From a virus (taxonomy: Duplodnaviria; Caudoviricetes): a stretch of DNA of 40,245 nt. Shown here one piece after another: positions 1 to 40,245 of this stretch. The position numbers and the translations under genes were made by a program. The stretch is from positions 1-40,245 of the IMG/VR virus record IMGVR_UViG_3300030372_001081. The stretch is one strand, 5' to 3'. The notes under the pieces are model-generated. The model was not told the origin of the DNA. It did not search any database and worked only from the letters and a program-made list of their open reading frames with translations. How positions within the stretch are numbered: the stretch's first letter is position 1; every line of letters starts with the position of its first letter.

Positions 1-99
1 ACTCGTTGTTTATCTGCCGCTACAACCCAAGAGAAAATACAACAGCAGATCTTGGCTAACAAGAGGCTTGATTTTGAAATTGCGAGGCTTCGTGAGTGC
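1..99. repeat. Contig-end direct repeat (circular assembly overlap), copy 1
   Basis: Bases 1-99 are identical to 40147-40245, and one ORF reads in frame through the junction. Confidence 0.97.
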
Positions 100-285
100 T
101 CTAAATTTAAACTTCAAGGAATAAATTTTGCTCCTACTAGCTCTGCTTATTCTATTTGTTCAGATATTTTGACCAGACCTTTTAAGGAAAAGCCAATAGA
201 TCACGTTCATTCTATTTCCTCAGACTCTTCTGCTCCTCTCGGCGTTCACGAAGTGACAGCACCTTCGGTTTCTTCCCCCGAATAG
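1..285 (+). CDS. 3' part of a putative exported cyanophage protein spanning the circular junction
   Basis: Frame is continuous with 39562-40146 (...DKRFTTRCLSAATTQEKIQQQILANKRLDFEIARLREC...); the track ORF 52-285 is only its C-terminus. Confidence 0.85.
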   Translation, partial: TRCLSAATTQEKIQQQILANKRLDFEIARLRECSKFKLQGINFAPTSSAYSICSDILTRPFKEKPIDHVHSISSDSSAPLGVHEVTAPSVSSPE

Positions 286-982
286 CAAGAAGTTTCTTTG
301 TAATCTTCTTAGAGATCTTCTTAACCTGCCCCTTCATTTGCTTCTGGAGCATCTTTGCTATTGGTTGACCCAATACAGTGACACCGATAACTGAAGTAAC
401 AGCTATCGCACTTGTATTAAGTAGTGTCGTTGGTGGAGGAGTGTAAGTGTTAACAACTTCCAGTACACTTCTTTCCTCGTATAGGACTTTGCATTGATTT
501 CCATCTTGTTCATACCCCCGAATTATTTTTGTTCCGTACTTTCCTATTGCTCCTACAGGTAAATCATCAGGTCTAGGGCAAGGCAGGATTTTAGGAACTA
601 AAGGATTTGTTGGTGGTGGGTTATTGTCGTCTGTCGTTGAAGTGGATTGTTCTTTCTTTTCTTCTTGTTTAGCAGAATTAATTTTTGGTGTGGTGGGTTG
701 TGGAACTTCTTCTATATCTTCTGGCCTGTAATCAACAGGATTGAAAGAAGGCATCCCTGCATCACAGTACACCTGAACGCCCCTATCGTCATCTGTTTTT
801 AATTTCTTATTGTTACCTGAGTCTGGATGTGCTTCTACACAGCCAGGGATTTCAAATATTAAATTAGGCTGTTCTAATGTAAGAGTTATGGGTTGAACAT
901 TGGGGATGTTCGGAGAAACTCTGTCGATAGAATTATCAGGGATAAAAATATTATCGACTTGTATATCTGGTATTTCATCCAC
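212..982 (-). CDS. Membrane-anchored hypothetical cyanophage protein (Pro-rich, several Cys, C-terminal TM helix and basic tail)
   Basis: 256-aa ORF with hydrophobic SAIAVTSVIGVTVLG followed by a Lys-rich tail; abuts the upstream gene. Confidence 0.8.
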   Translation of the reverse strand: MDEIPDIQVDNIFIPDNSIDRVSPNIPNVQPITLTLEQPNLIFEIPGCVEAHPDSGNNKKLKTDDDRGVQVYCDAGMPSFNPVDYRPEDIEEVPQPTTPKINSAKQEEKKEQSTSTTDDNNPPPTNPLVPKILPCPRPDDLPVGAIGKYGTKIIRGYEQDGNQCKVLYEERSVLEVVNTYTPPPTTLLNTSAIAVTSVIGVTVLGQPIAKMLQKQMKGQVKKISKKITKKLLAIRGKKPKVLSLRERREEQKSLRK

Positions 983-1504
983 TTAACAATCTACGAAGTC
1001 ACCGCCAATATCTTTACCAATCTGTCCTGCTTTCTTGACAGCAAATCCACTAGCAATCCAGCCTATGATTGGGATGTTAGCTAATGTACTAGCAGCAGGA
1101 GTAGCAGTAACTAGAGAAGCTCCTACTATTTCACCATTAGATTCTGCACTACCTTTGTTCTTTATACATTGAAGATAGTCAGCAGCTAATGTTGCGTTTG
1201 CTCCAGGTTGATGTGCAACATATTCTTTCCTTGTGTAATCAGTTTTACCGTTCCATTTAGATTTTTCTGAACTAAATAAAACTGTTTTAGGTGAGTGCAT
1301 GTTATGCCTTATCATCACCTCCAATCCTTTCTCGTCTTTCTTATATCGCATCTGGCTACTACTGTTTTCTGTAGTTGCTAGCGATGCAAGATTAGGCAGC
1401 GAATCCCCTGACCTACTTAGTAGGACAAGGGAAAAGAAATTGCTACCGATTAATCCAAGACCGAGGAGAAGAGGAAGATAGGTACCTTCCTTCAACTGTG
1501 TCAT
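983..1504 (-). CDS. Membrane protein with N-terminal TM and C-terminal glycine-zipper-like region
   Basis: 173 aa; LPLLLGLGLIG N-terminus; GEIVGASL...IPIIGWIASG...GQIGKDIGG. Confidence 0.8.
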   Translation of the reverse strand: MTQLKEGTYLPLLLGLGLIGSNFFSLVLLSRSGDSLPNLASLATTENSSSQMRYKKDEKGLEVMIRHNMHSPKTVLFSSEKSKWNGKTDYTRKEYVAHQPGANATLAADYLQCIKNKGSAESNGEIVGASLVTATPAASTLANIPIIGWIASGFAVKKAGQIGKDIGGDFVDC

Positions 1505-1689
1505 AACTTAGGCAATCCTGTTGTGGTGGGCATTGAAGGCATTGATTGTTTAACCAATTCAGGGATTTGACCCTTTACCTTATCTAAGATTGTATTCACA
1601 ATCTTATCTTTATTCAAGTATGTAAAAGTTCCACCACCAACTGCTATTACAAGAAAAGCAGTATTTATGTAGGTAAGAATTTTTATCAT
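1501..1689 (-). CDS. Small single-TM membrane protein
   Basis: ATG at 1689 overlaps the upstream TGA; hydrophobic ILTYINTAFLVIAVGGGTF. Confidence 0.75.
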   Translation of the reverse strand: MIKILTYINTAFLVIAVGGGTFTYLNKDKIVNTILDKVKGQIPELVKQSMPSMPTTTGLPKL

Positions 1690-1892
1690 ACTGAGCAATT
1701 TTCGTTCTCTGTTTCTTCAACAGCAGGTGTTTCTTCTGCTGCAATAAGTTCATTTAACTCAGCGATTGCACCAGACTTTGCTTTAATTATTTCAACAAGA
1801 TTATTAATTTCTTGTTGTCTTTGGTTGTATTCAGCAGTTAAAGCTTGAATTTCTTGTTGACGTAGATCTCTACGTTCTGTAAGTGCTGACAT
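1686..1892 (-). CDS. Small coiled-coil protein, possibly fibre-associated
   Basis: 68 aa with heptad pattern; in operon behind the tail fibre. Confidence 0.75.
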   Translation of the reverse strand: MSALTERRDLRQQEIQALTAEYNQRQQEINNLVEIIKAKSGAIAELNELIAAEETPAVEETENENCSV

Positions 1893-1894
1893 GA

Positions 1895-2143
1895 TTAGTA
1901 AAGTCCTTTTCCTTTAGTGATGGCTGCATCAATAGCAGTAAAGTTTTCAGAAGTCCAGATCGAAGTTGTTCCATCTGTCTTTTTATAAGCCTTGATAATT
2001 TCAAGATGCTCTACGTTCCTTTGAATCTTGTCTTTAAAATCTGCATCAGTTTCATCTGAACCTTGAGCAGTGTCGATAACAGTAACGCTATCTCCAGCAG
2101 CAGAAAAAATTGCTGCTACTTCATCGGCTGTTCTTTCTTCCAT
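1895..2143 (-). CDS. Hypothetical protein, probable tail-fibre partner or assembly factor
   Basis: 82-aa ORF directly downstream of the fibre gene; function inferred from position only. Confidence 0.75.
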   Translation of the reverse strand: MEERTADEVAAIFSAAGDSVTVIDTAQGSDETDADFKDKIQRNVEHLEIIKAYKKTDGTTSIWTSENFTAIDAAITKGKGLY

Positions 2144-2168
2144 GAGGATAAAAGTGAATGGTTAAATT

Positions 2169-5100
2169 CTACCCTGCTTCGAGGGCAGCGACTTTTGTAG
2201 CTAGTTCTTTAATTGCATTCACTAAAACAGGAACCAATCTTTCATATTTCAAACCGTATGCTGTGTCATCTTCGTTGAGATTAACAACAAGCATGTCATC
2301 TTTATTAGTTGGATTACCTTCAATAGCTAATACATCTTGAGCTAAGAATCCAATATGTTTCTTATTACGTTTCTTACTTCCATCTGGTGTGTTGTTATCA
2401 TACCAAGAACGTTTGTCCCAACGATATGTAATAGGGTTTAATTGATTAATCCAATTTAATCCATGAGTAAAGTTGGTAACATCTGTTTTATCCCTAGAGT
2501 CAGAAGACGATATAGATGTATCAGCACAATATAGATTCTGAATATCATTATTACCTAAACAAACAACATTATAATCAGTAGTTAACTGCCCAGAAGGAGA
2601 ATTGGATCTACCAGAATCTTTACCAAGTAATAAATTATTATAACCTGTTGTAAGATCATAACCAGCAGTCCTTCCAACACTAGTGTTGTAATAACCAGTT
2701 GTTGTCTCATATAGTGAATTTAGACCTACAGCAACATTATCATAAGCAGTTGAAGCAGTCCTTAAAGTATCTCTACCAAGAGTAGCATTACCAGCACCAG
2801 TTGTTAAATTAATTCCAGCATAGTGTCCAATTAAAGCATTATCATTTGCTGTAGTTAAAGCACCTCCTGCACTTTTACCAATAGCAGTATTCTGAGATGC
2901 AGTTGTAAGTGCTGATAATGCATTATCACCAATAGCAGTATTATAATTTCCTGTTGTGGCGTGATCTAATGCGTAATAACCTACAGCAGTGTTTTGCTCT
3001 CCTGTTGAATTTGTATATAAAGCAGCTTTACCAATAGCAGTATTACGATCACCAGTTGTATTTGAATATAATGCTTGGTGCCCAAGAGCAGTATTATCTA
3101 TTCCTGTTGTGTTTGCATATAAACCAGATTCACCTATAGCAGTATTATAAGTTCCTGTAGTATTTGTGTACATTGCATTATGACCTAATGCACAGTTATC
3201 TCCACCTGTAGTTGTATTAGCCAAAGCATGTTCACCAACAGCAGTATTATCATTAGCTGTAGTTGCTGATGTTAAAGAATTATGTCCAACAGCAGTATTA
3301 TCACCGCCTGTTGTATTTGCGTCTAATGCATAAGCTCCAACAGCAGTGTTTCTGCTTGCAGTTGTATTCCCACCTAATGCTGATTGACCAAGACCAACGT
3401 TATAATTACCTGTAGTATTTGCGTCTAAAGAATCTTCACCAACAGCAGTGTTAGAAACACCAGTTGTACAAACTAATAAAGAGTCTCTTCCTATAGCTGT
3501 ATTGTAGGTTCCAGTAGTAAGTGCATCTAATGCTTCATATCCAACAGCAGTGTTACTATGACCTGTTGTGTTTGCAGCTAAAGCCTGATACCCTACAGAA
3601 ACGTTTTTCTCTCCTGTGGTGTTACTATATAAAGCTTGACTACCTACAGAAGTATTATAACCACCAGTTGTAGTTGAATATAACGCCCTATCACCTAAAC
3701 CAACATTATAACCACCTGTTGTGTTTGTTTTCAGTGAATCATACCCAATAGCAGTGTTTGGGGTTCCTGTTGTGTTTGCTGCTAATGCACTATAACCAAC
3801 ACCAACGTTATTAGCTGCGGTTGTATTTGCATATAAAGCACCAGTACCTAGCCCAGTATTACTAGCACCTGTTGTGTTTGCAGATAAAGCTTGATGACCT
3901 ACAGCTGTATTGAAATTTGCAGTTGTATTAGCATCTAAACATTCATTACCAACTGCTGTATTACCTGCACCAGTTGAGTGTACTAACATGCAAAGCCTAC
4001 CAACAGCAACGTTATCAGTTCCAGTTGTGTTTGCATTTAAAGCACCAGAACCAACAGCCGTATTCTCAGAACCAGTTGTATTGTTCTTTAAACAATCATT
4101 ACCAACAGCAACATTAGTACTTCCTGTTGTGTTGAGATGTAATGCAGCGTAACCAAATGCAGTATTCCAAGATGCAGTATTAGATCCTAGTGTTCCGTAA
4201 CCTGTAGCAGTATTATAAGAAGCGGTTGTGTTAGCGTCTAAGGAATAAGCACCAACAGCAACGTTACCTGCTCCTGTTGTGTTTGCTTTTAAAGCAAAAT
4301 AACCAACAGCAGTATTGTTGTCTGCTGTCGTATTATCTTGTAAAGCACTGTATCCTAATGCGACATTATAATCTCCAGTAGTGTTGTAATATAAAGAATC
4401 CTGACCAACACCAATATTTCTAATACCTGTAGTGTTGGTTATTAATGTTCTATAACCTACAGCAGTGTTTCCACTTCCTGTTGTGTTTGCTTTTAAAGCA
4501 GCATAACCTGTTGCTGTATTATAAGAAGCTGTAGTGTTATACCTTAAGGCTTGTGCTCCTGTTGCTGTATTCTGTTCTCCTGTAGTGTTTGTAGTTAAAG
4601 CTATATGTCCTAAAGCAGTATTTTCGTTAGCTGTTGTATTAGCGTCTAACGCAAGACTACCTAAAGCTACGTTTTCTGTTCCTGTTGTATTTGCAAATAA
4701 GGCATCTTTACCTACGGCGGTATTATTATTTGCAGTTGTGTTGGAATCTAAGGCGTATGCACCAACAGCAGTGTTAAAACTTCCTGTCGTATTAGAATCT
4801 AAGGCGTAAGCTCCTATTGCAAGGTTTCTATCTCCTGTAGTTATAGCTGTACCTACGTTATATCCAAATAAAGTATTATTAGTTGCATCTGTTCCAGTAA
4901 AACTATCTCCTGCGTTTGTACCAGCAACAGTATTATATTGTGCGTCACTACCTATAGCATCGTTAGCTACATATGCAGCAGCTATTGCTGTTCCTTGCCA
5001 TGTACCTGTACCTATAGTTCCTAATGTTGTGACATTAGTACTACCAGCCCAAGCTGCAAGTTCAGCATCAGTAGTTAAATCTCCAGTAGCTGTTACACCA

Positions 5101-6740
5101 CTTTGCCAAGATGATCCGTTATATACCTTTAACTCATTACCAGTGGTATCAAAGTAAAGATCACCTGTATCTAAGCTAGATGTAGGTGCAGAACTAGCTA
5201 CACGATATTTATCAGAGAAGCTATTAACATTAGCTATATTTGTAGCTACTGTATTAACATTTGCTATTGATCCTCCAACATTATTTACGTTAGAGATAGA
5301 TCCAGCAACTGTAGTTATATTGCTATTTGCTCCAGCTACAGTATTAATGTTGGTGTTATTGTTTCCAACAGTATTAATATTAGCTATGTTTGAAGCTACT
5401 GTTGTTACCTCTGTAGCTTTAGATGACAACCTATGGAAGGTATAAGTATTAAGTGTAGAAGTAGTCTCGACTAATAATCCATAACCAGCACTATAAGTTG
5501 TGCTATTAGCTGCTCCATTAATGGTAACTGTAGAGTTGCCTACGGTTCCATTGGAGATAGAAATTACACCACTACCATTTGAAGTTAAGTTTCCAGCTAG
5601 AGATCCAATACTAACGATTGTTCCAGCACCGTTATTTACATCAGGGTTAGCGTTAGGGAAGCTAGTCTCATTTGCTATTGGTACGAAACCACCTACATCA
5701 TCAACAAGATCAATAATCCTTGCATCAATAGCAGAAGTAGTTGCAATCTTATTATCAGCAGCACTCCAAGTTTCTCCTGATTGAATCTCTTCTAAAGTAT
5801 CTTTTCCGTAGAAAATCTCACCTGCTCTTTTTGCTGAGTAAGTTTTAGTGTCACTTGTGGATGTACCAGAAGTAACAACTGCTGTACCACTCATGTCATT
5901 AATGACAGGAGAAGTAAGAGTTTTGTTTGTTAATGTTTCTGATCCTGTCAGCGTTGCGGCTGCATTTACCTTTGCGTGATCAGCATCAGTAAATACATTT
6001 GAATCGGTTGCTGCTTCTACTGCTGTTCTTATTTCTGCTGGTGTTTGATCGTCTTTAGCTCCTGTATCTATACCATCTAGTTTTGTTTTATCAGCAGCCG
6101 ACATACTACCTGCATTGCTTCCAGTAGCAGCCTGGAGCTTGCTTCCTGAGATAGCTGCACTTGCGTTTACGTCAGCATCAACAATCTCTCCATTAGCAAT
6201 ATCTGCACTTGTGATTGTTCCATCTTCGATCTGAGCAGAAGTAAATACCTTTGTATCTACATAGTTCTTAGTTGCTGCATCCTGTGCTGCTGTTGGATCT
6301 GCAACTTTAGTCAGTCTTAAATTACCAGCACTAGATTCTCCCATTGAAGGAAGACCAGTAGCTTCATCAACACTGACTGTTTTACCTTGGTTATCTTTTA
6401 GTTCCTGGTCAATATATAAACTTTGTAAAGCACTTGTATCTAAGTCATTAGCAGTAAGGGTTGAACCATCTGCATAATCGACAAGAGGAGTTCCTAGTGA
6501 TGAATTTCTTCTTACTTCTACTCTTAAGTTTGCTGACGCTATACCTGTATTAAGTCGTATCAGTTTAGGAGATACGTTAGTTATTACTTGGTATTGGGCA
6601 GATCCTGATCCTTGAGTGATCTTGTTGTAGTTGAGGAAAACCTCAATGTGCTCTTCTTTGATGTAAGGGAAGGTGAACTGAAAGTCAGTAGTACCCTGTG
6701 CTGACGAAGAATTGACTATGTACGATGCTGTGTAACTCAT
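2169..6740 (-). CDS. Tail fibre: T7 gp17-like N-terminal domain, long 14-aa repeat region, C-terminal peptidase S74 intramolecular chaperone
   Basis: N-terminus FQFTFPYI...VDYADGSTLTANDLD; repeats xNTTGxxNTAVGxxAL; C-terminus SDSRDKTDV...YGLKYERLVPVLVNAIKEL. Confidence 0.93.
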   Translation of the reverse strand: MSYTASYIVNSSSAQGTTDFQFTFPYIKEEHIEVFLNYNKITQGSGSAQYQVITNVSPKLIRLNTGIASANLRVEVRRNSSLGTPLVDYADGSTLTANDLDTSALQSLYIDQELKDNQGKTVSVDEATGLPSMGESSAGNLRLTKVADPTAAQDAATKNYVDTKVFTSAQIEDGTITSADIANGEIVDADVNASAAISGSKLQAATGSNAGSMSAADKTKLDGIDTGAKDDQTPAEIRTAVEAATDSNVFTDADHAKVNAAATLTGSETLTNKTLTSPVINDMSGTAVVTSGTSTSDTKTYSAKRAGEIFYGKDTLEEIQSGETWSAADNKIATTSAIDARIIDLVDDVGGFVPIANETSFPNANPDVNNGAGTIVSIGSLAGNLTSNGSGVISISNGTVGNSTVTINGAANSTTYSAGYGLLVETTSTLNTYTFHRLSSKATEVTTVASNIANINTVGNNNTNINTVAGANSNITTVAGSISNVNNVGGSIANVNTVATNIANVNSFSDKYRVASSAPTSSLDTGDLYFDTTGNELKVYNGSSWQSGVTATGDLTTDAELAAWAGSTNVTTLGTIGTGTWQGTAIAAAYVANDAIGSDAQYNTVAGTNAGDSFTGTDATNNTLFGYNVGTAITTGDRNLAIGAYALDSNTTGSFNTAVGAYALDSNTTANNNTAVGKDALFANTTGTENVALGSLALDANTTANENTALGHIALTTNTTGEQNTATGAQALRYNTTASYNTATGYAALKANTTGSGNTAVGYRTLITNTTGIRNIGVGQDSLYYNTTGDYNVALGYSALQDNTTADNNTAVGYFALKANTTGAGNVAVGAYSLDANTTASYNTATGYGTLGSNTASWNTAFGYAALHLNTTGSTNVAVGNDCLKNNTTGSENTAVGSGALNANTTGTDNVAVGRLCMLVHSTGAGNTAVGNECLDANTTANFNTAVGHQALSANTTGASNTGLGTGALYANTTAANNVGVGYSALAANTTGTPNTAIGYDSLKTNTTGGYNVGLGDRALYSTTTGGYNTSVGSQALYSNTTGEKNVSVGYQALAANTTGHSNTAVGYEALDALTTGTYNTAIGRDSLLVCTTGVSNTAVGEDSLDANTTGNYNVGLGQSALGGNTTASRNTAVGAYALDANTTGGDNTAVGHNSLTSATTANDNTAVGEHALANTTTGGDNCALGHNAMYTNTTGTYNTAIGESGLYANTTGIDNTALGHQALYSNTTGDRNTAIGKAALYTNSTGEQNTAVGYYALDHATTGNYNTAIGDNALSALTTASQNTAIGKSAGGALTTANDNALIGHYAGINLTTGAGNATLGRDTLRTASTAYDNVAVGLNSLYETTTGYYNTSVGRTAGYDLTTGYNNLLLGKDSGRSNSPSGQLTTDYNVVCLGNNDIQNLYCADTSISSSDSRDKTDVTNFTHGLNWINQLNPITYRWDKRSWYDNNTPDGSKKRNKKHIGFLAQDVLAIEGNPTNKDDMLVVNLNEDDTAYGLKYERLVPVLVNAIKELATKVAALEAG
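2620..4940 (-). repeat. Degenerate coding tandem repeat, 42-bp (14-aa) period, roughly 50-55 units
   Basis: Recurrent cctgttgtgtttgc and ccaacagcagt on the plus strand; NTAVG/NTAIG in the protein. Confidence 0.9.
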
Positions 6741-6748
6741 GGCTTAAT

Positions 6749-9700
6749 TTAGGCTTGGGCTAATTGCTTCCAGTCTTCAAGACTGTTGATGGACATATCG
6801 TAATCACTAAAGCGTGTTTTTTCCTTGATTTCCTTTTGTTGTTTGAATAATTTTAATTGATAGCCTAATGATTCAGGTGTTCCATCATCCATCTCTTCTA
6901 TAAAGTATTCCATAGCTAACTGTTTATATCTTTGTTCTAAATCATCCCATGCTTTATCTCTATCTGACTTGAATCCTTTCTTGTTTTCGTAAGGTAATGA
7001 TTTATAGCGTACGCTTTCTGTAATCATTTTTCTTAACGCTTGAGGTAATGTCAAACCATTTGCATCAGGTTTAGTTTTTGAACCTGGTGGGTATGGAAGT
7101 TTAATTTCTTTAGTTGCTATTTCTATCAGTCTATTTAATTCAGTTCTGTTCAATGTACGGTTTGGTAAACCAGAAGATCTCCTACCAAATAACAATCTGT
7201 TACTACCCATCCTTAATCTTTCTTCATCTATAGGATCTGTTGATTGATGCCTTCCTCTGAACGCTGCTAATGGGGTCATTTGATCGTGTATCGCTTTTAT
7301 AAAACTAGATTCTTCATCTATTAGCATTGAGCCTGGAACTCTAGCAGCAGGTATAGGATTTCCTGTGTATGAATTTAAAATAGGTGGAGCAGTTTTAGAA
7401 AGGTAAGGTATATTTCTCTTCCACATGTTGTATGAAGTAGCAAGAATATTACTTCCAGTATCGTAATCTCTTTCGTATGGATCTATTGAGTACCTTGCTG
7501 CTTTAACAATTGCTGGCCCACCTGCTCCACCTGTACCTGTTAAGAACTGCAATATAAATTTCTCAAGTTTATTTTGATCTCCTTTAAGTTCGTCTGTAAT
7601 TTCTGAATTAAACCATTCAACAAGAGTTCCTATTTTCCTAAAGCCACCAGTAACATCTCTTTGAAAGATGTTAAGTCCAGTTTTTGAAATAGCAGGAGCG
7701 ACAGAAGTTAATGCACAATATCCAAACCAAGCATCACTTTCTTTTTGATTACAGTCTTCAAGAACATCTGTATATGCACCTGCTGCTGTAAGAACTATTC
7801 TTAATTGTTCAAATGTATCTGTCGGGAACCATCTTGTATATTCACCATTCCAAGGCAATTTAAAACGTATGCTTTCAGGTTGCTTACCTGTTTCTTTCCA
7901 TTCATTTCTTTTCTTTTGATCTACAGGTAATGGCCCTGAAATTTCAACAACACCAAAAACACTTAAGGCAGCAGCCATGCCTAAGAAGTTTTGAGCAAGA
8001 GAAATTTCACCTAATGCTTTAGCTCTTGTTCCATAATCTTGACTGTGAATATCTCTCCAATAACTATCAACATAATTATTTGCACCAGGTATTACTCTTA
8101 ATGCACTTTTAGTCATATTGACTGGAGTTCTATTTGTTGCTTGAAGAAGATAAGCAACATGACCAGGACTGTTATTTAAAAGTTTTTGCCATAACTCACC
8201 AGGCATATTAATCATTGCTTCCATTGATCCTCCAAATGTTGCTTTGTCTCCTTTGCTATATCGTTCAAATTGCTCTCCTTCTTTAATCCAAGTTAAGGCT
8301 CTCTCAAAAATTTCTCTCTTATCAGTTAACCCTTCTTCTTTCGCTGCTCTTACTCCATATTCAAAAGTCCTTGCTTCGTTCTTTACAGAAATATCATCAG
8401 TGAATTGAATCCAATCCATCACGTTCTTTGCGTGTTGACCTTTTAATCGACCTTTTTCAATCATCGTTCCATCTTTTAGTCGAATATGTGCAAATAATTT
8501 TTTAAGTTGTAAATTTGTTTTTTCAAAAGCTGATTCATATATTTCTTGGAAATGAGTTTCGGGGTTCAAATTGTCTCTCATTGCTATTTCTGCAATATTC
8601 ATTTCCATTAACCTTGTAAATTCAGAGGTAGGGCCAACCATTCCACTGTGAAAACTATCTATACCTGCTAAAAGTCTTCCTGCTCCTGTTCTTAATGGTT
8701 CTGAAATACCATGTCTCCACATTAAAGATAAAGGATTTGATGAAGGATCTAGCCACCATTCTTTACCAGTAAGTGTTACTGGATCTTCTGTAATCGTTTG
8801 AGGATTGAAGTCTAGTTCTAATTGATTTGTATTGTCAGAATAATTTTTACGAAACTCATCAAACTCACCACGACCTAAGTTTACAAATACTTCATTATGC
8901 TTAATGGCAGAATAAGCCATTCTTATGGCATAAGGTAATTGTTGGAAATATTTTGAATATTGTGAGAGATAAAGTCGCTGTCTTACTTTTGACATTGACA
9001 TTTGAAAGTCATTCATATTGCCACCAATATCATCAAATTTATTTAACAAATTACGTTGTAGTCTTGCCTCTCCCATCCATTGAGTAACAGGAAGAACAGC
9101 AGCCCTAAATTCAGTGCCACCAAAGACTTTCATCATTGTAGAAGCACTAAGAAACAGCCAATTCCTCCAAATGTCATACCATGTTTCTTCTGTTAATTTA
9201 CCTTTTGGTACATCATTAATTAATTCGACAATATCTCCAATAGGAGATCTAGTTAAAGATTGTGGGTCGTTTAATTCATAAGCAACAGCACTCATCGCAT
9301 CTAATATTCTTAACAATTCAGGTGTCATTCTTCCTTCTTTTAATGCTTCTCTTGCTCCTTTTGGAAGTTTGTTTTCTATAACTTTAGTAGTATTTCTAAT
9401 TGCTTGTTCTATTAAAGAACTAACTGGTTCTGTGTCTACTTTCTCTGGTGGTATAGATGCTGCTGATCTAACAATTCTATTCGCATCATTAGGATCAAAA
9501 ATAACTACTTGATCTCCAGATTGAGGCTTACTTGTAAAGTCTGTTGCGTACCTAATGCCCTTATAGCCTTTGTTTTCAGCGTAATTCTTTATTGCTTCTT
9601 GTTGTTTAGGTGTAAGTGTTACTCCGTCTTTTGCTTTCTTAGGCTTGCCTAACTTTAATTCAATTAGTAAATCTGTAATACTTTTGTTGCTACCAGCAAG

Positions 9701-12700
9701 GTTAAGTATTGGAATGTCAGCAGGTAATGGGCCATTTATTTCAACATTTCCTGGTGTTGAATCAGTAGTAAAGTAAACACCTTCACCAGCTATTCCATTT
9801 GTTGTAGTAAAGCCATCTTTTAAAATTGAATCGCTAACTAAATCACTTTCGACATTTTGTCTAAAGATAGTGGAAGGAGGAATTGTTTCATTTACTGAAT
9901 CTGTAAAAGATATTTGACCAAGTTTTAGTCTTTGAGAAGCATTTCTTGTAGCAAAGCTCCAGCCTGTACTTAAGACAACATGATCTTCAAAAGAAGCAAT
10001 CATCTTTTTACCTGCATTTAATTTATCAGTTGCGTTCTTAGCACTTCTAAACTCAATAGAGTTTTCACTTAAAGTTCTTAAATTTATGTCGTGGTGAGCG
10101 AGCAAAGCAGCCATTGAAATCAAATCATTTTGTGATTGAAGATCTCCTTTTGCTGCTTGTTCAAATCTTTGTAATGTAAGTTTTGGATCTAAACCATCAG
10201 CTTTAAGTTGAGCTTTTGCTTTTTCCAATAAGGGAGCGATCTTGTAACTTTTTAACCCTGTTAATGTTTCTCTATCTCCTAGCATCTCCGTCAACAATTC
10301 ACCAAAGGAAGCATTGGCATAAATAAGTTGGTCAGAAGTTCTAGCTATGTAAGTCGTTTTTCCAGTTCGACTTACTAATGGTCTTGTCATAGATTCCATT
10401 GCTTTGTCTATCGGCATATCTCCTTTATCGACAGCATCTTTAAATGCGTCTTGACGTTTAATTAAATCTTCTGGATCTAGTTCAAAAGAAATACCTGTGT
10501 TAGCTCTCTTTGTTTTTAAAGCACGCTGTCTAATATTTCCTGAACCAGAATCTGCAAGTAAATCTTCTAATGTGTTGTATCCATATCCTCTAAGTGCGTT
10601 ACTAACTTTAGTTAATATCTGTTGTATTTTTCTAAAAGGTTCTGCCCATGTTGCTTTTTCGTATTTAGCACCTAATTCTCTCCAAGCTGCAAAAGCAAAA
10701 GCTTGTAATTCTCTGTCTGTCTTTTCATCAAATCCAAACTTATTAATTTGACTTGCCCTTTCAGGTAAACCTTCGAGAGCTATCTGTTTTAATTTCTTAC
10801 GATTAGCTGCTAATAGTTTTTTCTGAGTAGGAGTATAGAAATAATCCTGCAAAGCGTGCATATTTTCATGCCATACAGTGTCAAGAATCCCTGCTCTATT
10901 TCTAAGTATTCCGTTATCTGTTAGAGAAATATATATTAATTGTTTTGTCGAGTGCCACTGTCCTGTTGGACGAGTAGTTCTGCCTTCTAAACTTGGATCT
11001 CCATACTCTAAAGCCTGTTTGCGACCTAATTTTGCTCGTATCGATGCTCTTGGCTTTACCTCCATTCCAGAAATTCTTGCTGTCTCAGCATCTGCTTCTT
11101 TGACTATTGCTTCTATTTGTCCTAAAAGTTCAGGATGTTTTTCGCTTAACCTTTCTATCTTCCGAAGTATCGCTTCATACTCATCTATCGGGCCATCATC
11201 TCCTAATGGGAATAGATTAACTTCAGAGCTTACGTCTTCATTTTGTGCAAGTCTTTTTAAATAATTTGCTCTTTCATTAATCTCTTGTTCGCTTAAACCT
11301 TTACCTTCTTGTGCCTTTCTAAATTTTGTTTCATCAAAGGTAGATAATAGTTTTTTTGTTTTAGTAACTAATTCTTTTTTCGACAAGTTTTCTAGTGGAG
11401 TTAAAGTAACTTGTTCGGAAGGTTCCCAATAAATTCTTACTTGATGTAATCTTTTACTTTTACCAGCAAGTTTGCCTCCTTTATGAGTAAAGCCACCATA
11501 ACCTTGCGTCATTAAATAATCTTTTAATGTATCAATTCCGTCTTGGAAATCATCTCTCGTTACATCAAACGATTTACTATATTCACGCATTGTATCTATT
11601 AGTTTAGCTAAAGATACGTTTTGATAATCTGCACCAACTTTATCTACGTTATCTAAAACGTAATCCATAAAGTCATCAGCATATTCAAAGGAATCAACTA
11701 ATACATTTACTATCTCTTCACTCGTTGGTTTGTCTAAATCAAAAAACTTTACAGGTGCTTTTTCATTAAGTTGATATACAGTTTTTTCTGCATCTTTGCC
11801 AGCAGACTTTCTATTTTTCTTTTGATATTTACTAGCAGTTGTTAAATCTTCAGTTGAGTAAAGACCTTGCCCGTATATTCCTGTATTAGTTGAATATTGA
11901 CCGTCAAGAGATAGTTCGAATTTATCAGCAGCACCGTGATAGTAAACACCTTTTCCTCTAGTATCTGTTTGTTTTGTTGGAAGTTTAGGTTCTTTTGTTC
12001 GTGAAGGTTGAAGAAGTTCAGTAGTAGATTTCTCTGCTTTTACTTCTGCTTTTACTCTTCTTATTGTTGCTTGTTGTTGTTGTATATCTAATTCTTCTTG
12101 TGTTTCTTTTGGTGTGATAACTTCTGTTTTCTTTGGAGGAGTACCACCAGTAACTTTTTTTGTTGTATTAGTTGTTGGCCCTTGTTGTGCTAACTCAATA
12201 GCTTTTTGTTCTTGAAGAGTTGCAGCATCTAAATCAAGTATGTCAATTAAAGCATTAGATAATCTTCTAACACCTTCGTCTTCTACTTGACTAGCAATCT
12301 GTGGAGCTTTTTTTATAAACTTACTAACATCTGTTCTCATCCCCTTAGTTGCTGCTAATGGCACACCAATAGTCGGGCCAAGAATAGCTCCCATGATTGC
12401 TCCAATAGAAGCATTTTTCTCTCTCCTTTCTGCATTTGTATCTGTCGTATCTATTGCTAATGGTTCTAAATATCTACTTCCAATCCATTTATTATCAATA
12501 AAGAAGTTAGCTAAATTAGCTTTATCTGCTTCTAATGAATAATCAGCAACATAACCTGGGCCAATATATTCTGTAGCTTCTTTTATTATTCTTGGAAATA
12601 AACCTTTAACACTAAGGAACTTTGAATTTTTGGTTATATCCATTAGCCCCCTGTTGGGTGCAGCTATGATTGGAAATTCTTTTAACAATCTTCTTTCTGC

Positions 12701-13681
12701 TAAAACAAGAGGAAGTGTTACAGCCGCATAACCAGCGACTACAGATAAAGCACCTTCACCATGTTTCAGATCTGTTCTTTCTTCTAAAGTTCCTGATTCA
12801 CTTACCCATGACTCACCCAACTTATTGAAAGGCCAGCCCAAAGGTCTGTTCTCTGCCATTCCAAGATCACCAGTTGGGCCAATCTTGTCTTCATCAGCAC
12901 TAATTAAATTATGGTTTTCAATAGCTTGTTTTATTAAATTAACTTTTGTTATTGCAGGATGTTCGACAATGATATTTTCAGGATTAGCTTTAAGTTTTTC
13001 TAATTGAGCTTTGTTTAGTCTTGGTGCATAGTCTGCATAAAGACTTGCTTTTAAATAAGCAAGTGGGCCTTCAGGTTTTAATAAACTTTCTTTATCAGTT
13101 TTATATGATGGTGCTAAATAGCCAGTTTTTAAAGAATAGACCTTTCCTGTTGATGCTTCTTTAATCCATTGAGAATCGTTTTCGACTGAAAAATAATCGT
13201 GACCTTGATCTGGTGTTATATCTAAAGGATGACTTTCAGATTTCTTTCCATAGAAATAGTTGTTAATCCTATTGTTTGGATCAAGTCGTCTATTCATACC
13301 CATATCACCAGCACCTTTCGTTCCTATCCCAAGAAAGTCGGTATAAACTTCCTGTCCAATTATTCGAGTAAAGTTATGGGCAAAGTTATCAAAAGAGAAT
13401 GTAGGGTTCTTTGTTCCTCCAGGTGTTAGCACACCCATATCATCTGCCTTGTTTCGTGAAATAATTTTATTTACATTGCTTTCTGTCGCTAAATTTTCTT
13501 CAATCTGTGTCTTGTCAATCTCGTTAACTTTTTCTTGGTCGGCAATAATTACTTCATCCTTATCATTATCACTTGGTTCAATGCCTTCATTGATCTCAGT
13601 GATGTCTTCTTTAGGTTTAGGAGCTACCCATGATTTTGTTTCTGTGCCTGTCTCTTCATCTTTGATTAGCGTAAAAGGCAT
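6749..13681 (-). CDS. Large internal virion (ejection) protein at the gp16 position, polyvalent: two ART-like domains and an HExxH zincin peptidase
   Basis: Lies between the gp15-like gene and the fibre; 2310 aa; motifs YYHG..GQGLYST, WHENMHALQ, GEGVYFT..GYKGIRY..QVVIFDP. Confidence 0.85.
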   Translation of the reverse strand: MPFTLIKDEETGTETKSWVAPKPKEDITEINEGIEPSDNDKDEVIIADQEKVNEIDKTQIEENLATESNVNKIISRNKADDMGVLTPGGTKNPTFSFDNFAHNFTRIIGQEVYTDFLGIGTKGAGDMGMNRRLDPNNRINNYFYGKKSESHPLDITPDQGHDYFSVENDSQWIKEASTGKVYSLKTGYLAPSYKTDKESLLKPEGPLAYLKASLYADYAPRLNKAQLEKLKANPENIIVEHPAITKVNLIKQAIENHNLISADEDKIGPTGDLGMAENRPLGWPFNKLGESWVSESGTLEERTDLKHGEGALSVVAGYAAVTLPLVLAERRLLKEFPIIAAPNRGLMDITKNSKFLSVKGLFPRIIKEATEYIGPGYVADYSLEADKANLANFFIDNKWIGSRYLEPLAIDTTDTNAERREKNASIGAIMGAILGPTIGVPLAATKGMRTDVSKFIKKAPQIASQVEDEGVRRLSNALIDILDLDAATLQEQKAIELAQQGPTTNTTKKVTGGTPPKKTEVITPKETQEELDIQQQQATIRRVKAEVKAEKSTTELLQPSRTKEPKLPTKQTDTRGKGVYYHGAADKFELSLDGQYSTNTGIYGQGLYSTEDLTTASKYQKKNRKSAGKDAEKTVYQLNEKAPVKFFDLDKPTSEEIVNVLVDSFEYADDFMDYVLDNVDKVGADYQNVSLAKLIDTMREYSKSFDVTRDDFQDGIDTLKDYLMTQGYGGFTHKGGKLAGKSKRLHQVRIYWEPSEQVTLTPLENLSKKELVTKTKKLLSTFDETKFRKAQEGKGLSEQEINERANYLKRLAQNEDVSSEVNLFPLGDDGPIDEYEAILRKIERLSEKHPELLGQIEAIVKEADAETARISGMEVKPRASIRAKLGRKQALEYGDPSLEGRTTRPTGQWHSTKQLIYISLTDNGILRNRAGILDTVWHENMHALQDYFYTPTQKKLLAANRKKLKQIALEGLPERASQINKFGFDEKTDRELQAFAFAAWRELGAKYEKATWAEPFRKIQQILTKVSNALRGYGYNTLEDLLADSGSGNIRQRALKTKRANTGISFELDPEDLIKRQDAFKDAVDKGDMPIDKAMESMTRPLVSRTGKTTYIARTSDQLIYANASFGELLTEMLGDRETLTGLKSYKIAPLLEKAKAQLKADGLDPKLTLQRFEQAAKGDLQSQNDLISMAALLAHHDINLRTLSENSIEFRSAKNATDKLNAGKKMIASFEDHVVLSTGWSFATRNASQRLKLGQISFTDSVNETIPPSTIFRQNVESDLVSDSILKDGFTTTNGIAGEGVYFTTDSTPGNVEINGPLPADIPILNLAGSNKSITDLLIELKLGKPKKAKDGVTLTPKQQEAIKNYAENKGYKGIRYATDFTSKPQSGDQVVIFDPNDANRIVRSAASIPPEKVDTEPVSSLIEQAIRNTTKVIENKLPKGAREALKEGRMTPELLRILDAMSAVAYELNDPQSLTRSPIGDIVELINDVPKGKLTEETWYDIWRNWLFLSASTMMKVFGGTEFRAAVLPVTQWMGEARLQRNLLNKFDDIGGNMNDFQMSMSKVRQRLYLSQYSKYFQQLPYAIRMAYSAIKHNEVFVNLGRGEFDEFRKNYSDNTNQLELDFNPQTITEDPVTLTGKEWWLDPSSNPLSLMWRHGISEPLRTGAGRLLAGIDSFHSGMVGPTSEFTRLMEMNIAEIAMRDNLNPETHFQEIYESAFEKTNLQLKKLFAHIRLKDGTMIEKGRLKGQHAKNVMDWIQFTDDISVKNEARTFEYGVRAAKEEGLTDKREIFERALTWIKEGEQFERYSKGDKATFGGSMEAMINMPGELWQKLLNNSPGHVAYLLQATNRTPVNMTKSALRVIPGANNYVDSYWRDIHSQDYGTRAKALGEISLAQNFLGMAAALSVFGVVEISGPLPVDQKKRNEWKETGKQPESIRFKLPWNGEYTRWFPTDTFEQLRIVLTAAGAYTDVLEDCNQKESDAWFGYCALTSVAPAISKTGLNIFQRDVTGGFRKIGTLVEWFNSEITDELKGDQNKLEKFILQFLTGTGGAGGPAIVKAARYSIDPYERDYDTGSNILATSYNMWKRNIPYLSKTAPPILNSYTGNPIPAARVPGSMLIDEESSFIKAIHDQMTPLAAFRGRHQSTDPIDEERLRMGSNRLLFGRRSSGLPNRTLNRTELNRLIEIATKEIKLPYPPGSKTKPDANGLTLPQALRKMITESVRYKSLPYENKKGFKSDRDKAWDDLEQRYKQLAMEYFIEEMDDGTPESLGYQLKLFKQQKEIKEKTRFSDYDMSINSLEDWKQLAQA

Positions 13682-13696
13682 GGCCCTGTTCTTTTT

Positions 13697-15937
13697 TTAG
13701 AGTTTAAGCTGATTTAACTTTTTTAGCTCCTCTTTGGCTTCATCGTTTAAATCAATACCTAACTTACCAAATTGTTGTATGAAATAGTCTCCTGGGCTAA
13801 TACCAATAGCCTTAAACACTTTGATTAATCGTGGATCAACAAACCCTTCACTAATAGCTTTATCTGCTAAATCACTGATAACACTAGGCTCAAACATTGG
13901 TTGTGTTCCAAGCACATGGTTTTGTAACTCTCTAAAATCATTAGGCATTAAGCCACCAGGGAGCCATTCGTACTCAGTGTCTAACAATTCAAGAGCAACA
14001 GTTTCAGTTCCGCTATGGATAACTCCTTTTTGAGGATTCCATATTTGCTCTGAAGGGTATATTAATCCTAATGATTGTTTATTTAGTTCTTGTATTATAC
14101 GAGTGGATATATTCTCAGGAGTTCCATTTTCATACTCTTCTCTAATAATTTTTAACCCTAATTTATTTGCTTTAATTCTTGCCTCTGTAGCTATTTGTTC
14201 TTCCCTATTTGTAGTTCTTCCATCGTAACTATCTATAGCTTTAGACGCATCCATAAACTCGTCTGTTAAAGATTTAATATGATTTTTTAAACCATCTCTA
14301 TCTATTTTTGTTGCTGTCTTAGCTGCTGTACCAAATTCTTTTCTTGCAGTTCTAGCCCAATCTAAAAAGCCTGGTATATCTCCATAGGTTTCAACAGCTT
14401 TATCTATATCTTTAAGAGCTTTATATGCAATCGTTGGATCATTTATTGCTGATGATAGCAATTTATCTATATTATTTTTCGTGTTAAAGATTGATGCTTC
14501 ATCTCTTTCCGTTAAGGCATTAAAAGTATCATAACCATTTGCAACGACATCCTTAATTACTGTTGGATCAACCCCTCTCCTCTCTGCTTTTTCTGCCCAT
14601 GTATTAAGTTTTTTTTGTAGTTCTGTTCTAGCTGCTGTTACTCCACCTGGGCCTGTTATTAAAGGTTTTATGTCGTTCATTACAATACTTTCAACTTCTT
14701 CATTGCCATCAAACTTATCAAAATTATCTTCTTTTACATCTACTTGTCTTATTGCATCTTTTGTCTCTGCTAATAAAGAATCAAGTCCTTCATCTAAAGA
14801 GTTAACCCATCTCAACTTTTCATTTGCTTTATAGCCTGAGATAGTAACACCATCTTTTACTTGAAGAGTAGAAGAGTATCTATCTTTTGAAGGCCCAATC
14901 ATTAGTTCATTTAGAACTTCTTCTAATAAAGATGCGTCTTGTAATTTATTATTTTTAATAAATTCTCTAGCAAAGATTTGAGGTAATCTTGTATTTGCTT
15001 CTTTAATTTGAGCAGCAGTCATAAAAGGTAAAAGATCTCTTCTCTTATCTAAAACTTCTTGAAGTGCAAAAGAAACATCAAAGACAGAATTTGATCCATG
15101 TGTAGCTAAAAGTCTAGCCTGAGTTATTGCAGTATCAGATTCTAAAATATCCATTTGTTCGACTTGGTATGACTGATTTGCTTTATTTTGTCTAGCAATA
15201 TCTTGTTGTATTCCATTCTGAATTATGGGGTTAATTGCTTTATGATCTCTACTGTTTAAATTTGTTGCTCCTTGATAAATATTACTTCTTAACCATTGCT
15301 GATACAAAGGATCACCAGCAGGAATAGAAGCTAATGGTACTTCTTCTCCAGCTTCATTTGTTACAGTTGCTGTTAATGCGTTATTGCCTAAATTATAAAC
15401 ATTACTTAAGACAGATTGCTGTCTCTTCTTGGCTTCTATATGTTTTTGAACTCTCCAGTTACTTGTTATTTGTTGAACAGCTTTGTTCGCACCTTCCCTG
15501 ATTTGTATATCTTGCTTCTTATCATTTGTGATTTTAGATAAAGAAGAAGAAATAGATTGTGGAGTAGGAGCACCTTTCGCAATTTCTAATTCTGCTTGCA
15601 AAGCAGCTTCTTCTTCTCTGCGTCCTTGGTCTGCAAAGAAACCAGCAGCAGCATTTTGTAAATTAGAATTTAACTGTCCTAATTGTTGAGTAAGATTTTT
15701 TAGATCTGTAATCTCTGCTGGTTCAGGAAGTCTTGCGAGTTCACCTAACTGAACAGCCCCAGGTGCATTAGGTCTACCTGCTTGGATATAGGAAGAGACA
15801 GGTGCAGCTTGAGGATTAAGACTAGGTGTGTTTATAGCTAATCCTTCTGCAAGGGTTCCACCAACAGCACCAGTAGATTCATTGCTGTAAGCTTTCTTCT
15901 GAGATTGAAGACCTTTTTGTGTGAATTTAGTTGCCAT
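13697..15937 (-). CDS. Internal virion protein, gp15-like
   Basis: 746-aa helical protein at the gp15 position. Confidence 0.75.
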   Translation of the reverse strand: MATKFTQKGLQSQKKAYSNESTGAVGGTLAEGLAINTPSLNPQAAPVSSYIQAGRPNAPGAVQLGELARLPEPAEITDLKNLTQQLGQLNSNLQNAAAGFFADQGRREEEAALQAELEIAKGAPTPQSISSSLSKITNDKKQDIQIREGANKAVQQITSNWRVQKHIEAKKRQQSVLSNVYNLGNNALTATVTNEAGEEVPLASIPAGDPLYQQWLRSNIYQGATNLNSRDHKAINPIIQNGIQQDIARQNKANQSYQVEQMDILESDTAITQARLLATHGSNSVFDVSFALQEVLDKRRDLLPFMTAAQIKEANTRLPQIFAREFIKNNKLQDASLLEEVLNELMIGPSKDRYSSTLQVKDGVTISGYKANEKLRWVNSLDEGLDSLLAETKDAIRQVDVKEDNFDKFDGNEEVESIVMNDIKPLITGPGGVTAARTELQKKLNTWAEKAERRGVDPTVIKDVVANGYDTFNALTERDEASIFNTKNNIDKLLSSAINDPTIAYKALKDIDKAVETYGDIPGFLDWARTARKEFGTAAKTATKIDRDGLKNHIKSLTDEFMDASKAIDSYDGRTTNREEQIATEARIKANKLGLKIIREEYENGTPENISTRIIQELNKQSLGLIYPSEQIWNPQKGVIHSGTETVALELLDTEYEWLPGGLMPNDFRELQNHVLGTQPMFEPSVISDLADKAISEGFVDPRLIKVFKAIGISPGDYFIQQFGKLGIDLNDEAKEELKKLNQLKL

Positions 15938-15940
15938 GAT

Positions 15941-16639
15941 TTAAGCCCAAGGATTCCATTGACCGACATTTCCACCACCTGCCTTAATACCAGAAGAAGC
16001 AGTGAAGCCAGCTTGTGCTCCACTTAATCCAGCATTTAATACTCCTAACATTCCTGGCCCTTTCACCTTGCTTCGTTTTATAGGTTTCATAGGATCTAAT
16101 ATCGTTCGCTCTAAGTATGGTTGTTGACTTGCAATTCGACTAGCCCTTTGTACTCCAGCACCACGTTTTTGTTCTTGAGATTGTTTGCCGACAAAAGCTA
16201 AGTTCTTATCTGTTGCATAATCAAATGCTGCTTGTTGTCGTTGAACATCAGCAATAAGGTTTTGAATACTATTTCCTACTCGACCAGCAGCAACTATTTC
16301 TCCTTTAGCTTGCAATGCAGCAAGTGAAGTTTTTCTTTTCTCTGCTCCTGCTGCTGCGTTCTCTTGCATCATCCTTAAGTTCAATGCAGCAATATCACTT
16401 GAGTATGCTTCATTAGCAAGGAAGAAGTTCTGAGCTATAACATCATCTTGTAATTGCTTTTGTTGTGCTTCATTAGTTCTTGAAGACTGTGCTTGCAATG
16501 TATTGTATTCATATTCCTGCTGTGCTATTTGATTCTCAAATTCTATCTGTGCGTTCTGTGCTCTAGTCGCAGCGTGCTGCTGCATTATTGAAAGTCCTGC
16601 TGACAGGACTCCCATTACTATCGGAATAGGGCCGCACAT
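15941..16639 (-). CDS. Internal virion protein, gp14-like
   Basis: MCGPIPIVMG hydrophobic N-terminus, Ala/Gln-rich helix, Gly-rich C-terminus; synteny. Confidence 0.8.
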   Translation of the reverse strand: MCGPIPIVMGVLSAGLSIMQQHAATRAQNAQIEFENQIAQQEYEYNTLQAQSSRTNEAQQKQLQDDVIAQNFFLANEAYSSDIAALNLRMMQENAAAGAEKRKTSLAALQAKGEIVAAGRVGNSIQNLIADVQRQQAAFDYATDKNLAFVGKQSQEQKRGAGVQRASRIASQQPYLERTILDPMKPIKRSKVKGPGMLGVLNAGLSGAQAGFTASSGIKAGGGNVGQWNPWA

Positions 16640-16641
16640 AA

Positions 16642-17160
16642 TTAGATCCTCACGAACTCATAGAACAGACGACTCTCTGGCCCATATTCTGAGTGCTTTT
16701 TAATGAATGTAAATCCCATCCATTGAAGCCATCTGACATGAACTTTGTTTCTAGCATCTACTACGTTAAATAATACAGGATACTCTTTGAGAATCTTGCG
16801 TAGTTCTATTTTAGATTGTCGAAGAAATGTACGCTTGTCTTTTGTATCATCCAACATTGACTGACAGCCCAACATCCATATACGACCAGACGTTGCTGAC
16901 TCAGGTACAACACCCCACATACCCATACGATGTCCATGTCTGCTAATCATGGTCATACAAGGTCTACTTTTAAAGAAGCAGTAGAACAAACTAGCTATAG
17001 GATCTAAACCTGATTGTGCCTTAATCTCAGCTATATCCTCATCTCTCATTGTCTCAGCAATTATTTTAATATCTTCTAAACATGAAAGTCGTTGATAAGC
17101 TATTGCCTTTTTGCTCTTGTGTGGTAGAACCCTTCCCACTCTGCTGATTGGAATCGACAA
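16642..17160 (-). CDS. gp13-like protein (GNAT-like fold); start uncertain
   Basis: LFNVVDARNKVHVRWLQWMGF motif; follows tail tube B. Confidence 0.82.
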   Translation of the reverse strand: MSIPISRVGRVLPHKSKKAIAYQRLSCLEDIKIIAETMRDEDIAEIKAQSGLDPIASLFYCFFKSRPCMTMISRHGHRMGMWGVVPESATSGRIWMLGCQSMLDDTKDKRTFLRQSKIELRKILKEYPVLFNVVDARNKVHVRWLQWMGFTFIKKHSEYGPESRLFYEFVRI

Positions 17161-20027
17161 GGTAATGGACTCGTACTACTAATTACTATCTTAGTATCTA
17201 TATTGCTGGTCATCACAGGTACACGGAAAGATCCTGTAAGAACTGAAGGATCTCCGACAAGTGGAGGAGCTTCACCAACGATGACTCCGTTATAGGGATA
17301 AGTGTTTGTGTCTCTACTTGCAGGAGTAACCTTTAACTCAAAAGCTGACGACTCATCAAAGATTACAGTCCACGTTCTCATCTGTAGTTTCGGCCCTGCT
17401 GCCAATGCAACACCACCACCTTGCGGCTGTTCTTTTATGTATGGAGTGCTGAACTCGTAAGTCATAGTGTATCTTTCACCGATAAAGAAGCGTGGTGTCT
17501 TACCTCCTACCTGAGTCTTCAAATCTCCAAGGACTGTGATCGTATTAGATGTTTGAGATAGTGGTTCAATAACTTGTCCATGTCTTAGAAGGGTATTACC
17601 TTCTTCAAATCTTCCTACTACAATCATGTCTGCCCCAGTATTAATAGGGTAAGGAAGAGTGATGACAGTCTCTACACCTAAAGCACCAGCATTATTAAGA
17701 CTTGTCGATGTAACTTCTGACTCAGTAATCTTTCTATCTAGCAGTATTTCTATCTCTGTTCCTGGGTCTACTTGTTCAGGTCTTAATGATACTTTCTCTA
17801 GGTAAGTTCCTGATTGAGATGAAGATCCATCTTCGTCATATTCAGTAAGTACATACAAATCACTACCTTTAATTGCAGCACCTATTATCTTTTTACTACC
17901 ACTAACTTCCCAATAAGACCAAGCTGACTGAAGCTTTGTATCTTCTTCAAAGAAGAACTTATAAAGATAGATTCTCTTGGGCTGGTCAAGACTAAGCATT
18001 GCAACAGCATCTTCTGCCACAGCAGAGATAAGGTTACATAGATTTGTCGGTATATATCTAGGGATACTGGATGTTACATCTTCTGACAAAGGTACTGATC
18101 CACTTGAGTCAGGGAGGAAGAACTCTCTTAAGCCACTGAAGTTTCCTTTTGTTATAGGGAAGTATGTATTACGACCAACAGCTATCGGGTCAACAGATAT
18201 ATCCATATCAAAGGAGGTCATCTGTGTGATGGTGGCTGTCTTAGGCGTTAAGGCAGAACCTACATTTAATCCTGCATCTAATCTGAACTGAGCGTTTCTA
18301 CTAAACAAGAGAAGAGTGTTAGCAAAAGCGACAGTAGATAGAAGAATGTTGATAGAGCTACCACCGCAACTGAGATCTACTGGATCACTATCCACCATTG
18401 TCTGAACAGTTTCAGGCCAAAACCTTCCGTGGTCATCACTAGCAGAGAGGATGACATTCTCTTCAGATAGCATTATCAATCTATTCCTGAACAGGTTTAG
18501 ATTCTGTATTGTCCTGCCTACAAAGGTAGGCTCTAAGGCTGTCTTCTTGTCACCAGCTATACGACCTGACCACGTGGCTCCATAGACTGCATTACCACTG
18601 GTGGTTTGACTTTGCCCTGCTGTATAGGTGAATGTATTTGCAGTGACTGGTCGAATAGAAAAGACACCAGCAGTTCCTGCACCAGAAGAAGGTCTAACAA
18701 ATAAAAGATCTCCACTCTCTAATCCATGATCTGTTTTAGTAACAGTAACTGTTGTTCCTGATTGTGCATAGGTAGCACTATTCTCTCCCTTTATATATTT
18801 CTGGAAAGTAAAACTACCATCTGAATTTCTAACTAATACATGAGGCATTGTTGCCTCGTCAAATCTATATTGTATTCCTGGTGCTACTGTCTCTTTCCAT
18901 ACTCCATCACCATATATATCTGTGGCATCACTGGAGTAAGTAGGTGGAAAGTCTGCGTTGACTACAAACTTAACGTAGTAATCGTCATACCTAGTAGCTT
19001 GAGAGCCTTGTACTTTAACAATAAAACCGTGGTAAGCCTTGATAGGTAAGTCGTCTAAGTCATCGACAACACCTTTAATTGCTTTAGTTGCTTCTCCTGT
19101 CTTATCATCTTTGCTTGTTAATGTGTAATCACTTCCATCATTTTTCTTGATGTGAATTATGTAGTCGTCATTATCAATCGTGTATCCACCGATTGAATGT
19201 AGTTGTTGAGCTAACTTATCTGCGATTGTAACTGTTGATAATTTTACTTCAGGTACAACAGTGCAATTACCAGAGTTAGCACTTGAATCGTTTTGTGTTG
19301 CTGCTGTGTAGGTGAATGAATTTGTACTTGCACCAGCTACTTCATAAGTACCTGCTACTCCACCAGATGCAGTAGCAAAACTAATTTTAAACTTATCACC
19401 ATTAACCATTCCGTGTGCTGTTGCTGCAACTGTGACAGTGGCACTGTTAGCAGGTTGAGTGTAAGAAGATTCGATCTGTTCTCCACCAGCAGGGGGAGTT
19501 GTATATGATTTAGTTACGCCGCCTAATGTAACGCTGTACTCGGTGTCATAATTTGCAACCTTAATAAACACCATCCCTGTTACATCAGTGATTGTTGTTG
19601 GTGATAAGTCACTGGACATTGCAACAGTCTTTTCCTTGTTAACAATGAATGTGTAGTCAGCAATAGATGCAACCCTGAACATCTCTGAAGGATGACCAGT
19701 CACATCTAGGTAGCTAACTCCATCTGGTGTTGCAGGAGTAACAAGTGTTCCGTCTAAGTTTGCTACCTTGATTGCACCATCTTGAATAATGATGATGTAG
19801 TTAATATCGTTAGTCCTTGAAACCATGTGTACAAATGGTCGGACTGTTGACTTGTTCTCAATAAATAAACGAGCGACATTATTTAATGGCGGCCTCTTCT
19901 TCAATCCTTCAACTGGACTCGACATACAATTAACTACTTCCTCTGCCTGTGATGCCAGCCTCAAGGCAGGCGGCTGTTGGCTAACTCCATTAATGAGGTT
20001 AGGTATAGAAGAAGTAATTAAAGGCAT
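17100..20027 (-). CDS. Tail tubular protein B (gp12-like nozzle) with two inserted beta-rich domains
   Basis: IPNLINGVSQQP N-terminus, GLKKRPP, QSAWSYW, SAEWEG C-terminus. Confidence 0.95.
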   Translation of the reverse strand: MPLITSSIPNLINGVSQQPPALRLASQAEEVVNCMSSPVEGLKKRPPLNNVARLFIENKSTVRPFVHMVSRTNDINYIIIIQDGAIKVANLDGTLVTPATPDGVSYLDVTGHPSEMFRVASIADYTFIVNKEKTVAMSSDLSPTTITDVTGMVFIKVANYDTEYSVTLGGVTKSYTTPPAGGEQIESSYTQPANSATVTVAATAHGMVNGDKFKISFATASGGVAGTYEVAGASTNSFTYTAATQNDSSANSGNCTVVPEVKLSTVTIADKLAQQLHSIGGYTIDNDDYIIHIKKNDGSDYTLTSKDDKTGEATKAIKGVVDDLDDLPIKAYHGFIVKVQGSQATRYDDYYVKFVVNADFPPTYSSDATDIYGDGVWKETVAPGIQYRFDEATMPHVLVRNSDGSFTFQKYIKGENSATYAQSGTTVTVTKTDHGLESGDLLFVRPSSGAGTAGVFSIRPVTANTFTYTAGQSQTTSGNAVYGATWSGRIAGDKKTALEPTFVGRTIQNLNLFRNRLIMLSEENVILSASDDHGRFWPETVQTMVDSDPVDLSCGGSSINILLSTVAFANTLLLFSRNAQFRLDAGLNVGSALTPKTATITQMTSFDMDISVDPIAVGRNTYFPITKGNFSGLREFFLPDSSGSVPLSEDVTSSIPRYIPTNLCNLISAVAEDAVAMLSLDQPKRIYLYKFFFEEDTKLQSAWSYWEVSGSKKIIGAAIKGSDLYVLTEYDEDGSSSQSGTYLEKVSLRPEQVDPGTEIEILLDRKITESEVTSTSLNNAGALGVETVITLPYPINTGADMIVVGRFEEGNTLLRHGQVIEPLSQTSNTITVLGDLKTQVGGKTPRFFIGERYTMTYEFSTPYIKEQPQGGGVALAAGPKLQMRTWTVIFDESSAFELKVTPASRDTNTYPYNGVIVGEAPPLVGDPSVLTGSFRVPVMTSNIDTKIVISSTSPLPCRFQSAEWEGFYHTRAKRQ

Positions 20028-20029
20028 GA

Positions 20030-20638
20030 CTATCTAAGAACAGTACGACTTGGTTGGTAAGTCTGGAATACTCCTGTGTGATTAGGATTACCTCTAATCA
20101 TATTGTGATCTCCTGCATTAGTTTCTTCTTCTAAGAATTGTGCCCTTGCTTCTGCTTCTGCTGTGATATTGATCTGACTTAGATCTGCACTACCTAGTAT
20201 CTGTTCTTGTAGTGTGCGACCTGCCTTCGTCATTATGTATTGACGAGCGTGTTCAGGTAGGTCAGTCCACTCTAGGAAGTACGTTACATCTGCTGTTAAA
20301 TCTTCTTCAAAGATAGAAGTATTCTTTCTTCTGTCGTATAACTTCAATCCTCTTTGCACTACCTCATTGTCTGGGTATTCATAAGGATCAATCTTCACTC
20401 TGCTTATATCTGAACTTAAATTAATTTCATTAGTACCAGCAGTACGAGTCAGAGTTCTCTCGTAGTCAGTATTAAATGACCACCCTTCTGATTGGATTGT
20501 TCTGCTTACTTCTTTGAGAGTATCGTTTGCTTGCTTTGCAAGACCGAACTGACCAGCCAAGGAGTTAACAGGTGCTTCACCCATCATCCTTAATACTTTG
20601 TTGACTGCTTCTAGTTCTGAAGTGAGGTTAAGACCCAT
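20030..20638 (-). CDS. Tail tubular protein A (gp11-like adaptor)
   Basis: ELEAVNKVLRMMGEAPV, QSEGWSFN, LPEHARQYI. Confidence 0.95.
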   Translation of the reverse strand: MGLNLTSELEAVNKVLRMMGEAPVNSLAGQFGLAKQANDTLKEVSRTIQSEGWSFNTDYERTLTRTAGTNEINLSSDISRVKIDPYEYPDNEVVQRGLKLYDRRKNTSIFEEDLTADVTYFLEWTDLPEHARQYIMTKAGRTLQEQILGSADLSQINITAEAEARAQFLEEETNAGDHNMIRGNPNHTGVFQTYQPSRTVLR

Positions 20639-20664
20639 AAGAAAAGAGGGGGCATATAGCCCCC
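20639..20664 (-). terminator. Intrinsic terminator after the capsid gene (T-phi equivalent)
   Basis: Minus strand GGGGGC-TATAT-GCCCCC followed by TCTTTTCTT. Confidence 0.85.
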
Positions 20665-20671
20665 ACGGTAA

Positions 20672-21637
20672 TTAACTGGTTGCTGTGTATATCTCGATAG
20701 CACAGTCTGGACGTAAAACGCCAGTACCATGAGCCATAGATCCGACCATGAATGTACCTTGCCATAGTGCATGTACATCGGAACCAGTTTGTTCCATCTT
20801 CAGATCCATCAACTTAACAGTACCAACAGCTTGCTTGTTAAATACAAGTCCAACGCTAGCTGTATAGTCAGCGTGGTATGTGTTGTTCTCACCAGTTACA
20901 GCAGAACGGTTTGTAGTTGGCAAGTGGTTAGACTTAACGATGCTGATACCAGCAACCTTTAAGACTGTTCCATCTGCGTATGCTCCAGAACCACCCCAGT
21001 CTCTGTTGAGTACGTCTGTTGTTTGGGCGATTTTATAATATTCGGTTGGAGCAAGAGCTAAGTATCTCCCGTCCTCAGGAATATTATCTACATCCATCTG
21101 CTCTGCTGCTGACCACATAGCACTGACTAGCTGTGCCCCTGTGATAGCTGCTTTGTTAGTAGCAACAATCTTGATACGAGTACCACCAGGTAGATCAGTG
21201 TTGAAGTTAGTAGCTGTTCTTGCTGCTTGGCAGATAGTAGCTGCTACGTTCTGGTCATAGGTGTACGCTAATGCGTTACCCATCTCAGTTGTATACTGAG
21301 ACCTCACGTCATAATGGTTCTTAGCCTCATCAATGTCAGCAACGAATACGTTTGATACGAGCTTGTCATCGATGTTGATAACAGCTTCAGCGTGCTTAAT
21401 AGCATTACCTGTAAGCTGTGTACCAGGTGTATGGTACGCTGTACTGCTTAATCCAATGATAGGGAACTGAGCAGATTTACCAGATGATATCGTGCGTACA
21501 GTGTGCAACGCCTCGAACACGGTTGCCTTGCGGAAAGCACTAAGTACTTCTCCACTAAAGGTCTTAAGGAATAAAGCGTCATAGCTAGAGCCTGTATTGT
21601 TTACAAGACCTAGCCGTGAGCTAGTAAAATTAGCCAC
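20672..21637 (-). CDS. Major capsid protein (gp10-like), GTG start
   Basis: ALFLKTFSGEVLSAF, RTISSGKSAQFP, HYDVRSQY, GTGVLRPDCA. Confidence 0.97.
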   Translation of the reverse strand: MANFTSSRLGLVNNTGSSYDALFLKTFSGEVLSAFRKATVFEALHTVRTISSGKSAQFPIIGLSSTAYHTPGTQLTGNAIKHAEAVINIDDKLVSNVFVADIDEAKNHYDVRSQYTTEMGNALAYTYDQNVAATICQAARTATNFNTDLPGGTRIKIVATNKAAITGAQLVSAMWSAAEQMDVDNIPEDGRYLALAPTEYYKIAQTTDVLNRDWGGSGAYADGTVLKVAGISIVKSNHLPTTNRSAVTGENNTYHADYTASVGLVFNKQAVGTVKLMDLKMEQTGSDVHALWQGTFMVGSMAHGTGVLRPDCAIEIYTATS

Positions 21638-21744
21638 GGAAAAAAGAAAGAAAGGTTGCCCTTCACTATCTGTTCAACGCAGGGTATCCCTCGCAAGGGG
21701 CCGTTGTTTATACGAGAATGTTTAGGTTGTTTATATAATACCCC
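21638..21744 (-). promoter_or_regulatory. Capsid leader: TATTAT -10-like box, duplicated TATAAACAAC, CCCU-UGCG-AGGG hairpin, pyrimidine tract
   Basis: Seen in sequence at 21735-21740, 21703-21712 and 21726-21735, and 21688-21699. Confidence 0.55.
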
Positions 21745-22557
21745 TTACAACACTTTTGAGCGACTAAGTTTTTCTTGTACTTCTTGTCTATACGCTTCAT
21801 CAGTTGCGTATCGTTCATCATTCATAGCAGCTACTACCTGTGCAGTTGACTTGAATTTAGTGGTGTCTGCTCTAGCTGCTCTACCTCCGACAAGCTTGGG
21901 TTCTCTTGGTGCGTTGTTCATGTAAGCAGCTTGAATACCAGCGACAGCAATCCTTATCTGGTGTGGGTTCCTGGTCTTAAGCATAGAGTTGAACGCATCA
22001 ACTTCTCCCTTGTCTAGGTTTCCAGCAGCCCACGTAATCATATCGTTGTAGACCTGTTCACCTCCAAACTCATTCTTAATTGCTGCTACTTCTTTAGCTG
22101 CAAGTTGTGAGTCTTGTTCTGCTCTGTACTGCACACCATCTAAATATGCTTCGACCATATCTTTACTAAAGCCAGCACCTTCTAATGCTGTGTAATCGTC
22201 ATCATCTAGCTTGCCTGTCTCTTGCCATTTAGTATTCATCCCTTGGTAATCGACACCAGCTTCATCAAGGCGACTACCTATGTATTCACCATAAATTTCT
22301 GAAGCGTTAGTAGGTGCTGCCTCCTCTTCTTTCGATTCAGGTACTTCAGGTGTGTCGCCTTCTTCTTGGTTTCCTAACTTCTTCTGAAGTTCTGCGTATC
22401 CTTTTTCTAGCTCTTCAACAGACTCATACTTGCCAGCAAATTTAACTGGCTCTTGTGCTTGCGTTTGATTAACAAGTGCTTCGTCTTTAGCTGCTGTCTC
22501 CTGTTCAGGAGATAACGCACCTGTCTCTGGTTCGGAAATAGTAATTGCTTCTGGCAT
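21745..22557 (-). CDS. Capsid scaffolding protein (gp9-like)
   Basis: FAGKYESVEELEKGYAELQKKLG; C-terminal AMNDERYATDEAYRQEV. Confidence 0.93.
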   Translation of the reverse strand: MPEAITISEPETGALSPEQETAAKDEALVNQTQAQEPVKFAGKYESVEELEKGYAELQKKLGNQEEGDTPEVPESKEEEAAPTNASEIYGEYIGSRLDEAGVDYQGMNTKWQETGKLDDDDYTALEGAGFSKDMVEAYLDGVQYRAEQDSQLAAKEVAAIKNEFGGEQVYNDMITWAAGNLDKGEVDAFNSMLKTRNPHQIRIAVAGIQAAYMNNAPREPKLVGGRAARADTTKFKSTAQVVAAMNDERYATDEAYRQEVQEKLSRSKVL

Positions 22558-22580
22558 TGGATGTGATGGGTGAAAGGTTG

Positions 22581-22844
22581 TTATTTGATAGTGATGTGCC
22601 GTTCGCCGTCTTTAGTAACTTGTGGCTCTTTATCTTTCTTCTTCTTAGCAACTGTCTTCTCTTTTTTAACAGTAGCTAACTCTCTAGGTTTCTCCTCTTT
22701 GGACTGGGCCACTGGGGAGTCCTTGGGCTGCTGCCCCGAGATCGGGGACGGTGTTAGGGATGCTTCCTGCTGCTCCGTCTTCGGAGTTTCCTGCGCTGAA
22801 CTGGGGGCCATAAGGGGAACCTGGTTTAGTGTAGTTGTCTGCAA
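22581..22844 (-). CDS. Small basic protein overlapping the portal 3' end; start uncertain
   Basis: Open frame fills the otherwise empty 22581-22683 gap; Lys-rich C-terminus. Confidence 0.5.
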   Translation of the reverse strand: MQTTTLNQVPLMAPSSAQETPKTEQQEASLTPSPISGQQPKDSPVAQSKEEKPRELATVKKEKTVAKKKKDKEPQVTKDGERHITIK

Positions 22845-24444
22845 CTTTAGCCATAGCTGACGACTTCATCGCTTCCATCATCTGCATCTCTTGCTGCTGT
22901 TGTTGCTGTTGAGCTTGTGCAGCAGCAGCTTCTTGCTGTAGTTGCTGACTTGTTTTGACTAAGTTTGTCGTATCTATTGAAGCACTAGCTGCCAATCTTC
23001 GCAGTGCTTCTTCGTAATTTACATACTGTTGTGCTATCTCTGGGCCTAGTACCTGCTGAGTAATAGATAAGAACTCAGTTAACTTATTCATATCATCACC
23101 TCTACCTATACCTTCAAGACCTGTTACTGCTTTTGGTTGCACTAAAGGATCACCTGTCTCTTGACTGTTAGGGAACTCAGGTAGTTTGCCTTTCTTCTGT
23201 AACATATAAATGAGCCTGCGTACTAGTGGTAGCTGTAGCTCTTGAGTAAGTATGGAGTAGAAGGCTCCAATTGAGGCTTCCAAACTCTGAGCCATATATT
23301 TTATTTCTTCTGCTGTAACCCTTTCCCCTGGTCGTTGAACTGCTTGGTTAAGTAGGAAAGCAAACTCTAGTCTTTGCTCTATACGCTCGATCATACTCAT
23401 TGTTATTTGTAGATCGGCCTGCTTCTGTGCCTGAATGACAGTCACATCTGCTGCGTTCCCTTGAACGATAGCCCCATTCGCTGCTGACGACAGGGTTTTA
23501 GGTCGGGTTGTACCGTTGGGATTCACAAGGAACAGAACTTTAGAGGCTGCTGCTGCTGCTTCGATTGATGCTTGGTATAAAGATTCAAGCGCAGTCAAGT
23601 CGCCATAGTATTTTTCGACATGACTTCTTCCATACTCCTCACCACTTTCAATACGCTCATACCTCAACACAATCCAAGGACTTACATCCATTGGACACAT
23701 GCCGTATGTATTAGGAATCTCCTTGCCTTTACACTCCTGATACCAGCGAGTGATACCGTTCTCAGTCTTAACGCATGTATGTATCTTTACTGTCTTCTTG
23801 ACTGGGCCTAGCTTTTCGTCTTCCTCTTCTTGTTCAGGGAAGAATCCGTCTGGTAATGCTTCAGGATATACTTCTTCTTCTACCAAGATCTCAGTCACAT
23901 GATCCATTGGATCACGAACGACACAATAGTTTTGTAAATGTATAGTCCTAACTCTGTCCTCTTGCACATAAAGAAGGACGTTGCCTGTAATTAGTAACTG
24001 CTGAAATGCTTGAGCAAGTGATGCTCTTGCACTCATGGTTTCTAATTCCATCATCACAGCTTGCTCTACCTTTACTAATGCTGTGTCAAGTTCTGTTTTA
24101 ATCTCTGGCCCTTGCTCTTCTATTCTTAATGCAAGGCTGTCAATCTCTAACTTAAAGAAGGGAGTGTTAGGAGGGAAGAGAGTTAGGTTTAATTTATTTT
24201 GTAAGTTACTAACACCCATAGCACCTGTTGATTGCCAAGGTGTCTTGAGTTTTCCGTGATCTCCCATGCTGGAGTCAGGGCAGGCAGCAGGGTTAGTTAC
24301 CTTTGCACAATCTCTAGCTCTTTGAAGGAAAGGATCACGGTTGGTTTTTAGTTGGTCGTATCTACCAGCAAGGGTAGTACCTTCCTTCTTATCTTTAGCT
24401 CCTTTCCCTGGTGCTAGATCGATAGGGTCAATGCTTAAGTCCAT
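22684..24444 (-). CDS. Portal (head-tail connector, gp8-like)
   Basis: PWQSTGAMGVSNL, GEEYGRSHVE, ERVTAEEI, TGLEGIGRG. Confidence 0.97.
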   Translation of the reverse strand: MDLSIDPIDLAPGKGAKDKKEGTTLAGRYDQLKTNRDPFLQRARDCAKVTNPAACPDSSMGDHGKLKTPWQSTGAMGVSNLQNKLNLTLFPPNTPFFKLEIDSLALRIEEQGPEIKTELDTALVKVEQAVMMELETMSARASLAQAFQQLLITGNVLLYVQEDRVRTIHLQNYCVVRDPMDHVTEILVEEEVYPEALPDGFFPEQEEEDEKLGPVKKTVKIHTCVKTENGITRWYQECKGKEIPNTYGMCPMDVSPWIVLRYERIESGEEYGRSHVEKYYGDLTALESLYQASIEAAAAASKVLFLVNPNGTTRPKTLSSAANGAIVQGNAADVTVIQAQKQADLQITMSMIERIEQRLEFAFLLNQAVQRPGERVTAEEIKYMAQSLEASIGAFYSILTQELQLPLVRRLIYMLQKKGKLPEFPNSQETGDPLVQPKAVTGLEGIGRGDDMNKLTEFLSITQQVLGPEIAQQYVNYEEALRRLAASASIDTTNLVKTSQQLQQEAAAAQAQQQQQQQEMQMMEAMKSSAMAKVADNYTKPGSPYGPQFSAGNSEDGAAGSIPNTVPDLGAAAQGLPSGPVQRGET

Positions 24445-24795
24445 TTACTGTGGGATGTAAAGGCTTTTAGCCGCATGTGCTGACGACTTGGTTGGTGCTT
24501 TCTCTTGCTTGACTGGTGGGTTTGTGAATTGTCTTTTGCCGCTACCTTTAAACCATCTTTTAGAATCTAGTGCTGGTGCTGCTACTCCTGCTGTCTTCTC
24601 TGGTGGTGGAGGGGGTGCAGCTTGTGCTGTTGCCTTTTGTTCCTGATACCTAGCTTGGTTATCTGCTCTAGTTAATTCAAATTGTCGCTTCTGTTCTTCC
24701 ATCTGCTCTTTCTGTAGAGCAAGGTTCTCTTGATGACGCTTCTCTGCATCCTTCTTAGCTTCTTCATTAGAGCCGCCGCCACCGCCACCACACAT
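24445..24795 (-). CDS. Small virion protein, gp7.3-like position
   Basis: MCGGGG N-terminus; immediately upstream of the portal. Confidence 0.7.
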   Translation of the reverse strand: MCGGGGGGSNEEAKKDAEKRHQENLALQKEQMEEQKRQFELTRADNQARYQEQKATAQAAPPPPPEKTAGVAAPALDSKRWFKGSGKRQFTNPPVKQEKAPTKSSAHAAKSLYIPQ

Positions 24796-24834
24796 AGCTA
24801 ATCTCTGTAGTTACTTAATGATAGCTTGATATTA

Positions 24835-26289
24835 CTATGAGACTATTCCAAGTGTACGGATGTTGCCTGTTGGCTGGTACTTGTTAGTAGCAAAGCCTCT
24901 TCTTCCTTGTCCTGAAGCCATTGCTCTGTCTTCTAGTTTTAGTGCCTTGTCTGCTGCTGTTGTGCTTTTATTTCCTGTCTCTAAATTAATAATTGTATTA
25001 CCACCACCTGCTCCACCTGTCATCGCTGGTGCTGGTGGTACATAGTTAGAAGTCTTAGGCCCACCTGAAAGAGTAGTTTGCCAACCTTCACCCCAATCTA
25101 TATCTACGTCTTGCCCTGGTGTTAAACCAAGATTACTGTCAGTTGTTGAATGATCTATTGCTGGTGCTGTGCTGTAAAGTGTTCCATCTCCACCAGTTTG
25201 GAACCATTTATTTTTTGCCGTGTAATCTCCTTGAGCAATAGATAATTGACCAGCAGGAGTTTCAGCCCAAGTCGCAAGGTCTAATTTGTCAGCACCACCT
25301 GAAGTGAATTGTGTGGCGTTTACATTTTGAACACCAGTTGGAATATCAAAAGGATTAGCACCACCACCGCCAGGTAAGACAGGCCCATCCTTTTGGTAGT
25401 TAGCCATGTGAAAGTCATGGCCTGTTGTTGATGTTTGAGTACCAGTGTTGAACGGTACTGCTGTGATCCTGTAACCACCAGGGGCAGTACTATCTGGCAC
25501 GTACTGCCATGAGTAAGGTGTGCCTGTTATTTGATTTCCGTCATCATCAGTAGCGACTACCTGATTGCCATCGTCATCTAGCTTGATGTTCCCCTCGTCA
25601 TCTAACTCATACTGAGTAGCAGTTTTAGTGCCAGTGGGATTTAAAATATTGCCATCAGCGATTGCTTTCGCATGTAAGTTTAAATATTTTTTTTCTGTTA
25701 TTAAATCACCATCACCATCAACATCAACACCTGTCTTTATTTCTAATGGATTCCCATACCCTATTGTTCCAAACTTCTTGTAGTTCTGGTGACCTGTGTT
25801 GGCTGAGATGTCAGACGTTACCTGATCAGTTGCTGCTTTGTAAGCTTCTTCAAAGCTTTTACCTTGTGCTAAGTGGCTTTGTATATCTTGTGTCGTTTGA
25901 TAACCCCACCACTCACTACCTTCTTGCCCAACAGTATTACCTTGTAACATTCCATAAGAATAATTCTGGTGATCTAAATAGTTTTCAAGGTTAGATGTTT
26001 GTAACTTAGTAGACCAGTCTTCTGTTCTAACACCTAATGCAACATCATGGTCTTGGTGTTGGAACCAATCAGGTACACCTGCTACTCCTTTTGCTTCATC
26101 AGACCTAGCTACATTTCTTCTTACTGCTGTATCAGCTATCTTTGCTGCTTGTTCAGGTGTTTTGCCAGCAGCGATAGCATCAGCCTGTGCCTTGTCATAC
26201 TCAGCAGACCAATAAGCTAAACCCTCTGCACCAAAGTCTCTATCTAAAAGACTCTGACCTATGTTCTGTATTGCTGCTGACGTTGCCAT
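24835..26289 (-). CDS. 484-aa putative virion protein with DUF4214-like motifs and acidic DxxGN repeats
   Basis: LLDRDFGAEGLAYW, VGQEGSEWW, DVDGDGD, DDEGN/DDDGN x3. Confidence 0.7.
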   Translation of the reverse strand: MATSAAIQNIGQSLLDRDFGAEGLAYWSAEYDKAQADAIAAGKTPEQAAKIADTAVRRNVARSDEAKGVAGVPDWFQHQDHDVALGVRTEDWSTKLQTSNLENYLDHQNYSYGMLQGNTVGQEGSEWWGYQTTQDIQSHLAQGKSFEEAYKAATDQVTSDISANTGHQNYKKFGTIGYGNPLEIKTGVDVDGDGDLITEKKYLNLHAKAIADGNILNPTGTKTATQYELDDEGNIKLDDDGNQVVATDDDGNQITGTPYSWQYVPDSTAPGGYRITAVPFNTGTQTSTTGHDFHMANYQKDGPVLPGGGGANPFDIPTGVQNVNATQFTSGGADKLDLATWAETPAGQLSIAQGDYTAKNKWFQTGGDGTLYSTAPAIDHSTTDSNLGLTPGQDVDIDWGEGWQTTLSGGPKTSNYVPPAPAMTGGAGGGNTIINLETGNKSTTAADKALKLEDRAMASGQGRRGFATNKYQPTGNIRTLGIVS

Positions 26290-26291
26290 CT

Positions 26292-26474
26292 TTACTCGAT
26301 GTTGTTCTGCTCATTATATACAGATCGCAACATTCTTACTAGCTCTACCTGTCCACCGTACCTCCAGATCTCTCGGTCAGGTGTATCTATTGATGGGCAT
26401 CTATCAGGGTAGATCTCTTCTAGTTTCCTAATAAGCACCTCGTCTATTGGAGGCCAAAGATCTTCATCTATCAT
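26292..26474 (-). CDS. Conserved small protein at the gp6.5 position
   Basis: ATG at 26474 overlaps the exonuclease TGA; LIRKLEEIYPDRCP...GQVELVRML. Confidence 0.8.
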   Translation of the reverse strand: MIDEDLWPPIDEVLIRKLEEIYPDRCPSIDTPDREIWRYGGQVELVRMLRSVYNEQNNIE

Positions 26475-27211
26475 GTGGTGGGCGGCTCCCAAAGGGACAC
26501 CTCTTGTTTGTGTAGATTGTACTCACCATGCCTCAAGATTCTAGTAAGTCGTGCTGAAAGTAATGCTGATTTGTATGTAAGTTTCCTCTTCTCGTAAGCA
26601 CCTATTACTTTATCCCACATATCAGAAAGGGTTTCGGAATCTCCCAAAATTTTTTCAGCAGTTTTTGGCCCGACACCTACAAGCCCTGGAATATTATCTG
26701 TCCTGTCACCACATAAAGTTTGCACCATCCAGTTTCTATCTGCCCTCTTTTCAGAAATGGTTTCAAGTTCTCCATTCCTCAGAAGAATACAGGGTACTGT
26801 CTTCATATCTTTGTCGGCTGAAACTATGACACGTGTAGGGTGCTGCTCCTCGGTTGCAAGTAGCCCCATAACATCATCGGCTTCAAGGTTAGGGTAGATA
26901 GCGTACTCGTAATACCTTTTCATTGCTTCGACAACATCTTTATAAGCCAAAGGTTTACGTGTGCCTATTCGATTAGCTTTGTACTCGCTATATATTCCAT
27001 GTCTAAAGGTGGGATAGTCAGAGAAACACATGATGATCTTGCCTCTATCACCAGTGATGGACTGGTATTCTTCTAGCTTTGCAGCTATGTATTCCTCTGC
27101 ATCACGTTCGTCTGATACGAGTACATGTTGATACTCGTTAAACTTAAAGTCTTGCTGCACTGCGGCAGTGCCAGTAAAAACTAATTCGTCACCATCTATT
27201 AGTAGAGTCAT
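26471..27211 (-). CDS. 5'-3' exonuclease (gp6-like)
   Basis: LLIDGD, YKANR, LEADDVMG, SADKDM, GDRTDNIPGLVGVGPKTA. Confidence 0.95.
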   Translation of the reverse strand: MTLLIDGDELVFTGTAAVQQDFKFNEYQHVLVSDERDAEEYIAAKLEEYQSITGDRGKIIMCFSDYPTFRHGIYSEYKANRIGTRKPLAYKDVVEAMKRYYEYAIYPNLEADDVMGLLATEEQHPTRVIVSADKDMKTVPCILLRNGELETISEKRADRNWMVQTLCGDRTDNIPGLVGVGPKTAEKILGDSETLSDMWDKVIGAYEKRKLTYKSALLSARLTRILRHGEYNLHKQEVSLWEPPTT

Positions 27212-28821
27212 TGGAAGAAGTTTGTTTGTTGTACTAGGCGACCAGTCTTCTCGTCATATAACAAGGTATCGACAGGGCCAGTCTTGCCTGAATACCTGTT
27301 CTTCAATACTGCTAGTTGCAACTGTGATCGTTCACCTGCATCGGTTGACTGTTGGTTTCTGGAGCAGGAGATACATAGATCACTCAACTGTAAAATTCCT
27401 GAGCTTCCCCTCAAATCAGAAGGGCTGACAGTTTGCCCCTCTTCATGTGCCTTGCCTTGTGGCCTACGCAAATGAGATACAAGTATAAGTCCAACACCTG
27501 TCGCCTCAACACATTGCCTTAACTTGGTGCATATCACATCCAACGCTTTCCTTTCATCAAGTTCGATACCAGAAATAACAAGGGTAAGATGGTCAAGTAT
27601 TACTACATCAACTTCTTCTGCTGTAGCTAAGTAAGTAATCTGTTCAATTAATCTATCTCCGTCCATACTGCCAAAATGATCGTACAAGAAAAGACGGCCT
27701 GATCCTAAGAGAGAATCAAAGGCCGACTTCAAGATGGGGATCTCGACAGTCTCATCTAAATGCAAAGGAGTGTTAAGTGCAATACCCATGACACCTTGAA
27801 GGGTACGTTGAAGTGATTCTTCTAGTGCGATGTACCCTACTCTCAGCTTCTGAGTAAGGAAGTGATAAGCAAGTTCTTTGCATACGGTACTCTTCCCAGT
27901 CCCACTGCCAGCACAGAGAGTTATCATCTCTCCCTTACGAAAACCGTGGCAGTAATCGTTTAGTTTTGCCCACGGATAATGACAGATAGCTTTAGATCCT
28001 GGCTTAATTAATTCCTCCCATAAAGTTGAGCCTTCTCGGATGCAATCAGGTCGTACTGGCTGTGATTTCCATAGCAAATCCTTTAACTCCTGCCCTTTAC
28101 CAGCAACAAGCATGTCGTTGGCATCTTTGTATGGGTCAGGTATGCGACAGATAGCTGCCTTACCTGCTGGCAATAGCTCAAGTGCAACTTGACTAGCCTT
28201 TCGACCAGGTTCATCGTTATCAAAACAGATGACCACCCATGCAAATTGCTTTAGCCATTTAAGATTTGCAGCGATAGCTTTCTTAACTGACTGTGTGCCT
28301 GAAGGTATTGATACGACAGGAAATTTATTGGATTGAACCTGTGAGGTAGATAAGGCATCGACCTCGCCCTCATTTAAAACACAGAACACATTGGAATCTC
28401 TTCCATGATTCTGTCGCCACTTGCTTTGACCCCACATTTGCAGTTCGCTTATGCCATCGTTAGCTATCCAAGTAAACTTCTTATCCCTGAATCGCAGGTG
28501 CTGTGCAGTTGGCAGTCCTTGTTGATCGTTATAAGTAGCAACGTGTACCTGCTGTTCACGATAGAAAGCTTGGCAGTAACCAAAGAAGTTAAGAGTTTCG
28601 ACAGTGATACCACGCCACTCTTTCTTAAATGGCTGCAAGTTTTTAAGCAGCTTGCTTGTTGACCTAACTACTGGCATTGATTCTTTTTCTATATGTTTCT
28701 TTGGTTGGATCTGGTGATCACATGCGAAGCAGTGGGAATGTCCGTCATCAAAGAGGATCATTCCCTTGCTTGTGTCGCAGTTAGGGCATGGCCCTCTGCT
28801 TACTTCCTTACTTGAAGACAC
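27208..28821 (-). CDS. DNA primase-helicase (gp4-like)
   Basis: Zn finger CPNC...HCFAC, TOPRIM EGEVDALS and FDNDEPG, Walker A AGSGTGKST, DLRGSSG, LKNRYSG. Confidence 0.97.
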   Translation of the reverse strand: MSSSKEVSRGPCPNCDTSKGMILFDDGHSHCFACDHQIQPKKHIEKESMPVVRSTSKLLKNLQPFKKEWRGITVETLNFFGYCQAFYREQQVHVATYNDQQGLPTAQHLRFRDKKFTWIANDGISELQMWGQSKWRQNHGRDSNVFCVLNEGEVDALSTSQVQSNKFPVVSIPSGTQSVKKAIAANLKWLKQFAWVVICFDNDEPGRKASQVALELLPAGKAAICRIPDPYKDANDMLVAGKGQELKDLLWKSQPVRPDCIREGSTLWEELIKPGSKAICHYPWAKLNDYCHGFRKGEMITLCAGSGTGKSTVCKELAYHFLTQKLRVGYIALEESLQRTLQGVMGIALNTPLHLDETVEIPILKSAFDSLLGSGRLFLYDHFGSMDGDRLIEQITYLATAEEVDVVILDHLTLVISGIELDERKALDVICTKLRQCVEATGVGLILVSHLRRPQGKAHEEGQTVSPSDLRGSSGILQLSDLCISCSRNQQSTDAGERSQLQLAVLKNRYSGKTGPVDTLLYDEKTGRLVQQTNFFQ

Positions 28822-29023
28822 TTTCAGTACCTTGACCCACCTTTCCTGGTTCTTGATCTAAGACGAGAGCCTTATGATCGTCGCCGTACTTGGCAAGCAA
28901 TGTATTCTTTGCTTCTTCTTTGCTGGTTGCGACGATGTACTCATCGAACTTCTCATTTCTAGGAGTGAGGATGCGGACTCTGTATCTGTACCAAGCTTCA
29001 CTCTTTGCTGTTCTGTAATTCAT
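28808..29023 (-). CDS. Hypothetical protein
   Basis: 71-aa ORF packed within the replication operon. Confidence 0.7.
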   Translation of the reverse strand: MNYRTAKSEAWYRYRVRILTPRNEKFDEYIVATSKEEAKNTLLAKYGDDHKALVLDQEPGKVGQGTESVFK

Positions 29024-29025
29024 AG

Positions 29026-29151
29026 CTAGTTAAATCCTTTTGGTTTTGCTCTGTTGATTTTCTTTCTATTAATTTTCTTTGGCTTAAGTTTTCTCCAGCC
29101 AGTCTTAACTTCATAGTCTTTGTAACTATTGACTGTGATTTGTTTGCCCAT
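29026..29151 (-). CDS. Small basic protein (41 aa, not in the ORF track)
   Basis: ATG 29151 to TAG 29026: MGKQITVNSYKDYEVKTGWRKLKPKKINRKKINRAKPKGFN; fills the gap between neighbours. Confidence 0.65.
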   Translation of the reverse strand: MGKQITVNSYKDYEVKTGWRKLKPKKINRKKINRAKPKGFN

Positions 29152-29320
29152 TAGTTTCTCTCCTTATGTGATTAAGCATGGTCTGAAGTTCAGCCCTGCG
29201 TTTCTTAATGTTCTGCACTCTCTCTGTATCAGGAGGTGCGTCAGGGTCGTATGACTCCCAGTTGCCAGGGCACTCCTCTCGGTAGAGCTTGCCCTTTATC
29301 CATCTGATTTCTTTATCCAT
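29126..29320 (-). CDS. Hypothetical protein
   Basis: 64-aa ORF overlapping the endonuclease stop. Confidence 0.65.
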   Translation of the reverse strand: MDKEIRWIKGKLYREECPGNWESYDPDAPPDTERVQNIKKRRAELQTMLNHIRRETNGQTNHSQ

Positions 29321-29681
29321 ACCAATCAGCAGGTATTACTTTGTGACACCACTTGAAACCATTACGGTCACACCATTCGTAATACCGCATACTATTTTTC
29401 TTTCTAGTTATCTTTTCGTTAGCGTTCTGAAAACACAAACGTATATCTAGATCGGGATGTTGCGTCTTAACTGCAACCATCTTTCGTCTATCTTCGGGCT
29501 TGAAGTGGCCTTTGGTTTCAACGATGACACCACTCGGAAGAATGAAGTCAGGGCAGTACGTCCCCTCGATGGTGTAGTCCAGTCGTAAGGATTCGTAGGT
29601 GAACGCAACATTTTTTGCATGTAAGGTAGCAGCGATTGAAGCTTCGAACTTGCTTCTGTATTTATTAGAAGTCAAAGTCAT
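29313..29681 (-). CDS. Endonuclease I / Holliday junction resolvase (gp3-like)
   Basis: YRSKFE, YCPDF, VETKG, HPDLDIR; start placed at ATG 29681. Confidence 0.95.
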   Translation of the reverse strand: MTLTSNKYRSKFEASIAATLHAKNVAFTYESLRLDYTIEGTYCPDFILPSGVIVETKGHFKPEDRRKMVAVKTQHPDLDIRLCFQNANEKITRKKNSMRYYEWCDRNGFKWCHKVIPADWYG

Positions 29682-30354
29682 TAGTCGATGGGGTTCCTGT
29701 CCCTGCTTGTTGTGCTTCATCGACAGTAAATTCCCAGTTCACTTGATTCTGAAAAGGAATAAAGTTCTTGATGTTAACGGCTGCAATAGTTAGCGACACA
29801 CCAGTACTTACATTGCTGTATGGCCTAGCCCATATTCCTACTTGTGCTGTAGAACCTGGGCCAATCTTGATGTACTTCTGTTTCTCTTCATCGTTTAAAG
29901 GAATTAGCTTGTTGTTACTATTTCTTTGGCAAGATGTATCAAACAATATTGGTGGTGTGTTAGGTCTTTTGTTTCCCTGCTTATCAGTCTTGTATGCAGG
30001 ACGCTTGACCTTAAGGAAGAAAGCTTTTTCTAAGCCTAATGATTTGATGTCGTCTGCTTGCTTTGATCCGTCATCAGAGTCAACCCATCTCCAAGGTAGT
30101 GGGTTTAACTTGTAGTCTTTTGGGTTTTTCTTAGGGTTTAATTCTTTTAGCTTGGCTTTAGTCTCTTCCCAATAAGCATCAAGAATAGTTTCTGTTTTCT
30201 CTGCATTTTCTGCTGGTATATACAAGTTTGCTTTGTATTGAGCAGGAGTTTCAGGTTCAAACTTGTCATCAGCTTCAACAAAATAAGCAAATGAAACTAA
30301 AGTTTGCTCAGGTGTCATCACTTGGATGGCTGGTAAGATCTCGTCACGTTTCAT
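29665..30354 (-). CDS. Single-stranded DNA-binding protein (gp2.5-like)
   Basis: Follows the RNA polymerase; IGPGSTAQV...GVSLTIAAV; acidic C-terminus ending NDFDF. Confidence 0.8.
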   Translation of the reverse strand: MKRDEILPAIQVMTPEQTLVSFAYFVEADDKFEPETPAQYKANLYIPAENAEKTETILDAYWEETKAKLKELNPKKNPKDYKLNPLPWRWVDSDDGSKQADDIKSLGLEKAFFLKVKRPAYKTDKQGNKRPNTPPILFDTSCQRNSNNKLIPLNDEEKQKYIKIGPGSTAQVGIWARPYSNVSTGVSLTIAAVNIKNFIPFQNQVNWEFTVDEAQQAGTGTPSTNDFDF

Positions 30355-32723
30355 GTCAGGAAATAAGTAGAATTTCGGGTTTGGTTTAGATCTAATGTTC
30401 CTAGCTGTGGTTCAGAAGGTAGATCTTCTTGTAATTCCAAGTCGAGTTGTGATTTCAACTTGTCTTTAATCCTAGTTAGCCAGTCGTACTGATAAATGTC
30501 AGCAAAAGATTCTCTTGCTGCATCTTTCAATGCACTCATTTCACTAGGAGTTGTTAAGAAACAGTCGTGTATTCCTCCAATGTTTATAACATTTTTGGAC
30601 GCTGCTTTAATAGTTGTAGCACACATGTGGGCTGAATCGAAACTATGTAATATATTTGCACTTAATCCTTTGCCCATCTTAGAAGTATTCAGTGTGGGAC
30701 AGTCTTCTTGTACCCTAATGTCTAAGTGTATGTCCGACAAATACTTAAGTCTAACCCTGGTATCTTTTGTACTATTGTATTGCTGACGTATCAACAAGCC
30801 AGCAGGATTAACCCATTCAAGTGGGATATTATTCTTACCAGCTTTAGCACCGACTGCTTTAAACCAACGCATTGCATGTACTGCTGGTTGTATCATCGCA
30901 CTTGCTTCTTGATGCAATATCTTTGCCATGTAATGCGTTGTCTTCATTGATCCATCCTTGGTTAACCAATTCGTATTGCCATATAGCTGCTTCGCTCTCT
31001 TGATAGCCCACTCGTATGCAAATTTATAGAACCCTAAGTAAGTAACTGAATAAGGTAATGTCATCACTCCATTCTTGGCGAGCGTACGGTCTGGTTGTAG
31101 TGCTAACCATTTCTTACTGTGTTCGTTGTTATCTTTCCTAAGTCTTTGATTGACCTCGTTCATCACGCTTGAATATATATCTTGTGGTTTATCTGAGTTC
31201 ACCAGGTTCACTAGCTCACCCATCTCTTTGCTTCTCAAGATTGATGAGTAGTGCTGTATTCCAGAGCAGGTGCAGTCTTGACATATAACTTGACGACATT
31301 TATATGTCGGCCCCTCTTGTTTCCACTCGTAATAACTGCGACAGAAAGATAAGAATGACCAAGGCTTATCAGCCCTCATCCAGAACTGAGAGTTAATCCA
31401 AGGATCATTACCTGCTTGCATGATTAACTGCTCGTGCTCCAGTACCCAGTCACACCTTGTTCTGTTATCACTCTTCAGGCCATACATATTAGCTCCATGT
31501 ATTCGCAACCAATCTGCCTGTTCTTCTGTCTGTATATAGGTGAAGTAACTGAACTCAAGCAGTGATCTAGCTACATCATTACCTTGTGGATTGAGATAAG
31601 GTGGCTTGTAATAGAGCCGACCTCTAAAGTCCATAGAAATAGGAAAAAATATCTCATCCGTATCCCTAAACTTACGGGCTGAATTAATAAGGATGGCATT
31701 AGCAAGCCTTGTACTTCTAGTCTTCTCGTTTCTTATATGAATACTTCTTGCTGCCTTCTTCCATTTAATTATGTCGGGGTGATCTTCATCTAAATGCTTG
31801 GGATATGCAGGTGTTGCCCACCCACTCATAGGTAGCAAGCAACCAATGGTTAGTCCTAAGTTATAAGCATGTTCCACCTGGTCGAGCATCCAACTTTTAA
31901 TCCTCCATGCCACTGCACCTTGTATGTTTGCTGCTTGTATATATGATTCATCACCCTTACTATTCTCAGCTATCAATTCATTATTAGTTTTGAATAAGGG
32001 GTAAGGATATTTATAGTAACCAGCTATTAGATTCTTATCGAATTTATTAGGCGTGATAATAGTAGGCAGGTAATGAGGCGTTGATAGTTCTTGCCTATGA
32101 TTAACATCAGCTATCCACTTCAAGCACTCCTCGGTTGGCTCAACTATTCTTCTCTTCTTATTAGGCTCATCACATCTAACAATCCTTAAGAACCCTGTTC
32201 TTTTAGCTGCGACTTCGACTAATAAATTACCGCAAGCTATCTTCTCTTTGTTTGTCCATATCTCTGCACCCTTAATTCTTTTTAAATTTTCAATTTTATG
32301 TCGTTGTCTCTGCCTGCTGACCTGATTAAACCTTTTAAGTTCTTTGCTATTTAACTTGTTAAGCATTGCCTCTAACCATAAGCGATCAGCGATTGACATG
32401 CTGACCTGGTGAAGCGATGGTGAACAAGTTAGTTGATCAACGATTGTTCTTATTGCTACTGCTGCTATTGTTTTAGATGACAGGGATAACAAAGGTCTGA
32501 GTAGTGCGTAGGTAGTACCTGCCTTACCACTCTCGACCTCTTTTTTTATGTGATCAACGTCATCAATAATGCTATTAAATCCGACACAAGAAAGAGTCTC
32601 CCCCGCATTGGAGAGAGACTCAGCCTTAGTTTTTTTAAGATAGTTTTGCCTGAAGCGAGAGAAGTTTCTCCCGCTTACAAGCATCCCATCCTCATGCTTT
32701 AACTCAGATTCAAGATCCATCAC
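30351..32723 (-). CDS. Single-subunit DNA-dependent RNA polymerase (T7 gp1-like)
   Basis: DFRGRLY, motif A DCTCSGIQH, motif B RTLAKNGVMTLPY, motif C IHDCF. Confidence 0.96.
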   Translation of the reverse strand: MMDLESELKHEDGMLVSGRNFSRFRQNYLKKTKAESLSNAGETLSCVGFNSIIDDVDHIKKEVESGKAGTTYALLRPLLSLSSKTIAAVAIRTIVDQLTCSPSLHQVSMSIADRLWLEAMLNKLNSKELKRFNQVSRQRQRHKIENLKRIKGAEIWTNKEKIACGNLLVEVAAKRTGFLRIVRCDEPNKKRRIVEPTEECLKWIADVNHRQELSTPHYLPTIITPNKFDKNLIAGYYKYPYPLFKTNNELIAENSKGDESYIQAANIQGAVAWRIKSWMLDQVEHAYNLGLTIGCLLPMSGWATPAYPKHLDEDHPDIIKWKKAARSIHIRNEKTRSTRLANAILINSARKFRDTDEIFFPISMDFRGRLYYKPPYLNPQGNDVARSLLEFSYFTYIQTEEQADWLRIHGANMYGLKSDNRTRCDWVLEHEQLIMQAGNDPWINSQFWMRADKPWSFLSFCRSYYEWKQEGPTYKCRQVICQDCTCSGIQHYSSILRSKEMGELVNLVNSDKPQDIYSSVMNEVNQRLRKDNNEHSKKWLALQPDRTLAKNGVMTLPYSVTYLGFYKFAYEWAIKRAKQLYGNTNWLTKDGSMKTTHYMAKILHQEASAMIQPAVHAMRWFKAVGAKAGKNNIPLEWVNPAGLLIRQQYNSTKDTRVRLKYLSDIHLDIRVQEDCPTLNTSKMGKGLSANILHSFDSAHMCATTIKAASKNVINIGGIHDCFLTTPSEMSALKDAARESFADIYQYDWLTRIKDKLKSQLDLELQEDLPSEPQLGTLDLNQTRNSTYFLT

Positions 32724-32901
32724 GTTGACTCTGTAATAAAGCTACCTGCTCTGCATATCTATCCTCGCAATAGACTTCTATTGCTTGTCGATACATAGCT
32801 GAGTCAGTAATACCCTTTAACTCTGCAAGTTTTTTAATCATTGCAGAGTAAGTAGAGCCAACTGTGGTTTGAACCTTGCAGTTATCTAGTTTGTTAGCCA
32901 T
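32710..32901 (-). CDS. Ribbon-helix-helix (CopG/Arc-like) DNA-binding protein
   Basis: KVQTTV strand, then IKKLAELKGITDSAMYRQAI. Confidence 0.7.
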   Translation of the reverse strand: MANKLDNCKVQTTVGSTYSAMIKKLAELKGITDSAMYRQAIEVYCEDRYAEQVALLQSQRDGS

Positions 32902-33154
32902 CTACCAAAGTTAATGAGCGACCACCAGCAGGAGAAGCAGCCTTGCTCCTAATAGCCTGCTGAAGAATACGTTTGCAAAGTTCAGGTCTTGTTGGTGGTG
33001 TTGGCTTGCCATGATGATGGTCATACCTTTCAGCACCAATCTCTTCCCTGATTTCTAATTGTCCTGCGATTGAATCTTGGCGTAGTTGCTCAAGTAATTC
33101 ATTCACATCCTCATCAAGTCTCATGCTGATTTGATTTGGGTCTCTTTTAGCCAT
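32894..33154 (-). CDS. RHH-like DNA-binding protein with a long inter-helix insertion
   Basis: QISMRLDEDVNELLEQL ... TRPELCKRILQQAI. Confidence 0.6.
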   Translation of the reverse strand: MAKRDPNQISMRLDEDVNELLEQLRQDSIAGQLEIREEIGAERYDHHHGKPTPPTRPELCKRILQQAIRSKAASPAGGRSLTLVDG

Positions 33155-33186
33155 GATTGGTTTCGGTTAAGGAACTGTTTTGTAGT

Positions 33187-33237
33187 CGAGGGTTGACACG
33201 CCTGCTCAAGTTTGAGACTCCGCCCTGTTATCCCTCG
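33187..33237 (-). promoter_or_regulatory. Long imperfect stem-loop upstream of the RHH-RHH-RNAP operon
   Basis: CGAGGG (33187-33192) pairs with CCCTCG (33232-33237); inner CTCAA/TTGAG. Confidence 0.45.
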
Positions 33238-33244
33238 TTAGTTT

Positions 33245-33514
33245 TTAAAGAGGTCTTCCTCTCTCATCACATAAGCCAAACTCTTCTTCATCTTCTTTCA
33301 TTCTTTTCTGTGAAAAGTATTCGTGATGATTCAGAAGATGTTGCTCATGTATTTGTTTAAAGAGGTCAAAGATTTCAACCTCTTCGCAAATCATTTCGGC
33401 ATTTGTTTCTCCCTTGTCATCATGGATTACTTTGCTCATATGCCAAAAGCCACGCTCGTCTTGTGAAAGCATGTAATTGGCAAGGATTCGAATCGTGATA
33501 GTTTCTTTTTTCAT
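33245..33514 (-). CDS. Early hypothetical protein
   Basis: 89-aa ORF in the early operon. Confidence 0.7.
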   Translation of the reverse strand: MKKETITIRILANYMLSQDERGFWHMSKVIHDDKGETNAEMICEEVEIFDLFKQIHEQHLLNHHEYFSQKRMKEDEEEFGLCDERGRPL

Positions 33515-33519
33515 GTTGG

Positions 33520-33771
33520 TTAGTAGCTGCTGTAAATAATTTCACGCTCAATCATCCACTGATACTTATCACTGGATGTCTTGCATGTTGGGCATGTAAT
33601 TACCTTGTCTCTCAGGTGGTAAACCTTATGAGTTGCCAAGCAATGACAGCATTTGATGTACTTACCATCAAAGCCAGTGCGTGAGTACTTGTGCATGGGT
33701 TGAAAATATTCAGTTACCACGCACTCACCATCTTTGCAGGTGATCTTTTTAGTTGATTCAGTTGGCCCCAC
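33520..33771 (-). CDS. Zinc-ribbon early protein
   Basis: CCHC...CPTC cysteine pairs. Confidence 0.72.
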   Translation of the reverse strand: MGPTESTKKITCKDGECVVTEYFQPMHKYSRTGFDGKYIKCCHCLATHKVYHLRDKVITCPTCKTSSDKYQWMIEREIIYSSY

Positions 33772-33878
33772 TCGTTATTCCTCTTGGGTTGTTGTACTGC
33801 TGGACTATTAGCCAGCAATAAAAAAAGAACAGCGTAGATACTTAGACCTAACGCTGTCCCGATAGCCTGCCTAATCAT
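33714..33878 (-). CDS. Small membrane protein
   Basis: ATG at 33878; hydrophobic AIGTALGLSIYAVLFLLLA. Confidence 0.55.
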   Translation of the reverse strand: MIRQAIGTALGLSIYAVLFLLLANSPAVQQPKRNNEWGQLNQLKRSPAKMVSAW

Positions 33879-34056
33879 CAAAGTTTTTGATGAACGCTCG
33901 ACCATGCACTGTCTTCTCAGGATGATTGATCTCTTCCTGATGTAGTTCTTCTTTCATTACTTCCTTCATATTGGAAGCAACGTCTTCGACAGAATTAATA
34001 TCTTCCAGCTTGACTTCCTTAGAGGAATCACCGAAAGCGAAAATAATATCTCCCAT
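33871..34056 (-). CDS. Small acidic early protein
   Basis: ATG at 34056 in a TAATG overlap with the upstream small ORF. Confidence 0.65.
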   Translation of the reverse strand: MGDIIFAFGDSSKEVKLEDINSVEDVASNMKEVMKEELHQEEINHPEKTVHGRAFIKNFDD

Positions 34057-34178
34057 TAGAAAAGAACTCCGAGTGTGAATACGACAGCAAGCACAATCCA
34101 TAGACTGTCAAGCTGTTCTTTAACTGGTCTTAACTGCTCTAGTTCAGCAGTTAATGATGCGTTTGTTGGCTTTGCCAC
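34056..34178 (-). CDS. 40-aa C-terminally anchored membrane protein (not in the ORF track)
   Basis: GTG 34178: MAKPTNASLTAELEQLRPVKEQLDSLWIVLAVVFTLGVLF; follows the conserved leader cassette. Confidence 0.7.
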   Translation of the reverse strand: MAKPTNASLTAELEQLRPVKEQLDSLWIVLAVVFTLGVLF

Positions 34179-34192
34179 GATAAATAAATTAA

Positions 34193-34255
34193 ATGGTGGG
34201 ATTTGTGAGGGTGTGAACCCCTCAGTCTGCCCAGTAGTTAGGGCAGAGAGAGAGA
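34193..34255 (-). repeat. Early-gene leader cassette, copy A (CU tract, two hairpins, CCCACCA)
   Basis: TGAGGG/CCCTCA at 34206-34224 and TCTGCCC/GGGCAGA at 34226-34247; near-duplicate of 34551-34610. Confidence 0.85.
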
Positions 34256-34256
34256 A

Positions 34257-34541
34257 TCAAATTCCTAAGTGAAGATAGTCATAGTCACCAGGTTGTTCCG
34301 AACAATCACAAGCCCATGTCCATAAAACTCTGAGTTTGTTTTCTTCATGGTCTTCTAATTGTTCATCTGTCCATGCTCCATATTCTTGTAGATGTTCTTT
34401 GAATAAATCTTTAGGCCCATCAAAATTAAGATGTTTAACCCAGAACTCTACATTTTTAGTAGCGTCACCACTGCCAGAACAATCTGCAATGCACTCGCCA
34501 GGTAACTGTCTAGTGCTATCTCTACCATCAAACCAATTCAT
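34257..34541 (-). CDS. Early hypothetical protein
   Basis: 94-aa ORF flanked by leader cassettes. Confidence 0.8.
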   Translation of the reverse strand: MNWFDGRDSTRQLPGECIADCSGSGDATKNVEFWVKHLNFDGPKDLFKEHLQEYGAWTDEQLEDHEENKLRVLWTWACDCSEQPGDYDYLHLGI

Positions 34542-34550
34542 AGAAATAAA

Positions 34551-34610
34551 GCGGTGGGATTTTGTTGAGGGTGAGTCCCTCAGTCTGTCCCGTAGGACAG
34601 AGAGAGAGAG
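34551..34610 (-). repeat. Early-gene leader cassette, copy B
   Basis: TGAGGG/CCCTCA at 34566-34582; UCUGUCC-UACG-GGACAGA hairpin at 34584-34601. Confidence 0.85.
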
Positions 34611-34847
34611 TCAACCGATGGCAACTATATCTTTGATACATGATTCCATTTCAGCCTTGTTTATCTTTGGATCGTCCCATCTGTAACCCTCGCCTGTTGT
34701 TGTTCTTTTAGTGCCGTTAATCTGGTACTCAACAAAAGCTTTAAAGTTACCGATGTTCTTAGCGTCCTGATAAAACTGTTGGTCGTTGCCAATAGTTAAA
34801 GCTGCTGACCATGTTTCACGATTAGACCATCCATTACATTCACTCAT
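34611..34847 (-). CDS. Early protein with NGWxNxETW motif
   Basis: NGWSNRETWSAALTIGND resembles a common phage early-protein motif. Confidence 0.8.
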   Translation of the reverse strand: MSECNGWSNRETWSAALTIGNDQQFYQDAKNIGNFKAFVEYQINGTKRTTTGEGYRWDDPKINKAEMESCIKDIVAIG

Positions 34848-34862
34848 TTTTTAGACCTCTTT

Positions 34863-34916
34863 GTGGTGGGCTTCCCTCAGTTGAGGGAATGACTAGACCA
34901 GGGTTTGCACCTGGTC
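34863..34916 (-). promoter_or_regulatory. Early-gene leader cassette, divergent copy C (two hairpins and CCCACCAC)
   Basis: TTCCCTC/GAGGGAA at 34872-34889; GACCAGG/CCTGGTC at 34896-34916. Confidence 0.7.
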
Positions 34917-34931
34917 AACCGCTTGAACGGA

Positions 34932-35366
34932 TTAATCAAAGAATCTGGAAGTCTTAGGAATATCAACCACTGTTGGAGCCTTTGGAATGTTCCAATCGTA
35001 GTCAAACTCTGCCTTGTAACACTTCCATTCTTTTAGATCAGTGTTCCAAAGATAAGAATATTCAATCTGAATTGGATCGTAGAAAATGTAATCATTTAGA
35101 TCTTCATGTTCTTGAGCCATTGTCTTCTCACCTCTTTGGTTGAAAGTTCTAATGATTGGTTCTTCAACTTCTTTCATGTTCCAATCTGTCTTTGAGTGGA
35201 TACATGAAATGTCGCCTAACTCCATTAGTTCCCTCACCTTAGAAGTGTCTGAATAGTTCCTCTTTAGAAAGACTCCTAACCATTCTGGGTATCCATCCGA
35301 GTGATGATATACAGACTCAATAGATTCATCTTGGTTAAGGATTCCGATCCGTGAACGAGTAGACAT
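34932..35366 (-). CDS. First early gene; protein with MSTRSRIG...HxDGYP motif
   Basis: 144-aa ORF; SVYHHSDGYPEWLG motif. Confidence 0.85.
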   Translation of the reverse strand: MSTRSRIGILNQDESIESVYHHSDGYPEWLGVFLKRNYSDTSKVRELMELGDISCIHSKTDWNMKEVEEPIIRTFNQRGEKTMAQEHEDLNDYIFYDPIQIEYSYLWNTDLKEWKCYKAEFDYDWNIPKAPTVVDIPKTSRFFD

Positions 35367-35393
35367 AAACCTAATGTGGTGGGTTCATTAATC

Positions 35394-35421
35394 ACTATAT
35401 CACAATCCATTGTTTTTTCAA
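35394..35421 (-). promoter_or_regulatory. Host sigma70-type early promoter
   Basis: TTGAAA-16 nt-TATAGT with extended TGn; overlapped by the palindrome CCATTG-N6-CAATGG. Confidence 0.75.
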
Positions 35422-35520
35422 TGGTTATTGATTAGTAAGTAAGTATTTGATTCTCTGCGGTAACAAACTAAAAGACTTGAATAGATCTAAAAAACTGCTT
35501 ATAAATCGACCTGATAGCCT

Positions 35521-35549
35521 TGCATAACTGCTTCACACACAGTTATGCA
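35521..35549. repeat. Perfect 10-bp inverted repeat
   Basis: TGCATAACTG-N9-CAGTTATGCA. Confidence 0.8.
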
Positions 35550-35673
35550 GCCTAGTCGTACCAATGGATTAGACCCCCTGCCCCCTTATTTGGACAGAAT
35601 TTGGACACCAATGGGGGGTGATCGACTCACTCCCTACTACACGTTAACCCCTCACATTTTCTGGGTAAAAAAG

Positions 35674-35786
35674 TGATCTGTGGGGATCTAACAGATATCT
35701 TATAGGGGGGGGGATCTAGTGGGATCTTATAGGGGGACTTATAGGAATCTAATAGGGGGGATCTGAGTGGATCTTATAGGGGTGAT
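35674..35786. repeat. G-rich short-repeat array, probably adjacent to the genome terminus
   Basis: GGATCT x5, CTTATAGG x4, G-runs up to 9 nt. Confidence 0.8.
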
Positions 35787-35819
35787 AAGGAAGATATTCT
35801 ATTCATATATGGACAGTTA

Positions 35820-35848
35820 GTGATAGCAAGGGATTTGAGGGGTAGAAT
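35820..35848 (+). promoter_or_regulatory. Putative sigma70-type promoter for the plus-strand RNA / terminase operon
   Basis: GTGATA-17 nt-TAGAAT; predicted start about 35855, at the base of a hairpin. Confidence 0.5.
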
Positions 35849-35854
35849 TTAGGG

Positions 35855-35915
35855 GGTTAGCTTAGTCTGCCAGTGAGCTAACAAGGGGGCTTTCCTGTGG
35901 TGGGTGAAGCCCCCG
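35855..35915 (+). ncRNA. Candidate two-hairpin small RNA or structured 5' leader of terS
   Basis: Stems GTTAGCT/AGCTAAC (35856-35882) and GGGGGCTT/AAGCCCCC (35885-35914); apical regions complementary to early leaders. Confidence 0.4.
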
Positions 35916-35954
35916 CTAATATTTGTGTATGATTAGGGAAGTTATTGAAAAGTT

Positions 35955-36191
35955 ATGGCTAGGAAGAGTACGACAGAGGTATTAGGGGATTTACATGCGG
36001 GATTAGCGGAGTGGTTTATGGATAAGTTGGTATCTGGTGAGATGACTGTTGCGGATGTGAATGTCGCTAGACAGTTTTTGAAGGATAATCAGATCAGTGC
36101 ACAGCCAGTAGAGGGTACAGCGTTTGGGGAGTTAGCGAAACAGTTACCTGATATAGAGAATGTCGTAGCATTTAAGAAGAAGAGGGCGTGA
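35955..36191 (+). CDS. terS: Terminase small subunit (gp18-like)
   Basis: LGDLH...ADVNVARQFLKDNQI; directly upstream of terL. Confidence 0.9.
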   Translation: MARKSTTEVLGDLHAGLAEWFMDKLVSGEMTVADVNVARQFLKDNQISAQPVEGTAFGELAKQLPDIENVVAFKKKRA

Positions 36192-36195
36192 GTAA

Positions 36196-37926
36196 GTGAA
36201 AGAAAAGTGGGTGCAGCTACCTGAACAGTTCAGGGATGACTTTAGATATTTTTTAGTTGTCGTATGGAAGCACCTTCAACTTCCTAATCCGACTCCAGTT
36301 CAGTTAGATATAGCTGAATATATGCAGGATGGGCCTAAGAGAAGAATTATTGAGGCTTTTCGTGGAGTAGGAAAGAGTTGGATGGCAGCAGCTTATGTGT
36401 TGTGGCTGTTAAGAAATGATCCACAGAAGAAGATCATGGTTGTATCTGCAAGCAAGATGCGAGCAGATGACTTTGCACAGTTTTGTTTAAGGTTAATTAG
36501 AGAGATGGATATATTGAAGTGCTTAGAACCAGATAGGGATGAGCAAAGAAGTGCAAGTAATAGATTTGATGTAAGACCAGCGACACCAGATCAGTCTCCA
36601 TCAGTTAAGTCTGTTGGTATATTTGGACAGCTTACTGGTAGCCGTGCTGACCTGATATTAGCCGATGACTGTGAGGTTCCTAATACAGCTTGGACTGTAG
36701 GAATGAGAGAGAAGTTGATTGTATCTGTCGGAGAATTTAATGCAATCCTGAAACCAGGGGGAGAAATTATGTTCCTGGGTACGCCTCAGACGGAAGAAAG
36801 TATTTATAACAAGCTACAAACAAAAGGATATGAATGTCGTATCTGGCCTGCAAGGTATCCAAAGAAACCACAGAAGTACGGTGCATCTCTAGCACCCATT
36901 ATAAGTGAGAATTGTGTCGATCTTGTTAATAAACCAACTGACCCTGATCGCTTTAATGAACTAGATCTAATTGAAAGAGAAGCTAGTTATGGTAAGTCGC
37001 AATTCACACTTCAGTTTCAACTAGATACGACACTCAGTGATCTAAATCGTTTTCCTCTTAGATTATCTGACTTAGTAGTTTTAGAAGTTGACCAAGACGC
37101 ACCTGAAAAAGTGGTGTGGTCTTCTGGTGCTGAGTATCGGATTACTGACCTGCCTGCTGTTGGGTTTAGTGGAGATTATTATCACAGGCCAGCGTTTATA
37201 CATGGGCAGTGGATTGAGTTCCAAGGATGTGTAATGTTTATAGATCCTTCAGGTAAAGGTTTAGATGAGACTGCTTATTCTATTGTCGCTCATCTCAATG
37301 GAAATTTATTTGTACTGGAGGTGGGATCTTTTAGAGAAGGATATACAGAGCCTGTCTTAAGAGGAATTGCAGAAGCAGCTAAACGTAGAAAAGTAAAACT
37401 GATTCTCTTGGAAGATCAATTTGGTCAAGGCATGATGGAAAATCTATTGCAGCCTTACCTCAGAGAGGTTTACCCCTGCACGATTGAAGCGACTAGGAGC
37501 AACGTCCAAAAGGAAAGAAGAATTATTAATGCTCTTGAACCAGTGATGAATCAACATCGGTTGATCTTTAATCGCTCGGTAATTGAAGATGATTCCAAAG
37601 CTAGAGATGATGATTCCGTAGAGACAGCCTTGGCATACCAGTTGTTTCATCAATTAACTCATCTCACTGTCGATAAACAATCTTTACAGCATGATGACAG
37701 ATTAGACTCGTTAGCTGGTGCAGTTCAGTATTGGAACGAGTCTCTTGCTATAGATGAAGATAGAGCTATTAAAGAACGTGAACAAGAACTCTGGGAGTTG
37801 GAATTGGCAGCGTATAAAGGTGATATTGAGGGCCTTCTCGATGCACAAATACTTGGTGTCCCAATCGAAAAAGTCCAAAGACAAAACGCAAAAAGTGGAT
37901 GGATCAAGACCCATGGGAACCACTGA
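36196..37926 (+). CDS. terL: Terminase large subunit (gp19-like)
   Basis: AFRGVGKSW, QLTGSRADLILADD, LGTPQ, IDPSGKGLDET, HDDRLDSLA. Confidence 0.97.
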   Translation: MKEKWVQLPEQFRDDFRYFLVVVWKHLQLPNPTPVQLDIAEYMQDGPKRRIIEAFRGVGKSWMAAAYVLWLLRNDPQKKIMVVSASKMRADDFAQFCLRLIREMDILKCLEPDRDEQRSASNRFDVRPATPDQSPSVKSVGIFGQLTGSRADLILADDCEVPNTAWTVGMREKLIVSVGEFNAILKPGGEIMFLGTPQTEESIYNKLQTKGYECRIWPARYPKKPQKYGASLAPIISENCVDLVNKPTDPDRFNELDLIEREASYGKSQFTLQFQLDTTLSDLNRFPLRLSDLVVLEVDQDAPEKVVWSSGAEYRITDLPAVGFSGDYYHRPAFIHGQWIEFQGCVMFIDPSGKGLDETAYSIVAHLNGNLFVLEVGSFREGYTEPVLRGIAEAAKRRKVKLILLEDQFGQGMMENLLQPYLREVYPCTIEATRSNVQKERRIINALEPVMNQHRLIFNRSVIEDDSKARDDDSVETALAYQLFHQLTHLTVDKQSLQHDDRLDSLAGAVQYWNESLAIDEDRAIKEREQELWELELAAYKGDIEGLLDAQILGVPIEKVQRQNAKSGWIKTHGNH

Positions 37927-38125
37927 ATACAGACCTAGAGGATGGGTGGTGCGTATCCCTTCTGGTTTTGTTGGCTATAGTTCTGTTTCTGATTGTGGAT
38001 TCCAAACGGTTGTCGTAGCTGAAACTCCTGACCATGCTTTAGATGTCGCTTCTAATTCTCACGTGTGGGAGCATTTAGAGTTTCCTGTTAGCGATTTCCA
38101 AGTGTTTCCGCAAGATCCTCTTTAA
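37913..38125 (+). CDS. Hypothetical protein (70 aa)
   Basis: ATG 37913 overlaps the terL end; shorter version of track ORF 37754-38125. Confidence 0.55.
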   Translation: MGTTEYRPRGWVVRIPSGFVGYSSVSDCGFQTVVVAETPDHALDVASNSHVWEHLEFPVSDFQVFPQDPL

Positions 38126-38301
38126 ACTCTCCACTTACGATTACGATCTGGTGGATGATGACTAGCAACTGTTTTCTCTAGTTCATTTATACGGTTAAAT
38201 AGCTCTCTAGTGTCTCGATCACGGCGGTTGCTTACGTTGCTAAGAGACATGATGACAACGCTGGCTGTTGCACCAATGATTGCTGCTGTAATCTCTGCCA
38301 C
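38122..38301 (-). CDS. 59-aa protein with N-terminal TM and coiled coil (not in the ORF track)
   Basis: GTG 38301: MAEITAAIIGATASVVIMSLSNVSNRRDRDTRELFNRINELEKTVASHHPPDRNRKWRV; TACACT box upstream. Confidence 0.7.
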   Translation of the reverse strand: MAEITAAIIGATASVVIMSLSNVSNRRDRDTRELFNRINELEKTVASHHPPDRNRKWRV

Positions 38302-38353
38302 TGTTCAAAATGAAGAATTTTGTCTAGTGTAGGGCTGCCTACCACTGATTTCT

Positions 38354-38800
38354 ATGGAAGAAAAGAAAACACCTGAGCAAAAGAAAAAGAATCCTTTGCA
38401 GAAATTAAAGGAAAATTTAGATGATAAAGAAGAACAACTGCAAGTTCTTTCTACTTTTGTTCGATTAGGTGTCGTTGTTTGGTCAGGATTTATCTTGACT
38501 CTTAACTATGTAACTATTCCTGGGATTGGTGAGCAAGAACGTATAGATCCAACCTTTATAGCTTCAGTTTTCACTGGAGCACTTGCTAGTTTTGGTTTGG
38601 AAACTGCTAAGAAAAGAGGAGATGGAACGTATAAAGCAGAGGAAGAAAAGAAAAAAGCAGAAACAGCAGGTGGATTTGCTAATGGTGTTCCTTATACCAT
38701 TGTAAGAATTGAGACTCCAGTAAAATTAGTACCAGATAAGCCAAAAGTTGATGAACTTACTGGTAAAAAAATTGATCCTGAAACAGGCAAATTGACATGA
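38354..38800 (+). CDS. Two-TM membrane protein, holin candidate
   Basis: VRLGVVVWSGFILTLNYV and FIASVFTGALASFG flanked by charged termini. Confidence 0.8.
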   Translation: MEEKKTPEQKKKNPLQKLKENLDDKEEQLQVLSTFVRLGVVVWSGFILTLNYVTIPGIGEQERIDPTFIASVFTGALASFGLETAKKRGDGTYKAEEEKKKAETAGGFANGVPYTIVRIETPVKLVPDKPKVDELTGKKIDPETGKLT

Positions 38801-39294
38801 AAAAGTTATTAATCCTGTTTCTATTGGCTTCTCCCTGCCAAGCAGAGATCATATCCAAGCTTTCTAGTTCTACTTCTCTAACAGTAGGAGCTAGTAGCAC
38901 CCAAGCAACCAGGGTTCCATCAACTTACGCAGTGTCGGGATCTAATATAAAGGTCAGCACTGGTGAACACATTGGGAAACTGACAGCAGGGTCAGCTACA
39001 GCAGCCGCTACACTTGATGTTGGAACGTACGAAATGAATACAGTGGGTTCAGCGTTTTCGCTGACGGAAAGTTGGCAGCAGGGAGACGCTATACCAGCAA
39101 TAGGCAGTGGTGTTGACGTAAGTGCTGGTGTAGTTGCTGACATGCCTGCTTTTGGCAGTACGACCACTATCTCAGGTGGTGTTGCTGGTAACTTGGCAGG
39201 CACTGTAGTCAGTTCTGGTGTTGTTACGGTAGTAGCAGGTGGTGCAAACACTACGGCTGTAGGACAAGTAACCAACGAATTGACTGTAAGGTGA
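38797..39294 (+). CDS. Exported Ser/Thr/Gly-rich beta protein
   Basis: Signal peptide MKKLLILFLLASPCQA. Confidence 0.85.
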   Translation: MKKLLILFLLASPCQAEIISKLSSSTSLTVGASSTQATRVPSTYAVSGSNIKVSTGEHIGKLTAGSATAAATLDVGTYEMNTVGSAFSLTESWQQGDAIPAIGSGVDVSAGVVADMPAFGSTTTISGGVAGNLAGTVVSSGVVTVVAGGANTTAVGQVTNELTVR

Positions 39295-39304
39295 GAATAT
39301 TCCT

Positions 39305-39733
39305 GTGCGTACCTTTCTATATCTCGTACTGCTGTTTAGCCCTAGCGTTCAGGCTGTACCAGTGGTTCCTCAATTTACACAGGGTACAGTTACTTCGCAT
39401 ACGGAAACGAGTACAAAAATTACAGAGACAATCAACTCGATTGACATAAATACAGGCTGGCAATACACGGTTACTGGGACAAATATGAAACATTCTGGTT
39501 CATCTGTGTCTCCCACCACTGTTACAGCCCCTTCTCAGACCACTGATGGCATTACTTACACATGGGTTGGCTTAGATCACTCCAACAAACCGAATTGGCA
39601 GATTCATACAGACGGATCAGCCTTTCAGTTTACCGAAACATACGCTGCTCCTGGGGTAAGCCAGCAAACAATCATCCAAAGAACAACCGATCAAACAAGT
39701 ATCACCGATACAACAAGTATCTTTCAACAATAG
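39305..39733 (+). CDS. Exported Thr-rich beta protein (VPVVPxFTQG type)
   Basis: Signal peptide MRTFLYLVLLFSPSVQA followed by VPVVPQFTQG. Confidence 0.85.
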   Translation: MRTFLYLVLLFSPSVQAVPVVPQFTQGTVTSHTETSTKITETINSIDINTGWQYTVTGTNMKHSGSSVSPTTVTAPSQTTDGITYTWVGLDHSNKPNWQIHTDGSAFQFTETYAAPGVSQQTIIQRTTDQTSITDTTSIFQQ

Positions 39734-40245
39734 CTTATGGATTACTCACGTTTAATTACGGTTTGCCTGCTTACTCTGGTGATGTCGGTGGCGTTAGTGC
39801 TACCGCCGCTCCTAATGCTTCCTCTAGTGGAAGCGTTATCAACCAAGGAGTACAAGTCTTACAAGGACCATTCCATACCAACACATACGGTAACGGAATA
39901 CAGTGCCAAGGAACTACATTAAGCATTACACCCTTTCTTACAGGTGCATTATCGCTTAAAAGGCCCTACGAAAGCTATTATCAAGACCCTGTTTACGATA
40001 CAAGTGATGCTAATGATGATGGAATCATTGATAATCCAGGGAATGTTTTATATTTCAAGGATGTAAGAACAGGACAGAAGGACTCTCACAGCATCACAGG
40101 AGGGATCTCAGCGACCCTTTCAGTTCCACTGGATAAAAGATTCACGACTCGTTGTTTATCTGCCGCTACAACCCAAGAGAAAATACAACAGCAGATCTTG
40201 GCTAACAAGAGGCTTGATTTTGAAATTGCGAGGCTTCGTGAGTGC
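39562..40245 (+). CDS. 5' part of the junction-spanning exported protein (continues to 285); start uncertain
   Basis: Frame open from 39547 through the junction; signal-like KYLSTIAYGLLTFNYGLPAYS, then GDVGGVSATA...GIQCQG. Confidence 0.8.
   Translation, partial: MGWLRSLQQTELADSYRRISLSVYRNIRCSWGKPANNHPKNNRSNKYHRYNKYLSTIAYGLLTFNYGLPAYSGDVGGVSATAAPNASSSGSVINQGVQVLQGPFHTNTYGNGIQCQGTTLSITPFLTGALSLKRPYESYYQDPVYDTSDANDDGIIDNPGNVLYFKDVRTGQKDSHSITGGISATLSVPLDKRFTTRCLSAATTQEKIQQQILANKRLDFEIARLREC
40147..40245. repeat. Contig-end direct repeat, copy 2
   Basis: Identical to 1-99. Confidence 0.97.

Follow-up and report, generated by a model that had tools for sequence, protein, structure and literature searches.

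Repeated processing-like cassettes and a candidate antisense RNA at the early genes of a clade-C T7-like cyanophage

The early region of phage T7 reportedly contains RNase III sites, which were described by Dunn and Studier in 1973, a work that PMC6212723 cites among its references. Processing signals that resemble tRNAs are found in mitochondrial tRNA punctuation, in mascRNA, and in the tRNA-like domain of tmRNA. What RNase P and RNase Z gauge in their substrates is a stack of fixed length, 12 bp, together with the elbow contact. Phage RNAs that pair in trans through their loops include the C4 RNA of P1/P7, the CI RNA of P4, and Sar of P22. Sar is also tabulated in a section of PMC12197685. 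SviR of the Vibrio PLE satellite is presented in parts of bioRxiv 10.1101/2022.04.08.487710 as a trans small RNA with several targets that lowers translation, and the PeSLs of T4-like phages appear in passages of PMC2839356 as repeated intergenic promoter and terminator cassettes at which non-essential genes are exchanged.

We analyzed a 40,245-nt stretch of DNA (referred to as the window herein) that covers positions 1 to 40,245 of the IMG/VR virus record IMGVR_UViG_3300030372_001081, a complete record with direct terminal repeats. The window represents a clade-C (MPP-C) T7-like cyanophage with ORFs for a T7-type RNA polymerase (RNAP), SSB, endonuclease, primase/helicase, exonuclease, portal, capsid, and terminase; a DNA polymerase was not found among the 40 ORFs scanned. 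Its RNAP and terminase are 53% and 80% identical, respectively, to those of the Prochlorococcus phage P-SCSP1, which parts of PMC9860041 assign to the MPP-C cyanopodoviruses, a group given there as 43.5% of the cyanopodovirus reads in surface waters. Since no integrated copy was found in the picocyanobacterial genomes searched, we infer a cyanobacterial host for the window from kinship to P-SCSP1 only. The early genes lie on the minus strand and start at a sigma70-like promoter (TTGAAA-16-TATAGT, positions 35421 to 35394, 10/12 matches), termed the P cassette, which is retained in relatives before different genes; terS and terL run the opposite way, from position 35955. The first four early genes, all on the minus strand, encode proteins of 144 amino acids (34932 to 35366, phrog_1987, with homologues in cyanomyoviruses), 78 amino acids (34611 to 34847, a family match to DUF7249/phrog_871), 94 amino acids (34257 to 34541, for which the family search gave no match), and 40 amino acids (34056 to 34178, GTG start), the last being the conserved right-hand anchor of a variable block.

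The original prediction placed a box of the form CCCACC(AC/AT/GC) 9 to 15 nt before the starts of these four genes, and all four coordinates hold. Boxes 1 and 2 are CCCACCAC, located at 35376 to 35383 (9 nt before the ATG and just past the predicted transcription start) and at 34863 to 34870 (15 nt before the ATG); box 3 (CCCACCGC, 34551 to 34558) and box 4 (CCCACCAT, 34193 to 34200) lie 9 and 14 nt before their starts, all four being on the minus strand. A box before each early gene, as had been proposed, was confirmed for these four, whereas the six early ORFs that follow and the RNAP gene have leaders in which the best match is 6/8. Two further sites were found on the minus strand: a box-like CCCATCAC (22563 to 22570) 5 nt before the scaffold gene, kept in 3/4 readable relatives, and a perfect box (1523 to 1530) 18 nt before a late-region gene for a 173-amino-acid protein (phrog_605), kept in the one relative with that gene among five compared. 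CCCACC occurs 20 times, compared to 6.67 expected, and 0/100 shuffles reach 20. In 67 loci with the canonical seed (see below), 86 distinct exact boxes lie on the early strand versus 1 on the other; 40 of the 86 passed a strict leader filter, and the 46 that failed it stayed unclassified. The metagenome loci gave 65 boxes on the early strand versus 1 on the opposite strand (59 loci), and the RNAP and middle genes of relatives contain 2 exact boxes in ∼78 kb. The spacing from box to start ranges from 1 to 18 nt across leaders.

The box had been read purely as a cis element, and it is better explained by a trans partner: upstream of terS, the other strand encodes a hairpin whose loop, GUGGUGGG, is CCCACCAC in reverse complement. 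The candidate small RNA comprises hairpin 1 (35856 to 35882, predicted by folding, with stems that vary among relatives) and hairpin 2 (35885 to 35914, loop UUCCUGUGGUGGGUGA, with the seed GUGGUGGG at 35897 to 35904), both on the plus strand. They are preceded by a sigma70-like promoter on the same strand (GTGATA-17-TAGAAT, 35820 to 35848), the 9/12 matches of which are alone not above chance; a TAnnnT hexamer 40 to 100 nt upstream of the loop is present in 56/58 relatives on this strand versus 35/58 on the other. A possible extended −10 for terS, TGTGTATGAT (35924 to 35933, plus strand), which was seen in the sequence and also in close relatives, would set the terS message apart from the small RNA. 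Predicted duplexes of the seed with the four leaders have energies of −14.3 to −19.6 kcal/mol (10% of 1006 background windows reach −14), those with boxes 3 and 4 including one G.U pair each, and the scaffold site would form a 13-bp duplex with the seed loop. The seed is complementary to its targets at the ribosome-binding site, which it would cover, so that repression would be the natural outcome.

Hairpin 2 is present upstream of terS in 72/73 viral loci (TerS 54 to 100% identical) and was found directly in 68/72 metagenome loci, with one more behind an inserted gene; the two sets of loci overlap. Of 43 distinct hairpins, 25 have a common register; in their alignment, 99.5% of cells are paired and 8/8 pairs covary, a covariation that exceeds all 500 shuffles and the slid controls. 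The stems show strand polarity, with 14 G.U versus 2 A.C on the plus strand (expected ratio, 0.88), counted in stems that were delimited by Watson-Crick pairs alone; because the sequences are related, the P value of 0.0009 is too favorable. The 71-nt RNA of the window taken alone has a folding z-score of −1.8, only slightly more stable than shuffles, and the hairpin folds as minus-strand RNA as well. By prediction, the seed is partly paired inside its loop, and the RNA folds into two or three hairpins rather than the cloverleaf of the C4 and CI families. In the window's lineage the U-tail is weak (at least 5 T in 11/43 on the plus strand and 5/43 on the minus strand) and the loop may be as near as 30 to 40 nt before terS; therefore, the RNA may here be a terS leader rather than a free small RNA. 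A search of viral contigs with a 16-letter loop pattern returned mostly an unrelated repeated element of isolate prophages and was discarded, and a pairing of the hairpin-1 loop with one of the repeats described below (cassette B), seen by eye, failed in other relatives.

The seed is nearly invariant in most relatives (59/72), and where it differs, the targets changed with it, with one counter-example. Loci L261 and L264, which carry the seed GUGGCGGG, have CCCGCCAC leaders and no CCCACCAC, and the orthologous first gene is preceded by CCCACCAC in L266 (a GUGGUGGG-type seed) and by CCCGCCAC in the GUGGCGGG genomes. Loci with the seed GUAGUGGG have (A/C/U)CCACTAC-type leaders, CTCACTAC or ACCACTAC; the counter-example, L679, has a GUAGUGGG seed yet a CCCACCAC leader, a predicted mismatch. 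These seed variants represent about three independent events, and the counts are phylogenetically non-independent. The bases before the box also track the bases after GGG in the loop (48 versus 33.2 when shuffled at position −2 and 42 versus 29.0 at −3; n = 106). Loss is likewise shared: the hairpin-less loci L666, L667, and L670 (L666 and L670 being nearly identical) contain no CCACCAC, CCACTAC, or CCGCCAC in 6.3 kb. As a separate observation, L670 repeats ACCAGGA in place of the box.

A second box/loop pair was found in the distant lineage of the isolate P-SCSP2 (terminase 51% identical). P-SCSP2 has GAACCAC before four early genes, its integrase among them, and, after the exonuclease gene, an opposite-strand unit consisting of an extended −10, a hairpin with the loop GAGUGGUUA, and a U-tailed 14-bp stem with the loop AGUGGUUC. 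The motif with GUGGUU loops is present in 32/32 P-SCSP2-like loci that reach this place, TGTTAnnnT together with a U-tailed stem in 17/17 distinct copies, and 7/21 pairs covary in the 12 copies aligned. In 46 P-SCSP2-like loci, GAACCAC occurs 83 versus 2 times by strand, 77 of them at leaders, and CCCACCAC occurs 0 times. The boxes of both lineages share the core ACCAC, and a promoter and terminator belonging to the seed strand are clear in the P-SCSP2 lineage, while in the window's lineage the −10 is usual and the U-tail weak. P-SCSP1 and P-SCSP2 infect the same host (MED4) and have different boxes, each fitting its own hairpin. In a simple look at leaders, a box/seed pair was not evident in P-SSP7, Syn5, P-RSP2, or HTVC011P; P-SSP10 has two GAACCAC sites, for which no matching antisense hairpin was found. 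Clade A/B phages have upstream hairpins without the box, which shows that box and hairpins are separable. Judged by the sequences of the two lineages, the seed very probably pairs with the boxes as RNA with RNA, and repression is a probable outcome of this pairing.

Even with such pairing, the purpose could be immunity, with the RNA of a resident or integrated phage silencing later kin or keeping dormancy, for which C4 of P1 and CI of P4 are precedents. Integrase-like genes occur in 7/34 loci reaching the RNAP gene, the seed variants look like immunity groups, and the boxed integrase leader belongs to P-SCSP2, a phage whose lysis timing is described as erratic in a passage of PMC9860041. We regard this purpose as unlikely, given that the window has no integrase match, that the RNAP leader is box-free in both the window and P-SCSP2, and that the seed hardly varies in most relatives. 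Alternatively, the box could be the site of an RNA-binding protein of phage or host, and the hairpin a sense-strand decoy or a shared protein site. A drifting protein specificity would likewise shift all sites together, and both the common ACCAC core and the folding of the hairpin on the minus strand would suit a protein; the wobble polarity, however, favors the antisense strand, the promoter and U-tailed terminator of the P-SCSP2 lineage point the same way, and internal box variants at leaders are wobble-compatible in 12 cases versus 2 transversions, for which transition bias accounts in part. A DNA or protein site set by the host is a poor fit, as the two MED4 phages have different boxes, each matching its own hairpin, and we consider recognition by a protein improbable. 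Also very unlikely is a reading of the box as the specificity element (−12 to −5) in promoters of the phage's T7-type RNAP, with the hairpin copy as a packaging promoter. The box does have CAC at its end and in some cases TATAGG behind it (L201), as T7-family promoters do, and a phage promoter would co-evolve genome-wide; however, neither the window nor P-SCSP1u has a box before its capsid or portal gene, whole-genome box matches cluster in the early region, and no conservation is seen upstream of −2 among leaders. At spacings of 0 to 3 nt, moreover, +1 would land inside the start codon (the box is 1 nt from the ATG in 4/40 leaders of the window's lineage, and AACCAC is 1 nt from the ATG in 56/98 P-SCSP2-type leaders). 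The pairing of seed and box stands as our preferred reading of the leaders.

The structures upstream of the boxes fall into separate classes, which together with the promoter make three cassette types, P, T, and R. Two hairpins had been described upstream of three of the genes; two of these structures are R cassettes A and B (see below), whereas the one before the box at 34863 belongs to a tRNA-like class and is no third copy of A and B. This T cassette (34890 to 34937, minus strand) is an anticodon-less tRNA mimic with a 5-bp acceptor, a D-like hairpin, a 7-bp T stem, the T-loop UGCAAAC (34903 to 34909), and a discriminator A, directly followed by a hairpin (34872 to 34889, minus strand) that is the predicted 5′-terminal stem after a cut. 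From 31 pattern hits, 29 distinct copies were obtained (2 identical cores were merged); the acceptor is paired at 5/5 positions in 28/29, a count slightly inflated by locating its 5′ strand by search, the T stem is paired at 7/7 in 26/29, and the discriminator is A in 24/29. Several pair types occur per stem position, and in a plain alignment of 28 copies, 92% of cells pair and 12/21 pairs change on both sides, the T stem being 99% paired with 5/7 pairs covarying. D-loops ending in GG go with T-loops starting with UUC (17/17 T cassettes) and D-loops ending in AG with the T-loop UGCAAAC (12/12), a rule also seen by eye in clade A/B alignments, and the covariation of these sequences alone points to an elbow contact between the loops. 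The 12-bp coaxial stack of acceptor and T stem with a 7-nt T-loop is what substrates of RNase P and RNase Z present, and we think it probable that the cassette undergoes tRNA-type processing.

Blastn of the cassettes against named phages gave marginal matches only, so that a covariance model was needed. Its matches (with rough E values) are one copy in the window, two in P-SSP10, and copies in P-SSP7, Syn5, S-SBP1, and S-TIP37; in the named phages they precede early genes and in some the capsid gene. A pattern scan returned 35 loci, 12 of which are ordinary tRNA-like 3′ ends in unrelated, box-less contigs. ARAGORN detected 0 tRNAs, and the mimic differs from a tRNA gene in having no anticodon arm and a 5+7 geometry instead of a 7-bp acceptor and a 5-bp T stem. 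Two other readings were rejected: CCCACCA as a tRNA 3′ end, as a hairpin separates the box from the acceptor and the box also occurs without an acceptor, and the T cassette as an attP remnant, which is ruled out by the 5+7 geometry and the freely varying stems.

R cassettes A (34566 to 34613) and B (34206 to 34259), both on the minus strand, are copies of a 67-nt repeat with 72% identity. The compensatory U-A/C-G swap noted earlier (UCUGUCC/GGACAGA versus UCUGCCC/GGGCAGA) and the C(UACG)G loop are as described. The CU tract placed before two successive hairpins, however, is not free and pairs with GAGGG, giving a long interrupted hairpin (34613 to 34572 in A, 34259 to 34214 in B) that is predicted as the lowest-energy form, with 86% (A) and 67% (B) of the ensemble; the two-hairpin form with UGAGGG/CCCUCA (34582 to 34566 in A, 34224 to 34206 in B) stands as an alternative. 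Folding z-scores are −5.4 (A) and −6.2 (B). In an alignment of 14/21 distinct copies, all cells pair and four upper-stem pairs covary; the lower stem is invariant inside the window's lineage, which counts against covariation support there. The P-SCSP2 lineage keeps the R plan with other letters (lower stem UCUUUC/GAAAGG, alternative hairpin UGAAAGG/CCUUUCA) and P-SSP10 carries an R copy, so that both helices are maintained, which fits a cut followed by refolding; in L558 the alternative hairpin is UGAAGG/CCUUCA. A fourth conserved long hairpin (CGAGGG/CCCUCG, 33187 to 33237, minus strand) is followed by CCCACC in some relatives, not in the window. When the R architecture was sought without regard to sequence, the early strand gave 3 distinct cases and the reverse strand 0, though known copies were missed.

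The R duplex spans ∼19 positions with one mismatch and a 2×2 loop, and, like T7-type RNase III sites, it is intergenic within a predicted transcript of early genes made by the host polymerase. According to parts of PMC1540722, internal loops can limit RNase III to one cut that leaves a protective 3′ hairpin; the rules given there and in parts of PMC6212723 are E. coli rules. On the model of T7 and of these rules, RNase III is somewhat favored as the enzyme acting on the R cassette. The covariation of the T and R cassettes bears out the selection on RNA structure proposed in the original prediction. The accompanying idea of one undescribed cis-RNA family proved too narrow, with three cassette types and a box that is separable from the hairpins; a known family, which was to be sought in Rfam, was not matched. 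In the window, Rfam gave no match at the gathering score and chance-level hits only by E value, and in P-SCSP1u, P-SCSP2, and P-SSP10 these elements were unmatched (one unrelated riboswitch).

In relatives, the early block reads as a promoter-box-gene unit followed by T-box-gene and R-box-gene units. The cassettes are conserved and the genes between them differ, as had been anticipated: the slots (protein lengths in amino acids) are P[144]T[78]R[94]R[40] in the window, P[62]T[201]T[47] in L122, and P[71]T[103]R[47] in L151. The proteins encoded behind the 47 cassettes of the main cluster begin with 28 different hexapeptides, a few of which belong to alleles of a single gene. Homology to the window, compared for 21 loci, breaks at 35375 to 35382, 34855 to 34873, and 34544, that is, at boxes or start codons. 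Relatives are also present in assembled contigs of RNA runs, one of which has a replacement joint at 34562 to 35382; strand and ends are not readable in these contigs, and the longest may be DNA. Of the suggestion that the repeats are recombination joints for gene swapping, the gene turnover at cassettes is observed, and recombination inside them would be its simplest cause. That the repeats are mere recombination relics or Chi-like DNA signals is extremely unlikely; homology to close relatives does break at cassettes and GTGGTGG resembles Chi sequences, but the stems covary with free sequence, the D/T-loop contact covaries, and the boxes keep to start codons and have different forms in two phages that share a host.

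The complementarity, its co-change and co-loss, the polarity, the structures, and the gene turnover are compatible with a scheme in which transcription, cutting enzymes, repression, and timing would be arranged as follows. Starting at the sigma70 promoter, the host polymerase would produce a single early transcript. RNase Z would cut the tRNA mimic after the discriminator and RNase P probably before the acceptor stem, RNase III would cut the long hairpin in its 2×2 loop, and either cut would leave a 5′ end with pairing from the very first base, behind which come the box and then the start codon. An RNA of the plus strand, made from its own host-type promoter on DNA that probably enters later, would then pair through its GUGGU loop with every box. 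Any gene behind a cassette would inherit this 5′ end and its control; thus, the cassettes would also serve as exchange points. On balance, we consider it likely that a phage small RNA lands on the box, where it would block ribosome loading on the first early genes; the hairpins are predicted to be sites of cutting by host nucleases.

The proposed timing depends on the ends of the packaged DNA, for the placement of which the T7 genome layout is the basis. Short direct repeats (D3/D5) and a conserved AAAA.TGAGGGG motif, located by repeat search and comparison of relatives, lie at 35642 to 35782; the motif is also present in relatives, and in P-SCSP2 it lies between terL and the first gene. The physical genome ends are likely near this segment, between the hairpin and the early promoter. 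In that case, the packaged DNA would carry the early genes at one end and the small RNA at the other, on the part that enters last. In P-SCSP2, the RNA unit sits after the middle genes. Since the scaffold gene and one late gene are boxed and the RNAP leader is box-free, a clean early shut-off is not expected. A whole early programme run by RNA alone, in which tRNA mimics and refolding hairpins punctuate the message and one small RNA silences the cassette genes, is a tentative proposal.

If it holds, an RNA switched on as later DNA enters would replace the protein shut-off of the host polymerase in T7, a measure that may be too costly for a phage whose host is photosynthetic; among the ten early ORFs of the window, no annotated shut-off function was matched, a weak negative. 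A T7-like phage would then have a small RNA aimed at several of its own genes, with compensatory changes already present in nature, and would punctuate a message with tRNA-like elements; the seed variants would mark out exclusion groups based on RNA, and it would be explained how unrelated, swapped-in early genes are expressed and switched off. The proposed system bears on gene timing in MPP-C phages, and since elements were found in the cultured phages P-SCSP1u, P-SCSP2, P-SSP7, and Syn5, for which laboratory hosts exist, each step is directly testable.

In the literature searched, we found no description of tRNA-like processing of phage early genes or of an antisense RNA of T7-like cyanophage early genes and, among freely searchable papers, none of RNase III or processing sites in P-SSP7. 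A term search of the accessible text of PMC9860041, PMC7885011, PMC4646655, PMC5082946, and PMC12197685 found no such elements. For PMC10690425, a catalogue of structured viral RNAs, six motif strings had no match in seven of its supplement files, a set that excludes its two largest files, which may hold alignments of these elements.

Each part has a precedent in T7 RNase III sites, tRNA punctuation, C4/CI RNAs, and PeSLs; what appears to lack a description is their combination, along with a target box that recurs and co-evolves. Like the R cassettes, the T7 early sites are long interrupted hairpins, intergenic in an early transcript of the host polymerase; unlike them, the R cassette spans just under two turns, its 3′ arm has a second, covarying partner able to close the new 5′ end, and a tRNA-like cassette is used alongside. 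The T cassette shares with tRNA-like signals the 12-bp acceptor/T stack, the T-loop, the purine contact of the D-loop, and an unpaired, CCA-less discriminator, and differs from them in its 5+7 rather than 7+5 geometry, the lack of an anticodon arm, and its repetition between phage protein genes. In C4, CI, and Sar, too, a loop pairs in trans with short complementary boxes in phage messages, whereas here one seed would face the start codons of many hypervariable early genes; the phage is T7-like and mostly without integrase, and its RNA has neither a cloverleaf nor an Rfam match. SviR, as portrayed in parts of its preprint, acts for a satellite against its helper, whereas the candidate RNA would act on the phage's own genes via a repeated, co-evolving box. 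The PeSLs, as outlined in passages on them, are likewise repeated intergenic cassettes in variable regions with gene exchange, which is also seen here; in contrast to them, there is one early promoter in this locus, neither promoter nor terminator was called at the T or R cassettes, and the cassettes resemble processing sites and carry a box with a partner in trans.

In relatives of the window (loci L236, L244, L249, L252, and others), the small RNA (the candidate plus-strand RNA upstream of terS) frequently has (A)UCCCC(AU) in the loop of its hairpin 1, and this sequence is possibly a second seed, in addition to the seed in the hairpin 2 loop. The window's sub-lineage carries CCAGUG in its place. 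Additional targets of the small RNA might be located in the late region, where CCTACCAC is found 8 to 9 nt upstream from a late-region gene start, both in the window (positions 38338 to 38345, plus strand) and in P-SCSP1u, an isolate of the window's lineage (about position 32185). Directly 5' of the small-RNA promoter (window, about positions 35800 to 35820, plus strand) lies the sequence CTTC(A/T)TAT(A/G)TGGACAG, which is kept in most terL-anchored loci, including those without the seed hairpin, and is possibly a packaging or pause signal. In loci L546 and L560 the exonuclease gene and the small RNA are separated by an additional insert, which is structured and includes a long stem with a U tail.

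Locus L670 has neither the seed nor the box, its reverse complement before early-gene starts; ACCAGGA occurs six times on the early strand in the early region of this locus, with at least three copies close to start codons. A repeated element bearing TTTTCCTGTGGTGGGTTCTGTTGC was common among isolate-genome prophages (L294 to L372), in a context unrelated to the box/small-RNA system.

The conserved motif CGAGGGATA was observed on the minus strand of the window at the start of a long hairpin upstream of the 86-amino-acid early gene (positions 33187 to 33237) and in the capsid leader (positions 21670 to 21700). It may be the actual phage polymerase promoter or else a fourth processing element.

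The named homologues of the first early gene (positions 34932 to 35366) come chiefly from T4-like cyanomyoviruses (99 records), which suggests that this gene has been exchanged between phage families. A gene of 484 amino acids with a weak Ig-like match (positions 24835 to 26289, minus strand) is flanked by the exonuclease and portal genes; P-SCSP1u has only short genes at this place.

In clade A/B phages, the tRNA mimic, an anticodon-less cassette found in front of early genes, also precedes the major capsid gene (P-SSP7 [L590], 20627 to 20700; S-TIP37 [L592], 20512 to 20623; S-SBP1 [L593], 19295 to 19404), whereas the window's capsid gene lacks one. Compared to P-SCSP2, a distant lineage with its own box/small-RNA pair, the window's lineage differs in the position of the small RNA and has an inverted terminase operon (window, 36196 to 39922; P-SCSP2, not inverted, 33033 to 34754).

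Follow-up and report, generated by a model that had tools for sequence, protein, structure and literature searches.

The stretch of DNA under analysis (the window, 40,245 nucleotides) is a complete, circularly permuted record of 40.2 kb. Protein profile matches placed an RNA polymerase, an SSB, an endonuclease, a primase/helicase, an exonuclease, a portal and a capsid protein on its minus strand, and no match to a DNA polymerase was obtained among the window proteins scanned, including those encoded between helicase and portal. The RNA polymerase shares 53% identity with that of cultured P-SCSP1 phages and at most 31% with those of the other phages listed. Judged by its genes, the virus is a P-SCSP1-like, T7-like cyanopodovirus, with the T7-like gene order and the missing polymerase expected of an MPP-C member, and its host is presumably a cyanobacterium. 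In the available text of Cai et al. (PMC9860041), the P-SCSP1 phages make up the MPP-C clade.

As in P-SCSP1n, the terminase genes terS and terL stand in inverted orientation, divergent from the early genes, and the 590-bp gap between the two groups contains a two-hairpin unit (Table 1). The original prediction had placed a small plus-strand RNA here, and both of its hairpins fold as claimed. No function could be assigned to the first early gene products by a PHROG/Pfam scan.

Table 1. Positions, strands and properties of the features discussed (duplex energies with hairpin 2 in kcal/mol)
Feature	Position	Strand	Remarks
Predicted host sigma-70 promoter of the sRNA	35820..35848	+	-35 at 35820-35825, weak; -10 TAGAAT at 35843-35848
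Hairpin 1	35856..35882	+	Folds; stem position conserved, loop variable
Hairpin 2 (seed hairpin)	35885..35914	+	Seed GUGGUGGG at 35897-35904; apical loop GUGGU
Second -10-like hexamer, TATGAT	35928..35933	+	Candidate separate terS promoter, suggested by its sequence
terS, terminase small subunit	35955..36191	+	phrog_891, E 4e-17; inverted relative to the other genes
terL, terminase large subunit	36196..37926	+	72% DNA identity to P-SCSP1 terL
Predicted early sigma-70 promoter	35394..35421	-	TTGAAA-16-TATAGT, extended -10, 10/12
Tag 1, CCCACCAC	35376..35383	-	9 nt before ATG of early gene 34932-35366; duplex -18.8
Tag 2, CCCACCAC	34863..34870	-	15 nt before ATG of early gene 34611-34847; duplex -19.3
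Tag 3, CCCACCGC	34551..34558	-	In cassette B; one U·G; 9 nt before ATG of early gene 34257-34541; duplex -15.9
Tag 4, CCCACCAU	34193..34200	-	In cassette A; one G·U; 14 nt before GTG of early gene 34056-34178; duplex -14.3
Cassette A	34186..34259	-	Long self-covarying stem upstream of tag 4
Cassette B	34544..34616	-	Paralogue of cassette A, upstream of tag 3
Perfect 9-mer, last exonuclease codons	26474..26482	-	At the start of the next gene; duplex -20.3
Perfect 9-mer in coding sequence	1522..1530	-	About 18 nt before gene 983-1504; duplex -21.0

Hairpin 2, its tags and their coupled change

The stem of hairpin 2 covaries around a near-fixed GUGGUGGG tip. In an alignment of 14 hand-picked sequences, 97.5% of the cells were paired and two-sided changes occurred at 8 of the 12 pairs; the covariation score of 0.605 was reached by none of 500 shuffles, and slid controls also fell below it. 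The predicted opening cost is 0.1 kcal/mol for the apical loop and 4.7 kcal/mol for the whole seed. To assess conservation, relatives of terS were drawn from collections of viruses, metagenomes and genomes and collapsed by their last 150 upstream bases to 208 non-redundant loci with at least 175 nt upstream of terS; eight fetched loci, and earlier another six (three of them annotated records), were left out because terS could not be placed. The seed or a one-base variant was found in 165 of the 208 regions, including that of P-SCSP1n (142 GTGGTGGG, 17 GTAGTGGG, 4 GTGGCGGG, 1 TTGGTGGG and 1 ATGGTGGG), and 43 were without it. P-SCSP2 and P-SSP7, in which the terminase is co-oriented, have neither the seed nor its complements.

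These complements, here called tags, read on the early mRNA strand as CCCACCAC or as a variant that still pairs with one G·U, and each of the first four early genes is preceded by one. Tag 1 sits just past the predicted early transcription start, and tag 2 is followed immediately by an SD-like AAAGAGG. The original prediction had listed complementarity to hairpin 2 at 35375, 34862, 26474 and 1522 and had overlooked the targets inside cassettes A and B. All four sites exist, but the last two are coding sequence (Pro-Thr-Thr codons) that overlaps the initiation region of the next gene and not free leaders. Of 21 related exonuclease ends just two retain the site at 26474, a possible lineage-restricted target; 1522 could be an extra one, its gene 983-1504 being present in one of 22 genomes searched, with the site retained there. 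The 9-mer TGTGGTGGG occurs six times in the window, always on the plus strand and never on the minus strand (reversed control 0), against an expectation of 0.06-0.27 copies under Markov models of order 1-4; the sixth copy lies at 689, within a gene.

When the 45 initiation regions of the window were ranked by duplex energy, the first four early genes all came within the top 9 (-14 to -19 kcal/mol). In P-SCSP1n, two early leaders at -19.2 were the top 2 of 12 tested, the other ten being at -10.7 or weaker. The tags are single-stranded and A/C-rich, with an opening cost of 0.7-3.8 kcal/mol; they mostly lie 6-16 nt from the start codon, and the pairing reaches the SD in several phages. Within 3 kb upstream of the seed loci, CCCACCAC was found 220 times in the early sense, 14 times on the opposite strand and 30 times reversed; 203 of the early-sense copies are near a start, which is a weak control since 24 of the 30 reversed and 9 of the 14 opposite-strand matches are near one too.

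Good scores also went to the scaffold gene and two other non-early genes, and gene 983-1504 is one of the late or middle genes with such a score; a shut-off of early genes alone is therefore a less clear-cut reading, and the regulon may not be purely early. In the scaffold leader (22558-22575, minus strand), CCCATCAC precedes the ATG; about 7 of 18 relatives have it or CCCACC close to the scaffold start, and the three GUAG or seedless genomes examined have neither there. This leader is a possible late target.

Covariation of seed and targets, a check named in the original prediction, was analysed in loci with at least 1.7 kb upstream and supports the hairpin-2 part of that prediction. Three lineages were found to covary (seed/tag GUAG/CCACUAC, GGCG/CCCGCCAC and UUGG/CCCACCAA), with joint loss in a fourth. 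Before start codons, 60 low-GC GUGG loci have 90 CCACCAC and 8 CCACUAC sites, whereas the leaders of 14 GUAG loci have 0 and 14, respectively. Two genes of the four GGCG loci have CCCGCCAC in leaders where the same genes of sister phages have CCCACCAC; the UUGG locus (L223) has two CCCACCAA tags, and in the 19 low-GC loci without a seed CCACCAC sites are missing altogether. A terL tree, built by a quick method from the 87 rows that had sufficient terL, which leaves out L220 and L223, places the GUAG change, the GGCG change and the main loss on separate branches, the loss being nested in the GUAG clade. The sister of that clade (support 87) is the P-SCSP1 group, in which G·U intermediates are present. 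Such G·U-compatible intermediates are found under the GUGG seed, and the non-pairing reverse was never seen in GUAG loci, a direction of change consistent with pairing between RNAs. Among single-mismatch tags, 61 of 71 near starts were wobble-compatible, compared with 13 of 32 elsewhere.

As the sites share descent, these counts boil down to some three independent changes plus one or two losses, and Fisher p-values overstate the support. There are also exceptions. One leader of the GGCG phages stays ACCACCAC, mismatched; L220, with the seed AUGGUGGG, has CCCACCAA tags with a mismatch at position 8; and the seedless L108 and L173 keep an UCCACUAC leader. No tag was found on the opposite strand in the scanned 3 kb of 13 of 123 seed loci, and inversion explains five of these but not the other eight. 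Even so, compensatory seed-target change, a criterion by which trans-acting base-pairing sRNAs are recognized, is observed here in nature.

In six relatives (L134, L291, L293, L383, L384 and L388) an early block is inverted, the tags are on the mRNA strand and the seed has not moved. Since the tags follow the inverted genes onto the terS-sense strand, it is the complementarity to the message that is conserved and not an orientation in the DNA. In L286, of the same clade, part of the early region is likewise inverted to the terS strand, tags included.

The predicted RNA unit, its strand and hairpin 1

It had been proposed that the RNA is transcribed from a GTGATA-17-TAGAAT promoter. Such a site is present with 9/12 consensus positions and would start a plus-strand RNA at about 35855; taken alone, however, it does not exceed chance, three promoter-like sites being found in the window against 7.4 in shuffles. 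Its -10 (a TAnnnT hexamer) is conserved in relatives at a lineage-constant distance from the seed, but the -35 is not. The unit is probably more than a mere terS leader, because 73 of 99 low-GC loci have a second -10-like hexamer in the interval from hairpin 2 to terS, a count without chance control.

In many high-GC relatives all that is left of the unit is a -10 hexamer, a short seed hairpin 10-12 nt further on and then a GC-rich, terminator-like hairpin, in some of them with a U-run; hairpin 1 is absent from these short versions. As far as sequence can tell, this reduced form is the anatomy of a stand-alone sRNA. Several properties count against the sRNA reading: the promoter match of the window is weak, its hairpin 2 is without a U-tract, and the seed is only 8-10 nt long, with its GGG half base-paired in the model of the fold. 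A TTTT was seen after the seed in no more than 25 of 99 low-GC and 25 of 68 high-GC loci. Contigs assembled from RNA runs (Logan, unstranded) cover non-coding repeats and genes alike and carry no information on strand or level.

The plus strand, to which the RNA had been assigned from the start, is favoured by the G·U/A·C asymmetry of the stems, by fold stability and by the wobble bias of the tags. Read on this strand, 62 stems hold 81 G·U pairs, no A·C and 77 other non-pairs, the stem registers having been picked on Watson-Crick pairs alone; 37 segments had no ungapped stem. The plus fold was more stable than the minus fold in 73 of 73 segments, which is partly expected, as a G-rich strand folds better anyway.

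Hairpin 1 was originally regarded as a second seed, directed at cassettes A and B. The complementarity is as described, CTTAGTCTGCC (35861-35871) pairing with cassette A with one G·U and with cassette B with one G·U and one mismatch, but a role as a seed for these cassettes is rejected: the loop does not covary with the cassettes or the early region (own-versus-cross permutation p = 0.34, 28 loci), and the target is buried, as it forms the 3' arm of a covarying stem within the cassette, which would take about 20 kcal/mol to open. Covarying stems (34186-34259, 34544-34616 and 34871-34925) lie directly upstream of three tags and are reshuffled between relatives, much as PeSL cassettes are; they are possible RNase III/processing sites or 5' stabilisers.

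The Yfr1/Yfr10 motif ACUCCUCACAC, taken from the available text of PMC2518516, is absent from the unit of the window. It was found exactly (ACTCCTCACAC, terS strand) in the hairpin-1 loop of three relatives (L101, L180 and L176, there at about 4930-4950) and in degenerate form in ten more loci; it is in the GUAG clade that the loop carries this motif. From the motif, hairpin 1 of these phages could be a mimic of the host sRNA or a sponge for Yfr2, and the comparison suggests that hairpin 1 is an exchangeable accessory module, possibly host-directed. In L074, L197 and L227 the hairpin-1 loop contains CCCATCAC, a wobble match to the seed, so that an intramolecular loop-loop contact or self-inhibition is possible there.

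Proposed function and competing explanations

The structure of hairpin 2, its complementarity to the leaders, the position of the tags, the coupling of seed and tags and the strand bias are all observed, and a probability of roughly 0.7 is given to the reading that hairpin 2 is the seed of an antisense sRNA acting in trans on several targets, the early leaders of the phage itself. The host sigma-70 polymerase would make a plus-strand RNA of a predicted 60-70 nt. Its exposed GUGGU loop would nucleate on a single-stranded tag, after which the short inner stem would open and 8-14 bp would form across the 30S footprint, often into the SD; 30S loading would then be blocked and the early cluster shut down post-transcriptionally. 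Repression is preferred to activation because of the tag position. The inverted packaging operon is apparently dependent on host polymerase, so that the early promoter would still be usable late and a shut-off would be needed; an early-to-late switch, as first suggested for this locus, is what we infer. Late timing would follow from an RNA gene at the genome end that enters the cell last, since the T7-type order puts the early genes at the left end (PMC7885011, available text).

In T7-like phages, the textbook account of timing rests on DNA entry and on proteins that disable the host RNA polymerase. A phage that infects a phototroph has a motive for leaving host transcription on, and its early genes would then have to be turned off in some other way. 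The sRNA, if real, would be a concrete RNA-based answer to this in MPP-C phages, which are reported to account for almost half of the cyanopodovirus reads in surface oceans (PMC9860041, in the part available), and its natural seed variants would be ready-made orthogonal RNA-tag pairs. A wider reading, which we hold tentatively and at slightly less than even odds, is that one lineage of T7-like cyanophages, abundant in the sea and in fresh water, shuts its early genes off with one sRNA, that early genes enter the regulon through an 8-nt leader tag, that the RNA gene at the last-injected end serves as a timer, and that the neighbouring hairpin is swappable and, in one clade, a Yfr1 mimic.

Among phage antisense RNAs, c4 of P1/P7 and the CI RNA of P4 are grouped together, and in both two separate seeds pair with paired target sites. 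Hairpin 2 has in common with them a loop-displayed complement to the phage's own RBS region that is encoded apart from it. A second seed was not supported, the hairpin-1 loop giving p = 0.34 against the early region, and no immunity-region and antirepressor context was seen, the unit lying upstream of terS and its targets being early genes. According to the available part of PMC12197685, c4 is likewise a phage RNA that acts in trans on its own message by a short loop-displayed complementarity at the RBS; however, it controls one antirepressor operon in temperate phages, whereas the 8-nt seed here matches several separate early leaders. CfrI, an antisense RNA of the T4-like cyanophage S-PM2 treated in the same text, differs in being cis-encoded, about 225 nt long and confined to one locus, psbA. 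Yfr1/Yfr10 of cyanobacteria is also a short two-hairpin sRNA with one highly conserved exposed seed that represses by covering the RBS (PMC2518516 and PMC2796815, as far as accessible), but the seed differs, and the RNA proposed here is encoded by a phage and would act on the leaders of that phage. The PeSL cassettes of T4-type phages resemble cassettes A and B as small repeated cassettes between variable early genes; they are promoter-terminator cassettes for modular shuffling, and a distal antisense partner is not mentioned in the accessible portion of PMC2839356.

Rfam covariance models gave no gathering match in the whole window, only two unrelated sub-threshold matches in 33000-36200 and none in L176. 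No description of the hairpin-2 element was found in the literature searched, which was mostly that readable without subscription; three supplementary files of PMC10690425, on 10,000 candidate viral RNAs, held no seed match, and the motif may be catalogued in its other files. By analogy, the hairpin-2 RNA likely works like c4 of P1/P7 and Yfr1 but belongs to neither.

The same RNA and the same pairing could instead have superinfection exclusion as their main job: RNA built up in an infected cell would silence the early leaders of a related phage that enters later, and the seed variants would define immunity groups. The seed is near-invariant (142 of 165 identical) across marine and high-GC lineages, the latent periods of MPP-C phages are long, at 12-15 h (PMC9860041, available text), and c4 underlies the heteroimmunity of P1/P7 (PMC12197685, same limitation). 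Coupling with the phage's own tags, however, needs self-targeting only, and no integrase was found among the PHROG/Pfam matches of the window proteins scanned, which are a part of its open reading frames. Exclusion as the main job is thought unlikely, and it is compatible with the shut-off of early genes.

The original prediction had also offered a decoy or protein site on the other strand. In the version considered here, CCCACCAC would be bound by a phage or host protein as RNA or DNA, and the hairpin would be a minus-strand decoy or operator. A change in protein specificity could enforce the coupled change too, the single-stranded, A/C-rich tags would suit such a protein, and seed and tags are same-strand DNA repeats in most genomes, although in the L134 clade that orientation is reversed. 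Read on the minus strand, each of the 81 G·U pairs becomes an A·C mismatch and none of the stems has a G·U, the promoter-like and terminator-like elements face the plus strand, and the tags tend to vary in ways that leave G·U pairing possible; a protein fit for this part did not turn up, short of a systematic search. This alternative is disfavoured on these grounds and considered quite unlikely.

An RNA that pairs with the tags to activate, stabilise or guide the processing of the messages appears improbable. The tags do lie just 3' of stable stems, and an antisense RNA reportedly protects mRNA from RNase E in Prochlorococcus phage infection, as the title of a paper has it (PMC3113571), which favours such a role. 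The tags are nevertheless accessible and outside any RBS-hiding stem, and they fall inside the 30S footprint, with pairing that extends into the SD in several phages; Yfr1, in the same host, represses by RBS sequestration (PMC2796815, available text).

That the hairpins are a cis element of the terS leader (a terminator, attenuator or stability stem) and resemble the complement of the early leaders incidentally is very improbable: they are always directly upstream of terS, and a second promoter is not evident in some lineages (it was seen in 34 of 68 high-GC loci), but the coupled seed/tag changes and the joint loss would go unexplained. The tag was also rejected as a phage-polymerase promoter, its copies sharing only about 8 nt, and as a polar DNA signal of the Chi type, to which we take it to bear some likeness, since the start-codon position and the L134 flip are left unexplained.

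Neighbouring motifs and other relatives

Further motifs lie in the gap beyond the hairpin unit. A strongly conserved CTGTCCA-containing motif (35802-35816, minus strand), single-copy per genome, points into short repeats, and no close copy was found elsewhere on the main transcription strand of the window or of P-SCSP1n, the best having three mismatches. It resembles the core of T7/SP6-type promoters. A similar motif follows terL in P-SCSP2, and for that reason the motif is a candidate right-end packaging promoter. The repeats themselves (35681-35782) are four imperfect copies of 28 nt that end in ATCTGTT (35690-35696, minus strand), the core of T7 class II pause sites. This suggests a concatemer junction at this place, but ATCTGTT is absent from the corresponding strand in P-SCSP1n. 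At 35646-35660 (minus strand) lies AAAATGTGAGGGGTT, a candidate for a genome-end or terminase site; 7 of the 15 loci compared have it, at 180-470 nt upstream of terS, and P-SCSP2 has a similar sequence.

Phages of this lineage were also found as contigs inside MAGs labelled as non-cyanobacteria (L328, L329 and L330), where they are probably mis-binned. In two high-GC relatives, an extra terS-strand gene lies just upstream of the sRNA (L127, 4393-4878; L139, 2980-3357); the L127 protein has a sub-threshold winged-helix match (PF13412, E 0.006), and the inserted gene possibly encodes a replication or regulatory protein.
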